A stretch of DNA of 54,169 bases. Origin: a virus (Duplodnaviria; Caudoviricetes). Location: the IMG/VR virus record IMGVR_UViG_3300048839_000345, positions 1 through 54,169 of that record; one strand, given 5' to 3'. This document shows, piece by piece, positions 1 through 54,169 of this stretch. The position numbers were made by a program, and so were the translations under genes. The notes beneath the pieces are model-generated. The model did not search any database. It saw only the letters and a list, made by a program, of their open reading frames with translations, and had not been told where the DNA came from. Numbering within the stretch: the first letter of the stretch is position 1; the number at the start of each line of letters is the position of its first letter.

Positions 1-174
1 GAGCTTCTGACCGGCAGGCAATGGGCCGCTCTGGCGATGGGCGGTTTCGGAGCCACGCGGCTTATCCGGTAACGGACCCGCGCACTAAATCGAGGTGACT
101 GCCGGACCCCGAAAGGGCTTATCCGAAGGTCTGCCGGATCGCCGTGAGCCCTAATGTTCAACCTCATAAAGAGG
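1..174. repeat. Terminal direct repeat, left copy (circularisation overlap)
   Basis: 1-174 matches 53996-54169 except G128/T54123 and C131/T54126; joining the ends places scaffold directly upstream of capsid. Confidence 0.97.
9..174 (+). ncRNA. Putative structured cis-regulatory leader RNA of the major capsid gene
   Basis: Closing stem 11-19/129-137, hairpin 23-47, two GNRA-capped hairpins (GTAA 69-72, GAAA 111-114) each with a C/CTTA internal loop, SD-occluding hairpin 162-174. Confidence 0.6.
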
Positions 175-185
175 ACTGATGACTC

Positions 186-1043
186 ATGTCGGTTAATCAG
201 ATCAGTGACATCGACCGCGTCCTATATAACGACGAGTTCAAGGTCGATTACGAGCGGGAGAAGTCCCAGCTTAAGAAGTGCGTGCGTACAGATGGTCTCC
301 AGAAGGCCGGTACGATTACTTGGGACGTGGTTGACCCGTCCGAAGAGGCGCAGAGCCGCACCCGTGATGGCGACATCCCGCTTGCCCAGCTCGGCCTTGG
401 CCAAGTGCAGGCGACGCCGCAGGAAGATTTCGGTGGTAAGTACACCATCGACAACTTCGATGCGTTCCGCACCAACCCGAACGTCCGCTCGATGCAGATG
501 CGCAAGGCCGCTGCGGCCTGCTTCCGCAAGGTGGACAAGATCATCGTCAACCAGCTGGACGCTGCTTCGCAGGTCATGAACAGCGGGTCGGCGATTGCCT
601 TCTCGACTTTCGGCAACATTCTTGAGTGGGTGTCCGAGCTTGAGGACAACGACATCCCCACGGATGACGGCAAGGTCTGGGGCGTCGTGACGCCGAAGGC
701 CCTGCGCCAGATGATGCGGATCAACGAGTTCAAGTCGGCTGACTTCATCGAGACCAAGAAGCTGGAGAATGGCCTGCCATCGCTCGGCTACTACCGCTGG
801 CTCGGCGTCAACTGGTTCTCCCACACCGGCCTGACCGGCAAAGGAACCGCAACGGCGACGTGCCATCTGTTCCACGAGTCGGCGATCGGTCACCAGGATT
901 CTGGCGATCCGGAATACCACGCCTACTACTTTGAGCCGCAACACCGCTGGGAAAACTACGCCGTGGTGATGCATGCCGCAAAACTCTGCCTGCCGCGTGG
1001 GGTCTACAAGGCCGTCCACGACGACACTGCAGCGTTCAGCTAA
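186..1043 (+). CDS. Major capsid protein (APSE/BPP-1-like podovirus type)
   Basis: 285 aa, follows scaffold across the circular junction, strong codon bias; motifs such as RKVDKII and RWLGVNWFSHTGL...FHESAIGH typical of this capsid family. Confidence 0.88.
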   Translation: MSVNQISDIDRVLYNDEFKVDYEREKSQLKKCVRTDGLQKAGTITWDVVDPSEEAQSRTRDGDIPLAQLGLGQVQATPQEDFGGKYTIDNFDAFRTNPNVRSMQMRKAAAACFRKVDKIIVNQLDAASQVMNSGSAIAFSTFGNILEWVSELEDNDIPTDDGKVWGVVTPKALRQMMRINEFKSADFIETKKLENGLPSLGYYRWLGVNWFSHTGLTGKGTATATCHLFHESAIGHQDSGDPEYHAYYFEPQHRWENYAVVMHAAKLCLPRGVYKAVHDDTAAFS

Positions 1044-1056
1044 GGAGGAATGAACC

Positions 1057-1389
1057 ATGGCCTTCACGCCCAATACCCTGCAGTGCATCCTGGCCAAGAC
1101 GGGTCCGGTTGGCGTCAGCCTCTGGGTCTATGACACCACAGATGCGACTGGCGTCGTAGATGGCGCCGCCTACTTCACCAACGTAGGGGCAGGCGCTGCC
1201 AACCCGAAGGGGATGGAAGTCGGCGACATGATCCTGGTCCGCATCTGGACCACGGCCATTCCCACGACCACGACCATCAAGAACTCTGCGCCTCCGGCTG
1301 ACGCTGCGTGGCACATTGTTATTGCGATGAGCGCGGCCGGCGCGGCCACTGTGGCAACCGAGACGGCAATCGTGGTGGCAGCGGGCTAG
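1057..1389 (+). CDS. Putative capsid-associated/decoration protein
   Basis: 110 aa, strong SD (AAGGAGG), directly after capsid gene, Ala/Thr/Gly-rich. Confidence 0.6.
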   Translation: MAFTPNTLQCILAKTGPVGVSLWVYDTTDATGVVDGAAYFTNVGAGAANPKGMEVGDMILVRIWTTAIPTTTTIKNSAPPADAAWHIVIAMSAAGAATVATETAIVVAAG

Positions 1390-1414
1390 GCCCGTAATCC
1401 GCCCATCAACGCAT

Positions 1415-1447
1415 GGAGGGCTAGGGTGCATGTCATCCTAGCCCTTC
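1415..1447 (+). terminator. Strong hairpin after capsid operon (terminator or mRNA stabiliser)
   Basis: GGAGGGCTAGGGTG-CATGT-CATCCTAGCCCTTC, 14-bp stem, weak U tail. Confidence 0.55.
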
Positions 1448-1463
1448 TGCTGTTGGAGATCAT

Positions 1464-1991
1464 ATGACAGTCCGAATCCCGCCCAACAACTTTGCGCTCG
1501 ACGGCTCCGGCAAGATGCGCAACCGCTACCATGCCCGCATTCCCGTGACGCACACGCCTGAGCAGGTGATGAGCCCGGACTATTTCGGCGAGGTGATGCG
1601 CGTCAGCGCCAACTCCCGCCAGGCCCAGCTGACGCCGGGTGACCTGATCGAGGTCGAGGCAGAAGACTTCTCATGGGACTGCACCCTGCGCGTTCATGCC
1701 CAGGTTCCGAGCACCCAGCAGCTGATTACCCGCCTGCGCGGCGAGGTGAACTTCTACGAGACCAACGATTTCCCGAAGGGCTGGACCGCTGAATGGCTGG
1801 GGTCGGCTGAGCATTTCGGCATCTACCATGACGGCAAGGTGGTCGAGACCGGCTTCGCCACGAAGGATGCTGCCCTGAGCCGCGTCCATGCGCTGGTGCA
1901 GAAGGACATGTTGTCGGCCTCGACCCGGGCTGCGGTGAACAAGGCGGCCAACCGGTCGGCTGGCGCGAAGAAGTCTGAGGAGGCTGCGTAA
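1464..1991 (+). CDS. Hypothetical protein
   Basis: 175 aa ORF with SD GGAG and phage-like codon usage, in structural operon. Confidence 0.75.
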   Translation: MTVRIPPNNFALDGSGKMRNRYHARIPVTHTPEQVMSPDYFGEVMRVSANSRQAQLTPGDLIEVEAEDFSWDCTLRVHAQVPSTQQLITRLRGEVNFYETNDFPKGWTAEWLGSAEHFGIYHDGKVVETGFATKDAALSRVHALVQKDMLSASTRAAVNKAANRSAGAKKSEEAA

Positions 1992-1996
1992 GCCTT

Positions 1997-2599
1997 ATGC
2001 CCACCCAAACCACCGTCCTGCGCAATGCCCTGCGCCTGCTTGGTGAGCCGGCCAATGTTGGTCCGGACTCGGACAAGAAGATCGTCCGCGAGATCATGGG
2101 CGCGTGGGACGATGTGGTTGACCGGCTGTTTGAGGTTCACCCCTGGAACAGCTTCAAGTCACTGGAGCAGCTGACGCAGGTGACGCCTGCGGTGCCGGGC
2201 TGGGACTATACGTTCAACGAGCCTGCCAGTTCCTGCCGTATCCTGAAGGTGTCGAACTATACCCGCGAGGACGGCGCCTCGGTGAACTACGGGTATCAGG
2301 CGGGCAAGATCCTGACCAACTACGAGACGACCTTCTGCTGGTTCGTGGATGCCACCTACAAGACCCAGGTTGGCGGCTGGCCCCAGACGTTCGCTGATCT
2401 GGTGGCAGCCCATCTCGCTGACGAGGTTTACCCCGTCAATGACGAGGGTGACGGCACGCGTAGCCGCATCAACGACGCTCTGAAGGACCGCACCAGCAAG
2501 GCCAAGGGCTTTGACGGGGCGACCGATCCGACGACGCCGCCTGCGCCGGGCGGCTATGTCGTGGCGCGCAGGTCACATATCTACAGCCGCAGAGGATGA
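1997..2599 (+). CDS. Tail tubular protein A / head-tail adaptor (T7 gp11-like)
   Basis: 200 aa; NALRLLGE, HPWNSF, WDYTFNEP, FADLVAAHLA motifs; position before nozzle gene. Confidence 0.85.
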   Translation: MPTQTTVLRNALRLLGEPANVGPDSDKKIVREIMGAWDDVVDRLFEVHPWNSFKSLEQLTQVTPAVPGWDYTFNEPASSCRILKVSNYTREDGASVNYGYQAGKILTNYETTFCWFVDATYKTQVGGWPQTFADLVAAHLADEVYPVNDEGDGTRSRINDALKDRTSKAKGFDGATDPTTPPAPGGYVVARRSHIYSRRG

Positions 2600-2600
2600 C

Positions 2601-3047
2601 ATGGCCAAATCCAAGTCGCAGGTTGTTGCGTTCAATGCGGGTGAGCTTGGCAAGGAAGCCCTTGCCCGCGTCGATCTTGAGAACTATCCGCGCGGCGCCG
2701 AAATCATGGAGAACATTGTCCCGCTGAGGCAGGGCGGGATGACCAAGATGCCCGGCACGCAGTATGTCGGCGAGACGCCCTCCAGCGGTGTCGCCTATGT
2801 TCGGCCGTTCGTGTTTTCCGAAAGCCAGCGCTTCGCCATGGAGCTTAGCGAGAACAAGGTGCGCCTGATCTTCGAGGGCGAGTATGTTGCTGTCGCTGGT
2901 GCTGCCGCGACTGTGGGCAGCTGGACTGATGAAAGCGCGACGACTTCGGCGGGTGGCGGTGCGCCTCCGGATGGCGGCACGGGCGATATCGATTTTGTCT
3001 ACGACGACTGGTTTGTTGGCGGCGGCGGGGAGTGGGTCTTGCCATGA
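2601..3047 (+). CDS. Tail tubular protein B (nozzle), N-terminal part
   Basis: AFNAGELG...RVDLENY...ENIVPLRQGGMTKMPGT is the typical N-terminus of gp12-like nozzles; SD GAGGA before ATG 2601. Confidence 0.8.
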   Translation: MAKSKSQVVAFNAGELGKEALARVDLENYPRGAEIMENIVPLRQGGMTKMPGTQYVGETPSSGVAYVRPFVFSESQRFAMELSENKVRLIFEGEYVAVAGAAATVGSWTDESATTSAGGGAPPDGGTGDIDFVYDDWFVGGGGEWVLP

Positions 3048-5326
3048 GCGCGTCGATCGGAGTTGTCGGGGCCGTCATTACGTTGACGGGAGACGTGGGC
3101 GAGACGGCAATTGCGCAGTCGGAGGTAACGACAGCGGCGCCGAACGACGCGGTCAGTTTTAAGTTCAACGTGTCACGCCGTGCTGTGACGTTCCGCGTCG
3201 GGACGACTGCGGGCGCGGAGGATATTGTTCAGGCGTCTGCTTTTGCGCCAGGGGACCATGTCGTCACGTTCACGCCGGGCGTCGGCACCTACTACGTTCG
3301 CTTCGAAGTGCGGGGCGTTGGCGTGTCTTATGTTACCGGCTTCGCGCGGATTGCCCCGGGGTTCTTGGAGTTGCCCACACCGTGGACAGCTTCGCAAGTT
3401 CCGCAGCTGCGTTTTACGCAAAGCCTCAACACGATGTGGATCGCGGGCGCGGGCAAGGAGATGCACGTCTTCGAGCGGCGCGGCACTAACAGTTGGTCGC
3501 TGCGCCCGTTCCTGCAGGTCGATGGGCCGTTCAATGCGCTCAACCTGTCTAATACTACATTGACGCCCTCGGCGCGCACGGGGGCGGTGACGATTACGGC
3601 GAGCGCGTCGCTGTTTGCAACTTATGATGTGGGCAGCCTTATCAAGCTGATCCACTCCGGGCAGTTCGTAACGGCAGACCTCGACGCAGTGGATGCCGTG
3701 ACCGATTCCATCCTGGTCACTGGGGTCGAGGCGACGCGCATCTTCCAACGCTCGATCACGGGCACGTTTAGCGGCACAATCGTGCTGGAGCGCTCGATCG
3801 GCAACGATGTTAACTGGCAGACGGTCTCGACTTTTTTCAGCGTGGCCTCGGGTTCGTTCGATGACGATCTTGACAATGTCGTGGCCTATTACCGGTTCCG
3901 CATGAGCGCCTACACATCCGGGTCGGCGACGGCCAGCCTGACCTATTCTGGCGGCCTGACGGAAGGCGTCGGGCGGATCGTGACGGTGACGGCGGACAAT
4001 GCGGTTACCGTCGATGTCATCACGCCGTTCGGCCAGACTATTGCCACAGCGCTCTGGCAGTTTGGGGCATGGTCGGGCCGGTTCGGTCACCCGACCGCAG
4101 TGGCACTGTTCGATGGCAGGCTGTGGGCTGGGCGCGGCAACCAGTACTGGGGCTCGCAGAGTGACGACTTCGGGAGCTTCGAGATCGGCCCGCTGGCGAA
4201 CCAGGCGATCGGGCGCAGCTTTGGCGGACGGATGTCGTCCATCCGGTGGCTGGGCGGTTCGACCCGTCTCCTCGCTGGCTTGTCTGGCTTTGAGGGCGAG
4301 ATCGGGTCGAACAGCTTCAACGAGGTGCTGAAGCCGGACAATGTGCGGGCCATCAACAAGACGACCAAAGGCTCGGCGGACGCCAGCCAGCTTATGATTG
4401 ATGACGCGGCCGTGTTTGTGAGCCGGTCGAAAAAGCGGCTTTACCGGTTCGGGTATTCAAACCAGATCGGCGACATGTCCACGGTGGACCTGACGCGCCT
4501 GAACAAGGAGATCGCGGGTGCCGGCGGATTCCGCGAACTGGACTGGCAGCAGGAACCTGAGCCGCGGATCTGGGCGGTGCGCGAGGACGGGCAGGTCGGA
4601 GCGCTGGTGTTCGATCTGGAAGAGGGCGTTGTGGCCTGGTGCCGCATGGTGGTCGATGGCTTTGTCGAGAGTGTGTGCTGCCTGCCGTCACCGGGCGAAG
4701 AGGACGAGGTGTATTTCGTCGTGCGCCGCACGGTCGATGGCGACACGGTGCGCTATGTGGAGAAGCTGGCGCCCGAGGCATGGGACACGATCGAAGACGC
4801 CTGGCGCCTGCATTGCGCGATTGCGTACAGCGGGGCAGCGACCGACACGGTCACGGGGCTCGACCATCTGGAGGGCCGCACGGACGTCTATGTCTGGGCC
4901 AATGGCCGCGAAGAAGGTCCGCTCACGGTCACGGGCGGTGAGGTGACGCTGAGCTTCGAGGCGACGTACGCCATTGCGGGGCTTAAGTATTCGGGCCGGT
5001 ACAAGTCAGGGCGCCTTGCATGGGGCGCGCAGATGGGGTCTGCGCTGACGACCAAGAAGCAGCTCGAAGAGATCGGGTTGGTGATCCACCGCACGGCGGG
5101 CGGCGCCCTGAAGTGGGGGCCGGACTTCGACGACATGGAGCAGCTGGACGACCGCATCGCGGACAACTCGCTGGTGTTCGACGCATCAGTCCAAGAATGG
5201 TCAGGAGATCACGACTTCAACGTCCACAGCTGGACCGAGCCGGATGTGCGGCTGCACATCACGATGGACACGGCAGGGCCGGCAACTGTGCTCGCGGTTG
5301 CCCATGTTCTGAAAGTGAACGGGTGA
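3044..5326 (+). CDS. Tail tubular protein B (nozzle), C-terminal part
   Basis: LPTPW...LRFTQS, HPTAVALFDGRLW, WQQEPEPRIW, VVAWCR, TGLDHLEG motifs; ATGA overlap with upstream part. Confidence 0.85.
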   Translation: MSASIGVVGAVITLTGDVGETAIAQSEVTTAAPNDAVSFKFNVSRRAVTFRVGTTAGAEDIVQASAFAPGDHVVTFTPGVGTYYVRFEVRGVGVSYVTGFARIAPGFLELPTPWTASQVPQLRFTQSLNTMWIAGAGKEMHVFERRGTNSWSLRPFLQVDGPFNALNLSNTTLTPSARTGAVTITASASLFATYDVGSLIKLIHSGQFVTADLDAVDAVTDSILVTGVEATRIFQRSITGTFSGTIVLERSIGNDVNWQTVSTFFSVASGSFDDDLDNVVAYYRFRMSAYTSGSATASLTYSGGLTEGVGRIVTVTADNAVTVDVITPFGQTIATALWQFGAWSGRFGHPTAVALFDGRLWAGRGNQYWGSQSDDFGSFEIGPLANQAIGRSFGGRMSSIRWLGGSTRLLAGLSGFEGEIGSNSFNEVLKPDNVRAINKTTKGSADASQLMIDDAAVFVSRSKKRLYRFGYSNQIGDMSTVDLTRLNKEIAGAGGFRELDWQQEPEPRIWAVREDGQVGALVFDLEEGVVAWCRMVVDGFVESVCCLPSPGEEDEVYFVVRRTVDGDTVRYVEKLAPEAWDTIEDAWRLHCAIAYSGAATDTVTGLDHLEGRTDVYVWANGREEGPLTVTGGEVTLSFEATYAIAGLKYSGRYKSGRLAWGAQMGSALTTKKQLEEIGLVIHRTAGGALKWGPDFDDMEQLDDRIADNSLVFDASVQEWSGDHDFNVHSWTEPDVRLHITMDTAGPATVLAVAHVLKVNG

Positions 5327-5937
5327 GATTGGAGCTACTGACCGGCGCTCACTTCGCCGAGATGGGCCTCGGCTGGGAGCCGCGCGACGTGGCGGGGTAT
5401 GCGATCCGGAACGAGGACGAGACACTGGCCTGCGCCGGCGGGCTCTGGTTTGAAGAAGACATCACCTGGGCAACGTTCTGGTGCGATGGCCCACCTCCAC
5501 CACAGGTCCACAGGCTTGCGATAAAGATCATGCAAGCGGCAGTTCTGGCCGGGGTCGATGAAGTGTGGGCCAAGGAAGATGTGTCGGTCCCGAAGGCTGC
5601 CAAGTGGTTGGAAAGATTTGGATTTGAGCGTGCTGGCCATGACAACGGCGTGCCTCTCTGGAGGGTACAGATAGATGGCAGATCCGGTAACGATGACGGT
5701 GATGGCCGTGAGCGCAGCAACCAGCGCCTATGGCTCTATCCGTCAGGGTCAGTATGCCTCGCGTGTGGGCAAGTACAATCGGCAGGCGGCGTATGCCGAA
5801 GCTGCGCAGCAGGAGATCCAGGCTGGGCAGGAAATCGCCGCTGCGAGCCACAACCAGCAGCGTATTGCCGCGCGGACGCGGGAGCTGTTGGCGGAGCAGA
5901 CGGCGGCAGCGGCGGCTGGCGGGGGATCGACGGCTGA
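5323..5937 (+). CDS. GNAT-fold protein (T7 gp13-like position)
   Basis: GTGA-coupled start; ACAGGLW and AAKWLERFGFE motifs; sits between nozzle and ejection proteins; the ORF-track start at 5020 is probably too early. Confidence 0.65.
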   Translation: MRLELLTGAHFAEMGLGWEPRDVAGYAIRNEDETLACAGGLWFEEDITWATFWCDGPPPPQVHRLAIKIMQAAVLAGVDEVWAKEDVSVPKAAKWLERFGFERAGHDNGVPLWRVQIDGRSGNDDGDGRERSNQRLWLYPSGSVCLACGQVQSAGGVCRSCAAGDPGWAGNRRCEPQPAAYCRADAGAVGGADGGSGGWRGIDG

Positions 5938-6172
5938 CGCGACGGTCCAGGCCGTGCGGGCTGAGACGGTCAAGACATCGACATTGGATCAGCTTCTGGA
6001 AGGCGCGGCGGCCGAGGAGCGTGCGGCAGCGATGCGCCGCGGCGCGCGGGTGACGCGGACGCAGGGCGACATGGCGCGCGCTGAGGGGCAGATGAAGAAG
6101 CAGGCGGGGTATATCCAGGCTGCCACAACACTGCTGAATGCGGGCGCTTCGTGGAAAGATAAATTCGGATAA
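5675..6172 (+). CDS. Internal virion/ejection protein (gp14-like)
   Basis: 165 aa, MADPVT start, Ala/Gln-rich with hydrophobic ends; synteny. Confidence 0.75.
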   Translation: MADPVTMTVMAVSAATSAYGSIRQGQYASRVGKYNRQAAYAEAAQQEIQAGQEIAAASHNQQRIAARTRELLAEQTAAAAAGGGSTADATVQAVRAETVKTSTLDQLLEGAAAEERAAAMRRGARVTRTQGDMARAEGQMKKQAGYIQAATTLLNAGASWKDKFG

Positions 6173-8055
6173 TGGCCAAGCTCCCCCGCTCCCCCATAGC
6201 TCAGGACGTCCGGAACAATTACCAGCCGGTGCGCGAAGCGCGCATGAGCGACGTCGATCCTGTCGGCCGTGCCATCGAGGGGGTCGGCGATACCGGGCTT
6301 GAAATTGCCAACCGTATGGCGGACGCGAAGATTGCGTCAGACGCTGCCAAAGCCGAGATCGAACTAACGAACCGGCTGGATCTAGAGCGCCGTGCGCTTG
6401 AGGACGATAACGAGATTGACCCGGCCAGCCTTGAGGCAATGTTTCAGGAGCGAGCCAACAAGGTCGTGTCCGAGATCAGCGGGAACATCACCAGTCCCGC
6501 ATTAAAGCGCGCGTTCGGCAACCAGTCTGCGGCTGTCCTGCAGCGCAACACTATTCAGGTTCGCGACCTGTCTCGCCGCAAGCAGGTAGACATCGCGCGC
6601 GGTGAGTTTGTCACGACTGTCGAAGCATATTCAAAGACCTATGACGAGCCGTCGAATTACCTGCAGGTCGATCCTACGCAGCCGTCGATGGCGCAGGAGC
6701 GCTTGGACAGCCAGAAGTCATTTATCCAGTCGCAGTTTAGGGCGGGCATCATCACGGCTGAGGCTGCGGCAGATCAGACGATCAAGGCGGAGGACGCCTT
6801 TGCAAAGGGTCTTGAACGCAAGCACTTGAATGCGATCGACGCCGCGCTGGACAATGGGGACTATTCCGGCGCTGACTCTTACTTCATGGCCAATTCCGGC
6901 GACTTCACGTCAGAGGAAATGCGGCAGAAGACCCGCGATGTCATCGAGGCCAAGCAGCGCGAAGGCGGGGCGATCACCATTGCCGACGAACTGTGGGACA
7001 AGTCTGGCCAGAATTATGGTGAGTTCCTGAACCTTGTGCGCGATGACCCGCGCATCAAGGATCCCGAAATGCTGCAACGCGTTGAGGGGCGTGGCGGTGT
7101 CCGGCTGAACCAGTACCAGGCAGCTGTCACCGCAAACGATACGGCGCAATGGAACGCCGGCATGGAATACATCACGACTGGCCAGCGCATTCCTGCAAGC
7201 CTGATGCGCGATGCTTCGCCTAAAGTGCGGGATATGTTGCAGGCCGAGCAGAGGCAGCGAGACCTTCATGCCCAGCAGATGGCCACCGCGTCGGCGCAGG
7301 AGAAGGCGGCGATGCGGGAGGTTTCCATGGGGAACTACCGTATCCTAAAGGCCCAGATGGTCAGCGATCCCGAACTCGCACTGCTCGGTGTTGAAGGCAT
7401 CCTGGCCGATCCGAACCTGAGCCGGCTGTGGGAGGGTATGAGCCCTGACGAGCGCGGCCAGTTTGTGCTGGATGCGGCTAATGCCAAAGGCAGCGGCGGC
7501 GCCCCGGCAGACGCTGTCAGCAAGGCCTACAAGTCGGTGGTCAATCTCGCCAGCGCCTACATGCCTGAGAACCTGTCGCCGAAGGATTACGGCAAATATT
7601 TTGACGGGGTTGGCGAGGGCGACGTGGGTGTCGCTTATCTGAGCTCGAACCGGAAAAAGCCAGATACGGCGCTGGTGTTCGAGGGTGAACTCATGCGTCT
7701 CGTGGATGAGGAGATGGCTCGTACCGGCGGGGCTGATATTCAGGCAGACCGTGCCAAGCAGCTGGTGGCGCTGGCCTACGCCAAGGCGGGCGCTGATCCC
7801 AAGACTGGCAAGACCAAGTACCCCATCTCGCAGGACATCGCGGCGGGCGCGGTTCAGACTGACATGCGCCGCATCGCACTGGACTATCGCCGGCAGAATC
7901 CGGCTATCTGGAGCGAGGCTGTTGCAATAGCACGCGGGCAATATCCGAATGCGTCTGAAGCGCTAATCCTTGAAGAAGCGCGCAAACTCGAGCAAAGAAA
8001 TAATTTCCGCCGGGCAACTCAGAACCCGGACCGCTTTGGCAGGGAGGTTGAGTGA
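6172..8055 (+). CDS. Internal virion/ejection protein (gp15-like)
   Basis: 627 aa helical protein, MAKLP start, between gp14-like and giant protein. Confidence 0.7.
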   Translation: MAKLPRSPIAQDVRNNYQPVREARMSDVDPVGRAIEGVGDTGLEIANRMADAKIASDAAKAEIELTNRLDLERRALEDDNEIDPASLEAMFQERANKVVSEISGNITSPALKRAFGNQSAAVLQRNTIQVRDLSRRKQVDIARGEFVTTVEAYSKTYDEPSNYLQVDPTQPSMAQERLDSQKSFIQSQFRAGIITAEAAADQTIKAEDAFAKGLERKHLNAIDAALDNGDYSGADSYFMANSGDFTSEEMRQKTRDVIEAKQREGGAITIADELWDKSGQNYGEFLNLVRDDPRIKDPEMLQRVEGRGGVRLNQYQAAVTANDTAQWNAGMEYITTGQRIPASLMRDASPKVRDMLQAEQRQRDLHAQQMATASAQEKAAMREVSMGNYRILKAQMVSDPELALLGVEGILADPNLSRLWEGMSPDERGQFVLDAANAKGSGGAPADAVSKAYKSVVNLASAYMPENLSPKDYGKYFDGVGEGDVGVAYLSSNRKKPDTALVFEGELMRLVDEEMARTGGADIQADRAKQLVALAYAKAGADPKTGKTKYPISQDIAAGAVQTDMRRIALDYRRQNPAIWSEAVAIARGQYPNASEALILEEARKLEQRNNFRRATQNPDRFGREVE

Positions 8056-8186
8056 TGTTGGCAACGGCGCTGTCTGCCCTGGTAACCGGTCTCGGCCTGT
8101 TCCTGATTTACCTGATCGTTCAGGGCATCCGTCACGTCCTGAAGAAATGGGCAGCTGAGGAGCCCAAAGGCCCGGACGCCCCATAG
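8055..8186 (+). CDS. 43-aa single-TM membrane protein (not in ORF track)
   Basis: TGATG coupling, SD GGAGG; MLATALSALVTGLGLFLIYLIVQGIRHVLKKWAAEEPKGPDAP. Confidence 0.65.
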   Translation: MLATALSALVTGLGLFLIYLIVQGIRHVLKKWAAEEPKGPDAP

Positions 8187-8215
8187 ACCGCAGGCCAACG
8201 TAGTCTCGCTATGGT
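8187..8215 (+). promoter_or_regulatory. Putative late promoter motif
   Basis: ACCGC-AGG-CCAAC-N10-TATGGT; related copies at 20161, 25877, 46847, 52988. Confidence 0.6.
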
Positions 8216-8238
8216 GTTCTCCTAATCAGGAGAATTGC

Positions 8239-11200
8239 ATGGCTGACGGTACCGATCCGGTCTCTCTGGAAGAACAGCGCAGGCAGGCGGCTGACCGTCT
8301 ATTCGCTCAGGAAATGGCCGACGAAGACCAGCGCAAGGCATTCCGTCAGCAGTCCTGGGACATGACGCAGCCGCCGCCGGATCAGGCGGGTGAGGCGTTG
8401 CAACTTGGAAACAAGTTCGGCGTGCCGCGCAAGGCGGTGGAAGCCGACCCCGATTATTGGAAGCGCCGCGATCAGGAGGCGCGCCGGAAGCTGCTCATGG
8501 AAGCCAGCCCGCGCACGATGGCGTGGCTCGATGACGAAGACAATTACGCTGTTGCCAAGGATGACGTGGACATCCTGAGCCAGATCGAATCGACGTTCTC
8601 GAAGATCGGCTATGCAGCGAAGGGCGGTTTCCAGCGGTTCGCGGCTGTTGGCGTTGCTGGTGAGCGCCAGGCGATGGGCGAGACGATGGAGTTCTATCGC
8701 CAGCGCGATGAATGGGAGGCCCGTCAGGAGCGCCGCAAGAAGCTGGGACAGGATGCTCCGCGTGGCTGGCGCACCGTTCGGGTGCCTGATGTTGGCACGA
8801 TCTCCGGGTTCGACGTTCCTATCTCCTACGGCAATCTCGACACCGCACCTGTTGCGTCCGGCATTGTCCGCGAGGAAGTGCGCAAGGCGCTGCCAGAGAG
8901 CATGCGGCCCATGTTCGCGTCACAGGTCGGGATTGATGACGCCAAGGCCGTGCGCGGCGTGCTGGAGCGCCGCATGGCCACAGTCGATGCGCGCGCCCGG
9001 GCGAAGGTTGAGGAGTTCACCGAGACGCTGGAGAAGGCGCAGACCGGCAATTATGTCGCTGATGGCCTGCTGTCGGGTGTCACGTCTCTGACCGAGATGG
9101 CACCGTCGATGGCGGCCTTCTTCGCTCTGCGCGGGCGGGGCGGGGCGACGGTCGCGTCTGGCGCGATGGGCGTACAGGTTGCTGGCGCCGAGTATCTTGA
9201 GGGCATCTACAACCTGAACCTGAGCGAGCGTGACGCCAGTGATCGGGCCTTGCTGCAGGCCGGCGTGGAGATCGTCACGGAGCGGATCAGCCTTGGTTAT
9301 CTCGATGAATTGCTGAAGTCTGATCGTGGCTTCGTCAGCAAGCTGGCCCTCAGCATGGGGCAGGAACAAATCCAGGAACAGTTTGCGACGCTGGGCAACC
9401 GCCTTGTCGATATTCCGTATGTCGATCAGGACATGACTATCGGGCGCTTCGTCGAGGAGACCCCTTATTACGCAGGCCAGACGGCGCTGGCCACGCTTGT
9501 CGCCTCTGGCATCACCAACACCACCCTCATCGGCCTCGACACCGCCGTGCGCGACATGGTCGAGCGCTCGCTCCTGTCCCAGCCCTCGGCAGGGGACGCT
9601 GCGATCGACGCTGTCCTGAAGAAGGCGAAGGAAAGCCGCCTCGGCAAGCGCAGCCCTGAGAAGCTGAAGGATGTGCTGGACCGCCAGGCTGCGGGCACGG
9701 GCGTCGAGACGGTCACTGTGGACCTGGACGAACTGGCTCAGACGCTGAAGGCAAAAGGCGTCGAGCTATCCGATGCGCTTGATGGTCTCGGTGTGCCGCG
9801 TGATGAGCTGCAGCAGAAATGGGAGAACTTCGGCGAGATCGAGGTCAAGTTGTCCGACCTTGCCACGAGCGACCTGATGCGTCTGCACGGCGCCGAGACG
9901 CAGGCCAATACGCGCCGCAATGACGATCCGTATACGCCAGCCCGCAAAGAGAAGATGCGGGCCGCTCTTGATCCGGAGATGCGCGAGACTGCAAAGCGTA
10001 TTTATGACGACCTGCAGAACGGCGCTGACATGGCCGAGAAGGAGCAGCAGGTTGCGGACCGTGTTCGCCAACGCATCCGCGGCGCAGGCATCCTCGCCGA
10101 GCGCGAGCAGGAGAATGCCAGCGTGGCGATCCAGACCGCGATGGTCACGACCCTGGCGCGCCGCGTTGGCGCCGATCCGCTGGAGTTCTTCGACCAGCAC
10201 TACCCGCGCATTCAGGGCAGCATTGACGGGATGGTGGCTGAGGAGGGGGCGCTGGAATCATCAGCCAGTCCGTCGAACAAAGAAGCCCGTCTCGCGTTTT
10301 TTGAGGCTATGCCGGAGGTTCTTGAAAGCGCGCGCAGGCATTCCGAGAAGATTCGTGGGAATGCCGATTCTGTAGACGCCGACCTATCCAATCCAGGGTT
10401 TCTTGAGCGTCAGTATCTGGAAGACCTGAACCGCAAAAAAAACGAGCTAAACGAAAAGGCTCAGGATGCCAATCAGGCTGGTGATGCGGTTGCCTATGAG
10501 GCGTTCGCGGATCAAGCTGATGAGGTCCGCCAGCAAATTAAGGCAGAGGAAGCGCGTCAGAAGCAGGCTGTTAAGCGTGCGATGGAGGAGGGGGCGCTGG
10601 AGTCCGGCGCTACATCAATCGTCGCAAGAGGTGAGTACAGCCGAGGACTTGGCGCGTTCTCGGTAGAGATCGTACCGGAACAACGGGCAGATGGCTCATA
10701 TGTTTTAACGCGCAAAATTACTGACGAAAGCGGAGAGAGGCAGGAATACTTTAGCAAAGACGGTTCGTGGCAAAGCGGCCGCCCATCAACTGTGGTGTTT
10801 GGTGCTAACATTGGGCAAATCACCGAAGGGCCTGAAGTTTTCCCTGATATCTCAAGCGCTCTGCAAATGGGCCGTGATGCTGGATTGCCAGAGGGCGCCT
10901 CTATTGTCTCGGGCAACGTGGCGGCAGGCGACCTGCTCGCTCAAGAAATCACCATGCCCGACCTTGACAACAAGGACGAGGTGGAGGCGGCGCTGAACGA
11001 TCCGGAGACGGATGTGCTGCCGCTGACCGAGGGTATGCAAATCCTGGAGCTTGACGAGTTCATTGCGTTCCACGGCACGACCGCGAAGTTCGACCAGTTC
11101 AAGAGCGACAAGATCGGCGCGGGCGAAGGGGCGCAGGCGTTCGGCCCGGGGCACTATTTCACTCAGAGCGCTGGCGTGGCGAACTGGTATCGCAAGCGGA

Positions 11201-14200
11201 TGAAGAAGCTGTCGCCCGGTATCAAGCTGGGCAAGGAGTCGTTCAACAAGGCGAACCCTGCGCACTTTGCGTTGGCTGAGTATTGGAAGTACCGGGACAA
11301 GTTTCTGCACCACGACTTGTTCGGCGGGTATAGGTCTCTGGCTTCAGACATGACGCACTCCGGCGCGCTGGAGCGGGCAATCTTTTCGCTTCAGTATGAG
11401 ATCGACCAGATTGAGTCACCCTTCTTGTATCCGGGCCGCGCTGCTTCCGAATATGCGGCTGCGGATCGTCCAGTCATCCGCGACAGAAAGGAGCTTGCTG
11501 CGTTCCTGAAGCAAGGGCTGTCCTACCTCAAGACACTGGACCCTAAATCTTCCAAAGGCATCCCAAAGCCGCGCAAGCCCACCATTCGCGGTGGCGGCAA
11601 CATTTACACCGTTGCGGTCAAGCTGCCCGCCGAGGCAACGATCCAATATGACAAACCGTTTGGCCAGCAGCCCGCCGCTGTGCAGAAGGCGTTCCGCGAG
11701 GCTGCAGAAGCCGGGACGCTCGGTGAGGTGGCCGACCTGATTGCGAAGTATGGCGCGGCGACCCGAATGGGGCCGCTGGTTGCTGCGCTCAAGAAAAGCG
11801 ACACGCCCGCCATGGAGATCATGCGCAGAAACGGCGTGCGCGGCGTGCGGTATCTCGACGGCATGTCGCGCGGCAAGCGGAACCCGGCGAACCAGACGTT
11901 CAACTATGTCGTGTTCAATGACGGCGACGTCAAGGTTCTCGATCGCAAGGGCCTGCTGTTCCAGGAGTTGGACCAACAGCGCCGAGGCCAGTTCTCACCG
12001 AGCCGCAATATCATCACCATGTTCGAGGCGGCCGATGTCACGACCCTGATGCACGAGGGCGCGCACTGGTATCTGGCTGAGATCGAGCGGATGGCAATGG
12101 CGGAGAACGCGCACCCGTTCGTGACCGAGCAGTGGGAGGCAGTGAAGAAGTGGGGCAAGGTCGGCCCTGACTTCCGGATGTACGACGATATGGGCCGCGT
12201 CACGCCAGAGGGCCGCGAGCTTCAGGAAGCCTTCGCCGAGACGTTCGAGGTCTACCTCCAGACCGGCAAGGCGCCGGTGCCGTCGCTGCGCGAGGCGTTC
12301 CGCGCGTTCAAGCAGTGGATCACGGCGCTGTGGCGCGACATCCGTACCGGGAAGATCAGGCTGCCGGAGCGGGCGAACCTGTCGCCCGAGATCACGCGCG
12401 TCATGGACCGCATGCTGGCCGTAGACGAAGAGATCGAGAGCCAGACCGCTGAGGTGGTCACCAAGGCCGAGGCAATGGCGAACGACCTCTATGACCGGGG
12501 CATCATCACCAAGCGCCAGCGCGATGCGGCGATCATGAACCTGGAGCAGGCCCGCGAGGCTGCCAAGGAAGATCTGATGGCGCAGATCATGCAGGCCGAG
12601 ATGCGCGTGCGTGAGGCCCAGCTGAGCGCCGAGCAGCGCCGCATCAAGGGCGACGTGACGCGGGAGTATGACCGCTCCGCTGTCGGCCGCGCGGTGTCGT
12701 GGCTGGGGTATGGTACGTGGAAGGGGGATGTGCCTGTTTCGGAGACGGAGGGGCTGGATAGCGAGGTGGAGTTTTATCAATCCATCCGCACCGCCACCCG
12801 CATGCCGATGGAAGACATCTACGCCTGGGTCGTCAATAACGTCGATAGCAAGATCCAACAGTTCTCCAGCGGCGACGAAGGCACGATGATGTCGTGGCGC
12901 CTGAGCGATGCGCCGGACGCGCCGCGCGTGCTGCTGTCCATTCGCCTGAGCCGCAAGGGCCGGGCCGATGTGAACCTGTTCCTCAACAACAAGATGGCCG
13001 ACGCGCTCGACGAGATTAGCGACCCGGTCGAGCGCTCCCGCATCGCGACTGAAATGTTCAGCCAGGCCATCATGGTGATGCGCCAGTATTCGGCCGAGAC
13101 GCCGGACCTGAAGGCGTTCAACTTCATTGCGGCCGAGAACGAGAAGGCGGGCCGCAAGGCCAAGAGCCGCGAGGAACTGTACCGGTTCATGCTTTCAACT
13201 ATGCGCATGGACGGGTATACTGCATATGAGATCGGCAGCCAGACCAGCGTGGTGCGGCAGGCTGACGGCGTGAAATCTGCAGACCCGCTATTTGACGGCG
13301 CCGGGTTTGTGATGATCCGGGATGGAGTGGATGTCGATGAGTTCGCCAGAAATGAGATACTTCGCGGCTCTCAGAGCGGGGGAGACGCCGGAGAAGTCGT
13401 CACGGCCCTCACCGCCGTCCGCCTCTCTCGTCCCGCCCGTGGAGGAATGGACCGAGGACGACTGGAAGCTGGCCGAGCTGATCCTGGCGGCGCTGTAGAC
13501 GATACGCTGGGGCAGTCGCCCTTAACGCCAGAGAATTACAAGCCAGTTGAAGAAATTGCGTCTGTAGACGACTCCTTCGCTTTTGCTCGCAGCCAGCCGT
13601 TTGCGACTAACAGAGAACTGAAGGTGGAGATGCAGCGCCGCGTCGAAAGTGCGGCTGAAGACAACAACGCCGATCTTTCCGACGAAGATTATCTTGTTCG
13701 CATGACAGAGCGCGACGCGCGTTCTGCGCTGATCGGCAATGCCAATGCCGTCGGCTGGTACGATGAGAAGGTGCGCAAGTCGATCACTGCACTAACCTTG
13801 CTCCACCCCGAACTCGAGACGGACGCCGAGGCGCGGTTCGCGTTTACGTGGGCGCTGGCTGTTACGTCAAACGGCTTGAAGGTCGATAAGAACTTCGAGC
13901 TGGCGGAGACGGTTTATTCAGCATGGAAAGCTTCCTCTGCTGATGGCGCCTCGCGCCGCATGCCGACCAATGTGGGGATTGGACAAGCTGCTGGCGCGAT
14001 CAACAAGTCGCTTGGCCTTTATAACACGCTTGTTGAAAAACACGGCGTGCAGGTCGTTCTTGAGTTTATGACAGCCCGTCAGACGGTGAAGCAGGTTCAG
14101 GATTTCACAGGCGAGAACGTCTCAGGCGAGAACCTGACGACAGAGGTCTTTGGCGCTGCGGCGCTTGGCCCCAAGATTGGCAACGGGTTCTTTATGAACC

Positions 14201-17200
14201 TCTATGGCGAGTTCGGGCAGCTGACCATGGACCGCTGGCTGATGAGAACCTGGGGCCGGTGGAACGCCACCCTGATCACGGACTATAGCAGGCAGGCGCG
14301 CGAAAGCCGGAAGAAGCTGGGAGCCCTCCTGAAGCTTCTCTCCAACGAAGACAAGCGTGCCCTCGAAAAGATCATCCGCCGACCGATCAAGCTGCGCGAA
14401 ATCGACGAGGTCGGTCTTGCCATTCAGAGGGCGAGCCAGAAGCCTGCTTTGCGCGAAAAGATGAACGAACTGGGCTGGTTTGGTAACGACGAACCATCAG
14501 AGATAACTGATATTCTTGGTCCTTTCCCCAAGGGCAAGCCCCGCAAATCAGTCGGCGCCGAGGTCCGCAAGCGCGGGAACGCGCTCGCCAAGTATCTCGA
14601 CGGCCAAAAAGAGCAGCCGTCTGGCCCACCCGAACGCGCCAAGATCCGCGCTGTTTTTGCGCGTGCGCTTGATAACCTGAAAAACGATTTCCCTACCCTG
14701 ACAATGGCTGACTTGCAGGCGCTGCTGTGGTATCCTGAGAAACGCCTCTATGACACAGCCAAGGCCAAAGAGGGCGAGGAGACCGAAGGTTATGAAGACG
14801 ACGAAGCCCCCGACTACGCCAACGCAGCGCGCAACCTCGTCGTCTCCAAAGGCGTCTCCGAAGCCAGCGTCCGAGACGCCTATGCCCGAATCGATGCCGA
14901 CGTACAGGCCGCTCGACGAGCAGGACGAGTGGAACGAGGAGGCCAGGGACGAAGCGGAGATGGCAGCCTTGGAACTCAAGATGGCGCGCTCCAAGACGAC
15001 ACCCTAGGCCAAGAAGCCGCCCCCACCTTTTACTCCGCCCTCGGGCGTTTCATCGCATCCTCCAACACCGCCCGCGCGCCTGCTGCGCAGTGGAAAGGCA
15101 TGATCTCCAACGCGCCCGGCGTGAAGGCCGAGGAGGTCGAGTGGACCGGCGTGATGGACTGGCTCGACGCGAGCGAGGGGCCGGTGACACGCGAGGCTTT
15201 GGCTGCGTTCGTTGAGGCGAATGGGGTGCGGGTGGAGGAGGTGAGCAAGGGCGGGGCTGGTGCCGCGCCGGCGTTCCAGATTGATGGCGAGTTTAACGTT
15301 CCTGCTATTCGTGACGCCATTGGTCGTGCGCTCCGCGATGGCGCAACGGATTACGGCGATCTTCAAATGAACCTTGAAAACGATGGCGACTTTTACCGCT
15401 ACATGGAGCGCTCTTATCCTGAGTATTTTGAGGAAGATGAAGCAGATTCCGGACGCCTTGCCGAGCGCGTGCTTGAGGACGCCGAAGTCAACTTTGGCGC
15501 GGCCACTAAATTTGAATCTTATGTTCTGCCTGGCGGGACAGGGTATACTGAACTGCTGCTGACAATACCAAAAGTGCGCGGTCCAGAGACGCACTGGGAT
15601 GAAGATAGCGTTGTTGCGCATACTCGCTTCAAGGAGCGCACTGGCCCGAACGGCGAGCGTGTTCTGGCGCTGGAGGAGATCCAATCGGATTGGCACCAAC
15701 AGGGGCGTGAGGATGGCTATGAGCAGACTGTTGATCCCCAAGTGGCGGAGGACGCAAGAGCGGCATTTGAAAAGGCGCGCATTGAACGCAATGCAGCTGA
15801 TAAAGCCATACTCGACTTCATTGCCGAAATGGAAAAGCCAGACTTGCGGACCCTCTTCGAGGCGATCTACTGGGGATCCAGCCGAGACAGCGCATTTTTC
15901 GATGATCTGGTTGAGTCCGTATACGCCACAGCAGATTTCAGAAACCTGACCGAACAGCAACAGCAATTGATTCGCCGACGCGGACTGCAAGAATTGCGCA
16001 TGAATTACACTGGCTTCTCGAAAGAAGCCCGCGCTCAGATTTCTGAGCTTGGCGCAAATTTTGATGCAGCGCAGTTGCGTTTCACGGAAGCCGACACTGC
16101 CTATATGAATGCGGCCTATCCGGGAGGCGTCCCCAACGCCCCCTTCAAAAACAACGCATGGGCCAACCTCGTCCTTAAGCGGATGATCCGGTACGCAGCG
16201 GAGAACGGCTTCGACGCGGTGGCGTGGATACCGGGCAATGTGCAGAATGGCCAGATCGTCGAGGACACAGGCGACAATCGCGGCGACTTCTACGACAAGA
16301 TCGTGCCGAACCTGGCGAGCAAGCTGGGGAAGAAGTATGGGGCAAAGGTGGGGCGGATGCCGCTCGACGCTGCCACACGGGACGAAGGCAATCGCCGCCT
16401 TGGCTATGAAGTCGTTGACGAAAACGGCGACCAGTACGATTCCTTCGATACCATTCAGGCTGCGCAGCAAGCCGCTGAGGATGCTGGCCCCGGCTATGCT
16501 GTGCGCGGTCTGGGCGCGCCGCCGGTCATGTTCCACTCCCTCCCCATCACCCCCGAACTCGCCGCCGCCGCGATGACCGAAGGCTTCCCATTGTTCCAGC
16601 GCGGCGACCCCAAAGGCTGGGGCGAAACAGCCCCGCCGCCAGACCTGCCGCCCATGCGCCTCGACCTTGAGGCAGTGCGCGAACTCTATGGTGAGGACGC
16701 TGTCCGCCGCCTGCCCAAGCCGATCCGCGACCGCTCCCGCGACAAGACCAGCATCGACGGCATGATGGACATCATCCGCGCGAACGTGAAGACGTTGAAG
16801 CGCAAGCCGCCCATGACGCTGTTCCAGTACATCCGGTCCCGCAAGGCGCGTACCGTGGCGGGCCAGACCGTGCCGATCAAGAAGTGGGGCATCAAGGGCG
16901 CGGCTGACGAACTAAAAGCCATGAACCGCGAAGACCTGATCAACGAAACGAACGGCATTCATATCGACTATGTCCGCGAGTCGGCGGCCGAGGCGGGCTA
17001 CCTGCCAGAGGACGCCACGCTCAACGACTTCCTGAACGCCATCGATCGTGAGGCGCGGGGCGAGCCGGTCTACAGCCGGTTTGACCAGAAGGAAGTCGAG
17101 GACCAGCGCTTCGCCAAGGAGTGGGCTGACTGGCTGGACAGTCAGGGCGTGGACATGTTCGAGGCGAACCAGAAGAAGCTGAAGGCTGAAATCGCCAAGA

Positions 17201-20154
17201 TCGTCACCTCGACGGCGGCCGACGCGCGCACGCCAGACGAAATTGCAGCCAAGCTGGGCTTCGCAGACGGGGAGACCATGCTCAACATGCTGGCGCTCAT
17301 GGGCAACCGCGACCAGTGGGTCAAAGAGGAAACCGACCGGCGCATGCGGGAGGAGTTCGGCGACCCGATGGCGGACGGCACGTTCGAGGAAGAGGCCCGC
17401 GTCATCGCCGAGGCTGAGGTGATGTCCCGCGCCGCCGAGATCGAGATGGAAGCACTGGCCCGCGCTGTGGGGGAGCCTGCCGCCTCGAAGCTCGCCAAAG
17501 AAATGGCGATGGACTCGCTGGGTCTGATGACGGTCAAGGAACTGGAGGGCTGGGAGCGGTTTCTGAACGCCGAGCGCCGCGAGATGAACAACACGCTGGA
17601 GGCCGTCAAGCGCGGCGACATGGTGCAGGCGTTCATTCACAAGCGGCGGCAGCTGGTGAACATGCACCTCGCCCGGGCCGCGCGCGAAAAGTCGATTGCG
17701 ATTGAGAAAACCCGCAAGGACCTGCTGACCTACTATTCGTCCAAGGGCCGCCGGGACAAGATCGCGCCGGACTATCTGGAAAAGATCGAGGCCCTTCTGG
17801 AGGGGTATGAGCTGCGCGCCTCGAAGCAGGGGCCGGGCGAGCAGAAGCGGCGGATGTCGGCGAAGGAGTATGTGGACCAGATGATCGCCGATGGCCGCGA
17901 GGCTGAAATTGCGCCGGAAGCGATGATGCTGGCGGAGATGGCAGGCAACAAAGTCTGGCGCGGCCTGACGGCGGATGAGGTCGATTACCTTGCCGGGACG
18001 GTGAAGAACCTGGCCCACCTTGGCCGCACCAAAGGGCGGCTGATGCGAGAGCAGGAGAAGCGCCGGTTTGACGCTGTGGTGGCGGAATTGGTGGATACGC
18101 TGATGGCGGCGCCAAGTTCGCGCCCGCGCGGCAAGTCGTTCTCTCCGGGCGCGGTGGAGGAAGTCACGACCCGCGCGAGCCAGTTTGATGCCAAGCTCAC
18201 AAAGATCCAGGACGAGCTTGAACTTCTGGACGGGCGCGAAGCAGGGCCGCTGCAAACTACGCTGCTGCTTCCCATGGAGCAGGCGGATGTCCGTAAGGGC
18301 ACAATGATGCGGGGCGCCATCAAGGAAATTCGCCGCCTCTGGAATGATGTGCCGGCCCAACTTCGTCGCCAGACCTTGAGCCGCCGGGTGGCAACGCCTG
18401 AGCTTAAACTTCCGACCAATGAGAACATGACCTTGATGGACGTGGTCATCATCGGTCTCAACTGGGGCAACGCTGGCAATCGCCAGGCCCTCATTGATGG
18501 ATACGGCTGGGACCCTGCCTCTGTTGAGGCCGTTCTGGATCGCTATCTGACAAACGAGCACTGGCAATTCATCGAGGGTGTCTGGAGCCTGATCGGCTCC
18601 TACAAGGCCGACGCTTTTGCTCTTGAAAAACGCATCACCGGTGTCGAACCAAAAGCCGTGGAAGGCATCACCTTCACGCTACCGTCTGGCCGCGTGGTGA
18701 AGGGGCAGTACTACCCGCTCAAGTACGATGCCGATCAGGAAAGCGCACTCTCGGTCAAACAGCAAAAGCTGGACGAGAAGCAGATGCTGTCCGAGATGGG
18801 GCTTTCGTTCTCGAAGCCCATGACAAAGACGGGTCACCTGATCTCGCGCGTCGGCTCCGGCGGCAAGCCGGTGAAGGTGTCGATTGATGTCTTCTATGAG
18901 CATGTCGAGAATGTCGTGCATGACATCGCGTTCCGCCCAGCGGTGATTGATGCGTTCAAGATTATCCGTGATCCGCGCTTTACTCAGGCGTACATCGACG
19001 CGGCCGGTAAGGCTCAGTATGACCGGCTGCTGCCATGGCTGCACTCCATTGCCACCAACAACCGGGCGCGGTTCTCCTCGACCTTCGCCAGGACGATGAC
19101 GTTCTTCCGGGGCAGCTGGTCCATCGCGATTATGGGCTACTCCTTCAGCACGGCGACCCAGCAGCTGACCGGCTATCTGGAGGCGGGGACCGAGATCGGG
19201 GGGCGGTGGGTTATGCAAGGCGCGCTCAAGTCCCTGTCGATGGGGCCTGCCTCGTTCTGGCGTGAATGGGCGTTCATCCGCGACCGAAGCGAGTACCTGT
19301 CCAACCGCGTGGCGTTCGGCAAGGAGCGTGACATTCGAGCCGTCCGCACCCGAGCAACGATTGGCGGGCCGCTGACACCCATCGGTGACAACGCGTTCGT
19401 GTTCCTCAGCGTGATGGATGCGATTGTCGGCACCGCTGTCTGGCGCGGCGCTTATGACAAAGCGATGGCTGGCAAGGTCAAGGGCATTACCAACGGCGAG
19501 GAAGACGCTGCGATTGCTTACGCTGACCGGGCGGTCCAGCGGTCCCTGTCGTCTGGCGAAACGTATGCCCTGCCTGAAATCATGCGTGAGGGCGAGATCA
19601 GCGCGTTGATGACCATGGTCTATTCCTATGGCTCGAAAACCTACAACCGCCAGCGTGTCCGCAACATGAAACTGCGGCAGGGCCGCATTGGTGTGGCAGA
19701 GTTCACGATCAACACGCTGATTGCTTTCACGGCTGTGCCGATCCTGGCCGCTCTGCTGGCTGGCAGGTTGTGGCCGGATGACGAGGAAGAATGGGAAGAG
19801 CGCGGCGATGATGTCGGCAACGAAATCCTGATGAACGCGGCCGGCACTACGCCTTTTGTGCGGGACATGATTACGCTGCTCGCCAAGCCTCAGTATGGCT
19901 ACCAGCTGTCCCCGGTCCAGAGCACGTTTGAGCAGATCGGCGTGGCGACCCGCTCGGCCGCCGAAGGCAAGACCTTCGACAACGAATACCAAGTCAAGCA
20001 GGCGGTCATGGCCATCAGCACGATATTCCGCCTGCCGGGCGGCCAGCTGTTTGAAACCGGTGACTACGTGTACGACCTTTACATGGGCGATGAGGACCCA
20101 TTGGAAGACCCCGCAGACGCGGCACGGGAGGCGTTCATTCGGAGCGAACGGTAG
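8239..20154 (+). CDS. Giant polyvalent internal virion/ejection protein (gp16/DarB-like) with ART-like, HEXXH metallopeptidase-like, HhH-glycosylase-like and EEIQSD domains
   Basis: 3971 aa, third ejection-protein position; FHGT...GEGAQAFGPGHYF (~11060-11945), HEGAH (12052-12066), GPKIG...MDRW...QALLW (~13600-14840), EEIQSDWHQ (15673-15699). Confidence 0.85.
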   Translation: MADGTDPVSLEEQRRQAADRLFAQEMADEDQRKAFRQQSWDMTQPPPDQAGEALQLGNKFGVPRKAVEADPDYWKRRDQEARRKLLMEASPRTMAWLDDEDNYAVAKDDVDILSQIESTFSKIGYAAKGGFQRFAAVGVAGERQAMGETMEFYRQRDEWEARQERRKKLGQDAPRGWRTVRVPDVGTISGFDVPISYGNLDTAPVASGIVREEVRKALPESMRPMFASQVGIDDAKAVRGVLERRMATVDARARAKVEEFTETLEKAQTGNYVADGLLSGVTSLTEMAPSMAAFFALRGRGGATVASGAMGVQVAGAEYLEGIYNLNLSERDASDRALLQAGVEIVTERISLGYLDELLKSDRGFVSKLALSMGQEQIQEQFATLGNRLVDIPYVDQDMTIGRFVEETPYYAGQTALATLVASGITNTTLIGLDTAVRDMVERSLLSQPSAGDAAIDAVLKKAKESRLGKRSPEKLKDVLDRQAAGTGVETVTVDLDELAQTLKAKGVELSDALDGLGVPRDELQQKWENFGEIEVKLSDLATSDLMRLHGAETQANTRRNDDPYTPARKEKMRAALDPEMRETAKRIYDDLQNGADMAEKEQQVADRVRQRIRGAGILAEREQENASVAIQTAMVTTLARRVGADPLEFFDQHYPRIQGSIDGMVAEEGALESSASPSNKEARLAFFEAMPEVLESARRHSEKIRGNADSVDADLSNPGFLERQYLEDLNRKKNELNEKAQDANQAGDAVAYEAFADQADEVRQQIKAEEARQKQAVKRAMEEGALESGATSIVARGEYSRGLGAFSVEIVPEQRADGSYVLTRKITDESGERQEYFSKDGSWQSGRPSTVVFGANIGQITEGPEVFPDISSALQMGRDAGLPEGASIVSGNVAAGDLLAQEITMPDLDNKDEVEAALNDPETDVLPLTEGMQILELDEFIAFHGTTAKFDQFKSDKIGAGEGAQAFGPGHYFTQSAGVANWYRKRMKKLSPGIKLGKESFNKANPAHFALAEYWKYRDKFLHHDLFGGYRSLASDMTHSGALERAIFSLQYEIDQIESPFLYPGRAASEYAAADRPVIRDRKELAAFLKQGLSYLKTLDPKSSKGIPKPRKPTIRGGGNIYTVAVKLPAEATIQYDKPFGQQPAAVQKAFREAAEAGTLGEVADLIAKYGAATRMGPLVAALKKSDTPAMEIMRRNGVRGVRYLDGMSRGKRNPANQTFNYVVFNDGDVKVLDRKGLLFQELDQQRRGQFSPSRNIITMFEAADVTTLMHEGAHWYLAEIERMAMAENAHPFVTEQWEAVKKWGKVGPDFRMYDDMGRVTPEGRELQEAFAETFEVYLQTGKAPVPSLREAFRAFKQWITALWRDIRTGKIRLPERANLSPEITRVMDRMLAVDEEIESQTAEVVTKAEAMANDLYDRGIITKRQRDAAIMNLEQAREAAKEDLMAQIMQAEMRVREAQLSAEQRRIKGDVTREYDRSAVGRAVSWLGYGTWKGDVPVSETEGLDSEVEFYQSIRTATRMPMEDIYAWVVNNVDSKIQQFSSGDEGTMMSWRLSDAPDAPRVLLSIRLSRKGRADVNLFLNNKMADALDEISDPVERSRIATEMFSQAIMVMRQYSAETPDLKAFNFIAAENEKAGRKAKSREELYRFMLSTMRMDGYTAYEIGSQTSVVRQADGVKSADPLFDGAGFVMIRDGVDVDEFARNEILRGSQSGGDAGEVVTALTAVRLSRPARGGMDRGRLEAGRADPGGAVDDTLGQSPLTPENYKPVEEIASVDDSFAFARSQPFATNRELKVEMQRRVESAAEDNNADLSDEDYLVRMTERDARSALIGNANAVGWYDEKVRKSITALTLLHPELETDAEARFAFTWALAVTSNGLKVDKNFELAETVYSAWKASSADGASRRMPTNVGIGQAAGAINKSLGLYNTLVEKHGVQVVLEFMTARQTVKQVQDFTGENVSGENLTTEVFGAAALGPKIGNGFFMNLYGEFGQLTMDRWLMRTWGRWNATLITDYSRQARESRKKLGALLKLLSNEDKRALEKIIRRPIKLREIDEVGLAIQRASQKPALREKMNELGWFGNDEPSEITDILGPFPKGKPRKSVGAEVRKRGNALAKYLDGQKEQPSGPPERAKIRAVFARALDNLKNDFPTLTMADLQALLWYPEKRLYDTAKAKEGEETEGYEDDEAPDYANAARNLVVSKGVSEASVRDAYARIDADVQAARRAGRVERGGQGRSGDGSLGTQDGALQDDTLGQEAAPTFYSALGRFIASSNTARAPAAQWKGMISNAPGVKAEEVEWTGVMDWLDASEGPVTREALAAFVEANGVRVEEVSKGGAGAAPAFQIDGEFNVPAIRDAIGRALRDGATDYGDLQMNLENDGDFYRYMERSYPEYFEEDEADSGRLAERVLEDAEVNFGAATKFESYVLPGGTGYTELLLTIPKVRGPETHWDEDSVVAHTRFKERTGPNGERVLALEEIQSDWHQQGREDGYEQTVDPQVAEDARAAFEKARIERNAADKAILDFIAEMEKPDLRTLFEAIYWGSSRDSAFFDDLVESVYATADFRNLTEQQQQLIRRRGLQELRMNYTGFSKEARAQISELGANFDAAQLRFTEADTAYMNAAYPGGVPNAPFKNNAWANLVLKRMIRYAAENGFDAVAWIPGNVQNGQIVEDTGDNRGDFYDKIVPNLASKLGKKYGAKVGRMPLDAATRDEGNRRLGYEVVDENGDQYDSFDTIQAAQQAAEDAGPGYAVRGLGAPPVMFHSLPITPELAAAAMTEGFPLFQRGDPKGWGETAPPPDLPPMRLDLEAVRELYGEDAVRRLPKPIRDRSRDKTSIDGMMDIIRANVKTLKRKPPMTLFQYIRSRKARTVAGQTVPIKKWGIKGAADELKAMNREDLINETNGIHIDYVRESAAEAGYLPEDATLNDFLNAIDREARGEPVYSRFDQKEVEDQRFAKEWADWLDSQGVDMFEANQKKLKAEIAKIVTSTAADARTPDEIAAKLGFADGETMLNMLALMGNRDQWVKEETDRRMREEFGDPMADGTFEEEARVIAEAEVMSRAAEIEMEALARAVGEPAASKLAKEMAMDSLGLMTVKELEGWERFLNAERREMNNTLEAVKRGDMVQAFIHKRRQLVNMHLARAAREKSIAIEKTRKDLLTYYSSKGRRDKIAPDYLEKIEALLEGYELRASKQGPGEQKRRMSAKEYVDQMIADGREAEIAPEAMMLAEMAGNKVWRGLTADEVDYLAGTVKNLAHLGRTKGRLMREQEKRRFDAVVAELVDTLMAAPSSRPRGKSFSPGAVEEVTTRASQFDAKLTKIQDELELLDGREAGPLQTTLLLPMEQADVRKGTMMRGAIKEIRRLWNDVPAQLRRQTLSRRVATPELKLPTNENMTLMDVVIIGLNWGNAGNRQALIDGYGWDPASVEAVLDRYLTNEHWQFIEGVWSLIGSYKADAFALEKRITGVEPKAVEGITFTLPSGRVVKGQYYPLKYDADQESALSVKQQKLDEKQMLSEMGLSFSKPMTKTGHLISRVGSGGKPVKVSIDVFYEHVENVVHDIAFRPAVIDAFKIIRDPRFTQAYIDAAGKAQYDRLLPWLHSIATNNRARFSSTFARTMTFFRGSWSIAIMGYSFSTATQQLTGYLEAGTEIGGRWVMQGALKSLSMGPASFWREWAFIRDRSEYLSNRVAFGKERDIRAVRTRATIGGPLTPIGDNAFVFLSVMDAIVGTAVWRGAYDKAMAGKVKGITNGEEDAAIAYADRAVQRSLSSGETYALPEIMREGEISALMTMVYSYGSKTYNRQRVRNMKLRQGRIGVAEFTINTLIAFTAVPILAALLAGRLWPDDEEEWEERGDDVGNEILMNAAGTTPFVRDMITLLAKPQYGYQLSPVQSTFEQIGVATRSAAEGKTFDNEYQVKQAVMAISTIFRLPGGQLFETGDYVYDLYMGDEDPLEDPADAAREAFIRSER
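13337..13498 (+). CDS. Putative nested acidic microprotein 1 (+1 frame inside giant gene)
   Basis: MSSPEMRYFAALRAGETPEKSSRPSPPSASLVPPVEEWTEDDWKLAELILAAL; GGAG upstream; codon bias switches to this frame; start uncertain (ATGs at 13322, 13331, 13337, 13352). Confidence 0.5.
   Translation: MSSPEMRYFAALRAGETPEKSSRPSPPSASLVPPVEEWTEDDWKLAELILAAL
14882..15007 (+). CDS. Putative nested acidic microprotein 2 (+1 frame inside giant gene)
   Basis: MPESMPTYRPLDEQDEWNEEARDEAEMAALELKMARSKTTP; codon bias switches to this frame; start uncertain (14750, 14882 or 14894). Confidence 0.45.
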   Translation: MPESMPTYRPLDEQDEWNEEARDEAEMAALELKMARSKTTP

Positions 20155-20160
20155 CCATCC

Positions 20161-20190
20161 ACCGTCCACCAACACCCGCCGGTTTATGGT
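20161..20190 (+). promoter_or_regulatory. Putative late promoter motif (probably leaderless transcript)
   Basis: ACCGT-CCA-CCAAC-N11-TATGGT, ATG at 20197. Confidence 0.6.
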
Positions 20191-20196
20191 GGCACC

Positions 20197-20610
20197 ATGC
20201 TGGACAGACGACCGCCACCCCGCTCCGAGTTCGACAGCGACGCCGCGTGGGGTCGTGCCCGAGCCTTGTATTTCAAGAACCTTCCCCAACGGAAAGCGCC
20301 CGAACCGGTCGTGATTGAGCGGGAGGTGATCCGCGAGGTGCCTGTCGAGGTGATCCGCGAGGTCGAAGTGATCCGGGAGGTGCGCGTTGAAGCGTCCCCG
20401 GCTGAGATCGAAATACCGGCGTTTCTGCGCCCCATCCCGGGAGAGGACTTCATTGCCTCCGAACTGCAGCCCGGCGAGTCAATGGACGAGGCCGGCGAGC
20501 GCCTGCGCCTGGAACTGGAAATCCTGCTGAACCGGGAAAAGAATGGCCCCCTGAGCGAGAGTTCGGAGGCGCGCAAACGTGAACTGACGAGTGGACTTGG
20601 AAGGGGCTGA
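20197..20610 (+). CDS. Hypothetical protein with VIREV repeats
   Basis: 137 aa; EREVIREVPVEVIREVEVIREVRVE. Confidence 0.7.
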   Translation: MLDRRPPPRSEFDSDAAWGRARALYFKNLPQRKAPEPVVIEREVIREVPVEVIREVEVIREVRVEASPAEIEIPAFLRPIPGEDFIASELQPGESMDEAGERLRLELEILLNREKNGPLSESSEARKRELTSGLGRG

Positions 20611-20612
20611 GT

Positions 20613-21014
20613 TTGGCAGATGGGGAAGGCAAGGACGTTTACGATGTCCTGATGGGCATGAACGCGCAGCTAAGCCGAGTGGAGGCGAAGGTGGATGGGC
20701 TGGTCAGCCATGAACGCATGGCCGAGATTGTGAACGCCTCCCGCCGGGAATGGCGTGACGACATCCGCACGTCTCTGGCTGAAGCGCGCCATGAGCGGCA
20801 GAACGATATTCAGAAATCTGTCAGTGAGGCCGAAGCGCGACTGAGAGCAGAGATTCGCTCGTCTAATACTGAGCAGGATCGGCGCAATGAGGCGCGCGAG
20901 GAACTGATCGAAAAGACGGCTAAAAGCGTGCGTCTGCAGTTCATTGGTATCATGGGCATGGCCCTGACCGGACTTGCTTATGCACTTTATCAAATAGCAT
21001 TCAGGGGTGGGTGA
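20613..21014 (+). CDS. Coiled-coil protein with C-terminal TM helix
   Basis: 133 aa, TTG start; FIGIMGMALTGLAYALYQIAF; head of lysis region. Confidence 0.7.
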   Translation: MADGEGKDVYDVLMGMNAQLSRVEAKVDGLVSHERMAEIVNASRREWRDDIRTSLAEARHERQNDIQKSVSEAEARLRAEIRSSNTEQDRRNEAREELIEKTAKSVRLQFIGIMGMALTGLAYALYQIAFRGG

Positions 21015-22141
21015 TGGCACTGCCGCTGGGACTGAAATCGGTTCACGAAGAGCGCCGGCTGATGAAGCTGGGTTTGGCTATTGGCTTGGCCGTGATGACC
21101 ATTGCGCTGTCGTTTGTGAACGGTACGGGCGCATGGGTCAGCACCAAGTCTGTTGCTTTCACGGGGCTGGCCATCGGCGCTGAGGTGGCGCTGGTGTTTA
21201 TGTTTTCGCTGGTCGTGCTGTCGGAAACGCGCCTGCGGCAGGTCGTGGGCGGGCTGATCTTCTGCGGTCTCGCCTGGTTCTGTGTCGAGAACGGCAAGGC
21301 CGGTGTCCGACACTGGATGGATGACGTGTTCGTGGGCGATCCTGTTTCCCTGCGGGCGCAGGCTGACCTTTTGGATGCTGAGGCTGTAAAGCTGGATAGC
21401 CTGCCAGAAGATACCAAGACCGAGGCGACCGAGGATCGTCGGGCTGTGCGGGACGAACTAGCCGAACTGAAGGCCGAACTGGACCTGATGACCAGTGAAA
21501 CCCGGATCGAAGAAGCACAACGCAAGCTGACGGCGCTGGGGCTCTACACAGGCCGCATCGACGGTATCCGGGCTGAACTGACTGAGCAGGCCATGCGGCA
21601 GCGTGGTGAGGCCGTACGCAAGCGTATGGAGATATTGCAGAACCGGCTCGATCAGAACGCCGGGGTGAGTGTTGCCGAGACGGCGCTGGCGCCTGCCCAG
21701 ACGCGCCGCATCGAGGCGATCGAACTGCGCCGTCAGGCTGACGAGGTGGTCAAGCGTGAATGGTGGGCGCAGATCCTGCTGATCGTGGCTGAGGCTGCCC
21801 GCTCATTTGGCGTGTGGGCGTTCCTGATGGCGGGCACGCGCAAGACGGCGCGGGTCAATGTCGAGGCGCCTGGTCACGGGCAGATGAGCGAAGAAGACCG
21901 GGCGGCGCTCGACAAGGCGCTGGCCGATATGGCGCGCGAGAAGGAAGTGCGGGAGGCTGATCCTGTTGTCGCTGATCCTGTTGTGGTCGAGCCTGAGCCT
22001 GACGAACCTGAGGCAACTAACGAGAAGATGACGACTGCCGAAGCAGCGCGGCAGGGTGGGATTGCGTCCCAACTGGCCCGCAAAATCAGGAAGCAGGACA
22101 AGCGCGTGCCGGTTGGGCCGAACGAGTGGGGGCAGGCATGA
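21011..22141 (+). CDS. Multi-TM coiled-coil membrane protein with peptidoglycan-binding domain
   Basis: Three N-terminal TMs; EEAQRKLTALGLYTGRIDGIRAELTEQAM resembles PG_binding_1; further TM; acidic tail. Confidence 0.7.
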   Translation: MMALPLGLKSVHEERRLMKLGLAIGLAVMTIALSFVNGTGAWVSTKSVAFTGLAIGAEVALVFMFSLVVLSETRLRQVVGGLIFCGLAWFCVENGKAGVRHWMDDVFVGDPVSLRAQADLLDAEAVKLDSLPEDTKTEATEDRRAVRDELAELKAELDLMTSETRIEEAQRKLTALGLYTGRIDGIRAELTEQAMRQRGEAVRKRMEILQNRLDQNAGVSVAETALAPAQTRRIEAIELRRQADEVVKREWWAQILLIVAEAARSFGVWAFLMAGTRKTARVNVEAPGHGQMSEEDRAALDKALADMAREKEVREADPVVADPVVVEPEPDEPEATNEKMTTAEAARQGGIASQLARKIRKQDKRVPVGPNEWGQA

Positions 22142-23592
22142 TGATTGGCATCGACTTCGGCACCACGAACTCTGGCGCCGCGATCTACACACCGCAGGGC
22201 GCCCAGATGATCGAGACGGTGGAGGGCAATGACACTATGCCGTCTGCCGTGGCGCAGACCGAGACCGGCTTTGTCACCGGGCAGACGGCGCTGCGACAGT
22301 TGAGCGAGAACCCGGACTTCACGTTCAAGGCGGTTAAGCGCTTCCTTGGCGTTGACTATCACGCTGATGAGCATGGCGACTTCCAGCTGGCCGAAGGGCC
22401 GGACGGCAAGGTCTGGTGGAAGGGCCGGGACGGCCTCGTGCCGGGGACTGTGCTGGTGGCTGAGGTGCTGAAATCCATCCTGCGGGCGGCCGAGTTCCGG
22501 CTGGGCAAGCGGCCCACAGGGGCGGTTATTGCCGTGCCGGTGGACTACCGCGACCCGCAGCGCAAGGCGATTGAGGAGGCGGCGCGGCTGGCCGGGCTGG
22601 AGCAGGTCAGGCTGTTTGAGGAGCCGTTCTGCGCTGCCCTCTCCTATGGCTACGGGCACGAAGGGTTTGCCAATATTGCGGTCTATGACCTTGGCGGCGG
22701 GACGTTCGACATCACGATCCTGTCGATGAAGGACGGCGCGATGAACGTGCGGGGCATGAACGGCATCGGCTTCCTGGGCGGCACGGACTTTGACAGGCGA
22801 CTGACGGACTATTGTGTTGACCGGTTTTTCCAGGATGAGGGTGAAGACCTGAAAGCCAAGCCGCATTGCATGGTTCACCTGACAAAAAAGGCCGAGGACA
22901 CGAAGATCGCCCTGTCGGGTCACGAGAAGGCGCGGGTCTATCTGGAAAATTTCGTGGTTGCGGGCGATGGCATCAAGTCGATGAACTACCCCGTCTCGCG
23001 CGAAGACTTCGAGCAGATGACCAAAGACCTCATCAAGCGGACGATTTCTGCCGTCGATGATGCCTTGAAGCAAGCTGACATGACCGAGCGCGACATTCAC
23101 CATATCGTGCTGGTCGGCGGCCAGTCGCGCATGCCGCTGATCCATAAGGTGCTGGCCAAGAAGTTCGGGGCGCACAAGCTGGCGATCGGGCAGAAGCCTG
23201 AGTTTGCGGTTGCGCTGGGCGCCGCGCTGCATGCGGCCGAGATCGAGGGCCGCATCAAGCCGAGCGTCCTGCAGCGCATCGCGCCGTCCACGATCAGTGT
23301 TTGCCGTTTTGGTGGCGCGGCTTATGCGGTGCTGCCGAAGGGCTCGGCCTATCCGTTCAGCAAGAGCGTCGAGCTGCGCCCCGCCGGCGAAGACCAGACA
23401 ACCATGTGCGTTGAGATTGTGCAGGGGGAGGCGCTGGCGGCTGAGGAAAATACGCTCCTCACGCGGCACGTCCTGAGCATCGAGGCGGGCAGTGATGCAA
23501 CGGTCTCCCTGCGGATTGAGGCAGACCAAAACGGGCAGCTGACGATCCTGGTGGACGATCAGGTCGTATACGGCATGAGGGAAGCGGCATGA
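22138..23592 (+). CDS. Hsp70/DnaK-family protein lacking the alpha-helical lid
   Basis: IGIDFGTTNS, VYDLGGGTFDI, LGGTDFD, IVLVGGQSRMP signatures; degenerate substrate-binding beta domain; ATGA overlaps at both ends. Confidence 0.93.
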   Translation: MMIGIDFGTTNSGAAIYTPQGAQMIETVEGNDTMPSAVAQTETGFVTGQTALRQLSENPDFTFKAVKRFLGVDYHADEHGDFQLAEGPDGKVWWKGRDGLVPGTVLVAEVLKSILRAAEFRLGKRPTGAVIAVPVDYRDPQRKAIEEAARLAGLEQVRLFEEPFCAALSYGYGHEGFANIAVYDLGGGTFDITILSMKDGAMNVRGMNGIGFLGGTDFDRRLTDYCVDRFFQDEGEDLKAKPHCMVHLTKKAEDTKIALSGHEKARVYLENFVVAGDGIKSMNYPVSREDFEQMTKDLIKRTISAVDDALKQADMTERDIHHIVLVGGQSRMPLIHKVLAKKFGAHKLAIGQKPEFAVALGAALHAAEIEGRIKPSVLQRIAPSTISVCRFGGAAYAVLPKGSAYPFSKSVELRPAGEDQTTMCVEIVQGEALAAEENTLLTRHVLSIEAGSDATVSLRIEADQNGQLTILVDDQVVYGMREAA

Positions 23593-24755
23593 GCTACCAG
23601 GTCGGTCCGCGCGGGGTAAACCTGCTCACCCGGTTTGAGGGGGCCAAGCCACGCCTTGTCGCCGAGATGTGCGAGGGCGGAGCATACGAGCTTGGCTGGG
23701 GATCTACCTATCATCTCGATGGGCGCCCCGTGCAGCCCGGCGAGACGGCCACGCTGGAATATGCCATCGCCCTGCGGGCGCACGCCTTGTCGAAAGAGGC
23801 CGAGCCAGTCTGGCGTGCGCTGACGTTTGTGCCGAACCAGAACCAGATCGACGCCCTGGCCTGCCTTGCCTACAATATCGGCGGGTCGGCTGCGGCAGGC
23901 AGTTCGGTTGTCAGGCGCATGAACGAGGGCCGGTGGGAAGATGCGGCCGCCGCGTTCGGCCTGTGGACAGGATCGACCAGCGACGGCCCGGCGGCGCGCG
24001 AGGTGCTGAACGGCACGGTTCCCAAGGCGCCGAAGTGGGACGAGGTCGGCGGCAGGCTGCGCTGGATCAACCCGGACGGGAAGCCCTGCCGCTATTTTCG
24101 CCGGCTGCGCGGGCTGCTGCGGCGCCACTATGCGGAAGGCTGCCTGTCGCTCGGGCTGGACGATGAGGAAGCCTGCAAGAACGACGCCATCGCCCTGCGC
24201 ACCAAGCTGGAATGGAACGCGGCGAAGGGCTGGTGGGAAGACCAGATCATCTACCAGACGCCGTTCAGCGAAGTGCTGGATGTCGCCCGCCGCTACCCCC
24301 TCGACCTTCCCAAACCCATCCCCTCCGAACCCGACCCGCCCAAGCCCGCGCCCGTGATCGAGGTCAAGGCCGAGCCGCTGCCGGAGGCCAAACCCGATCC
24401 GAAACCCGTGGAGCCGAAAGTGACCGCGCCATCTCCGCCCCCGCCGCCGAAGCCTGCCCCGTTGCCGGCGCCGGGCTCGCTGCCCAACGATTTCGACCCA
24501 AATGCCGGTGCCAAGGCGATGGTCTACTCGCGGCGGTTCTGGGGCTGGGTGCTGATTATCATCGGCCGGTTCAGCCTGTTCTCGGACGCCAGCGCGCAAG
24601 GGCTGGCCGGGGCGTCCGGCGCTGTGGGCGAAGTGGCCAACCATATGGCCCGCGATCCGGTGCTGCTGGATATGTGGACCGGCATGTGCGTGATGCTGGT
24701 GGGCGAGGGCGTCCGCTGGTGGGGCGAGAAGCAGGCGAAGAAGGTGCTGAAATGA
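23589..24755 (+). CDS. Endolysin (GH24 lysozyme-like) with Pro-rich linker and C-terminal TM segments
   Basis: LLTRFEG...ELGWGST, NQNQIDALACLAYNIG, RGLLRRHYAE; followed by spanin pair. Confidence 0.85.
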   Translation: MSYQVGPRGVNLLTRFEGAKPRLVAEMCEGGAYELGWGSTYHLDGRPVQPGETATLEYAIALRAHALSKEAEPVWRALTFVPNQNQIDALACLAYNIGGSAAAGSSVVRRMNEGRWEDAAAAFGLWTGSTSDGPAAREVLNGTVPKAPKWDEVGGRLRWINPDGKPCRYFRRLRGLLRRHYAEGCLSLGLDDEEACKNDAIALRTKLEWNAAKGWWEDQIIYQTPFSEVLDVARRYPLDLPKPIPSEPDPPKPAPVIEVKAEPLPEAKPDPKPVEPKVTAPSPPPPPKPAPLPAPGSLPNDFDPNAGAKAMVYSRRFWGWVLIIIGRFSLFSDASAQGLAGASGAVGEVANHMARDPVLLDMWTGMCVMLVGEGVRWWGEKQAKKVLK

Positions 24756-25123
24756 TCGCGGCGGTCGGCATATGGCTGTCGAAGTTTGGCAGCTGGGTCG
24801 CCAACAACCGCGCGGTCCAGTGGGTGCTGGGCGCGCTCGGTGTGATTGTCATGCTGCTCCTCTGGGGTGAGCGGCGCGAGAAGCAGGGGCGCACTCAGGA
24901 GAAGCTGAAGCAGAAAGAGCGCGACCTCGACCTGCGCGAGGAAGCGACCGAGACCGCCAACCAGATCATTGAACAGGAGAAGACCGATGCTGATGCTGCA
25001 CAAGAGGCTGGCGCTCTCGCTGGCAGCGCTGAGCCTAACGAGCTTGAGCGCATGTCAGACGCCGAGTGGGAACTTACCTTCGGACGCGAGCGCGCGGCTG
25101 GAGACCCTGGCTTCCGATCTTGA
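24752..25123 (+). CDS. Rz-like inner-membrane spanin
   Basis: ATGA-coupled; N-terminal TM then coiled coil; overlaps lipoprotein gene. Confidence 0.75.
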   Translation: MIAAVGIWLSKFGSWVANNRAVQWVLGALGVIVMLLLWGERREKQGRTQEKLKQKERDLDLREEATETANQIIEQEKTDADAAQEAGALAGSAEPNELERMSDAEWELTFGRERAAGDPGFRS

Positions 25124-25289
25124 GGAGCAGTATTGCCGGGGACAGAAGCCCCTGCCGGTGAGCGTGCCGCCGGTCGAGTTCAGCCAGTGGCCGGAAGGGG
25201 CGAAGCAATACCGGTTCGCCAATATCTGCCAGTGGGCCAGCCAGTGCGATGCTGACAAGTTTCGGGAGATGAGGTGCCCTGTGCCATGA
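24987..25289 (+). CDS. Rz1-like outer-membrane lipoprotein spanin
   Basis: Signal peptide with lipobox LSAC, SD AGGAGA, start embedded in Rz-like gene. Confidence 0.8.
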   Translation: MLMLHKRLALSLAALSLTSLSACQTPSGNLPSDASARLETLASDLEEQYCRGQKPLPVSVPPVEFSQWPEGAKQYRFANICQWASQCDADKFREMRCPVP

Positions 25290-25702
25290 GCCGAGACCTG
25301 ATCGACGAAATCCTTGGCGACGCAGGGAATGAAGTAGCCCGGCGGCGCGGGGAGGTCGTCGAGTTCCCGCTGGTCTCGGGGCACCTGAAGAAGGCAGACT
25401 ACACCGAGCCGCCGGCGCCGGAAGTGGCTGAGCCGGAAGTGCCGGAAGGTGTCACGGTCTGGCCGGAATGGGTCGAATGGCCGGTGCGGCTGGGAAAGTA
25501 TCTCGGGTTCCTGACCGTGGCGGCTGTGCTGTTCTGGGCGTTCGTAAATGTGCGCCGGGAATTGATCTACGCCAGCGCAGGCCGGATGGCCTGCTCGGCG
25601 GACAATGCCGCGCTGTGGGTCGAGGAAGACCCCGGCAGCGACGTGCCGCGGCTGAAGGATGCCCTGATCGAGCGGTGCGCGAAGGCGTATGTGTTGTTCT
25701 GA
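25286..25702 (+). CDS. Hypothetical membrane protein
   Basis: ATGA-coupled; one TM (YLGFLTVAAVLFWAFV). Confidence 0.7.
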   Translation: MSRDLIDEILGDAGNEVARRRGEVVEFPLVSGHLKKADYTEPPAPEVAEPEVPEGVTVWPEWVEWPVRLGKYLGFLTVAAVLFWAFVNVRRELIYASAGRMACSADNAALWVEEDPGSDVPRLKDALIERCAKAYVLF

Positions 25703-25707
25703 GGGGG

Positions 25708-25783
25708 TGGAGCCAGCGACAGGACTTGAACCTGCAACCTTCGACTTACAAGGACGCTGCTCTACCAATTGAGCTACGCCGGC
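25708..25783 (-). tRNA. tRNA-Thr(TGT) with imperfect anticodon stem
   Basis: 76 nt: GCCGGCG acceptor stem, GCTC/GAGC D-stem, loop CT-TGT-AA, GGTTCAAGTCC T-arm, encoded CCA. Confidence 0.88.
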
Positions 25784-25839
25784 CCATTTCAGGCGGCGAT
25801 TGTCGTTCGGGCAAAGGCGATCTGGATAACCATGTGCGG

Positions 25840-25868
25840 TATATATCTTAGCCTTAATCAGACCGCAA
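25840..25868 (-). promoter_or_regulatory. Possible sigma70 promoter for the tRNA
   Basis: TTGCGG-N17-TATATA on minus strand about 55 nt upstream of tRNA. Confidence 0.4.
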
Positions 25869-25876
25869 GCCTCTCC

Positions 25877-25906
25877 ACCGTGCGCCAACACCCCCCGTTC
25901 TAATCT
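25877..25906 (+). promoter_or_regulatory. Putative late promoter motif
   Basis: ACCGT-GCG-CCAAC-N11-TAATCT upstream of tail fiber. Confidence 0.6.
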
Positions 25907-25930
25907 GTCGCCAGCTAACCGGAGGCTGGC

Positions 25931-28459
25931 ATGACGATTTCTGCTGTTGTTCCTGATATTGCGTTTGCGGGCTCGTCCGGGTCCGGGACGATGGGGCCGT
26001 TCAGCCTGGTGAAGTCAGGCACCCCTATTGTCTTCTACAGCAACAGCGACCTGCTCGTTTATCGCTACGACACCACGTCAGACACCGCGCCGGTGCTGCT
26101 GGTGGAGGGCACGGATTACACGCTGACCGGAGGGCCGACTGCCGGCTCGATCACGCTGACCTCGCCGCAGACGGGGCTCCTGACGGATGAGCGGCTGTAT
26201 GTGAAGCGGCGCTCGACGTTTGCCCAGGCGCTGGATCTTGTGAACGGCGGGAACTTCTCGGCGGCCAACCTGGAGCGGCGTCTCGACGTGTTCGAGACGA
26301 AGCTGCAAGAGCTGGATATGGCGGCAAAATCCACCATCCGCTTCTCCATGTTCGACACGGACGAAATTCCGGCCACGGTGCCGCTGGCAGCGGTGATCGG
26401 GAAGGTGGCTTATCCTACGGGCAGCGCGTCGGCACCGACCGTTGGGTTGCTGGATGCGGCGGCGCTGGCCGATGTGACGGCGCTGTCGGATGCGGACAAG
26501 GCGAACCTGTCTGTGGTGGCGGCCGACCTGAACGGCGCGGACACGATCGGGATCGTGGCTGGTGCGATTGGTGATGTGGAGGATGTAGCGGACAATATTG
26601 CGGATGTGAGCGCTGTCGCCGATTGGCTTGATGGTGGCGATGCGGGGGATATTGAAGTCACGGCGACGGGCGGCAGCAACGCTCGTTCATTGGCAGATCA
26701 CTTTGCTTCCCCCCGGCAAGTGGCTGACTTTACCGGCACGGGCTCAACCCCGTTCACATCTGCGGCTGCGGCTGGCCCTGCCGAGATCGCGCCGGGCAGC
26801 TACTCTCTCTCGGAAAAGGTGACGGGCGATTTCTACCCCTCTCCATTTGCGACGTTCACGACCCCGGCCAACTTTGCCGCATCTGCGGTGCGTGGGTTCC
26901 TGACCGATAAAGATGCCGACGCATCAATCTACCGAGTGCCACAGCGACTTCTGATTTCCAAGGCAGCGCAGGACTTCGCCGGGAGTAGCCAATTCACGCA
27001 CGGTGACACTTGGCTTAAAGATGAGGGTGCGGGATTTTACCACGAGCGCGCAGCGCATATTGGGGCAGTTTCTGATCGCGGCGGCATTGGCGTGCTGGGC
27101 GCTTCGCGGGCGTCAGATCGCTACACAATCAACGGCGCTGTGGTTTGGGAGGCGTCTACTGCCTATGACCTGAACGATATTGTTGGCTATGCGGGACGGC
27201 TCTACACGGTCACGGTCGCGGGCACGACCAGCACTAGCCCGCCGACGCATACCAGCGGCAGCGTTGTGGATGGAACAGCAACGCTGACATGGCTTGACTA
27301 TACTTACCTTGTTTCGATTGGCGGCGATTTTGTTGGCATCTCGGATGTGGTGGACGGGACTGCCGCGTGGGCCGCGTACTTTGAAGGGATTCGCGGCGCA
27401 GATGGTGGCACGGTCTACGCTGCCGAGATCGCAGTCAAAAACATGGGCAGTTCGGACGTAACGAACAATCCATATAGTGTGTTTCCAGCGGGATCGACTA
27501 TCGGTTGGTATTTTGCTGCCGGTGGAGACGCTTCACTTGGGGCACCGACATATCCAAGCACATGCGCGATCCTGATCGCAAGCAATGCCTCAACATTCAA
27601 TTCCGGCATTGTGTTCAGCGCAACCGGGATCTCGTCAGGTGGCTATGCCATGAAGATGGCAGCTATCTCGGACCATGCATTCGGCTGGTTCAACTCCTCC
27701 GGCCAGCTTGTTGCTGCGATGCGTGCAGATGCGACCGCAAACAATGAGCGCACGCAACTTGTTTTTGGGAACAGCAAGATAGAGCTGTTTTCGGTTGGCG
27801 GCTTGATGGGCCAAATCGAAAGCGCAGCGACGGCTGGAACCGCAGCAGACGAACACGTTCGGCTGATTGGCTATGCTGCCGGAAACGGCTTTGCAGAAGT
27901 GCGCGCGGGGGGAACGGCTACAGATATTAACCTTCGTCTGTCCGGCAAGGGGGCAGGCGGTGTTGAGGCAGTTGGAAACCTTTTTGCGCAGACCAACAAG
28001 TCTGTTGCTTATGTGCTGGCCGCGTCTGCGGTTGCGATCCCGCACACCGGAACAACAAGTGAAACCACGCTTGCCACAGTGACCATTCCAGCAGGCGCGA
28101 TTGGTGCAAATGGATTTGTCCGCGTAACGACGACGTGGTCTCATACGTCCAGCGGCAATGCAAAAAACCTACTTGTACGATTTGGCGGCACGGGCGGCAC
28201 AGCGTACCAGAACAGTTCTGTCACCGCTACGGCATCGACCCGGCATCAGATCCTTATTGGCAACCGCAACTCTGCGTCCAGCCAGGTTGGTATGAACTCT
28301 ACGACTGCGGGAGGATTTGGATCAACGAATGCCGCAGTCGCAACGTCATCTGTTAACACAGGCAACGCCGTTGATCTGGTATTCCGCGCATTGCTGGCAA
28401 ACTCAGGTGAGACAATCACTCTGGAAAGCTATCTTGTTGAAGTGTTTTATCAGGAGTGA
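25931..28459 (+). CDS. Tail fiber/receptor-binding protein
   Basis: 842 aa; gp17-like N-terminal anchor (LVEGTDYTLTG...LERRLD), CBM5/12-like segment (WEASTAYDLND...PPTHTSG), Gly/Ala/Thr-rich lower-GC C-terminus. Confidence 0.85.
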   Translation: MTISAVVPDIAFAGSSGSGTMGPFSLVKSGTPIVFYSNSDLLVYRYDTTSDTAPVLLVEGTDYTLTGGPTAGSITLTSPQTGLLTDERLYVKRRSTFAQALDLVNGGNFSAANLERRLDVFETKLQELDMAAKSTIRFSMFDTDEIPATVPLAAVIGKVAYPTGSASAPTVGLLDAAALADVTALSDADKANLSVVAADLNGADTIGIVAGAIGDVEDVADNIADVSAVADWLDGGDAGDIEVTATGGSNARSLADHFASPRQVADFTGTGSTPFTSAAAAGPAEIAPGSYSLSEKVTGDFYPSPFATFTTPANFAASAVRGFLTDKDADASIYRVPQRLLISKAAQDFAGSSQFTHGDTWLKDEGAGFYHERAAHIGAVSDRGGIGVLGASRASDRYTINGAVVWEASTAYDLNDIVGYAGRLYTVTVAGTTSTSPPTHTSGSVVDGTATLTWLDYTYLVSIGGDFVGISDVVDGTAAWAAYFEGIRGADGGTVYAAEIAVKNMGSSDVTNNPYSVFPAGSTIGWYFAAGGDASLGAPTYPSTCAILIASNASTFNSGIVFSATGISSGGYAMKMAAISDHAFGWFNSSGQLVAAMRADATANNERTQLVFGNSKIELFSVGGLMGQIESAATAGTAADEHVRLIGYAAGNGFAEVRAGGTATDINLRLSGKGAGGVEAVGNLFAQTNKSVAYVLAASAVAIPHTGTTSETTLATVTIPAGAIGANGFVRVTTTWSHTSSGNAKNLLVRFGGTGGTAYQNSSVTATASTRHQILIGNRNSASSQVGMNSTTAGGFGSTNAAVATSSVNTGNAVDLVFRALLANSGETITLESYLVEVFYQE

Positions 28460-28463
28460 GACT

Positions 28464-28667
28464 ATATTAACTAAGCGCAACAAAGAGTTTGAAGTCAGGT
28501 GCGACGTGTGCGGAACGTCCGAGACGTTCGAGGCGCATAGCCATGCGGAGGCATGGGAAGTCATCAAGCGCTTGGCGTGGGCGGTTCGCAAAGGCGGATT
28601 CCCGGTTGTGCATGTCTGCCCAAGATGTCCGGTAGATGTGACAGGCGGAACTCCTTGTGCTGACTGA
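28464..28667 (+). CDS. Small zinc-ribbon protein (apparent ATA start)
   Basis: CDVC...HVCPRC; SD AGGAG 7 nt before an in-frame ATA. Confidence 0.45.
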   Translation: MLTKRNKEFEVRCDVCGTSETFEAHSHAEAWEVIKRLAWAVRKGGFPVVHVCPRCPVDVTGGTPCAD

Positions 28668-28709
28668 AGAAGCCGCGGCCTAACTGTGCTGTCCTGGCCG
28701 GTGGCTCCT

Positions 28710-28738
28710 GCCCGCTCCTTCGGGGGCGGGCTTTTTTT
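28710..28738 (+). terminator. Rho-independent terminator ending late transcription
   Basis: GCCCGCTCC-TTCG-GGGGCGGGC followed by T7. Confidence 0.92.
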
Positions 28739-28751
28739 GTGGGTGGGGCAT

Positions 28752-28785
28752 AAAAAAAGCCCCGCTGGGCGAACCCAAGCGGGGC
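28752..28785 (-). terminator. Rho-independent terminator ending leftward transcription
   Basis: Minus strand GCCCCGCT(T)GGG-TTCG-CCCAGCGGGGC followed by T7. Confidence 0.9.
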
Positions 28786-28794
28786 GAGTTCACG

Positions 28795-29532
28795 CTAATT
28801 CTTGGCGCGGAGCGGGACGACATTGGCGTCGTCCTCAGCTTCGAGGGCGGCGGCGAGTTTCTTCTCGAACTCGGCCTGGGCCTTCGCGTCCTTGATCTTC
28901 TCAAGGCGGCGCTTGGCCTCCTTCTGCCGCTTCGTCATGCCCAGTGTGGAGGGCGTGGCGATGGCATAGAGGCCGCCGATCTTCACCAGCTCGAACAGGG
29001 CGAGCAGGACGTAGATGATGGCCTCGGGCGGAGGGGCTGATTTCATTTCGGCAAGCCGGGCGGCGTCGGCAGAATCCTGCCTTGCGTTCCAGCGCGCGCG
29101 GTTCATATCGGTATCGTCCTGAAGGAAGATCGCCTGATATTTGTCCGCCTCTTTCTGGGCCGCGTCTGCCCGAATGCTTAGGGCGGCGTGCTTGGCGTCA
29201 GCTTCGAGGAACAGGGTCGAAAAGGCCTTGTGCCCGGAGATGACGCACCCGGTGATTGCGAGGGTCAGCATGATGCTGGCCAGCGCTGCCTTGCCGGGGC
29301 GGCGGTTTTCCATATCGCGCACGATGTGCCGAAGGGTCAGCGCCGCGATCACCTCATTGGCGCCGATTACGATCGCGAAGATCGCAGCGGTTTGCCAGGC
29401 GGGAAATATCATAGCGGCCCCGTAAATGTTCAGGCAGGCTGAACCGAGGATCGCAACGATGATGGCCGCTGCTGTAATGCGGCGGCCAATGAAATCTTGC
29501 AGTAGCGTGGGGGAGTTTGTAGAGTGTGGCAT
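28795..29532 (-). CDS. Multi-TM coiled-coil membrane protein (moron-like)
   Basis: SD GGAGAG before ATG 29532; three TMs, coiled coil, fourth TM; own promoter and terminator. Confidence 0.8.
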   Translation of the reverse strand: MPHSTNSPTLLQDFIGRRITAAAIIVAILGSACLNIYGAAMIFPAWQTAAIFAIVIGANEVIAALTLRHIVRDMENRRPGKAALASIMLTLAITGCVISGHKAFSTLFLEADAKHAALSIRADAAQKEADKYQAIFLQDDTDMNRARWNARQDSADAARLAEMKSAPPPEAIIYVLLALFELVKIGGLYAIATPSTLGMTKRQKEAKRRLEKIKDAKAQAEFEKKLAAALEAEDDANVVPLRAKN

Positions 29533-29689
29533 TGATGCTCTCCATAGCATTGGTTTCCGGGGTGGTGCCCGGCGCCCTAGTCAGGGCGGGAGGGTTGCCC
29601 AGTGGCACCCTTCCGGCTCTGACAATCACACTCAGTTTTCAAACATCGAAATTCGGGGCTTTCGCTCAGGCCCTGCCGGGACCCCAAAT

Positions 29690-29717
29690 ACCTGACATAA
29701 TCTCCATTATATCATAT
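29690..29717 (-). other. dif-like XerCD site candidate
   Basis: Minus strand ATATGATATAA-TGGAGA-TTATGTCAGGT (11-6-11 layout). Confidence 0.45.
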
Positions 29718-29733
29718 ATAGCGCTATAGTCAA
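29706..29733 (-). promoter_or_regulatory. Near-consensus sigma70 promoter with palindromic operator
   Basis: TTGACT-N16-TATAAT; palindrome TATAGCGCTATA at 29717-29728. Confidence 0.7.
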
Positions 29734-29772
29734 GCGCTTGATGTTACCGGCGCAAGGTGTTAACAATTACGA

Positions 29773-29958
29773 ATGAAAAGCAAACTGACACCGCAACAGA
29801 AGTGGCAACAGGAACGGCAGAAAAAGGGCTGGAAGCGCGTCAGCGTGTTCCTGCCGCCGGAATACGTGGCCAAAGCAAAAGCCGCCGCAGATGCCCACGG
29901 CGGCCTGGCTGAAGCCGTTCGGCATTGGCTGGACAATGATCCTAAATCGAAGCCTTAA
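29773..29958 (+). CDS. Small ribbon-helix-helix-like DNA-binding protein
   Basis: 61 aa; GWKRVSVFLP strand followed by two helices; divergent from the 29706-29733 promoter. Confidence 0.65.
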   Translation: MKSKLTPQQKWQQERQKKGWKRVSVFLPPEYVAKAKAAADAHGGLAEAVRHWLDNDPKSKP

Positions 29959-30127
29959 GCATTGCCTGCAGCTTGCGCAATTCGGCCATGGCGCGCCATT
30001 GCTTCTGCGCGTCCGGGCAATCCTGGATAAGGCGGGCGCCTTCCTTAATTGCGGCGACAAGCTTTGCCCGGCGCTGGGCTTCGACATTGGCGGCTTGGGC
30101 TTCGAGATTGGCGATAAGGTCAAACAT
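29942..30127 (-). CDS. Hypothetical protein
   Basis: 61 aa helical, SD AAAGGA. Confidence 0.65.
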   Translation of the reverse strand: MFDLIANLEAQAANVEAQRRAKLVAAIKEGARLIQDCPDAQKQWRAMAELRKLQAMLKASI

Positions 30128-30354
30128 GCGTGGCGTCCTTTGTTGCTATGGGATGACCATAGCGGGGCAGGGTTAAAAGAATCTTACCCCCGCCGCATTT
30201 TTCTGGCATATTGCTCCCGCACCGGACCCCAGCCCCCAAGCCCCCGGTGTCTGCCCCGCGCGCTTGTCTGATCTCCAGAATGGGCGCGCGGGGTTAGGGC
30301 TGGCTACTCTTTCCTTCGCGGAAGTTGGCCAGAAGCCTTCGACCTTCCTCATAA

Positions 30355-30660
30355 TCAACGCTCATCGGGGGCTCCTTTCAGGGTGCGGGCGGCGTCCTTC
30401 CGCCAAACGTCTAAGACTGTAATGCCGCCATCAGCAGCAAGCTCGTTGGGGTCATTGTCCAGTAGCACGCGGACCAACGTCTCAGCCGCCTTTGCCCGCG
30501 CCTCTGCTGCGGTGAGGGCGGAGTTAAAGGCAGGAGCCTCCCAAGCACGGTTGATGATGGCTCGCAGGTCTTCGCACGGTATTTGCACCAGCGCGTAATC
30601 TTCTGCTTGCTGGTTCCAGTATTCGAGTTCGCAATCCTGCGCTTTCAGTTCATCAGACAT
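30355..30660 (-). CDS. Hypothetical protein
   Basis: SD GAGGA, overlaps end of upstream gene in leftward operon. Confidence 0.65.
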   Translation of the reverse strand: MSDELKAQDCELEYWNQQAEDYALVQIPCEDLRAIINRAWEAPAFNSALTAAEARAKAAETLVRVLLDNDPNELAADGGITVLDVWRKDAARTLKGAPDER

Positions 30661-31351
30661 CAGTCGTTTCCTCAAAAAAATCAGGCTGCGGAACACGCGG
30701 GCTCCAGCGCGGTGGGCACTGCATGGCGTCCCAGCGGTCGGCCATGCCCCGTGCGGTGTTCTGCGGGCGGTTATGGTTCTGCGCTATGTCGGTGCTATCG
30801 ACCGAAGCGAACGGCCACTCTCTGCCACTGAGCTGCATCCCGCGCAGCATATGCACCCACGGCGTCCGGCTGTGCGCCTGAGCGATGGCGTTCCATGCGC
30901 GATCCATCTGGCGGCGCCACGGGTCGGAGAGGATTTGCCAATATTCGCCGGTCGATCCAATGCAGACGCGCGGCCACTCCTCTGTCAGCCTCACAAGCCG
31001 GTGGACGGGTTCGTCCATATGCCAGACAGGTGCGCCCCGCTCGCCATGCGGCCACTCCCTCAGAAGCGCATCCTGTTCCTGTGAGCCCGCGTCAATTACG
31101 TCCGGGATCACTGCCCAGGTAGTCGGGTAGTCCAGCCAGCGGTCGCACCAATCATAATAGCCGGTCCAGTCGCTGACGGGCTGGCCCTGCGTAAACGCCG
31201 AGAAAGCCCCATTGTCCAGCATGACGGACTGCGCCTGCTCATGTACGCGGGCGACCTGCTCCGGTCTCCAGAACGACACACAGAAGTGCCGCCCTGCGAG
31301 GCTGTAAAGCACGTCCAGAGGCGTGATCGGGGTGCCGTGGTAGTGGATCAC
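30653..31351 (-). CDS. TGT/DpdA-like guanine transglycosylase-fold protein
   Basis: GTGA-coupled start (IHYHGTP); LDNGAFS, PVWH, VHMLRG, SVDST motifs in TGT-superfamily order. Confidence 0.65.
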   Translation of the reverse strand: MIHYHGTPITPLDVLYSLAGRHFCVSFWRPEQVARVHEQAQSVMLDNGAFSAFTQGQPVSDWTGYYDWCDRWLDYPTTWAVIPDVIDAGSQEQDALLREWPHGERGAPVWHMDEPVHRLVRLTEEWPRVCIGSTGEYWQILSDPWRRQMDRAWNAIAQAHSRTPWVHMLRGMQLSGREWPFASVDSTDIAQNHNRPQNTARGMADRWDAMQCPPRWSPRVPQPDFFEETTDV

Positions 31352-31626
31352 TGGTGATAGCCCTCGACGGTCTGGAGGAATATCTCGACGGCGCTGCCAT
31401 AGCCCTGCTGGCGCATCAGATCGCACATCAGCGCATCCACGGCCCGGTGCAACTCCTGGCCGCTCAGCGTACGGCAGAGTTCGGCCATCTGCCATGCGGC
31501 GTCAGCCGGTGACATCAGGGGGCTTCTTGACAGCAAAGCCCGCACAGTCTCAGCATACACCGCCACCATCTCACCACCGGGAACGGCAGCGACGCGGGCT
31601 TTCAGCTCCTGGATGTCCGGGGTCAT
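31348..31626 (-). CDS. Hypothetical protein
   Basis: 92 aa, coupled overlaps on both sides. Confidence 0.65.
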   Translation of the reverse strand: MTPDIQELKARVAAVPGGEMVAVYAETVRALLSRSPLMSPADAAWQMAELCRTLSGQELHRAVDALMCDLMRQQGYGSAVEIFLQTVEGYHQ

Positions 31627-31844
31627 TGTGCGTCCCTCGCGGTGAGGAGGGCCTTAGCGTGCATGACGTGTTCATACAGACCAGAATGGCTCCATCCGTG
31701 TTCGGAAAACTTCGCCCATAAAGAGCCCGGCCCAGTGTATGGTATTTCTCCGCGTGCACACTGCGCTACAAGCTCAGCCGCATCTGGTGACTTTGCCATC
31801 ATTACGATCTGCGGAAACGCCGCCCCGCCTGTCTTATCTGTCAT
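31623..31844 (-). CDS. Hypothetical protein (GGxAFP-type phage early protein)
   Basis: MTDKTGGAAFP start, SD AGGA. Confidence 0.65.
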   Translation of the reverse strand: MTDKTGGAAFPQIVMMAKSPDAAELVAQCARGEIPYTGPGSLWAKFSEHGWSHSGLYEHVMHAKALLTARDAQ

Positions 31845-31875
31845 CTCTCTTTCCTTTCGCTCTCGCGCTGTGAGG

Positions 31876-32181
31876 TTAATGCTTCGTCCGGTCGTAAATC
31901 TTCAGCGGCGGGTTTTGCTTTTCCCAGCGCTTCTTTCCGCCCAAGTATTTCCAGCGAAAGTTTGACCACGAGACGTTCCAGCGCGCATTCTTATTCATAA
32001 TAATCAGGTGGCGGACGGACGGCGTGCCTTTGACAGGCAGGCGCGGCCCCAAGCGCACCTCATAGCGCAAAGGATTTAGCCGTTCCGCCCATGTGACATA
32101 CTCCCATGCGACATCCCCGCGCAGGTGCAGCGTCACTGAAAGCCACGGCATGCGGATCATGTTTTTCTCTGGACAGTCCAT
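31876..32181 (-). CDS. Hypothetical protein
   Basis: 101 aa, SD AAGGAG. Confidence 0.55.
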   Translation of the reverse strand: MDCPEKNMIRMPWLSVTLHLRGDVAWEYVTWAERLNPLRYEVRLGPRLPVKGTPSVRHLIIMNKNARWNVSWSNFRWKYLGGKKRWEKQNPPLKIYDRTKH

Positions 32182-32236
32182 CCTACTTCTCCTTCAGCGC
32201 TCTCGCGCGTTGATAGTGTTCAGTCTTGGGGTGGGG

Positions 32237-32590
32237 TTAAGCGTCTTCCGAAATCCACTTGCGGACGGTGACCATCAGTCGCTCAACGGCAACGGGGTGA
32301 TCCTTGGCGTACTCCGTCAGCACGGGAACAATCTCATCACTGCCGAGCCCAAGCGCCTCCAACGTGTCAATGTCCATGCCTTCATATTGGCGCACGTCAA
32401 CGTCGCTGTAGACGGCAAGCCATAGTTCGTCACACTCAGGGTGAACGCGCCAGCTGTAAAAGTCGCCATCGTGAATGCCGGAGGATAAGACGCTTGGCTG
32501 ACCCGCATCGATAGGCTGGCGGCAGTTGTCGCATTGGTGGGCTTTGCGCCCGGCCCTTACGTTCCGTCTTGAGTGAAAGCTCATCTCCAT
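32237..32590 (-). CDS. Zinc-finger hypothetical protein
   Basis: RKAHQCDNC...HPEC. Confidence 0.7.
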   Translation of the reverse strand: MEMSFHSRRNVRAGRKAHQCDNCRQPIDAGQPSVLSSGIHDGDFYSWRVHPECDELWLAVYSDVDVRQYEGMDIDTLEALGLGSDEIVPVLTEYAKDHPVAVERLMVTVRKWISEDA

Positions 32591-32621
32591 TCCCTCTTCC
32601 GATAGTGTTCACTGTCCCGGC

Positions 32622-33272
32622 TCAAAGCGCCTTCGCCCCAGCCTCGATAAAATCCACAATCCGCAACGCCTCGGCCCGATACGTAGGCGAAGTCTCGGTC
32701 TGACAATGCGTGCGAGCCTGGCTGATTGCATCCTCTCCTATCCACGTCCGGCACCCGGCCTTGATGGCCATCCCTCCGAGCACGGATGTCCATGCGAAGT
32801 ATTCATATCCATCAGCACGTGTAGCGCGGGCGATGAGGATGAGCCCTCCGAGGTTCGCGCCTCCGAGGTCCGCGCCTTCGAGGACCGCGCCTCCGAGGTT
32901 CGCGCCTCCGAGGTCCGCGCCTTCGAGGACCGCGCCTCCGAGGTTCGCGCCTCCGAGGTCCGCGCCTTCGAGGTTCGCGCCTTCGAGGTCCGCGCCTCCG
33001 AGGTTCGCGCCTCCGAGGTTCGCGCCTTCGAGGTACGCGCCTTCGAGGTACGCGCCTCCGAGGTTCGCGCCTCCGAGGTTCGCGCCTCCGAGGTCCGCGC
33101 CTCCGAGGTCCGCGCCTCCGAGGTTCGCGCCTTCGAGGTTCGCGCCTGTCTTGAAGGCCCACTTAACTGCCAGCCCAAGCTTAAGGTAATAGCTGGCGTA
33201 TTCATCGCACTCGATTTCGGCAGTGATCTGCACGGCGCCGGTGAAGCGGTTTTTGATCTTAAAGAGTTCCAT
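32622..33272 (-). CDS. Pentapeptide repeat protein
   Basis: 20 copies of A(N/D/Y/V)L(G/E)G between IKNRFTG N-terminus and IKAGCR C-terminus. Confidence 0.92.
32844..33143. repeat. 15-bp coding tandem repeat, 20 copies
   Basis: Variants of GCCTCCGAGGTTCGC head to tail, no spacers. Confidence 0.95.
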
Positions 33273-33281
33273 GGCTGTTTC

Positions 33282-33479
33282 CTAACTGTTGTGCCGTCCA
33301 TCCGGCGTCTGTATTTGCTGTTGCTCAGCGGGCTGGGGACGGTGGCTTTGGGCCATGGCAAGCAAACCCTCGCACACGCACGCCATCGCATCGCTCAGTG
33401 CCCGGACGGTTTGCGTTTCTGCCTCTAGCGCGGCGCCGTAGGTATTGGCGCGCTGGGTGGTGATAGGGTGCTCGATCAT
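33282..33479 (-). CDS. Hypothetical protein
   Basis: 65 aa, ATGA-coupled. Confidence 0.55.
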   Translation of the reverse strand: MIEHPITTQRANTYGAALEAETQTVRALSDAMACVCEGLLAMAQSHRPQPAEQQQIQTPDGRHNS

Positions 33480-33640
33480 GCGATGTCCGCCACATCAAAA
33501 AGGTCGTCCACCGCCTCGCCCGGCGAATTGCCATGCCCGATAGGCGAGCCGGGGCCGTCATAGCTCTCGAAGGTGGCATACCAATGGTAACGCGGGTCGC
33601 GGGACGGGTTGCGCTGGATGATTACGGGTTCGATTTTCAT
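33476..33640 (-). CDS. Hypothetical protein
   Basis: MKIEPV...GHGNSPGEAVDDL, ATGA-coupled. Confidence 0.6.
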   Translation of the reverse strand: MKIEPVIIQRNPSRDPRYHWYATFESYDGPGSPIGHGNSPGEAVDDLFDVADIA

Positions 33641-33924
33641 GCTGCGGCCCTCGTGTTCAGCGCGCAATAAGCGCGATACACCGCCCAGACAGTCTGCCCT
33701 GTCATGTCCAGCCACAGCTCGGAAGCATCGTCATCAGGCCAGCCGCGTTCGTCGAAGATGCTTTCAACAAGGCCAGCGCTTTCGTTCGGGAAAGCCTTGC
33801 AAGCAATCTCCAGCGCCATCGCTTCGGCAGGCGTCAGCAGATCGTTGACAGCCTCGGCTGCCATGCGGCCAGCGCGCTCTTCAGAGGCGTGGGCGTTCCA
33901 GTATTCTGTCTCGGTAAGGCGCAT
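33637..33924 (-). CDS. Hypothetical protein, first gene of leftward early operon
   Basis: SD GAGGAG before ATG 33924. Confidence 0.7.
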   Translation of the reverse strand: MRLTETEYWNAHASEERAGRMAAEAVNDLLTPAEAMALEIACKAFPNESAGLVESIFDERGWPDDDASELWLDMTGQTVWAVYRAYCALNTRAAA

Positions 33925-33951
33925 ATGCGTGTTCTCCTCGTGTGAGAACAC

Positions 33952-34004
33952 TGTGCGTCAGAAGCACATTGCTAGTCAAGCACGGATTGTGATGACACAG
34001 CACA
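33952..34004 (-). promoter_or_regulatory. PL/OL-like promoter-operator region
   Basis: TGTGC-N7-GCACA at 33952-33968, variants at 33968-33984 and 33988-34004; TTGACT -35 on minus strand at 33974-33979. Confidence 0.75.
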
Positions 34005-34009
34005 TTTTT

Positions 34010-34333
34010 TTAGGAGGCGCGTTTCGACAGGTCCGCAAGCGTGGAAAGAATAGCGATTGCTTTAGGCTTGTCAGCGTCCGGAATGGCGTCCCAGATTGAC
34101 CAGATAGCAGACGGCTGGGACGGGTCGCGCATGATAAGGTCTGCCGGTTCGCAACGCAGGGCATAGGCTGCGGCCTCAAGAAAGCCCTGCGAATACTCCT
34201 GCTTTCCACTCTCTATCTTTGATATGGCCGTTCGGTCCACATCCAGCCGGGATGCTAATTGTTCTTGGGTCAGGCCCCGATAACGACGCCACTCTTTGAT
34301 AAAGTGCCTGCGCGGCTGAGATGTCTTGCTCAT
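34010..34333 (-). CDS. cI: CI-like XRE repressor without S24 peptidase domain
   Basis: IKEWRRYRGLTQEQLASRLDVDRTAISKIESG HTH; divergent from cro-like gene. Confidence 0.85.
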   Translation of the reverse strand: MSKTSQPRRHFIKEWRRYRGLTQEQLASRLDVDRTAISKIESGKQEYSQGFLEAAAYALRCEPADLIMRDPSQPSAIWSIWDAIPDADKPKAIAILSTLADLSKRAS

Positions 34334-34367
34334 ACCGCCATTGTCCGCCTGTGGCCGCTGATGCTCT

Positions 34368-34438
34368 ATAGCATTATACGCACAATGTGCTTGACAGTCA
34401 CTGTGCGCTTATAGCACAAACTGTGCCTATGACGCTCC
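34368..34438 (+). promoter_or_regulatory. PR/OR-like promoter-operator region
   Basis: TTGACA 34391-34396; TGTGC-N7-GCACA at 34402-34418 with degenerate flanking copies. Confidence 0.75.
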
Positions 34439-34647
34439 CTGATTACATGACCCAGTTCGGCATGACCGACGACCGCGCCGCCGAAATCTTCGGCTACGAC
34501 CGCACAACCATCTCTCGTCTACGCAGGGGCATCCTAACCCCGTCATACGAAAAGATGATGGCAATTCAGGACATCACCCACGGGGCGGTGACCGTTGAAA
34601 GCTGGTCTGCACTGAAAGCGGCTCGCGCCAAGGCAGGTGCGGTATGA
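34429..34647 (+). CDS. cro: Cro-like HTH regulator
   Basis: MTLPDYM...DRTTISRLRRG...ITHGAVT; no SD, possibly leaderless. Confidence 0.8.
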   Translation: MTLPDYMTQFGMTDDRAAEIFGYDRTTISRLRRGILTPSYEKMMAIQDITHGAVTVESWSALKAARAKAGAV

Positions 34648-34733
34648 CCCGCCGTGCCCCCGCCGCCATCCTTCCACTAGCCATTGCCGCCTGGGCGGCC
34701 GTCCTGATCATCGTGGGAGCGATGCATGTCTGA
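34644..34733 (+). CDS. 29-aa hydrophobic peptide (not in ORF track)
   Basis: ATGA-coupled to cro; MTRRAPAAILPLAIAAWAAVLIIVGAMHV. Confidence 0.45.
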   Translation: MTRRAPAAILPLAIAAWAAVLIIVGAMHV

Positions 34734-35238
34734 CCGGATCACTGCCCGTGCTGGGGGTGCACTGAAGGGGGCCGCGGTTGCGGCTGCGGTCCCCGTTTTT
34801 CTCAGCTTGCCCGCCCCGCCGTCAGTGAATGCGGCTTTCCGTAACACCTCGCGCGGCCGCGCGCTGACGCAGAAGGCTGTGGACTGGAAGGGTCACGCGG
34901 GCTGGGTACTTCGCCAGCAGCGTCCCCGCCACATCGCGGGCGAAGTGGCAGTGATCGTAAACGTCGAGCGCAATTCTATGAGCGCCGACATCGACAACAA
35001 GGTGAAGCTGTTGCTCGACCTGATCGTGTCGCATGGCGTGATTGAAGACGACCGCAACGTAGTCGCTGTCGCTGCCTCCTGGATCCCCAAACATTCGGCA
35101 ATGGCGCACCTCGCCATCCTGCCAGCCGGCCAGCTTGGCCTTCTACAATTCCACCCTGCTGCCTCAAACGGCGCCTGCAGCGGGTGGATTATCCCGGCGC
35201 CGTCAACTGAAGAAGAGGAGGCCCACTATGGGCTATGA
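34726..35238 (+). CDS. rusA: RusA-family Holliday junction resolvase
   Basis: PPSVN...DIDNKVKLLLD...IEDDRNV. Confidence 0.88.
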   Translation: MSDRITARAGGALKGAAVAAAVPVFLSLPAPPSVNAAFRNTSRGRALTQKAVDWKGHAGWVLRQQRPRHIAGEVAVIVNVERNSMSADIDNKVKLLLDLIVSHGVIEDDRNVVAVAASWIPKHSAMAHLAILPAGQLGLLQFHPAASNGACSGWIIPAPSTEEEEAHYGL

Positions 35239-36013
35239 CCTTGCAACACTGAAAACGACGAAAGCGCAGCACCCGCCGCGCATTCTGATCTACGGGCCAC
35301 CCGGCCTCGGCAAGACATCGCTTGCCACCGAGTTCCCGGACCCGATCATTCTGGACATCGAGCAAGGTGTGCCGATGGGCGTGGAAATCCCCACGTTCGG
35401 GGCGGTGGAATCGTTCGACCAAGTGATGGACGCCATGAAGGCACTCTACACTGGAGATCACCAGTTCCGCACGCTCATCATCGACACGCTCGACCGTCTC
35501 GAACCGCTGGTCTGGGAAGCTGTCTGCGCCAAGAATGGCTGGAAGTCGATTGAAGATCCTGGCTATGGCAAGGGCTATGTCGCGGCGGACGAGATGTGGC
35601 GCAAGCTGTTCTCGGCTGCCAATATGCTCCGCACGCAGCGTGGCATGACGATCATCTACATCGCTCACTCTTCCATTGAGCGCTTCGATGATCCCACCTC
35701 GGCCCCCTACAGCCGCTTCGACATCCGCCTGCACAAGCGGGCAAATGCCACCGTGCAGGATGAAGTCGATGCCATCCTGTTCATCAACCAGGACATCGCT
35801 GTGAAGTCTGAAGACGTGGGCTTCAACAAGAAGGTACGTCACGCTGAAGGCGGCGGCCTGCGGTGGATCTACACCGAGGGGCGCCCCGCCTTCACCGCCA
35901 AGAACCGTTTCGGCCTGCCGGAGCGTATCAAGTACGACGCCGGGCAGGGCTACGCCCAGCTTTCCCCCTACCTGCCGCTTGTCGGCGCAGCAACCACGAA
36001 AGAAGCAGCATAA
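35228..36013 (+). CDS. AAA_24/Sak4-like ATPase recombination protein
   Basis: IYGPPGLGKT Walker A, LIIDTLD Walker B, GYGKGY, AKNRFGLP. Confidence 0.88.
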   Translation: MGYDLATLKTTKAQHPPRILIYGPPGLGKTSLATEFPDPIILDIEQGVPMGVEIPTFGAVESFDQVMDAMKALYTGDHQFRTLIIDTLDRLEPLVWEAVCAKNGWKSIEDPGYGKGYVAADEMWRKLFSAANMLRTQRGMTIIYIAHSSIERFDDPTSAPYSRFDIRLHKRANATVQDEVDAILFINQDIAVKSEDVGFNKKVRHAEGGGLRWIYTEGRPAFTAKNRFGLPERIKYDAGQGYAQLSPYLPLVGAATTKEAA

Positions 36014-36492
36014 TGGCCAGTCTCGGAAAAACAGGTTTTGATTATACCAAGATCGAAGACAGCGATGTAATTGCTGCGGGTGAATACGCCATGAAGATCG
36101 TGGAGTCCGCCATCGTGCCAACGAAGGCCGGCACGGGAAAAATCCTTGTGCTGACAATGGAAGTCATGGAAGGGCCGATGAAGGGTCGGCGCCACTGGGA
36201 ACGCCTTAACATCGTCAACCCAAACGACGTCGCACAATCGATCGCGCACAAGCAGCTGAAGCGCATCTGCGAGGCTGCCGGCGTGCCGTCACCCCTGCTC
36301 GACAGTGAGGACCTGCACCACAAGCCGTTCATGGCCACACTGGCGATCCGCGAGGACGACTATGGCAAGAAGAACGACCTGAAGAAGGCGGCTCCGTATC
36401 GGACAACTGGTGGGCGCCCTGTTGCGCAGCAAGATGCAGGTGGCGCGGTGACGCAATCGGCGCAGGCCGGCGGCGGTATGCCCTGGGACTGA
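36013..36492 (+). CDS. DUF669-like single-stranded DNA-binding protein
   Basis: AGEY...GRRHWERLNI, C-terminal PWD; follows Sak4-like gene. Confidence 0.8.
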   Translation: MASLGKTGFDYTKIEDSDVIAAGEYAMKIVESAIVPTKAGTGKILVLTMEVMEGPMKGRRHWERLNIVNPNDVAQSIAHKQLKRICEAAGVPSPLLDSEDLHHKPFMATLAIREDDYGKKNDLKKAAPYRTTGGRPVAQQDAGGAVTQSAQAGGGMPWD

Positions 36493-36625
36493 CCTGACCG
36501 GACGGGGCGGCAGCTTTGATACCACTCTGACTGCCGCCTCGCCCTTCTTCCTCCCGACAACCTTTCAGCATCGAGCGGAGTGCTTTCGATGAACCCCTTT
36601 GCAATGCTTTTCAAGGGAGGCGCCA

Positions 36626-37579
36626 ATGGTTGCGCTTCCTGAAATCAAATCTCCCACTGCTCTCGCCATGGATGCGGCACGCGAGGCAGCCCAGATGTCG
36701 CGTGATGGTTACAGGATACCTGCCTCGGGCATGGGTCTCGAATGCGACCGGGCCCTTTGGTATGGCTTCCGGTGGGTGACCCCACCCAAGAAGTTCGAGG
36801 GACAGATGCTGCGCCTCTTCGAGGACGGCAATCTTGGCGAAGACCAGATGGTGCGTGACCTACGCGCCGCCGGGTATGCCGTGGTGGATCGCGACGACAA
36901 CGGCAAGCAGTTGGGTGTCAGTTTTGCGGATGGGCATGGGTTCGGTTATCTCGACGGCGAGATTGCGGGCATCCCAGAAGCGCCGTCCACGGTACATGTG
37001 CTTGAAATCAAGACGCACAAGGCTGAGAGCTGGAGGGCAGTGAAGAAGCGCGGGGTGGCGGCGAAGAAGCCCGATCACGTTACCCAGATGACGCTCTACA
37101 TGCACAAGCGGGGGCGGACACGGGCACTCTACGTCTACAAGAACAAGGACAATTCCGAAGTCGAGACGCAGCGCATAGAGTACGACGCGGCTGAGGGCGC
37201 CCGCATCGAAGCCCGCGCCGAACGCATTGCATTTGCCGACCGACCACCGGGCAAGTTGCACGAGGATCCGGAAACCAAAGCGGCATTTACCTGCAGGTTT
37301 TGTGATCACCTGGCCGTCTGCCATCAGGGGCAGGCATCGCGTCGCAATTGCCGAACCTGTATCTACGTGACGCCGGTGCGCGGCGGCAAGTGGGTTTGCG
37401 ACCGAGCCAATCATGAACTTGATCGCGAGGCGCAGGGCAGGGCGTGCGAGCATCACCTTCTGATTCCTGACCTCGTGAACGGGCAGCAGGTCGATGCCGA
37501 CATCGAGGCGGGCTGGATCGACTACGCCATGCCAGACGGCACGACCTGGCGCGATGTGGCGGGAGGCGGGCATGGTTGA
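36626..37579 (+). CDS. PD-(D/E)XK Cas4/RecB-like exonuclease
   Basis: ECDRALWYGFRW, LDG...LEIKT, QMTLYM, CRFC...C cysteine cluster. Confidence 0.85.
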   Translation: MVALPEIKSPTALAMDAAREAAQMSRDGYRIPASGMGLECDRALWYGFRWVTPPKKFEGQMLRLFEDGNLGEDQMVRDLRAAGYAVVDRDDNGKQLGVSFADGHGFGYLDGEIAGIPEAPSTVHVLEIKTHKAESWRAVKKRGVAAKKPDHVTQMTLYMHKRGRTRALYVYKNKDNSEVETQRIEYDAAEGARIEARAERIAFADRPPGKLHEDPETKAAFTCRFCDHLAVCHQGQASRRNCRTCIYVTPVRGGKWVCDRANHELDREAQGRACEHHLLIPDLVNGQQVDADIEAGWIDYAMPDGTTWRDVAGGGHG

Positions 37580-39188
37580 GCTTCGCCCCTACCAGGAAGA
37601 GGCCATTGAGGCGGTGTTCAAATACTGGCGTGAAGAGGGGGGAAACCCCCTCATCGAACTGGCCACCGGCCTCGGCAAGTCACTCGTGGTGGCGGAAGTG
37701 GCGCGGCGCCTACTGCGCGACTTCCCGGCCATGCGGATCATTATGGTTGTGCACGTGCGCGAGCTGGTACAGCAGAACTTTCAGGAACTGCTCCGGCTTT
37801 GGCCGGACGCGCCGGTCGGCATCTACTCTGCCGGCCTCGGCCAGCGCGACACCCATCACCGGATCATCTACGCCTCGATCCAGTCAGTGTTTAAGAAGGC
37901 GGAGATGTTCTCGCCCCGCCACTTGATTCTGATCGATGAGGCGCATCTCGTGCCGCAAGAAGGCGAGGGGATGTACCGCACCTTCATCGACGGGCTGCGC
38001 GTCCACTATCCCGGCCTTCGAATCCTCGGCCTGACCGCCACGCCCTACCGTCTCGATAGTGGGCGTCTGGACCAGGGCGAGGGGCGCCTTTTTGACCGGA
38101 TCGTGCACTCATATGGCATCGGTCCGGGCACGGAAGCGGGGTTTCTGTCACCGCTGACAGCCCGGAATGGCGCCGTCGAGATCGACGTGGCCGGGGTGGA
38201 GAAGCGGGGCGGAGAGTTTGTGCCGTCTGCTCTCAACCATGCCGCCAACCAGGCGGACATCGTGGCAGCTGCGTGCGATGACATCATCGAACGAGGGCAG
38301 GACCGCAAGTCATGGCTGGCGTTTTGTTCCGGCATCGATCACGCTCATGCTGTCGCTGACGCTCTGCGGGAGCGGGGTATCAGTGCGGCGACCGTCACCG
38401 GCAACACACCGAAGGATGAGCGCGATCGGATCATTGCCGACTTTAAGGCAGGGAAGATCAGGGCTCTGACCAATGCGCAGGTGCTGACCACCGGATTCAA
38501 TGCACCGGGCGTGGACTTGATCGCCCTGATGCGCCCGACGCTCTCCACTGGCCTCTACGTCCAGATGATGGGCCGGGGCACGCGCCTGTCGCAAGGCAAG
38601 GAGAACTGCCTTGTGCTGGACTACGCCGGCAACGTCCGGCGCCACGGCCCCGTCGATGCGATCCACATCAAGGACTCGAAGAAGCGGGGCGAAGCGCAGG
38701 AAGGCAAGGTAGATGTAGGCGAGGTTCGGGCGAAGGAGTGCCCGGACTGCAATGCCATCGTCTATATCAGCGTGCGGACTTGTCCCGATTGCGGGCATGA
38801 GTTTGGCGAGCCGAAGCACTCCACCCGCGCCGAAGACGTGGCCGTCATGACGCGGGAACTGCGCGACCTATGGATCCCCGTCACCAGCTGGCGGGCGCGC
38901 GCCTGGCACAAGATGAATGATCCGGACGCCCCGCCTACCATGCGGGTCGATACCTTTGCCGGTGTCACAGAGATCTCTGAGTGGGTCGCCTTTGAGCATG
39001 TTGGGTTTGCCAGATCGAAGGCGGCGAGGTGGTGGATAGACCACGGCGGCGACCTTCCGGTTCCCATCAGCGTCGAGGAAGCGTTGGCGAGGTTTCCGAC
39101 ACTTCGCACCCCGGCATCCATCACGTTGGCGAGGGACGGCAAATACACGCGCATCGACAAGCGCCGGTTCGAGGGAGCAGCCGCATGA
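37572..39188 (+). CDS. SF2 DEAH helicase (YejH/RadD-like) with zinc finger
   Basis: LRPYQ, ATGLGKS, IDEAH, GLTATP, QMMGRGTR, CPDC...CPDC. Confidence 0.92.
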   Translation: MVELRPYQEEAIEAVFKYWREEGGNPLIELATGLGKSLVVAEVARRLLRDFPAMRIIMVVHVRELVQQNFQELLRLWPDAPVGIYSAGLGQRDTHHRIIYASIQSVFKKAEMFSPRHLILIDEAHLVPQEGEGMYRTFIDGLRVHYPGLRILGLTATPYRLDSGRLDQGEGRLFDRIVHSYGIGPGTEAGFLSPLTARNGAVEIDVAGVEKRGGEFVPSALNHAANQADIVAAACDDIIERGQDRKSWLAFCSGIDHAHAVADALRERGISAATVTGNTPKDERDRIIADFKAGKIRALTNAQVLTTGFNAPGVDLIALMRPTLSTGLYVQMMGRGTRLSQGKENCLVLDYAGNVRRHGPVDAIHIKDSKKRGEAQEGKVDVGEVRAKECPDCNAIVYISVRTCPDCGHEFGEPKHSTRAEDVAVMTRELRDLWIPVTSWRARAWHKMNDPDAPPTMRVDTFAGVTEISEWVAFEHVGFARSKAARWWIDHGGDLPVPISVEEALARFPTLRTPASITLARDGKYTRIDKRRFEGAAA

Positions 39189-39535
39189 TCCACGATCTTG
39201 AAAAGCCAAAGGCGGCAACCGGGCCGGGTCTGTGCGCTGTCTGCGGAGCAGAGGGCGGGCCGGTGAGCGTCGGCGGGCATATCTGCTGCGGCGATCCACG
39301 CTGCATCTCCGTCGCCCTGCACTGGGTCACTGTCGGCTATCCGAGCGGCACCTTCTACGAGCGTGAAGCTATCAGGCTGGGCGGCAAGGCGGGGGGCAAG
39401 TTCCTGACCGAAGCCGGCCAGACCGATATGGCGCGCCTCTCCCGTGAGCAGTGGGAAGAGTTCCTTGTCCGCATCCTGACCACGTATCGCACCGAGCTTC
39501 GCCGCCTTGGCGAAGAGAACGCGCCGCCATTCTGA
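39185..39535 (+). CDS. DUF6511-like zinc-binding protein
   Basis: CAVC...C; EREAIRLGGKAGGKFL...TDMARLSREQW; ATGA-coupled. Confidence 0.65.
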   Translation: MIHDLEKPKAATGPGLCAVCGAEGGPVSVGGHICCGDPRCISVALHWVTVGYPSGTFYEREAIRLGGKAGGKFLTEAGQTDMARLSREQWEEFLVRILTTYRTELRRLGEENAPPF

Positions 39536-39551
39536 AGGGGGCCTGGGGCTC

Positions 39552-41882
39552 ATGACAACGAAAACAATGTCCGCCTATGCCGCTTCGGCGAGCAAACTGA
39601 TCGACCTTGGCTACCATGTCGTGCCGATTGAGGCGCGCAATAAGCGCCCCGCCCAAAAGGTGGGGAGCAGCTGGGAGATGATGACCGAGTGGCAAAGGTT
39701 CCGCGACCTGATGCCAACTGAAATCCAGCACGAAATCTGGTCGTCCTATTCCGAGTGCAATATCGGCATCGTGCTGGGCTCGAAGGTGGGCGAGCATGAG
39801 CAGGTGATCGCCATCGACATCGACCTGACCGATCATGATGAGGTCGAGGAAGTCCGCGGCGCGCTTCCCTTCACTCCCATGGCCAAGAAGGGGGCGAAGG
39901 GGGTGACGCTGTTCTACCGGGCAGATGAGGAGATAACCACTCGGGTCTACCGGCGCGACGACAAGAACATCCTCGAAGTGCTGACCGGCCGCGACACCCG
40001 CCAGACGGTTGTGCCGCCATCGGTGCATCCAGACGGCCCTGTCTATCAGTGGATCGGACCAGGGCCGGTGCCCCCGCATAATCTGCCTTTCATCGAAGCC
40101 GACCAGCTCGCCGCGATGGAAGAGACGCTGCAGTCGATCGGCTGGGACCGTGACGGGCATGAGCGCGCCAAACGCCGCGAGCGTCTTGGCATTCGCGCTG
40201 TTGAGCCGGGGGAGTGGGATATTTCCTCGCCCTTCATGGACCTCAACCAAACCGCCCTGACCCGTCTCAGCGACTGGGTGCCTGATCTTGATTCCATCGG
40301 GCGTCTCAGACCTGCGCGACTGGGCTATGAGGGGGTGCCGCTCTGGCGGGCTGGCGGGTCCGGCAATCCGCCCGAAAAGCGGAAGCGGAACCTCTCCATC
40401 CAGCCAGTCGGGATCAAGGACTGGGGGACGGACGAGACGTTCTCCGCCCTCGACCTCATCATGCGGGCGTTCGGAATCAATCTCGACGCTGCCTATAAAT
40501 GGCTCGCCGGGCGCCTCGGCCTTGATGATGGCCCCGCCATCATCCTGCGGGAAAAACCAGAGGAAGGAAATCACCCCGATCCTGCGGCAGATGATGAGTA
40601 TCTGGAGGAAGAAGAGGGGGAAAGCGACTCGGTGGAATTTGCCGGGCTGACGCCGGACCTGTGTTTTCCGCCCGGCCTCGTCGGCACCATCGCCCGATGG
40701 ATTAATGACAGCGCGATCAAGCCTCAGCCCGCCCTTGCCCTCGCCGCTTCGCTCTGCGTGGTGGGGACGGCCATGGGGCGGCAATATGCCGGACCAACCC
40801 GAACGGGCTCGCACATCTACGCCCTCGGGATAGCCCCGACAGGCGCGGGCAAGGATCACGCCCTGCAGGCGACCAAACGGATCCTGACAGCTTCCGGCAT
40901 GGGGCAGCACCTCGGGCCGGGCGAGTTCATATCCTCGACCGCTGTGATCAATTTTATGACCCGTTCGCCGCTTGGCTTTTGCGCGATGGATGAGTTCGGT
41001 GCCTTCATGGCCCGCATTAATTCTCGCAAGGCAGGGGGGTTTGAGAAAGCGGTTGGGGCAATCCTGCGTACAGCATGGGGATCTAGCTTTTCGCCCATGC
41101 CAACACCGGAGTGGGCACAGAAGCGCTCGACCCTCATTCATGCGCCGGCGCTGAGCCTTTATGGCACCTCTACGCCGGAGGAGTTCTTCGGGGCGCTCAG
41201 CGGGCTGGACACGTCCAACGGCATCCTGAACCGCTTCCTGATCTTCCCCAGCCTTGTTCGCCCGAACGCTGTGGAGCCGACTGCCAGCCTCGATCATGTG
41301 CCGCACGCGATCATTGAGGGGCTGAAGCTCATCATGCACGGGCAGGGTGGGCTGGTGGCGACAAACCTCAACCAGGCCGACGCCGATCCTGCCGCTTTCA
41401 TGCTGAAGTGTGAGTGGGGTGCCGGCGCGCGGGCGATGTACCAGGCATACTTGTCGGAAGTGGAGGGTAAGTCGGACGGCGATCCCGAGTTCGCCGCCTT
41501 CCATTCCAGGGCCGCAGAGTATGCCCAGCGCCTTGCCTTCATTCGCGCTGTCGGGCGCAAGGGCGGGCTGGCAGAGGTCGAGCAGGGGGATATGGCGTGG
41601 GGCATCGAGATTGCCCGCCACTGCTTCTCCTACGCGCTTGAGGCAGGCCGGGACTATATCGCCGACACGGAAGCCCAGGCACGAGCCCAAGAGATCCTGC
41701 GGGCCATCAAGGGCCGGCGGGGGAAGGTTTCTCACCGGCAGCTTATGGAAGCGCTCAAGCACCGCTACTCAACGCGGGACGCAAAGGACGCGCTTGACGC
41801 CCTGCACCAGTCAGGGGCAATCGAGGTGCACGAGAAGCCCAACATCAGGGGCAGGCCAACCTACTTTTACAGCCTTCCATGA
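39552..41882 (+). CDS. Prim-Pol primase/polymerase fused to DUF3987-like helicase
   Basis: GYHVVPI...NIGIVLG...IDID...VVPPSVHPDG; APTGAGKD Walker A and DEFG. Confidence 0.85.
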   Translation: MTTKTMSAYAASASKLIDLGYHVVPIEARNKRPAQKVGSSWEMMTEWQRFRDLMPTEIQHEIWSSYSECNIGIVLGSKVGEHEQVIAIDIDLTDHDEVEEVRGALPFTPMAKKGAKGVTLFYRADEEITTRVYRRDDKNILEVLTGRDTRQTVVPPSVHPDGPVYQWIGPGPVPPHNLPFIEADQLAAMEETLQSIGWDRDGHERAKRRERLGIRAVEPGEWDISSPFMDLNQTALTRLSDWVPDLDSIGRLRPARLGYEGVPLWRAGGSGNPPEKRKRNLSIQPVGIKDWGTDETFSALDLIMRAFGINLDAAYKWLAGRLGLDDGPAIILREKPEEGNHPDPAADDEYLEEEEGESDSVEFAGLTPDLCFPPGLVGTIARWINDSAIKPQPALALAASLCVVGTAMGRQYAGPTRTGSHIYALGIAPTGAGKDHALQATKRILTASGMGQHLGPGEFISSTAVINFMTRSPLGFCAMDEFGAFMARINSRKAGGFEKAVGAILRTAWGSSFSPMPTPEWAQKRSTLIHAPALSLYGTSTPEEFFGALSGLDTSNGILNRFLIFPSLVRPNAVEPTASLDHVPHAIIEGLKLIMHGQGGLVATNLNQADADPAAFMLKCEWGAGARAMYQAYLSEVEGKSDGDPEFAAFHSRAAEYAQRLAFIRAVGRKGGLAEVEQGDMAWGIEIARHCFSYALEAGRDYIADTEAQARAQEILRAIKGRRGKVSHRQLMEALKHRYSTRDAKDALDALHQSGAIEVHEKPNIRGRPTYFYSLP

Positions 41883-41887
41883 AGCTC

Positions 41888-41920
41888 AAACCCCGGCCCG
41901 AAAAGCCGGGGTTTTTTCTT
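41888..41920 (+). terminator. Rho-independent terminator after replication operon
   Basis: AAACCCCGGC-CCGAAAA-GCCGGGGTTT followed by TTTCTT. Confidence 0.85.
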
Positions 41921-41924
41921 GTCT

Positions 41925-42180
41925 ATAAGTGCGACGATAACCGCGATTTGGGACATCGCAGTTATCGCACTTATGGCTCCATAACTGCGATATTTGATCG
42001 CGGTTATCGTCGCGGTTTATTCCCCAGTAAACACTACAGGATAGGGCATAAATAATAATTGCGATGTGTTGTTTTGAGTATGACTGATTAAGGCGAGATT
42101 GTGGCAAGATTTATTGCTATTCGATGCGAATTTTCTCTAGGGGGGCTAACACGTATCGCAATTATCGCAGTTATCGATTT
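41925..42180. other. Putative replication origin (iterons, inverted repeat, AT-rich core)
   Basis: ATCGCA(G/C/A)TT repeats; perfect 17-bp IR 41931-41947/41997-42013; AT-rich 42015-42135; directly after prim-pol. Confidence 0.7.
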
Positions 42181-42286
42181 TGCCTTGCCCGCCAGCCCCC
42201 TCTGTGGCACTTTTCCTGCTGTGATGACTGACGCCGATTAGAGCGAACGCATCTCCCCAGCACGGGCTCCAACCAGGGAGCCCGAA

Positions 42287-42685
42287 ATGAATACGACCCA
42301 AGACCTGCCTCACTTCCGTAACTGGTCGCCAGAGCAGGTGCGCCTCGTCCGCGATATGTGGGCAGACGGCGAGACCTCATCCGACATCGCCCAACACCTG
42401 CGCGGCAAGTCCCGCTCGGCCGTGATCGGCATCATCAACCGCGCCGGGTTCAAGCGCCGGGCTGGGGTTCCAAACCGGACCCAGCCTCGCGGACCTAAGC
42501 TGCATGTGGTCAGCCGGGGGCCGGGTTCGCGGGGTGGACCCAAGCCGAGCCGGAAGCCCGAGTCCGTCCGCAAGATGATTGCCACGAAGTGGGCGCTCAG
42601 TGGTGACTCCGCGCCCATCACGCTGGCCGGCCCGGTGTGGAGCCTGCCGGCGAATGCGCGGCCTGCCGAGCGGAGGGCTGCCTGA
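42287..42685 (+). CDS. GcrA N-terminal HTH domain protein
   Basis: WSPEQVRLVRDMWADGETSSDIAQHLRGKSRSAVIGIINR. Confidence 0.82.
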   Translation: MNTTQDLPHFRNWSPEQVRLVRDMWADGETSSDIAQHLRGKSRSAVIGIINRAGFKRRAGVPNRTQPRGPKLHVVSRGPGSRGGPKPSRKPESVRKMIATKWALSGDSAPITLAGPVWSLPANARPAERRAA

Positions 42686-43062
42686 TGCCCGCCCCCCACC
42701 GCAACTACCTCGCCGACGCCGCGCGCCTTGCCCGGCTCAAGGCGCACCTGCAGGTCGGCGGCTCGCGGTACAGCTTCGCCAAGGCCGAGGGCATCTCGCG
42801 CCAGGCCCTGCAGGACTGGCTCGCTCGTCGCCCGGACTATGAGCGCCAGCTGGCAGGGTATGACCGGGGGCACAAGTCGGCGCCTGTTGTGGGCGCCCGG
42901 TTCTGGGCAAGGGTGGAGGCCGTCCGGCGCCGCAAGGACGAGGGCCTGCAATGGGACCGCGCCGCCTACCCCCTCGGAATTACCGAGAAGGCGCTGAAGC
43001 AGTGGTACTACCTGCACCGGGAGACGGTGGACGGGCTGATCGCTGAGCGGAGGGCGGCGTGA
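42685..43062 (+). CDS. Hypothetical tandem-HTH protein
   Basis: FAKAEGISRQALQDWL and AAYPLGITEKALKQWY; TGATG-coupled. Confidence 0.65.
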   Translation: MPAPHRNYLADAARLARLKAHLQVGGSRYSFAKAEGISRQALQDWLARRPDYERQLAGYDRGHKSAPVVGARFWARVEAVRRRKDEGLQWDRAAYPLGITEKALKQWYYLHRETVDGLIAERRAA

Positions 43063-43241
43063 TGCTGGAGACCTGCCGGCGGGGCAAACACGTCAACCGG
43101 ATGGTGATGCGGGTCAATCGCGACACGACCGGGCACAAGCATCACGAAGAGTGGCACATCTGCCGCTTCTGCAAGCACGAGCGGCGACATCGCGTCGTGC
43201 GGATCGTCTCCGAGGCGGATGCGATCAGGGGGAGGCGGTGA
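43059..43241 (+). CDS. Small Cys/His protein
   Basis: CRRGKH...CRFC, coupled. Confidence 0.5.
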   Translation: MMLETCRRGKHVNRMVMRVNRDTTGHKHHEEWHICRFCKHERRHRVVRIVSEADAIRGRR

Positions 43242-43242
43242 G

Positions 43243-43431
43243 ATGAACCGCGGCGAACCCCTGACCTGGGGCATCACGATCGAGACGACCGGCGCCCAGT
43301 GGACCGTGCAGCTTGCCGGATCGCAGGCCCCCGACTGGTTCTTCGACACATGGGACGAGCTGACCGAGTGGCTGGAGGACCAGCACGAGGGGTGGATGAT
43401 TTCACGGATGGGAGGGCAGTCCAATGGCTGA
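43243..43431 (+). CDS. Hypothetical protein
   Basis: SD GGAGG, acidic Trp-rich 62 aa. Confidence 0.55.
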   Translation: MNRGEPLTWGITIETTGAQWTVQLAGSQAPDWFFDTWDELTEWLEDQHEGWMISRMGGQSNG

Positions 43432-43828
43432 CACCGACACAGACGACCAGACGCACGCCGACACCACTCAGGCCCTCATCGACGCGCAGCAGGAAGCACG
43501 CGCCGCGCTCAAGGCTGAGGATCACCGCGCCGACCTGCGCAAGCTGGCTGATCTGACCAATGAGATGCTGGCGATGAAGGCCACCTATGACGAGGTCCAG
43601 GCCCGCATTGACGCCCGGGAGAAGGTCTACTCCGACCGCGAGGAGGCGCTCAGCGCGCACCTTGCCTCAAAACGGGGCCAGAATGGCGGCCTGAGGCCCA
43701 TCGGCGAGGTGGCCGCTGGGGTGGTAGCGGAAGCGCAAGAAGCCGCTCCACGGCGCTCTGAGCGCGTTTTTGAGGGGCATGCCGCGAATTGTGCGGTTGG
43801 ATTTGGGGAGGCGTGTGATTGCCAATGA
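43424..43828 (+). CDS. Hypothetical coiled-coil protein
   Basis: 134 aa, SD GGAGG, C-terminal H..C...CDC. Confidence 0.65.
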   Translation: MADTDTDDQTHADTTQALIDAQQEARAALKAEDHRADLRKLADLTNEMLAMKATYDEVQARIDAREKVYSDREEALSAHLASKRGQNGGLRPIGEVAAGVVAEAQEAAPRRSERVFEGHAANCAVGFGEACDCQ

Positions 43829-44505
43829 GGCCAGCAAGCTACTCCCGCCCCATCAAAGCCGCCCCCGCCGGCCTCGCCACGGTCATCGAGATCGCCATCC
43901 AGTATGGCCTGTCTGCCGAAGCGCTACGCGGGCGGTCACGCGACCGCCGCGTCTGCAAGGCGCGTGTTGAGGCGATGATTGTCCTGCAGGAACAAGGCAA
44001 AAGCCTGGAATGGATTGGGGCATTTTTCGGAGGCCGCGACCGATCGACTGTGCAACGCCTTATTTCTTATGAGAAAAATAAGCAAAAAAATGTTGCATTA
44101 TATATACAACATCCCGAACTGGTCCACGAAGTCGAGGCCCAGATGCGCCGCATCACGGGCATGAACCTTGCCCACCAGGTCGCGCATAAACTCTCCATCC
44201 CCACATGGCAGGCTATATTCCTCGGTATCTTGATGGAGGCTTATCCGCTCGTGAAGACGTCCGAACAACTGCTTGAAGCCTATGAAGCAGCGCGCGAGCG
44301 TCTGTACCAGGACGACCCCGGACAGGTGCAGGACACGCAGATCCGTTCTTTCAGCCACCACATCCGCAAGGCGTTCGGCGCGATGGGCCTGCCTGATCCC
44401 GTCGCCGCTGTCCGGCCGCGCGGCATGGTGCTGACCTATGAGGCGGCTCTATGGCTGCACAATCAATTCGGCAAGCCGCTGATTTTGACGCAGGTGGCGT
44501 CATGA
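43825..44505 (+). CDS. DnaA domain IV-like HTH fused to OmpR/CtrA-like winged helix
   Basis: LRGRSRDRRVCKARVEAM...IGAFFGGRDRSTV; C-terminal IRSFSHHIRKAF...VRPRGMVL. Confidence 0.75.
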   Translation: MRPASYSRPIKAAPAGLATVIEIAIQYGLSAEALRGRSRDRRVCKARVEAMIVLQEQGKSLEWIGAFFGGRDRSTVQRLISYEKNKQKNVALYIQHPELVHEVEAQMRRITGMNLAHQVAHKLSIPTWQAIFLGILMEAYPLVKTSEQLLEAYEAARERLYQDDPGQVQDTQIRSFSHHIRKAFGAMGLPDPVAAVRPRGMVLTYEAALWLHNQFGKPLILTQVAS

Positions 44506-44894
44506 CCCCCCGCATCATCCCTGTATCGCCAAAGACCAAGCGCGAACTGCCGCTGATCATTCAGCGCCACGTTCATCGCGCCGGCCCGCCTCATGGCTAT
44601 GCGGGCAAGACCGCGAACGCTTACGACGCTTTTGTCACCGGCTTTGCGCGAGACATGGCGTCTGCCTCCGTGCTGCCCGTCACTGAGGTCCGCATGGAGG
44701 AGATGGAATACCAGCACTCCATCATGGATGCCGGCACGCCCATATTTCCGAACGGCTATCCCGTGATTGGCATTTACCTCAACGGCCTTCTGGCCGGCAT
44801 TACCGGCATTTCGTTTGAGGGCTCGCGCTGCACGTTCCGTCAGGCTGAGACCAGGACGGCGATGTTTATATTGGATCGGGGAGGCAAAACGTGA
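44502..44894 (+). CDS. Hypothetical protein
   Basis: ATGA/GTGA-coupled at both ends. Confidence 0.6.
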   Translation: MTPRIIPVSPKTKRELPLIIQRHVHRAGPPHGYAGKTANAYDAFVTGFARDMASASVLPVTEVRMEEMEYQHSIMDAGTPIFPNGYPVIGIYLNGLLAGITGISFEGSRCTFRQAETRTAMFILDRGGKT

Positions 44895-45295
44895 CCGATC
44901 TGACCGACAAGCAGTTAAGGTTTGTTCTGGAGTACATGATCGATAACAACGGGACGCAGGCGGCGATCCGGGCTGGCTACAGCCCCAACACCGCTGAAAG
45001 TCAGGCATGCCGCTTGTTAAGAAATGCAAAGGTTCGTGCCGAAGTCGAAAAACGCAAGCAACGCGTGGCTGAGAGCTTGGAGATTGACCTGAAATGGCTG
45101 ATCCGGGAAGCAGCAGAAGTTTATAAGGCAGCCAAGGATGACGCCGCCTACGGTCCCGCGTTTGTTGGCATCAAAGAGCTTAGCATCCTGACCGGCAATC
45201 GTATCGAGAAGCAGGAAACGACTGTCATATCGCACGAGGACCGTCTGGCCAGCGTCAGGGAGCGTGTGAATGAGCGCCGCCCAACAACTCACTGA
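44891..45295 (+). CDS. terS: Terminase small subunit
   Basis: LTDKQLRFVLEY...NGTQAAIRAGYS. Confidence 0.92.
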   Translation: MTDLTDKQLRFVLEYMIDNNGTQAAIRAGYSPNTAESQACRLLRNAKVRAEVEKRKQRVAESLEIDLKWLIREAAEVYKAAKDDAAYGPAFVGIKELSILTGNRIEKQETTVISHEDRLASVRERVNERRPTTH

Positions 45296-46892
45296 CGAGG
45301 AATACGAGCGCATCCTCATGGATGACGAATTGTATTTTGAGTGCTGCCTGCAGATCCGTACCAAGAGCGATGGCTTGCAGGCTCTCTTGCTGAACTCGTC
45401 GCAGCGCTATGCACATGAGCGCATCAACGACCAGCTGCGCGAGACAGGCAAGGTGCGCGTGCTGATCCTCAAGGGGCGCCAGCAAGGCATATCCACTTAT
45501 GTCGGCGGCCGGTTTTACAAGAAGGTCTCGACGTCTACCGGCGTCCTGGCCTTTATCGTGACGCACGAGGACGCGGCGACGCAGAACCTTTTCGGCATGA
45601 CGAAGCGGTATCACGACAACAACTTGCCCGACTTCAAGCCCGAGACCGGCGTGGCCAATGCCAACGAACTCAAGTTCTCCAGGCTCGATAGCGGTTATAA
45701 GATTGCCACCGCCGGCGCGCGATCGGCTGGCCGCTCCAATACGATCCAGTTCCTGCATGCGTCGGAGTTCGACTTTTGGCCCGACGCCAGCGCCTCCGAA
45801 GTATGGAAGGGCCTGGCCGAAGCTGTGCCTGACGAGGATGGCACTGAGATCATCATCGAAAGCACGGCGGACAAGCCGGGCGGCCGGTTTCACCGCGCCT
45901 GGATGGCTGCAAAGAAGGGCGAGTCGGGCTACATGGCCCTGTTCATCCCGTGGTTCCTGCACGAGGAATACTGCAAGGAACCCCCTGATGGCTGGCATCC
46001 TCCGCAGGCGTTTGGGGAATACATGGTCCTGCACGGCTTGCGCATCGACCAGCTTTATTGGGCGTGGGACAAAAACCGGGCGATGGCGATGCTTGACGGC
46101 CTCGGCTCTGACGAGTTCTGCGTAGGGTTCAAGCGCGAGTATCCCGCAACGGACGAGGAAGCCTTCGAGGAGGCCGGTGACGAACTGAGCCGCGCCATCC
46201 CGATGGCCTGGATCAAGGCAGCGCAGGCCAGATGGATCGCCAACCGCAATCGACCCAAAGGCCCTATGACCGGGTTGGGCGTAGACGTGGCGCAAGGCGG
46301 GCCAGACAACACGGTCGTGACGCCCGTTTATGGGGTGCGGGTCGAGGAGCAGACCAAGCTGCCAGGCCACGCTACGACTGATGGTCCGGCAGTAGCTGGC
46401 ATGGTGGTTGCTCTGGTCCGTGACGGCGCGACAATCGGCATCGACATGGGCGGCGGCTGGGGCGGTGATGCGCACACGCACCTGAAGAAGCATCTCGACA
46501 TGCCGGTGATCGGCGTGAACCCATCGTCAGCTGCAACAGCCCGCGCCAAGCATGGCAATTACCAGTTTATCAACATGCGCGCCTACATGCATTGGATGTT
46601 GCGCGAGAGCCTGAACCCGATCACGGGCGACAATGTCGAATTGCCGCCCGATGAGGAGCTGGCGCAAGACCTAGCCGCGCCGACCTATGAGATCACGCGC
46701 ACTGGCATCAAGATCGAGAGCAAGGACGAGATCAAGAAGCGACTGGGGCGCTCGCCTGACAAGGGTGATAGCTGCCTCTTGGGATGGTACGCGTCTCTGC
46801 CCGGCAACCGCTCACTGGCTAAGGCGGCGCAGATACGGGGCAATCAACCGTCAGTCATCCCCCACCGCAGTAGGATCATCGGCAGAAAGTAA
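45270..46892 (+). CDS. terL: Terminase large subunit
   Basis: LILKGRQQGIST, LHASE, IIESTA, GVDVAQGGPD, RSPDKGDS. Confidence 0.93.
   Translation: MSAAQQLTDEEYERILMDDELYFECCLQIRTKSDGLQALLLNSSQRYAHERINDQLRETGKVRVLILKGRQQGISTYVGGRFYKKVSTSTGVLAFIVTHEDAATQNLFGMTKRYHDNNLPDFKPETGVANANELKFSRLDSGYKIATAGARSAGRSNTIQFLHASEFDFWPDASASEVWKGLAEAVPDEDGTEIIIESTADKPGGRFHRAWMAAKKGESGYMALFIPWFLHEEYCKEPPDGWHPPQAFGEYMVLHGLRIDQLYWAWDKNRAMAMLDGLGSDEFCVGFKREYPATDEEAFEEAGDELSRAIPMAWIKAAQARWIANRNRPKGPMTGLGVDVAQGGPDNTVVTPVYGVRVEEQTKLPGHATTDGPAVAGMVVALVRDGATIGIDMGGGWGGDAHTHLKKHLDMPVIGVNPSSAATARAKHGNYQFINMRAYMHWMLRESLNPITGDNVELPPDEELAQDLAAPTYEITRTGIKIESKDEIKKRLGRSPDKGDSCLLGWYASLPGNRSLAKAAQIRGNQPSVIPHRSRIIGRK
46847..46876 (+). 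promoter_or_regulatory. Putative late promoter motif
   Basis: ACCGT-CAG-TCATC-N11-TAGGAT upstream of portal operon. Confidence 0.5.
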
Positions 46893-46902
46893 GGGGTGAC
46901 CC

Positions 46903-47118
46903 ATGCGTATGCCGAAAATGCCACCGCCTCCACCGCCGCCTGCGGCGCCAAAGGCGATTCCCACTGCCCAGGATCCCAACGTCCAGCAGGCCGCGATCGA
47001 GGACGCGCGCAAGTCGCGGTCCAAGGCCGGGCGCATGTCAACACTCTTGTCTGGCCCGCTCGGTGACAACATGTATACCGCGCCACCGACCAAGAGCGGC
47101 GGGACGCTGCTCGGCTGA
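46903..47118 (+). CDS. Small Pro-rich virion protein upstream of portal
   Basis: 71 aa, poly-Pro, GRMSTLLSG...TLLG; usual pre-portal position in this phage type. Confidence 0.7.
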   Translation: MRMPKMPPPPPPPAAPKAIPTAQDPNVQQAAIEDARKSRSKAGRMSTLLSGPLGDNMYTAPPTKSGGTLLG

Positions 47119-48860
47119 TGGCTTACGAGGGCATCGACACACCGCCGAAGACCGACGCCCTGCATTCGCGTGCGGAGAAGGCGCTCAAGCTGGCGCAGGC
47201 CGCGTTCAAGAACAAGGCGCTCTACGACCTGCTCTGGCAGAAGCAGGCCGAGATCTTCTATCCCGAGCGAGCTGACTTCACGCGCACCTATTCGGCGGGC
47301 GATGAGCGGTATGACGGGATCATCTCGACCGAGCCGATGCTGATGCGGCGCGACCTGGCGCAGAATCTCGGCGCCATGCTGCGCCCGCGCGGCCGCGACT
47401 GGTTCCGCGCCGCGGCCCGGCCCGAGCCTGATGATGACGAGGCCAAGCGCTGGCTGGAGCAGGCGAGCAAGACCCAGCGCAATATCGTCTACGCGCCCAA
47501 GGCCAATTTCACCAAGGCGATGGCCGAGTCCGATCATGACTATGTGACTTTCGGCAATGCCGTGATCGCGCACCCCTACAACATCGACCAGTCCGGCATC
47601 CTGTTCTCGTGCCTGCACCTGAAGGACGTGGCGTGGACCAAGAACGCGGAAGGCGTGGTCGATCACCTGTACCAGAAGATGCACCTCACGCTGCGCCAAA
47701 TCGTGCAGCTGTTCGGCAAGTCACGCATGCCGCTGGAGTGGCAGCGCGAGTATGACCAGGGGCACATCGAGCAGCGCAAGTGTGTGTATCGCTGCGTCAC
47801 GCCGATCGACAAGGAAGGCTATGACAAGACCGAGTCCCGGCTGAAGGGCGCCCGGTTCCAAGCGGTCTATTGCGCTGAGGGCGTCAAGGAATGCGGGCTG
47901 GCATCAGGTGAGTTTCTGACCTTCCCATTCACCGTGCGCGTCTGGATGGATGTGTCGGGCGAGGACTATGGCCGCTCGCCTTGCACTAGTGTTGCGCTGG
48001 CTGATGGCCGCATGCTGAACGTCGCCGAAGAGGCGCTGCTCACCGGCATCGAGACCAAGGTGCGTCCGCCACGCATCGTGCAGAAGGGGCTGATCTCTGG
48101 CCCGCTGTCGCTGGGCGCCGACACGATCACCTATGTCGATGGCGACTATGACAAGCGCATGCACGGCGACCCGGTCATCCCGATCGAGAGCGGTGATCCG
48201 CGTTATGGCATGGAGTTCATCCAGCGCCAGACTGAGCGCCTAGGCCGAGAGTTCTTCGTCAACCTGCTGCGCCGCTTGCCTGAAAAGCAGATGACAGCAT
48301 ATGAAGCGGCTGAGTGGGTCGAGCAGTATGTGATCCAGGCTGCGCCCATCTTCGAGCCGATGGAAGCCGAGAACGCACTCCTCATGGACAGCGTGTTCCA
48401 GCGCGCCATGGCGAAAGGCGCGTTTGGCCGCGTGCTTGAGGACGGATCGATCGAGGGCCTGCCTGAGGCGCTGAGTGAGGCCGACATTGAGTTTGAGTTC
48501 GAGACGCCGCTGAGCGACGCGCTCCGCAAGCTGAAGGTCGCGCAGTTCCGGCAGCTGCTTGAGGGCGCAAGCGGCTTGCTCGCCACGCAGCACCCGTCAG
48601 CGATTGCAGCGGTGGACAATATCGACTTTGACACTGCGTTCCGTGACGCGATGGAGGGCATTGCGCCGGCCAAGTGGCAGAAGAAGCGCGAGGATGTGCA
48701 GGCGTCGCGGGAGCAGCAGGCTGAGGAAGCCAACGCTGCGAAGATGGAAACGATGGCAATGGAGGCTGGCCAAGCTGCGCTCAAGGCCCGGCCTGAGAAC
48801 CTGCGGGCTGTGGGTGATGCGCTCGGCGGCATGATGGATCCGGCGATGGGGCCTGTTTGA
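47118..48860 (+). CDS. Portal / head-tail connector
   Basis: 580 aa; GEDYGRSP, MTAYE, EFETPL motifs; follows terminase. Confidence 0.92.
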   Translation: MAYEGIDTPPKTDALHSRAEKALKLAQAAFKNKALYDLLWQKQAEIFYPERADFTRTYSAGDERYDGIISTEPMLMRRDLAQNLGAMLRPRGRDWFRAAARPEPDDDEAKRWLEQASKTQRNIVYAPKANFTKAMAESDHDYVTFGNAVIAHPYNIDQSGILFSCLHLKDVAWTKNAEGVVDHLYQKMHLTLRQIVQLFGKSRMPLEWQREYDQGHIEQRKCVYRCVTPIDKEGYDKTESRLKGARFQAVYCAEGVKECGLASGEFLTFPFTVRVWMDVSGEDYGRSPCTSVALADGRMLNVAEEALLTGIETKVRPPRIVQKGLISGPLSLGADTITYVDGDYDKRMHGDPVIPIESGDPRYGMEFIQRQTERLGREFFVNLLRRLPEKQMTAYEAAEWVEQYVIQAAPIFEPMEAENALLMDSVFQRAMAKGAFGRVLEDGSIEGLPEALSEADIEFEFETPLSDALRKLKVAQFRQLLEGASGLLATQHPSAIAAVDNIDFDTAFRDAMEGIAPAKWQKKREDVQASREQQAEEANAAKMETMAMEAGQAALKARPENLRAVGDALGGMMDPAMGPV

Positions 48861-49165
48861 TGATGCAGGCTGTCCGCATAGACGAGATGCCGAAGCTGGA
48901 GCCGGACCACGTCCTGGCGATGCGGGCTGTTGTGCGCGGCCACGCCACGGCGGCCCAGCAGAAGACGGCCGTGTGGATCATCCTCAACCACCTGTGCGGC
49001 ATGACGGCGTTTCCGACAGCGGGCTGGTCCGAGCGCGAGGGCGGCTTCCGGGATGGCAAGCAATGGGTGGCGCTGGCGATCAGCTATCTGGCGGGCATCA
49101 GCATCTATGAGGTGAACGAGGGGTCCACTGAGGCCGGTGTATCAGGGGATAAGCCAGAGGGCTGA
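48860..49165 (+). CDS. Bbp19-like post-portal protein
   Basis: GHATAAQQK...GFRDGKQWV; position after portal. Confidence 0.6.
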   Translation: MMQAVRIDEMPKLEPDHVLAMRAVVRGHATAAQQKTAVWIILNHLCGMTAFPTAGWSEREGGFRDGKQWVALAISYLAGISIYEVNEGSTEAGVSGDKPEG

Positions 49166-49186
49166 CAGTCTTAGGAGGGCTGAACC

Positions 49187-49381
49187 GTGAAAGACAAGAT
49201 CGACCTGACCACCATCGGCAACGTGCTCGCTGGCCTCGCGCTGGCATTTCTTATCGACAACATCGCTCTCGACGGCGCTGTGACCAAAACGCTCCCAGAG
49301 GGCCTGGTTGCATTTGTTGGCTTTGTGATTTTCACAGGCGCGGCTGTCTACGGCTACAAGCAAGCCAAGAAGGCAAACTGA
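49187..49381 (+). CDS. Small two-TM membrane protein
   Basis: 64 aa, SD AGGAGG, two hydrophobic helices, basic C-terminus. Confidence 0.65.
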   Translation: MKDKIDLTTIGNVLAGLALAFLIDNIALDGAVTKTLPEGLVAFVGFVIFTGAAVYGYKQAKKAN

Positions 49382-49384
49382 GCT

Positions 49385-49645
49385 ATGGCGGACACATCTC
49401 TCAGCCAGCCCTACGGTGTGTCCGCACGTTATGCTGCGGTCATCACGCCAGCCAATGACACCGACCTCGCCAACGTGACCCGTGCGGTTTATGTCGGCAC
49501 GGGTGGCGACCTTGAAGTCGTGATGGCCGGCGGCGGCAATACAGTCGTCATTCCCGGCGTGCCGTCCGGCGCGCTCCTGCCGATCAGCGTGTCCCGCATC
49601 AGGGCAGCGAGCACCACGGCGGAAGGGATCGTGGCGTTCTGGTGA
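49385..49645 (+). CDS. Head spike base protein (RcGTA Rcc01079-like)
   Basis: ITPANDTDL...TRAVYVGTGGDL...LLPISVSRIRAASTTA. Confidence 0.8.
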   Translation: MADTSLSQPYGVSARYAAVITPANDTDLANVTRAVYVGTGGDLEVVMAGGGNTVVIPGVPSGALLPISVSRIRAASTTAEGIVAFW

Positions 49646-51258
49646 TTGGGATCGGCATCAATTTCTGGAACGCGGCAGTCACCGGCTCCGGTGGCGGCTT
49701 GCCTCCTATCCCGACCGAAACTTTTGATTCGCTAATCGCCTCCCTGCTCAGCGCAGGCGAGACGGTGGCGTTCTATGATCCTAACGACCTGACGTCGATC
49801 TACGCAGCCCGGACGGGCGGGGCGAATGCGGTGGCCGATGGGCCTGTCGGCCTGATGCTCGACAAGGCGCAGATGGGCGGGCTGACGGCGGCGGAGTATC
49901 TGGCCGCGCTGGATACGCCGGAGCTTGTGACGAATGGCACGTTTGATACGGATAGTGATTGGACGCTTGGTACAGGCTGGTCTATTGCGGACGGAGTTTT
50001 GTCTTATGACGGAACCGATGCGCCAAATATAGCTTATCAATCCTCAGCACAGCTAATCAGCCCAAAATTTTATAGAGTTGATTTTGTGTTGACGTTATCT
50101 CAAGGCGCATTGCTTGCTCGACCGCAATTTAATACAACCGCAGGACAACTCCAAATTACCGCAAGCGGGTCGTACTCTATTATTTTGCAGGGGGCGACCG
50201 CTGCTGGGTTCGGATTTGTGGCGGCTCTTTTTGGCGGCGGTCGGTTTATCGGCACCATCGACAACCTCTCCATCCAAGAAATCCCCGGCTATCACGCCAC
50301 CGCCCCATCTGACGCGGCCCGTCCGATCCTGCGGGATGTCAGCAGCACCTACGCGCTCGATTTCGACAACGTGGATGACGCGTTCGCATGGACCGCACCG
50401 GCCATCACAGACGGCACATGGGTAGCGCTGACGAGGAACGGCTCCTACGCAGCGTCAGCGGCCTATTCCGCTGGCACGTACACGATGCCGATCTATCAGC
50501 CTTTCGACCTGTGCGCGATCCTCTGGACATCAGCCGACCTGACTACGGTGCAAGAGGCGATTGTGCTGGCCGAGGGATCGGCACGCGGCGCTGCGGCTGA
50601 CTTTGGGGGGGTGACTGATTTTGCGCGCGGGTGGCGTGCGCGGACGGATTTGCGCGACTTTCCGGTAATTGATGCGAGTAGCGGGACAAATTTCCGCGAC
50701 GCATGGTTTGGGTGCACAGGTCTGACTAGCTTTCCTTTGCTTGACGTCAGTAGTGGGACAAATTTCTTTGCTGCATGGCAAATCTGCGCAGGTCTGACTA
50801 GCTTTCCTTTGCTTGACGTCAGTAGTGGGACAAGTTTCAACGGCGCTTGGCGAAGTTGCTCCAGCCTGACTAGCTTCCCTGCGCTAGACATCAGCAGCGG
50901 AACAGATTTTCGTTTCGCGTGGTTTGCTTGTACTAGTCTAACCACATTTCCCGCAAACATGTTCGACACGTGCTCGGCGACACTTTTCGCCAACGCCTTT
51001 GCCTCCACCAACCTCTCGCAAACCAGCATCGACAACATCCTCGTGTCCATCAACACCGCTGGCACAAGCGGCGGCACGTTCAACCAGTCCGGCGGCTCTG
51101 CGCCATCTGCTACGGGCGAGGCGGCGATTGATGACCTTGTGTCGCGTGGGTGGACCGTGACGGTAACCGGCGGCTATGTGGCGCGTACGATCCTTACACG
51201 TAGCGGTCAGGCAGTGTTCGACCGCTCCGGCAGCTATATCAAAGAAAGGGCCGTCTGA
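49642..51258 (+). CDS. Putative head spike/fiber with BspA-like 24-aa repeats
   Basis: MIGIGI start coupled to spike base; FYDPNDL, ELVTNGTFD; FPLLDVSSGTNFxxAWxxCxxLTS repeats. Confidence 0.72.
   Translation: MIGIGINFWNAAVTGSGGGLPPIPTETFDSLIASLLSAGETVAFYDPNDLTSIYAARTGGANAVADGPVGLMLDKAQMGGLTAAEYLAALDTPELVTNGTFDTDSDWTLGTGWSIADGVLSYDGTDAPNIAYQSSAQLISPKFYRVDFVLTLSQGALLARPQFNTTAGQLQITASGSYSIILQGATAAGFGFVAALFGGGRFIGTIDNLSIQEIPGYHATAPSDAARPILRDVSSTYALDFDNVDDAFAWTAPAITDGTWVALTRNGSYAASAAYSAGTYTMPIYQPFDLCAILWTSADLTTVQEAIVLAEGSARGAAADFGGVTDFARGWRARTDLRDFPVIDASSGTNFRDAWFGCTGLTSFPLLDVSSGTNFFAAWQICAGLTSFPLLDVSSGTSFNGAWRSCSSLTSFPALDISSGTDFRFAWFACTSLTTFPANMFDTCSATLFANAFASTNLSQTSIDNILVSINTAGTSGGTFNQSGGSAPSATGEAAIDDLVSRGWTVTVTGGYVARTILTRSGQAVFDRSGSYIKERAV
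50600..50960 (+). repeat. 72-bp coding repeats (about five LRR-like units)
   Basis: CAGGTCTGACTAGCTTTCCTTTGCTTGACGTCAGTAGTGGGACAA at 50717 and 50789. Confidence 0.85.
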
Positions 51259-52199
51259 TGGCTGATATTTTTAACCTCTCCGACACCTGGAACGACGGCG
51301 CGACAACCTTCTCCGCCATCAAGATGGACGTCACCGACACCGCCTCGGCATCCGGCTCGCTGCTGATGGATTTGCAGGTGGGGGGGGGTAGTCGGTTTAG
51401 CGTAAAGAAAAACGGCGATATAAATATTATTAGCGGCGCCACCGTTACAAGCTCCAACTTGATTTATTTTGGTGGCGGGGGTCAGACCGGAATTAACTCT
51501 GCATTTTCTGTCAATAGTCAGGCCCTAACAGTAAACGGAGCGAAATATTTAGGGTGGGGATCAAATCCTGCTGCTACCGCCGACGTACAACTCTACCGAG
51601 ACGCCGCCGACACCCTAGCGCAGAGACGCAGCACGAACCCGCAGGCGTTTCGCGCCTATAATACGTACACGGACGCTTCGAATTATGAACGCGGCAAGAT
51701 CGCTTGGGAAAGCAACGTCCTCCGCATCGGCACCGAGAAGGCTGGCACAGGCTCCGCACGGGCGCTGGAGTTGCAGACGGATGGGGTGACGCGGGTTACG
51801 ATTGCGACGACAGGCGCGGCGACGTTCGCGCAACAAATATTGACTCAAACAACGGGAAATTCGGCTAATCCTGTGATAGCTTTTACTGGCGACACAGATA
51901 CGGGAATTTTTCGGCGTGTAGCAAATGCGATAAGTTTTTCTGCGGGCGGTGTTGAAAGGGTTGCTTTGGGAGATAAATTTTATCTGCCCTCAGCGGGTGA
52001 ATTTGTTTGGTATGATAATGTTTTAGGCGCTGGCGGATCAACAATAGATGTTGGTGTAAAGAGATCAGCCGCCGGACAACTTCAAATTACTGACGGCTCT
52101 ACTGGCACCGGACAGCTTATCTTTATTGTGCCAACATCCGACCCCGGCATTACCGGCGCGCTTTGGAATAACGGCGGCGCACTCGCAATTAGCGCATAA
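51258..52199 (+). CDS. Putative fiber/structural protein
   Basis: 313 aa Gly/Thr/Ala-rich; ends PTSDPGITGALWNNGGALAISA; mosaic GC. Confidence 0.65.
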   Translation: MADIFNLSDTWNDGATTFSAIKMDVTDTASASGSLLMDLQVGGGSRFSVKKNGDINIISGATVTSSNLIYFGGGGQTGINSAFSVNSQALTVNGAKYLGWGSNPAATADVQLYRDAADTLAQRRSTNPQAFRAYNTYTDASNYERGKIAWESNVLRIGTEKAGTGSARALELQTDGVTRVTIATTGAATFAQQILTQTTGNSANPVIAFTGDTDTGIFRRVANAISFSAGGVERVALGDKFYLPSAGEFVWYDNVLGAGGSTIDVGVKRSAAGQLQITDGSTGTGQLIFIVPTSDPGITGALWNNGGALAISA

Positions 52200-52209
52200 G
52201 GAACCCTCG

Positions 52210-52362
52210 ATGACCATCACCCTAACCGAAGCCGAAGCCCAAACCCTCGTTAACCTGCTCGACAGCGCCGTCAAAGCGATTGGCCTGTCAGCAGCCCCCG
52301 CCGCCCTTGGCATCTTTAACAAGCTTAAGGAAGCCGCAGAACCACAGGAGCCAGCAGAATGA
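52210..52362 (+). CDS. Small hypothetical protein (possible fiber chaperone)
   Basis: SD AAGGA; MTITLTEAEAQTLVNLLDSAVKA. Confidence 0.6.
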   Translation: MTITLTEAEAQTLVNLLDSAVKAIGLSAAPAALGIFNKLKEAAEPQEPAE

Positions 52363-52568
52363 GCTACACCATCACCATCGTTGACGGATACGTCCAGACG
52401 ACCGACCCGATTGAGACCAACGCCGCTTACATGGATATGGTCTGCAACATGGCCGCTCTCAGCTACGCCACCCAATACGGCACCGCGACGTCTGAGGAAG
52501 GCATCACTGCCGCTCGGCTTGCGTTCAATGCGGCGCTGCCACAACCGGCTGAAGAGCCTGCGGAATAA
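52359..52568 (+). CDS. Hypothetical protein
   Basis: 69 aa, ATGA-coupled. Confidence 0.6.
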   Translation: MSYTITIVDGYVQTTDPIETNAAYMDMVCNMAALSYATQYGTATSEEGITAARLAFNAALPQPAEEPAE

Positions 52569-52570
52569 CC

Positions 52571-52909
52571 ATGTACACCGAAAGCCTCGTCGCCATCACG
52601 CCCGCTGACTTCCGCGACACTGCCGAGCAGCTTGGCATGGCGATGGGGCATTCTGGCCATGAGTTCAGCGTGCCGCTGTACACGGGCGCGGATCTTACCC
52701 ACTACGGACTTCACGCATGGGTGACGCCCGAAGCGGCTGCGGTCTGGCTGGGTGAGGCTTACCCACCGGACACGGGCTACACAGACGAGCAGATCGACGC
52801 TGTGCGCTCGCAACTGATTATCTCATGCCTCGAAGGCGTTGTGCCTCGGGAGCATTTTGATGGGGTGCTGGCGGAGAATGGGCTCGCTGCGGAAACGGTG
52901 CCGGTGTGA
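52571..52909 (+). CDS. Hypothetical protein
   Basis: 112 aa, in operon. Confidence 0.65.
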   Translation: MYTESLVAITPADFRDTAEQLGMAMGHSGHEFSVPLYTGADLTHYGLHAWVTPEAAAVWLGEAYPPDTGYTDEQIDAVRSQLIISCLEGVVPREHFDGVLAENGLAAETVPV

Positions 52910-53013
52910 TCACTTTCATTATCGGCCTCATCCTCGGCGGTATGATCGGCACTTTGGTCATGGCGGTGATTTGCGCAGGCACGCTCAACAGCGCGTCCAC
53001 GGATGGCGAGTAG
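52906..53013 (+). CDS. 35-aa hydrophobic peptide (not in ORF track)
   Basis: GTGA-coupled; MITFIIGLILGGMIGTLVMAVICAG... Confidence 0.5.
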   Translation: MITFIIGLILGGMIGTLVMAVICAGTLNSASTDGE

Positions 53014-53016
53014 AGT
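52988..53016 (+). promoter_or_regulatory. Degenerate putative late promoter motif
   Basis: ACAGC-GCG-TCCAC-N10-TAGAGT upstream of scaffold. Confidence 0.4.
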
Positions 53017-53037
53017 GGGCAAATACAAGGAGTTCCC

Positions 53038-53997
53038 ATGTCCGAAGCTGATACTCTCGTAACCCCCTCTGCCGCGCCGGCGGCGCCTGCTGCTGTTGTC
53101 GCTCCTTCTCCAGCGCCAGCGCCCGGTGCGGCAGATCCTGCTCAGCCTGCGGTGTCCCTATCCGCTGCAGAAGCTGAGCCTGCGGGCGCCGGCGACAATT
53201 CGGACTGGCGCCTGGTGCTCGCAGGTGAAGACGCGAAGATGCGTGAGAACCTTGAGCGCTTTGCGACGCCGCAGGACTTCTACAAGTCGTTCACCGACAC
53301 GCAGACCGCGCTGCGCAACAAGACTGAAGGCATGATCAAGCTGCCGGGCGAGAACGCCACGGACGAGGATCGCGCTGCCTTTGCCAAGGCGCTGGGTATT
53401 CCCGAGGCGCCGGACAAGTATGAGCGCGCTGCGCCGCCTGAGGGGCTGGAACTGTCGGACGCCGACAAGCAATTTCTCGACGGCGCGCTGGCTGACCTGC
53501 ACAAGCAGGGTGGCTTTGCGGCGCATCCGGAGGTCGTGAAGACGCTGGAGACGTTTTATCACAAAGCCATGCAGGAGCAGGCCGCCCAGATGGCGGCGGC
53601 TGCCGTGACGAAGGCGACTGAAGCCCGGCAGATGCTGCAGAAGATCTACGGAAACAATCTTGACCTTGAAATGAAGCATGCCAATGCGGCGCTAACCGCG
53701 TTTGGTCCGCGTGATCCGGAGAAGGCGAAAGAGTTCCTCAATCGTCAGATGGCGGATGGCACCAGGGTCGGTGACGATCCTGAGATGATCCAGCTGCTGA
53801 TCCGCGCGAGCCGCGCGACGCAGGAAGACCCGAATTTCCTGGCGACCCTGAGCGATGGCATGCCGGCCAACGCTTCGGACGTCCAGTCCAAGATCAACGA
53901 CATCATGAAAACCCGGGGTACCCCGGAGTATGCGCAGCGCGAAGGCGAACTGAAACAGCTGATCGCGCAGCGTGAACGACTTTCCGGGCGGGGCTGA
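53038..53997 (+). CDS. Capsid scaffolding/assembly protein
   Basis: Ala/Pro-rich N-terminus, IKLPGENAT...LGIPEAPDKY, GDDPEMI; precedes capsid across junction. Confidence 0.82.
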   Translation: MSEADTLVTPSAAPAAPAAVVAPSPAPAPGAADPAQPAVSLSAAEAEPAGAGDNSDWRLVLAGEDAKMRENLERFATPQDFYKSFTDTQTALRNKTEGMIKLPGENATDEDRAAFAKALGIPEAPDKYERAAPPEGLELSDADKQFLDGALADLHKQGGFAAHPEVVKTLETFYHKAMQEQAAQMAAAAVTKATEARQMLQKIYGNNLDLEMKHANAALTAFGPRDPEKAKEFLNRQMADGTRVGDDPEMIQLLIRASRATQEDPNFLATLSDGMPANASDVQSKINDIMKTRGTPEYAQREGELKQLIAQRERLSGRG

Positions 53998-54169
53998 GCT
54001 TCTGACCGGCAGGCAATGGGCCGCTCTGGCGATGGGCGGTTTCGGAGCCACGCGGCTTATCCGGTAACGGACCCGCGCACTAAATCGAGGTGACTGCCGG
54101 ACCCCGAAAGGGCTTATCCGAATGTTTGCCGGATCGCCGTGAGCCCTAATGTTCAACCTCATAAAGAGG
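53996..54169. repeat. Terminal direct repeat, right copy
   Basis: Matches 1-174 with two mismatches. Confidence 0.97.

Follow-up and report, generated by a model that had tools for sequence, protein, structure and literature searches.

Positions 13337 to 13498 of the window (the whole 54,169-nucleotide stretch of viral DNA that was analysed) probably hold a real 53-codon gene that overprints a giant gene of the same strand in its +1 frame and is translated from its own start with no frameshifting. Judged from its substitutions and codon usage, one stretch of DNA here very likely encodes two proteins, of which the small one is preserved while the corresponding spacer of the giant one drifts. 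The features concerned are as follows.

8239..20154, + strand: giant ORF of 3971 codons, predicted phage polyvalent virion protein (from the ORF list and translation); it sets frame 0
12778..13425, + strand: module 1, frame 0; its 3' end holds the start of the nested gene
13324..13327, + strand: GGAG, probable Shine-Dalgarno (SD) of the nested gene, within frame-0 codons GAT GGA G (D-G-V)
13337..13498, + strand: nested +1 gene, 53 codons plus TAG (MSSPEMRYF...LILAAL); alternative starts ATG 13322 and 13331
13337..13426, + strand: nested gene, N-terminal part; overlies the conserved end of module 1 and shows little conservation in +1
13427..13495, + strand: conserved tail LVPPVEEWTEDDWKLAELILAAL (+1), read in frame 0 as Arg/Gly linker SRPARGGMDRGRLEAGRADPGGA
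13496..13498, + strand: stop TAG of the nested gene, its position conserved in relatives (as TAA in L002)
13498..13515, + strand: DDTLGQ junction motif, frame 0, where frame-0 constraint resumes and module 2 begins
13498..14994, + strand: module 2, frame 0, widespread conserved domain
14915..15007, + strand: second nested +1 coding segment DEQDEWNEEARDEAEMAALELKMARSKTTP, then TAG 15005-15007; +1 is open from 14702

Based on its domain content, 8239-20154 is assigned as encoding a phage polyvalent protein. The Pfam search of the giant ORF showed a large polyvalent-protein-associated domain (LPD), LPD22, at residues 39-129 (E 1.6e-19, 70.4 bits vs cut-off 28.6) and a weak match to ART-PolyVal (24.6 bits, under the cut-off of 31.2), and its translation contains the HExxH motif HEGAH. 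The ORF adjoins tail genes and has many modules in one polypeptide. Its backbone, phrog_9880, is made up of 8239-12777 and 17002-20151, and modules 1-3 form a cassette inserted between profile positions 1192 and 1233, with no Pfam or PHROG family match to any of the three. The genome is 61% G+C, and off-frame ORFs are common in its ORF list, with many nested ones of at least 150 codons.

Start signals and layout of the nested gene

The longest +1 ORF at the end of module 1 runs from 13322 to 13498 and is complete within 8239-20154, on the same strand and in another frame. No antisense ORF of at least 25 codons was found over 13322-13498. Upstream ATGs with a GGAG had been described by an earlier reading made from the window's letters (the sequence-only reading), and both are present, with +1 ATGs at 13322, 13331 and 13337 and the GGAG at 13324-13327. 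The stop was also where that reading had placed it, the last base of TAG 13496-13498 being the first base of DDTLGQ; this first +1 stop arises from frame-0 V-D (GTA GAC) just 5' of the motif.

The nested gene has a conserved ribosome-binding site and start codon of its own. The GGAG was kept in the window, L084, L082 and L087 and reads GGGG in L002, giving GGAG-N9-ATG in the window, L084 and L082, GGGG-N9-ATG in L002 and GGAG-N6-TTG in L087, where the TTG lies six bases past the GGAG and directly after a +1 TGA. The ATG at 13337 sits 9 nt past the GGAG and was kept in 4/4 sequences (window, L002, L082 and L084, as in all such counts at this junction) by T-ending D/N codons of frame 0. For an SD and start, 9 nt is among the longer of the usual spacings. 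All four sequences have GAT at D-G and (G/A)AT at (D/N)-E-F, codons used at 0.32-0.41 (GAT) and 0.25-0.37 (AAT), and three of the four have GGA at the Shine-Dalgarno, a codon with a share of only 0.07-0.14 of Gly codons in these ORFs. In 4/4 no stop interrupts the +1 frame between the first ATG and the tail, an outcome whose chance, given the frame-0 protein and own codon usage, was 0.163, 0.138, 0.103 and 0.076. Because there are only five distinct DNA relatives at junction 1, from about two to three independent lineages, the start-codon and openness statistics are modest.

We propose that translation of the nested gene would start at ATG 13337 with the GGAG nine bases 5', and that its first 30 codons would overlie the conserved end of module 1, free to vary. 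The functional part would be the 23-residue acidic amphipathic C-terminal segment LVPPVEEWTxxDxxLAxLILAAL, which would coincide exactly with the inter-module spacer. Read one base earlier, in the frame of the giant gene, the spacer DNA would give a linker rich in Arg and Gly and free of constraint, except that it would have to stay open as far as the LGQ junction motif. Module 2 would be closed by a like construction with an unrelated small protein (14915-15007).

Over the N-terminal part (13337-13426) the variable sites at codon positions 1/2/3 were 0.29/0.32/0.74, the frame-0 pattern, and the codon-usage score was intermediate in both frames. In L082 this part reads MSLRKTKSFEEDNQ. Since these 30 residues are unconserved, a start further downstream or a shift stays compatible with the sequence alone.

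Selection and codon usage in the tail

The two readings of the tail agreed with their earlier description: frame 0 over 13438-13497 is the Arg/Gly linker RGGMDRGRLEAGRADPGGAV, with CGA x3, GGA x3 and 6/20 codons ending in G/C, and the +1 frame reads VEEWTEDDWKLAELILAAL with 18/19 codons G/C-ending. Frame-specific dN/dS on homologous modules, the check put forward with that description, was run as pN/pS and showed the tail to be constrained in +1. The pooled pN/pS (23 codons, 6 pairs, window, L002, L082 and L084) was 0.31 in +1, 3.04 in frame 0 and 1.08 in +2, from pS/pN of 0.45/0.14, 0.10/0.29 and 0.20/0.22, respectively, so that purifying selection in the nested tail's own frame exceeds the constraint in the host frame. 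Variable sites at +1 codon positions 1/2/3 numbered 7/4/15 (24 codons), and 17 of the 23 tail residues were invariant, many of their codons showing synonymous changes only. Changes synonymous in +1 alone included CTC/TTG, GTC/GTT, CCG/CCT, CGG/AGA and the stop exchange TAG/TAA; the Arg exchange CGG/AGA is radical in frame 0.

The codon-usage log-likelihood of the tail in +1 was 0.67 (genuine windows, mean 0.49, sd 0.22), and 0/3798 off-frame windows scored as high. The frame-0 reading of the tail scored -0.49, under all 3799 genuine frame-0 windows. When 3953 sliding 20-codon windows of the giant ORF were ranked by GC at position 1 minus position 3, the junction-1 window ranked 3rd, and the top 0.5% contained only two places, junctions 1 and 2.

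The view that there is no gene here, and that a chance open frame, a decaying relic or a DNA- or frame-0-level constraint (Arg/Gly composition, a recombination signal) mimics coding, is most improbable. It can draw on the abundance of off-frame ORFs, many of at least 150 codons, at this G+C content and on G-rich first positions, which inflate +1 GC3. Against it stand the pN/pS in +1 and frame 0, a stop conserved through exchange of TAG and TAA, the Arg exchange radical in frame 0 only, a codon-usage score that the off-frame windows did not match, and the homologous called proteins and free-standing copy described below. The frame-specific substitution pattern already contradicts the chance or relic reading, and the relic gene once suggested as an alternative conflicts with a pN/pS of 0.31 in +1. 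Purifying selection and native codon usage, both in +1 only, instead bear out the proposal that the overprinted ORF is real coding sequence. Because its codon usage is native in +1, the Arg/Gly linker is most likely the out-of-frame read-through of a pre-existing small gene.

A programmed +1 (or -2) frameshift near 13425 would likewise place the tail under selection, by adding it to module 1 as far as the stop at 13496 and yielding a truncated isoform with an amphipathic helix end. We regard this as very unlikely. Shifted decoding gives shorter products in dnaX (tau/gamma) and in prfB (+1 frameshifting), and under the frameshift reading the locus would be like these in that the shifted frame meets a nearby stop and produces a truncated protein with a new C-terminus. 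Constraint does switch sharply from frame 0 (..TALTAVxL) to +1 (LVPPVEEW..), the N-terminal part of the +1 ORF is unconserved as protein, and selection on the tail is equally consistent with a C-terminal extension. However, unlike dnaX and prfB, the locus showed no conserved slippery site, correctly spaced internal SD or stimulatory structure, and the sequence-only reading's frameshift alternative lacks the first and last of these. The switch site varies, with CGC CTC TCT CGT in the window, CAG CTC ACT CGT in L084, GAA CTT GGT TCC in L002 and AAA CTT GGT TCC in L082. The RNA fold of 13415-13530 was no better than shuffles (z +0.87; 163/200 shuffles at least as good), and Rfam gave no match at E <= 1 except a chance miRNA match on the other strand. 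A frameshift would also leave unexplained the kept ATGs, the GGAG and the open upstream +1 frame, the SD and ATG that the free-standing copy has of its own, and, at junction 2, +1 stops immediately 5' of an SD with ATG, GTG or TTG. A search for an in-frame protein of module plus tail gave 0/67 longer candidates at E <= 10, which is weak evidence. The G5 run (about 13379) was dismissed as a slippage site, being absent in L082.

Module boundaries and relatives of the two nested genes

Module 1 was 62-70% identical in L084, L002 and L082, with variable sites at codon positions 1/2/3 of 0.40/0.32/0.73, the expected pattern of frame-0 coding. Its Pfam matches were sub-threshold and at chance level, it had no PHROG family, and no relatives were found in the species genome, phage or plasmid collections. 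A relative of module 2 is encoded in 137 viral stretches; the alignment of 35 sequences had a mean column identity of 58%, with no Pfam, PHROG or PDB relative.

The module junction claimed for the end of the nested gene was confirmed. In 78 of the 80 kept loci homology begins just past the nested gene's end, L084 diverges from the window directly after the nested stop, and in L087 module 1 is fused straight to module-3-like sequence. What lies 3' of module 1 and the nested gene thus differs between sequences, being module 2 in the window, module-3-like in L087 and others again in L084 and in L002/L082. DDTLGQ is repeated at 14995-15012, at the end of module 2, and the motif reads SSSLGQ, DALGQ or DNSLGQ in relatives; alignment with module 2 homologues sets in directly 3' of it. 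As read from these alignments, the candidate gene at 13337-13498 ends at a true module boundary. No promoter or terminator was found at the junctions. Comparison of contigs showed only a weak joint, 12801->13495, one side of which spans 24 letters, and a single loose end, which reads ..VEEWTAEDH in +1.

All five distinct DNA relatives of module 1 (window, L002, L082, L084 and L087/L088) carry the nested gene, so the cassette linkage that had been proposed holds in 5/5, the gene accompanying its upstream module. Among 1.84 billion representatives, the peptide profile matched five proteins at E <= 1e-10; in four of them the start is the aligned Met, and a predicted protein of 53 aa (P0028) starts and ends at positions aligned to the nested gene. 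Through a cluster-mate of one profile match, a free-standing copy was found in bacterial contig L089. This copy has 70 codons, is preceded by AAAGGAAG-N5-ATG and lies between unrelated genes, and the equivalent of frame 0 is open for just 102 codons. It was seen in only 1/61 genomes of its family and may be a stray fragment.

Neither the nested products nor their relatives matched a Pfam, PHROG or NCBIfam family, all matches being far under the cut-offs, and PDB profile searches with the nested products gave nothing significant. The sole PHROG match of the junction-1 product was to an Rz-like spanin at E 0.064. An o-spanin (Rz1-like) identity was rejected on that score and because the 4/4 aligned products have no Cys and so lack a lipobox. 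A word-based protein search with the peptide gave longer proteins in 0/67 candidates at E <= 10, and a 'near' search gave none. Viral contigs were also scanned with degenerate DNA patterns of the tail, which either recovered contigs already known or found nothing.

The arrangement had been said to recur at the end of the next module. A nested +1 ORF is indeed present there, with 36/41 G/C-ending codons in +1 over 14882-15007 vs 18/42 in frame 0, but the two +1 stops are not homologous, the second falling within T-L-G of the second DDTLGQ. The codon-usage score at junction 2 was +0.50 in +1 and -0.72 in frame 0, and no null window matched either. An HMM of the relatives' junction-2 cores, built without the window, matched the window at E 4.7e-6. 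The pN/pS in +1/frame 0 was 0.35/1.93 (7 loci), 0.24/1.79 (10 loci) and 0.67/1.27 (6 loci). Frame-0 conservation (VDxELQA) accounts for some of the +1 similarity seen at this junction.

Relatives of the junction-2 gene comprise 49 distinct sequences, including one from the cultured Limnohabitans phage DC33, which is grown on Limnohabitans sp. DCL3 and has AAGGAG-N7-ATG at this gene, and 26 predicted proteins of 69-73 aa match the 71-aa junction-2 form. An SD and start in +1 directly after a +1 stop was found in 29/49 distinct sequences vs 339/8810 random windows, with the start alternating between ATG, GTG and TTG at a homologous site. The window is among the 20/49 without SD and start near the core; a clear SD is lacking at each of its three candidate starts (ATG 14750, 14882 and 14894). 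The junction-1 and junction-2 proteins showed no detectable relation (hhalign probability 0.12%), and a shared motif EEW[TN]E[DE] was rejected on this result and because the junction-2 core HMM misses junction 1.

Possible roles and known systems

As a tentative guess, the small protein may bind its module, or the polyvalent protein as a whole, during late expression and act as a module-linked accessory, either a folding or packaging helper or an inhibitor. A broader scheme, which we consider doubtful, is that giant polyvalent proteins consist of cassettes of a module plus a small partner gene, and that fusion made the giant frame read through the partners, still functional and one base out of frame, as linkers. 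Each nested gene, unrelated to that of other modules, would in that case encode a partner specific to its module (an inhibitor, chaperone or packaging adaptor), made in the producing cell but undelivered.

An insertion origin, in which a selfish or neutral small gene was inserted in or fused over by the giant gene and tolerated as a loop or linker, appears unlikely; such an origin would not conflict with the overprinted gene that we favour. By codon usage the +1 frame is native and frame 0 the newcomer, a free-standing homologue exists in L089, modules 1-3 themselves lie in an inserted cassette of phrog_9880 (between positions 1192 and 1233), and an out-of-frame HNH gene provides a published precedent (PMC11855218). 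The nested product, however, has no endonuclease or other mobility domain and is under purifying selection across lineages. The gene's start and its first 30 codons are embedded in conserved sequence of the module, not in a separable insert, and no empty site was seen, 5/5 distinct module 1 DNA relatives carrying the gene in what is a small sample.

Still less probable is the antidote role suggested by the sequence-only reading, in which the small acidic protein would be a cassette-specific inhibitor, immunity-like and unpackaged, that acts within the producing cell to neutralise the effector module of its own cassette. The nested gene always accompanies the upstream module, whatever comes next, but this linkage is trivial because the 5' part of the gene lies within the module. 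Junctions 1 and 2 carry unrelated small proteins, as expected for specific partners, and the conserved part of the nested product is an acidic amphipathic segment, yet the frame relation to an Arg/Gly reading by itself imposes some of this acidity. Neither module 1 nor module 2 matched a toxin or enzyme family, so module 1 is not identified as the toxin of a toxin-immunity pair. The assertion that each effector cassette carries its own such gene did not stand, since just two such places occur in the 3971-codon ORF, at only 2 of the many junctions of the giant protein.

Embedded same-strand genes are known from phages, among them lambda Rz1 inside Rz (+1) and phiX174 B inside A and E inside D. 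Like these, the nested gene at junction 1 would be a complete small gene with its own start in another frame of a larger same-strand gene, both products being selected. Unlike Rz1, its product is no spanin and has neither Cys nor lipobox. The host here, unlike in the Rz1 and phiX174 cases, is a giant multi-module virion protein, and the functional part would sit on an inter-module linker with the host frame as passenger.

A further published analogue is an HNH endonuclease gene hidden out of frame within the ShiLan insertion, which is found in DNA methylase genes of actinophages (Arsenault, Gosselin and Gogarten 2025, PMC11855218). There, as proposed here, the host gene reads without a stop across an entire gene in another frame, which has its own start and stop and serves the host product as an extra loop or linker. 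Unlike the HNH gene, the nested gene encodes no endonuclease domain and shows no sign of homing, its start lies inside conserved host-gene sequence, and its product would be a 53-residue, putatively helical peptide of a new family. It is also not sporadic, being present in 5/5 distinct module 1 relatives, a small sample.

Polyvalent proteins are known from conjugative elements as well as phages (Iyer et al. 2017, PMC5512222). The giant ORF resembles them in its LPD22, weak ART-PolyVal, HExxH, many modules and adjacent tail genes; nested genes at module junctions are absent from the architecture given in that paper, whose text does not contain the words 'overlapping', 'frameshift' or 'linker'. 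The statement that no such system had been described is right for polyvalent proteins in the searched literature, but a published analogue exists in the out-of-frame HNH gene that a phage methylase gene reads through (PMC11855218).

Should products of the nested genes be made, the linkers in giant multi-enzyme proteins delivered with the virion would be dual-coding DNA and not spacers, and each module would have its own small protein, which bears on the folding, packaging or inactivity of anti-defence effectors. If the reading of module-and-partner cassettes were also true, each linker would hide a regulator of the preceding module. The locus would offer a clean natural case in which the ancestral and the overprinted frame can be distinguished by codon usage and pN/pS, and the dual-coding claim is directly testable in a cultured phage-host pair. 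Annotation pipelines drop ORFs nested within longer ORFs, so a recurrent class of phage genes would be invisible in databases; the DC33 record annotates only the giant CDS at the locus.

The giant gene and its extra modules

The virus record of 54,169 bases was rated 97% complete, with a G+C content of about 61%. PHROG matches marked a tail protein and an endolysin-like gene (listed here), together with a helicase, a large terminase and a portal-like 'head-tail adaptor'.

3032-5326, tail protein
8239-20154, frame 0, giant ORF of 3971 codons
12778-13425, frame 0, module 1 (3' end, junction 1)
13337-13498, +1 frame, junction-1 nested gene (53 codons and TAG; tail 13427-13495)
13498-14994, frame 0, module 2 (3' end, junction 2)
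14915-15007, +1 frame, core of the junction-2 nested gene
23589-24755, endolysin-like gene

Because it matched Pfam LPD22 (E 1.6e-19) and, below threshold, ART-PolyVal, the giant ORF was assigned to the polyvalent proteins, the class defined by Iyer et al. 2017 (PMC5512222). A PHROG search of the ORF aligned 8239-12777 with positions 35-1192 and 17002-20151 with positions 1233-2221 of PHROG 9880 (2231 positions, function not known), and returned no match for 12778-17000 (modules 1-3). Since this unmatched stretch falls between profile positions 1192 and 1233, modules 1-3 are a cassette inserted in a conserved giant backbone, and the junction-1 nested gene sits inside it.

The frame-0 motif DDTLGQ was present twice, at 13498-13515 and 14995-15012, each time coinciding with the stop of a nested ORF, and LGQ also occurred at residue 169 of the giant protein (8743). 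Relatives read SSSLGQ, DSRLGQ, SSPLGQ, DALGQ and DNSLGQ in its place, with VLEQG, VLNQD and VLYQS at junction 2; the motif resembles a recurring L-x-Q processing site. Another motif, EEGALES, was repeated at residues 668 (10240) and 783 (10585).

Coding and selection in the +1 frame at junction 1

G+C at codon positions 1, 2 and 3 of the giant ORF was 0.65, 0.43 and 0.74. Among 3953 sliding 20-codon windows, the top 0.5% of GC1 minus GC3 lay in two places only, from 13423 and from 14881 onward. The sequence-only reading had proposed a nested acidic microprotein at the first and a recurrence at the second, and its figures were reproduced. Frame 0 of 13438-13497 reads RGGMDRGRLEAGRADPGGAV, with CGA and GGA three times each and 6 of 20 codons ending in G/C; in +1 the reading is VEEWTEDDWKLAELILAAL, where 18 of 19 codons do so. 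The TAG at 13496-13498 adjoins DDTLGQ. Within the +1 ORF (13322-13498), ATGs stand in frame at 13322, 13331 and 13337, and a GGAG occupies 13324-13327. No antisense ORF of at least 25 codons overlapped 13322-13498.

Codon usage was scored by a log-likelihood trained on the giant ORF with both nested sites masked. The +1 tail scored 0.67 (genuine windows, mean 0.49, sd 0.22), a value reached by 0 of 3798 off-frame windows, and the frame-0 reading of the same bases scored -0.49, below all 3799 genuine windows. For 14915-15004 the scores were +0.50 in +1 and -0.72 in frame 0, matched by 0/3777 and 0/3778 null windows.

When viral contigs were scanned at the protein level with 12640-14100 as query, 137 of 140 candidate stretches were confirmed, and 80 loci were kept. 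Homology started at query residues 285-305, just past the +1 stop (residue 287), in 78 of them; module 1 was covered only by locus L002, with L016 and L020 reaching weakly upstream. An alignment-based scan contributed L084 (viral contigs) and L082 (metagenome contigs, one relative in 243 stretches), and gave no module-1 relative among 190 stretches from species genomes. Two further relatives, L087 and L088, were identical to each other in this region. Every relative of junction 1 retained the +1 ORF, with its stop in an unchanged position, and the frame-0 readings over the same bases drifted (RPARGGMDRGRLEAGRADPGGAV, RPARGGMGRGGREAGGPDTGGVV, SSRRGVDSRGSRTGAADSGGAV, SARRGVDGRGSRAGETDPGGAV).

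Table. The +1 reading at junction 1, up to the stop codon
Window: SLVPPVEEWTEDDWKLAELILAAL
L084: SLVPPVEEWAEEDVKLADLILAAL
L002: NLVPPVEEWTAEDHELARLILAAL (stop TAA)
L082: NLVPPVEEWTDEDHELARLILAAL
L087: ..DAEILETVADVDGEELARLILAAR

The stop is followed by module 2 in the window, by module-3-like sequence in L087, and by other sequences in L084 and in L002/L082. Because what follows varies between relatives, the tail belongs to module 1's cassette. In a contig from another metagenome, the match to the window sets in exactly at 13495, where the nested stop and the module boundary lie; the joint (12801 to 13495) is weak, with only 24 letters matching on the other side.

For selection, the window, L002, L082 and L084 were anchored at the stop and Nei-Gojobori counts were pooled over the six pairs. 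Over the final 24 codons in +1, variable sites numbered 7, 4 and 15 at positions 1, 2 and 3, and 17 of 23 tail residues were invariant. In +1, many codons showed synonymous changes and no others: Leu (CTC/TTG), Val (GTC/GTT and GTG/GTC), Pro (CCG/CCT), Glu (GAA/GAG), Thr (ACC/ACA/ACG), Asp (GAC/GAT), Ala (GCC/GCG), Ile (ATC/ATT/ATA), Arg (CGG/AGA) and the stop (TAG/TAA). Over the tail, pS, pN and their ratio were 0.45, 0.14 and 0.31 in +1, 0.10, 0.29 and 3.04 in frame 0, and 0.20, 0.22 and 1.08 in +2. Upstream the pattern reversed, with variation at frame-0 positions 1/2/3 of 0.40/0.32/0.73 in the module 1 body and 0.29/0.32/0.74 over 13322-13424, where the +1 text of L082 (MSLRKTKSFEEDNQ..) was unlike that of other relatives. 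The tail is therefore under selection in +1, with frame 0 as passenger, and the small ORF's first 30 codons lie on frame-0-constrained DNA. In its 23 C-terminal codons the +1 frame encodes protein, and the giant frame takes the same DNA as unconstrained linker.

Probable start, relatives and possible role of the junction-1 product

ATG 13322 and ATG 13337 were both retained in 4/4 sequences, each requiring a T-ending Asp/Asn codon (usage GAT 0.32-0.41, AAT 0.25-0.37). The GGAG, which requires the rare Gly codon GGA (usage 0.07-0.14), was kept in 3/4, with GGG in L002. In L087 the ATGs were lost, the first being followed by a +1 TGA, with frame-0 Glu-Asp in place of Asp/Asn-Glu; this locus retained the GGAG and had a TTG six bases on, directly past the TGA. 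From the first ATG to the tail the +1 frame was open in 4/4; on resampling synonymous codons of the frame-0 protein, the probabilities of openness were 0.163, 0.138, 0.103 and 0.076, evidence that is suggestive, not overwhelming, because the four represent perhaps two or three independent lineages. It is possible that ribosomes reach the tail by shifting from frame 0, but the bases at the switch differed in all four relatives, the RNA there folded no better than shuffles (z +0.87) and Rfam gave no relevant match. The retained start signals and open frame are suggestive of a start of the gene's own, and we infer that translation would begin at ATG 13337.

A profile built from the four peptides was run against 1.84 billion representative proteins and found five at E <= 1e-10. 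P0028 (53 aa, MSSPKTRFFADLREGKVPEKSS..LVPPIEEWTEEDHELARLILAAL) starts and ends as the nested product does; P0029, P0030 and P0031 share this starting Met and continue for 17 to 24 residues beyond the motif; P0032 (156 aa) has two motif copies. None had a functional name (one was labelled 'hypothetical protein') or matched a Pfam or NCBIfam family. A relative of database protein P0033 was free-standing, as a 70-codon ORF behind AAAGGAAG-N5-ATG (L089, 6001-6210, on a contig labelled Hyphomonas MAG), with an unrelated ORF of 196 codons on one side and a murB-like gene on the other; the giant-ORF-equivalent frame is open there for 102 codons only. This copy argues for an independent protein; it is sporadic, as only one of the family's 61 genomes had it. 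The junction-1 nested products are a new small-protein family, with conserved start signals and members outside the giant-gene context. As +1 codon usage is native and that of frame 0 is not, and a free-standing relative exists, the small gene would be the older reading and the giant gene's linker the newer one.

The predicted product is a 53-residue peptide without known family, whose C-terminal segment is amphipathic and net acidic. As the peptide is a constant companion of its module, and those of the two junctions are unrelated, our preferred guess is a module-linked accessory with a putative role in binding the module or polyprotein during assembly; the 'antidote' of the sequence-only reading would be one putative version of this guess.

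Out-of-frame embedded phage genes are known, among them Rz1 in Rz and phiX174 B and E. Among the matches listed from the polyvalent-protein and embedded-gene or overprinting literature, none described nested genes in polyvalent-protein linkers, nor did a term search of the available text of Iyer et al. 2017 (PMC5512222). In the ShiLan-type precedent, as far as the available text describes it, a phage methylase gene reads through a hidden out-of-frame HNH endonuclease gene (PMC11855218).

A second nested gene at junction 2

Junction-2 loci were anchored on the frame-0 motif W[YF][PA]EKRLY at the end of module 2; with duplicates (L001, L083, L085, L086) dropped, there were 57 distinct frame-0 variants and, counting the window, 49 distinct junction sequences. 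In the +1 frame they shared a conserved core, (S/T/N)AQ(Q/D)E.., beyond which the tails were lineage-specific. One type was a 71-85-residue form ending ..NP(G/T)LTRxKAEEMAExFGF at the stop, whose eleven lineage representatives (identity 27-85%) all start at an aligned Met; another was a 124-residue form of A+T-rich phages; short forms, the window's among them, also occurred.

The +1 and frame-0 pN/pS ratios were 0.35 and 1.93 (7 loci, 14 codons), 0.24 and 1.79 (10 loci, 30 codons) and 0.67 and 1.27 (6 loci, 21 codons), and twelve codons upstream the constrained frame was frame 0 (0.33 versus 0.75 in +1). A Shine-Dalgarno (SD) four-mer 4-10 bases upstream of a +1 ATG, GTG or TTG, located after the last +1 stop and ahead of the core, was found in 29/49 distinct sequences versus 339/8810 random windows (3.8%). 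The start at the homologous site alternated between ATG, GTG and TTG (AGGAGG-N6-ATG or TTG, GAGGAGG-N6-GTG, AAGGAG-N7-ATG or GTG); the window's own junction 2 was one of the 20/49 sequences that lacked such a signal, so its nested gene there has no start assigned.

Core similarity is partly a by-product of conserved frame-0 VDxELQA. Among 1428 six-frame ORFs, an HMM of 40 distinct cores, the window left out, matched the window's +1 ORF at 14702-15004 (E 4.7e-6) and did not match junction 1; as hhalign of the two families also gave a probability of 0.12%, the two nested proteins are unrelated.

In L070 (about 1267-1506), a deletion variant fuses frame 0 (..DQEST) straight to the nested frame (GRSLEGSRPKLEALL..EMAEKFGF, stop), and the giant ORF terminates at the nested gene's stop. 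Among A+T-rich relatives (L028, L032, L039-L041, L045, L049, L051, L065, L078), the nested ORF had 124-127 codons (e.g. L049, 4427-4798). It continues across a domain of frame 0 that bears an ART-like motif (TVTVYHHT), so that dual coding appears to span more than 100 codons. A possible third nested +1 type, ..DPN(K/A)PEPETE(Q/E)DGI(Q/K)AE(A/G)LRR.., was seen in L026 (about 4499-4693, with a GC1-GC3 anomaly) and L084 (about 3230-3330, just past the junction-1 stop); this similarity may partly reflect frame-0 likeness (..APL(E/A)GAP).

Among gene-caller predictions the 71-aa form appeared 26 times, in proteins of 69-73 aa that were unnamed or 'hypothetical protein'. It was also present, behind AAGGAG-N7-ATG and unannotated within a 3125-codon CDS, in the cultured Limnohabitans phage DC33. 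A term search of the available text of the DC33 paper gave neither 'overlapping' nor 'mass spectrometry' (PMC12195039). The phage is described there as a 39-kb short-tailed icosahedral phage (PMC12195039), although the taxonomy line of its record (PQ492659.1) reads Inoviridae.

Follow-up and report, generated by a model that had tools for sequence, protein, structure and literature searches.

A small +1-frame gene conserved in a linker of a giant phage virion protein and its possible role as a blocker of the preceding glycosylase-like module

The stretch of DNA analysed here (54,169 nt, called the window below) is a near-complete phage genome in which a single ORF at 8239..20154 encodes a giant polyvalent virion protein of 3971 amino acids. 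This gene lies on the + strand, as do all features described in this paper, and the genes for a tail protein and an endolysin that flank it indicate that its setting is a structural gene block. A Pfam scan of the protein gave a match to LPD22 above the cut-off (E 1.6e-19) and a weak one to ART-PolyVal, and its C-terminal third matched phrog_9880. Being giant, multidomain and equipped with an LPD-type domain, the protein fits the polyvalent proteins of phages and conjugative elements (Iyer et al. 2017; PMC5512222). The host gene is the largest gene in a widespread freshwater and soil group of short-tailed phages. Averaged over the whole ORF (11.9 kb), GC1 is 0.65 and GC3 is 0.74.

One part of this protein, encoded by 13516..14887, was assigned on the basis of an alignment, an AF2 model and a VIA fold comparison as a probable HhH-GPD DNA-glycosylase-like module with GPKIG and MDRW motifs. 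The residues G218, K220, I221 and G222 as well as D239, R240 and W241 are invariant in an alignment of 29 module sequences, and by their pattern G218-P-K-I-G222 and D239 may correspond to the Gly-rich helix-hairpin-helix hairpin and the catalytic Asp of the HhH-GPD family. The AF2 model of the module has a pLDDT of 91.7. The best 23 VIA matches all belong to the HhH-GPD superfamily (20 DNA glycosylases, two DUF2419 proteins and gp46 of phage PaMx11), with Z values of 9.5–5.7 over about 165–216 residues, which is below the level that the tool considers safe for helical proteins; the top match was 3n0u_A (Z 9.5, rmsd 4.6, 202 residues aligned). A Pfam scan of the module yielded no match at E ≤ 5, a Foldseek comparison of the model with the PDB none at E ≤ 0.001, and a PDB sequence-profile search no glycosylase or otherwise relevant entry among its matches. 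The assignment is one by fold only, and at that level the glycosylase-like label given to this domain in the initial annotation is supported.

In the linker that follows this module, the +1 frame is open over 14750..15007 and contains ATG codons at 14882 and 14894. From the ORF list and a reading of the codons, the nested ORF was placed at 14894..15007, with ATG 14882 as an alternative start. It encodes a peptide of 37 amino acids, MPTYRPLDEQDEWNEEARDEAEMAALELKMARSKTTP, and ends with a TAG at 15005-15007. The peptide is small and acidic, with 10 Asp/Glu against 5 Lys/Arg, and 33 of its 37 sense codons end in G or C, whereas just 6 of the 24 main-frame codons in 14911-14982 do so, CGA and GGA each being used five times in this segment. 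The stop codon lies inside the second main-frame DDTLGQ junction motif (14995..15012), where it overlaps the CTA G of the Leu-Gly codons. The CGA and GGA counts, the G/C-ending +1 codons and the stop inside the second DDTLGQ had been noticed in the initial annotation and were borne out by the codon reading. The conserved core of the peptide, L-D-E-Q-D-E-W-N-E-E, is encoded by 14912..14941, with the codon of an invariant Gln at 14921-14923.

When sliding windows of 24 codons were scanned over the whole 11.9-kb ORF for a GC1 of at least 0.88 combined with a GC3 of at most 0.38, only 13423-13510 and 14881-14995 passed, and each of them directly precedes a main-frame DDTLGQ. The former coincides with another nested +1 ORF of the ORF list (13322..13498; conserved part about 13424-13498, LVPPVEEWTEDDWKLAELILAAL, up to the stop), which is positioned behind a different module. 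Compared over 24 codons with its single homolog (locus L124), this first nested ORF has 5, 4 and 14 differences at +1 codon positions 1, 2 and 3, respectively, a pN/pS of 0.34 in the +1 frame and of 2.26 in the main frame, and a stop at the same place; its PHROG match to an Rz-like spanin is insignificant (E 0.064). The two spots that pass the scan are the linkers that had been compared in the initial annotation. The recurrence at them may stem from linker cassettes that are related to each other and need not be independent. As for the E-W motif on which the comparison of the two peptides had been based, it is not what the family keeps; conservation concerns the core x-A-Q-[QE]-E-aromatic/His-[ND].

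A survey of homologs of the GPKIG/MDRW domain for downstream nested ORFs covered 92 fetched loci, which gave 71 distinct sequences with a GC content of 32–71%. The initial annotation had named homologs without the ORF, or with frequent stops in it, as evidence against the nested gene, and the survey did not bear this out. The +1 core with its invariant Gln is kept in 70 of the 71 distinct loci, from many unrelated phages, behind the same module, with the consensus P-x-S-A-Q-[QE]-E-x-[ND]-x-E, and in these the +1 frame is free of stops from the start region to at least 14 codons past the Gln. The nested ORF always stands behind this module regardless of the sequence that comes downstream, and in 15 of 16 further loci examined it is nested in an ORF of at least 899 codons. 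Family-wide conservation is restricted to some 10–20 residues; the length of the nested product varies from 23 to 133 amino acids, and the tail past the core follows whatever sequence adjoins downstream. In nine sequences the +1 stop falls on the Leu of a hydrophobic-x-Q motif, a recurrence that was not counted as evidence, since a +1 stop tends to arise anyway where a run of Gly/Arg codons gives way to a hydrophobic one.

In the linker, the substitution pattern reveals purifying selection on the +1 frame but not on the main frame. Of the +1 codon positions, the first two carry high information and the third carries low information, and A-ending main-frame codons are retained even where the genomic GC content is 65–71%. 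Among 49 window-like sequences, the pN/pS of the core, calculated as sums over all sequence pairs irrespective of kinship, is 0.34–0.38 in the +1 frame and 1.9–2.6 in the main frame, and inside the module the situation is reversed, with 0.45 for the main frame and 1.1 for the +1 frame. The same switch is seen when the alignment is based on the main frame (1.80 vs 0.60). None of the 330 nine-codon windows within the module has a w(+1) below w(main), and the five linker windows have the five lowest w(+1)/w(main) ratios of all 335.

The mere openness of the +1 frame was rejected as evidence, since resampling of the main-frame codons with the protein kept unchanged indicates that it is expected by chance: the +1 frame remained open in 91% of the trials with the window sequence, and the median was 0.54. 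The signal lies instead in the composition and, most of all, in the homologs. Selection does hold the main frame open through the nested gene. If the nested codons are resampled, the chance that the main frame stays open has a median of 0.018 per locus (0.06 for the window), yet it is open in 29 of 29.

The interaction of the peptide with the module was modelled by co-folding. The module together with the 37-residue window peptide gave ipSAE values of 0.81, 0.80 and 0.80 against 0.00 for the best control, scores that express the model's own confidence and were obtained with unpaired, self-made alignments and with unrelated natural proteins as controls; of 80 solved complexes 58 attain the mark applied, as do 2 of 110 mismatched pairs. 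The pLDDT of the partner was 77–78, and at least 82% of the contacts are common to the runs. On the side of the module the predicted interface comprises residues 218-221 (GPKI), 238-240 (MDR) and 361-368 (a conserved DGQKE.P loop), and on the side of the peptide residues 3-30, which include the conserved core. The co-fold proposed in the initial annotation thus passes its controls and docks the peptide against the GPKIG hairpin and the Asp of MDRW, so that the window peptide is predicted to occupy the DNA-binding cleft of the preceding module, although an acidic helix may dock in any basic DNA cleft.

To these observations we give about an even chance of being explained by a conserved small +1 gene at 14894-15007 that is overprinted on the linker and whose product blocks the cleft of the upstream module. 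The main frame of the linker would merely be kept open, its Arg/Gly-rich residues being set by the +1 frame, on which purifying selection acts. The late mRNA of the giant gene would serve for translation of the nested ORF from a start of its own, in the phage of the window too, and the acidic, helical peptide of 37 residues would then bind to the DNA-binding cleft of the module encoded immediately upstream. As a cognate blocker of the cleft, be it an inhibitor or a guard, it could keep the DNA-acting module silent during synthesis and packaging beside the phage DNA. Nesting would keep the effector and its partner together under module shuffling.

It is less likely, though a serious option, that the nested gene is translated for another role, for example as a folding or packaging chaperone, an accessory protein that is ejected, or a small regulator, and that the docking is incidental. 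The selection, the start codons and the conserved length would fit such a role equally well, and the properties of a sub-family with nested products of 72 amino acids are in its favor. This form, which is matched by 166 database proteins of about 70–76 amino acids, has a +1 frame with the GC1/2/3 pattern of a normal gene and a +1 pN/pS of 0.40–0.45 in its N-terminal and 0.43–0.60 in its C-terminal part. The acidic character is not kept in it, and its conserved C-terminus (GLTRE.AE.MA..FGF followed by the stop) is absent from the window peptide. Modelled alone, it forms four loose helices with a pTM of 0.27. Neither sequence nor fold comparisons suggest a function: nine nested peptides compared with Pfam and PHROG gave no family at E ≤ 1 apart from the spanin match mentioned above, and an ESM Atlas search for look-alikes with a 71-residue member returned unnamed clusters with low scores only. 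Arguments against another role are that the nested ORF always occurs behind one and the same module, whatever lies downstream, and that the co-fold sets the conserved core on conserved residues of this module. For the preferred reading the 72-residue form implies that charge-based DNA mimicry cannot be the family-wide mechanism. The earlier suggestion of an acidic DNA mimic agrees with the charge and the predicted position of the window peptide and does not extend to the 72-residue sub-family, and inhibition would be a consequence of the predicted binding.

We regard it as quite unlikely that there is no separate gene and that a programmed +1 ribosomal frameshift produces a truncated isoform of the giant protein ending in an acidic helix, which would fold back in cis on the cleft. 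The +1 conservation begins where the main-frame conservation stops, as a frameshift would predict, and low-GC members have an A-run immediately ahead of the core. No Shine-Dalgarno sequence is present in the window or its nearest clade, and 8 of the 49 window-like sequences lack a nearby ATG or GTG (at most 13 codons from the core), two of these eight having a TTG. In a natural variant (locus L110), a deletion has fused the module to the nested ORF's tail, the two being in frame. However, start codons are conserved in most lineages. In the 72-residue sub-family a start codon is found at a fixed place in 29 of 29 distinct sequences (26 ATG, 3 GTG), despite variation of the main-frame residues over it, with AAGGAAG/GGAGG-like sequences upstream, and many members carry a +1 stop 5–13 codons ahead of the invariant Gln. 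An ORF of 129–133 amino acids in the 32%-GC group begins behind AGGAGG and 5 nt with an ATG, located two codons past a +1 stop. A motif shared by the lineages upstream of the core, such as a slippery site, was not found. Moreover, none of the stand-alone module proteins has the peptide in frame, and no longer, fused version of the nested protein turned up in a database search, which is weak evidence.

Very unlikely, too, is the possibility that the family gene is real and the window copy a decaying, unexpressed relic. In the window, a Shine-Dalgarno-like sequence was found ahead of neither ATG, confirming that the signal called weak earlier is indeed poor, and a scan of 14300-15200 for promoters and terminators gave no sites and no sigma-70-like promoter. 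In place of the S-A of the consensus, the window core reads D-E, and the tail of the window peptide is unrelated to the tails of other members. Close relatives were not detected, with nothing above 56% identity in IMG/VR and nothing in a metagenome scan, so that the evidence for selection on the window peptide is limited to the core. Against decay, the composition anomaly is sharp and would fade without selection, the core retains the P, L, Q, E, aromatic, N, E and E residues, and ATG 14894 is the equivalent of the ATG that occurs 9 codons before the invariant Gln in four other loci (L002, L013, L081 and L084). Furthermore, the co-fold was made with the window's own peptide. That the +1 frame has no function at all, its acidic reading arising as a side effect of a flexible linker rich in Arg and Gly, or of RNA features such as rare codons or purine richness, is most improbable: NGA codons (Arg, Gly) read one base on do become GAN (Asp, Glu), and an open +1 frame is expected by chance, but main-frame positions 2 and 3 are conserved and position 1 is variable, which is not explicable by selection on the main-frame protein, the main-frame pN/pS of the core exceeds 1, and starts, stops and lengths are conserved.

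In the records and literature searched, the nested gene is neither annotated nor described. Two GenBank records that were checked have the giant CDS annotated and lack the nested gene. In the accessible text of Iyer et al. (2017; PMC5512222) the words linker, frameshift, overlapping and glycosylase do not occur, and the same holds for overlapping, polyvalent and glycosylase in that of the Limnohabitans phage paper. The literature on polyvalent proteins with overlapping genes and on embedded or overprinted phage genes that was searched also contained nothing on it. Since standard phage annotation discards nested genes, genes of this type are missed, although about 100 fetched phage loci and the 166 database proteins, at 32% to 71% GC, retain this frame. 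The case shows that linkers between the domains of giant proteins can carry a second gene, and that such a gene can govern how the DNA evolves locally.

The blocker reading offers a concrete working hypothesis for how phages hold an injected DNA-acting enzyme harmless during synthesis and packaging, and if it is right, an uncharacterised family of HhH-GPD-like enzymes would have its natural inhibitors in these peptides. A wider generalization, which we put forward tentatively and consider doubtful, is that polyvalent virion proteins encode antidotes or guards in an alternative frame of the linker behind each of their DNA-acting modules, module and blocker being an indivisible cassette that can be shuffled. 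Both nested ORFs of the window, behind two different modules, would then be instances of one general design, and what looks like junk in the Arg/Gly linkers of such giant proteins would be hidden genes seen out of frame. As the 72-residue form is carried by a cultured phage, Limnohabitans phage DC33, the question is directly testable.

Several known systems can be compared with this arrangement. The spanin gene Rz1 of phage lambda, which is located in Rz, encodes a lipoprotein with a signal sequence and a role in lysis. It is likewise a small +1 gene with its own start that lies wholly inside a larger phage gene, and its product acts jointly with that of the host gene. The nested peptide differs in having no signal or lipobox, in being encoded in the linker of a virion protein, and in its predicted binding to an enzyme-like domain. 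In lambda G/GT and T7 10A/10B, frameshift isoforms of structural genes are made at a conserved slippery site without a start codon; there, too, the product of an alternative frame is tied to a structural gene, whereas here conservation falls on the start codon. Polymorphic-toxin effector-immunity pairs and toxin-antitoxin pairs combine a harmful enzyme with a small cognate binder, and enzyme and partner are inherited as one cassette, as in the case proposed here. To our knowledge, such pairs are adjacent genes and not two frames of one DNA. In the present case both frames share the same DNA, and toxicity of the module is hypothetical.

Small DNA-mimic inhibitors of uracil-DNA glycosylase are represented by Ugi, p56 and SAUGI (PMC3794593, PMC3239192, PMC3902945). 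The likeness is that of a small acidic phage-encoded protein, here proposed to sit in the DNA-binding site of a glycosylase; theirs are free-standing genes, their folds are their own, and their targets are family-1 UDGs of the host. Here the gene is overprinted, the prediction points to the HhH-GPD-like module of the phage itself and not to a UDG fold as the target, there is no sequence-family match, and the 72-residue relatives are not acidic. Overprinted genes of small viruses and phages (reviews: PMC3494269, PMC8227390) share with the nested gene a second frame under purifying selection and a product that is short, weakly structured and taxonomically restricted. The difference is that the nested gene lies over an inter-domain linker of a giant multidomain gene, in tailed phages of 39–54 kb; since the host frame is unconstrained in this linker, the nested frame is locally dominant.

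The linker that follows the module with the GPKIG and MDRW motifs (13516-14887) shows the codon usage described in the initial annotation, which is confirmed in full. Over 14911-14982, the 24 main-frame codons include CGA five times and GGA five times and only 6 of them end in G or C, and the +1 frame from ATG 14894 (14894-15007, plus strand) reads MPTYRPLDEQDEWNEEARDEAEMAALELKMARSKTTP*, with G or C at the end of 33 of its 37 sense codons and a TAG stop (15005-15007) that overlaps the codons for Leu and Gly in the second DDTLGQ. When a sliding scan was run along the entire giant ORF, this inverted pattern (GC1 of 0.88 or more with GC3 of 0.38 or less, the ORF means being 0.65 and 0.74) appeared at exactly two places, 13423-13510 and 14881-14995, both of which are linkers that end in DDTLGQ and encode an acidic, Trp-containing +1 peptide. 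The openness of the +1 frame in the window is not evidence in itself, because it stays open in 91% of trials in which the main-frame protein is kept and the codons are resampled.

More can be learned from homologs of the module, which were collected from 80 IMG/VR loci (kept from 130; numbered with the prefix L) and 12 loci from bacterial genome assemblies, giving 71 distinct sequences after removal of identical stretches. These loci are 40-56% identical to the window, in genomes spanning 32% to 71% GC, and no closer relative was found in IMG/VR, bacterial assemblies or a metagenome scan. In the homologs, the main frame after the module is a poorly conserved Gly/Arg/Ala-rich stretch. A +1 core with an invariant Gln is retained in 70 of the 71 sequences, and thus the absence of the ORF from homologs, named initially as an argument against it, is restricted to locus L085, which is without the linker and has a normal GC3 there (0.91). 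The core has the general form P-x-S-A-Q-[QED]-[EQ]-[F/H/W/V/Q]-[ND]-x-E, and reads P-L-D-E-Q-D-E-W-N-E-E in the window.

The claim that the +1 frame is under selection is well supported by the substitution pattern. Column information is concentrated at the first two +1 codon positions, with little at the third. Seen from the main frame, the linker columns are conserved at positions 2 and 3 and variable at position 1, which rules out selection on the main-frame protein as the cause. With Nei-Gojobori counts summed over all pairs of 49 window-like sequences, a procedure that ignores shared ancestry, the core, taken from 3 codons upstream of the Gln to 6 downstream, has a pN/pS of 0.34-0.38 for the +1 frame (with pS at 0.80) versus 1.9-2.6 for the main frame; over the last 26 module codons the ratio is 0.45 in the main frame and 1.1 in the +1 frame. 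When the alignment is built on the main-frame protein, the linker values are still 1.80 (main) versus 0.60 (+1). A scan of 54 sequences found the +1 ratio below the main-frame ratio in none of 330 nine-codon module windows, and the five linker windows gave the five lowest ratios among all 335. The +1-frame selection effect in the linker is large and consistent. For the first nested ORF (13322-13498, plus strand), which follows a different module, a single homolog was found (L124, 63% identity). The +1 peptides of the two are identical at 18 of 24 positions before a shared +1 stop (LVPPVEEWT..D..LA.LILAAL*), and the main frames differ at most of these positions; the differences at +1 positions 1, 2 and 3 number 5, 4 and 14, and pN/pS is 0.34 in the +1 frame versus 2.26 in the main frame. 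This constraint implies that the same phenomenon occurs twice in the giant gene.

In other lineages the nested ORF has the features of a separate gene. A 72-aa sub-family comprises 29 distinct sequences (GC 43-70%), including L094, a locus resembling the cultured Limnohabitans phage DC33 (L125), which carries the 72-aa form itself and was read separately. The position of the start is constant, at 3 or 6 codons upstream of the Gln (ATG in 26, GTG in 3), with AAGGAAG- or GGAGG-like sequences upstream and often a +1 stop just 5-13 codons upstream of the Gln, and the main-frame residues over this start vary (N, D, S, G, R). The ORF extends 67-74 codons beyond the Gln to a conserved end, ...GLTRE.AE.MA..FGF*, and in GC1/2/3 it looks like any normal gene read in the +1 frame. 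Its +1 pN/pS is 0.40-0.45 in the N-terminus and 0.43-0.60 in the C-terminus; the middle part is truly dual coding, since the main frame is the more constrained there. When the nested protein is kept and codons are resampled, the median probability of an open main frame is 0.018 per locus (0.06 for the window), and it is open in 29 of 29 sequences. This points to a main frame that is actively kept open through the nested gene and argues that both products are made from the linker DNA, with the nested frame apparently dominating there. In a group of 32%-GC phages (L026 and L029-L040, GC 0.32-0.36; e.g. L026:2215-2601), an ORF of 129-133 aa starts two codons after a +1 stop, behind a perfect AGGAGG, 5 nt and ATG. 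Members of the group share the long tail of this ORF (…LEVLENLMSTLPPELSQIL…), which extends over the following module; in phage genomes as AT-rich as these, long ORFs seldom occur in alternative frames.

A profile of the 72-aa form matched 166 database proteins of about its length, none of them with a name beyond hypothetical. From further viral loci with such proteins, 30 were fetched and 16 examined, and in 15 of these the small ORF is nested in one of 899 to more than 2000 codons. The other is L110, a natural variant (L110:1012-1503) in which a deletion has fused the C-terminal portion of the module, without a change of frame, to the nested-ORF tail ending in ...FGF*; what is left of its giant gene begins anew as an overlapping ORF of its own. 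Two relatives of the 72-aa form have longer N-termini, P0108 (112 aa) and P0031 (105 aa), one with transposase-type HTH Pfam matches and the other with a plausible acidic helical extension; these could be free-standing or chimeric forms.

Window-like nested ORFs are short (23-133 aa), with conservation limited to the first 15-20 residues or so and a tail that varies with the downstream sequence. An ATG or GTG lies at most 13 codons upstream of the Gln in 41 of the 49 sequences (43 if TTG is counted), and in L002, L013, L081 and L084 the start is at the place that corresponds to ATG 14894. The ribosome-binding site had been called weak, and indeed no Shine-Dalgarno-like sequence was found in the window's clade, nor a promoter-like site near the window's nested ORF. 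Production of the peptide by a +1 frameshift from the main frame, instead of from an own start, is a minor alternative, disfavoured by the conserved start codons in other lineages and by the absence of a slip site common to the lineages. Taken together, the nested family very probably represents a real overprinted gene, of which the 37-aa ORF is the local copy, and translation of this copy as a free peptide in this phage is reasonably likely.

The host gene (8239-20154, plus strand) is a single ORF of 3971 codons in an IMG/VR virus record of 54,169 bp that is included entirely (estimated completeness 97%) and also encodes a tail protein, endolysin, helicase, primase, large terminase and portal-like head-tail adaptor. 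Its product has an N-terminal LPD22 domain (E 1.6e-19) and matches phrog_9880 over its C-terminal third. It is a polyvalent virion protein as Iyer et al. 2017 (PMC5512222) use the term, and both nested ORFs lie inside its gene. An ART-PolyVal match (ADP-ribosyltransferase domain of polyvalent proteins; 11065-11200, residues 943-986) is sub-threshold, at 24.6 bits against a cut-off of 31.2. Main-frame module junctions end in a hydrophobic-x-Gln motif, in the window (TLGQ twice, LFQ and FYQ; plus strand, at 14995-15012 and in the 13498-15515 region, also at 10249, 10594, 11956, 12772 and 16591) and in loci L001-L084 (VLEQ, VLYQ, VLNQ, TFQQ, VLRQ), and EEGALES is also present twice. Such motifs may mark where the giant protein is processed or where its cassettes meet. 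In L008, L013, L017, L081, L082 and L084, the module after the linker starts ...ADLSTFLHESGHFFLEV and has an HExxH-like motif, pointing to a zincin-type peptidase domain beside the junction. Three ORFs of 510-551 aa run antisense to the giant gene (minus strand; 15004-16536, 16912-18567, 18679-20289); ORFs of this sort abound in GC-rich coding DNA, and there is no sign that these are genes.

The upstream module was called glycosylase-like at the outset, which is supported by its predicted fold and not by sequence-family matches: no match was found in Pfam, among PDB sequences or, for the model (pLDDT 91.7, pTM 0.86), with Foldseek. A structural comparison of the model with 48,161 representative chains placed only members of the HhH-GPD DNA-glycosylase superfamily among the 23 best matches, namely 20 glycosylases (8-oxoG, EndoIII, MutY, AlkA, MagIII, AGOG, ROS1), two DUF2419 proteins (queuine-salvage enzyme) and phage PaMx11 gp46. 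The best, 3n0u_A, has a Z of 9.5 (rmsd 4.6 A, 202 of 209 residues aligned), a level that is not safe for helical proteins. The invariant GPKIG hairpin and the Asp of MDRW presumably resemble the helix-hairpin-helix and catalytic Asp of this family, and a glycosylase-like fold is likely. Co-folding of the module (29-row alignment) with the 37-aa peptide (22-row alignment), as had been proposed, gave ipSAE values of 0.81, 0.80 and 0.80 versus 0.00 for the best of three controls, where the score expresses model confidence and an acidic helix may dock unspecifically in a basic cleft. Among solved complexes, 58 of 80 attain this mark, as do 2 of 110 mismatched pairs; these counts are rough, given the self-supplied alignments. 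The three runs had at least 82% of their contacts in common, with a partner pLDDT of 77-78. The predicted interface involves peptide residues 3-30 and module residues 119-120, 157-164, 203-204, 218-221 (GPKI), 238-240 (MDR), 301-323 and 341-368 (a stretch that contains the conserved DGQKE.P loop), so that in the model the peptide core touches conserved residues of the presumed DNA-binding/active-site cleft. A 72-aa relative modelled alone gave four loosely packed helices (pLDDT 67, pTM 0.27), which fits a protein that folds on its partner.

The overall interpretation, with its proposed DNA-mimic inhibitor, is supported on selection and, on function, in silico only. With a probability a little below even, the peptide is a cognate blocker that binds the cleft of the glycosylase-like module. 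Such a blocker would silence a DNA-acting domain during production and packaging beside the phage DNA, and would move together with the module as a single cassette.

The nested gene is of interest since it is widespread, unannotated and directly testable. GenBank entries PQ492659 and MW202640 annotate the giant CDS alone, although both carry the nested ORF, and the paper on phage DC33 does not mention it. The taxonomy line of PQ492659.1 (L125) gives Inoviridae and the paper a 39-kb dsDNA phage that is icosahedral and short-tailed; the label is probably a record error. The available part of Iyer et al. 2017 (PMC5512222) makes no mention of overlapping, frameshift, linker or glycosylase, and no description of the nested gene was found in the main texts searched on phage polyvalent proteins and overprinting.

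In phage lambda, Rz1 is nested in the +1 frame of Rz and its product partners that of the host gene. The present peptide is likewise encoded in the +1 frame, with the host gene's product as predicted partner. Its proposed action is like that of Ugi, p56 and SAUGI, small acidic glycosylase blockers, from which it differs in the fold of its predicted target and in being directed at a self rather than a host target. The peptide has no family match and belongs neither to the Rz1 group nor to the Ugi/p56/SAUGI group; it would be a variant, new in itself, on two known kinds, the overprinted gene of phages and the small protein that binds a glycosylase cleft.
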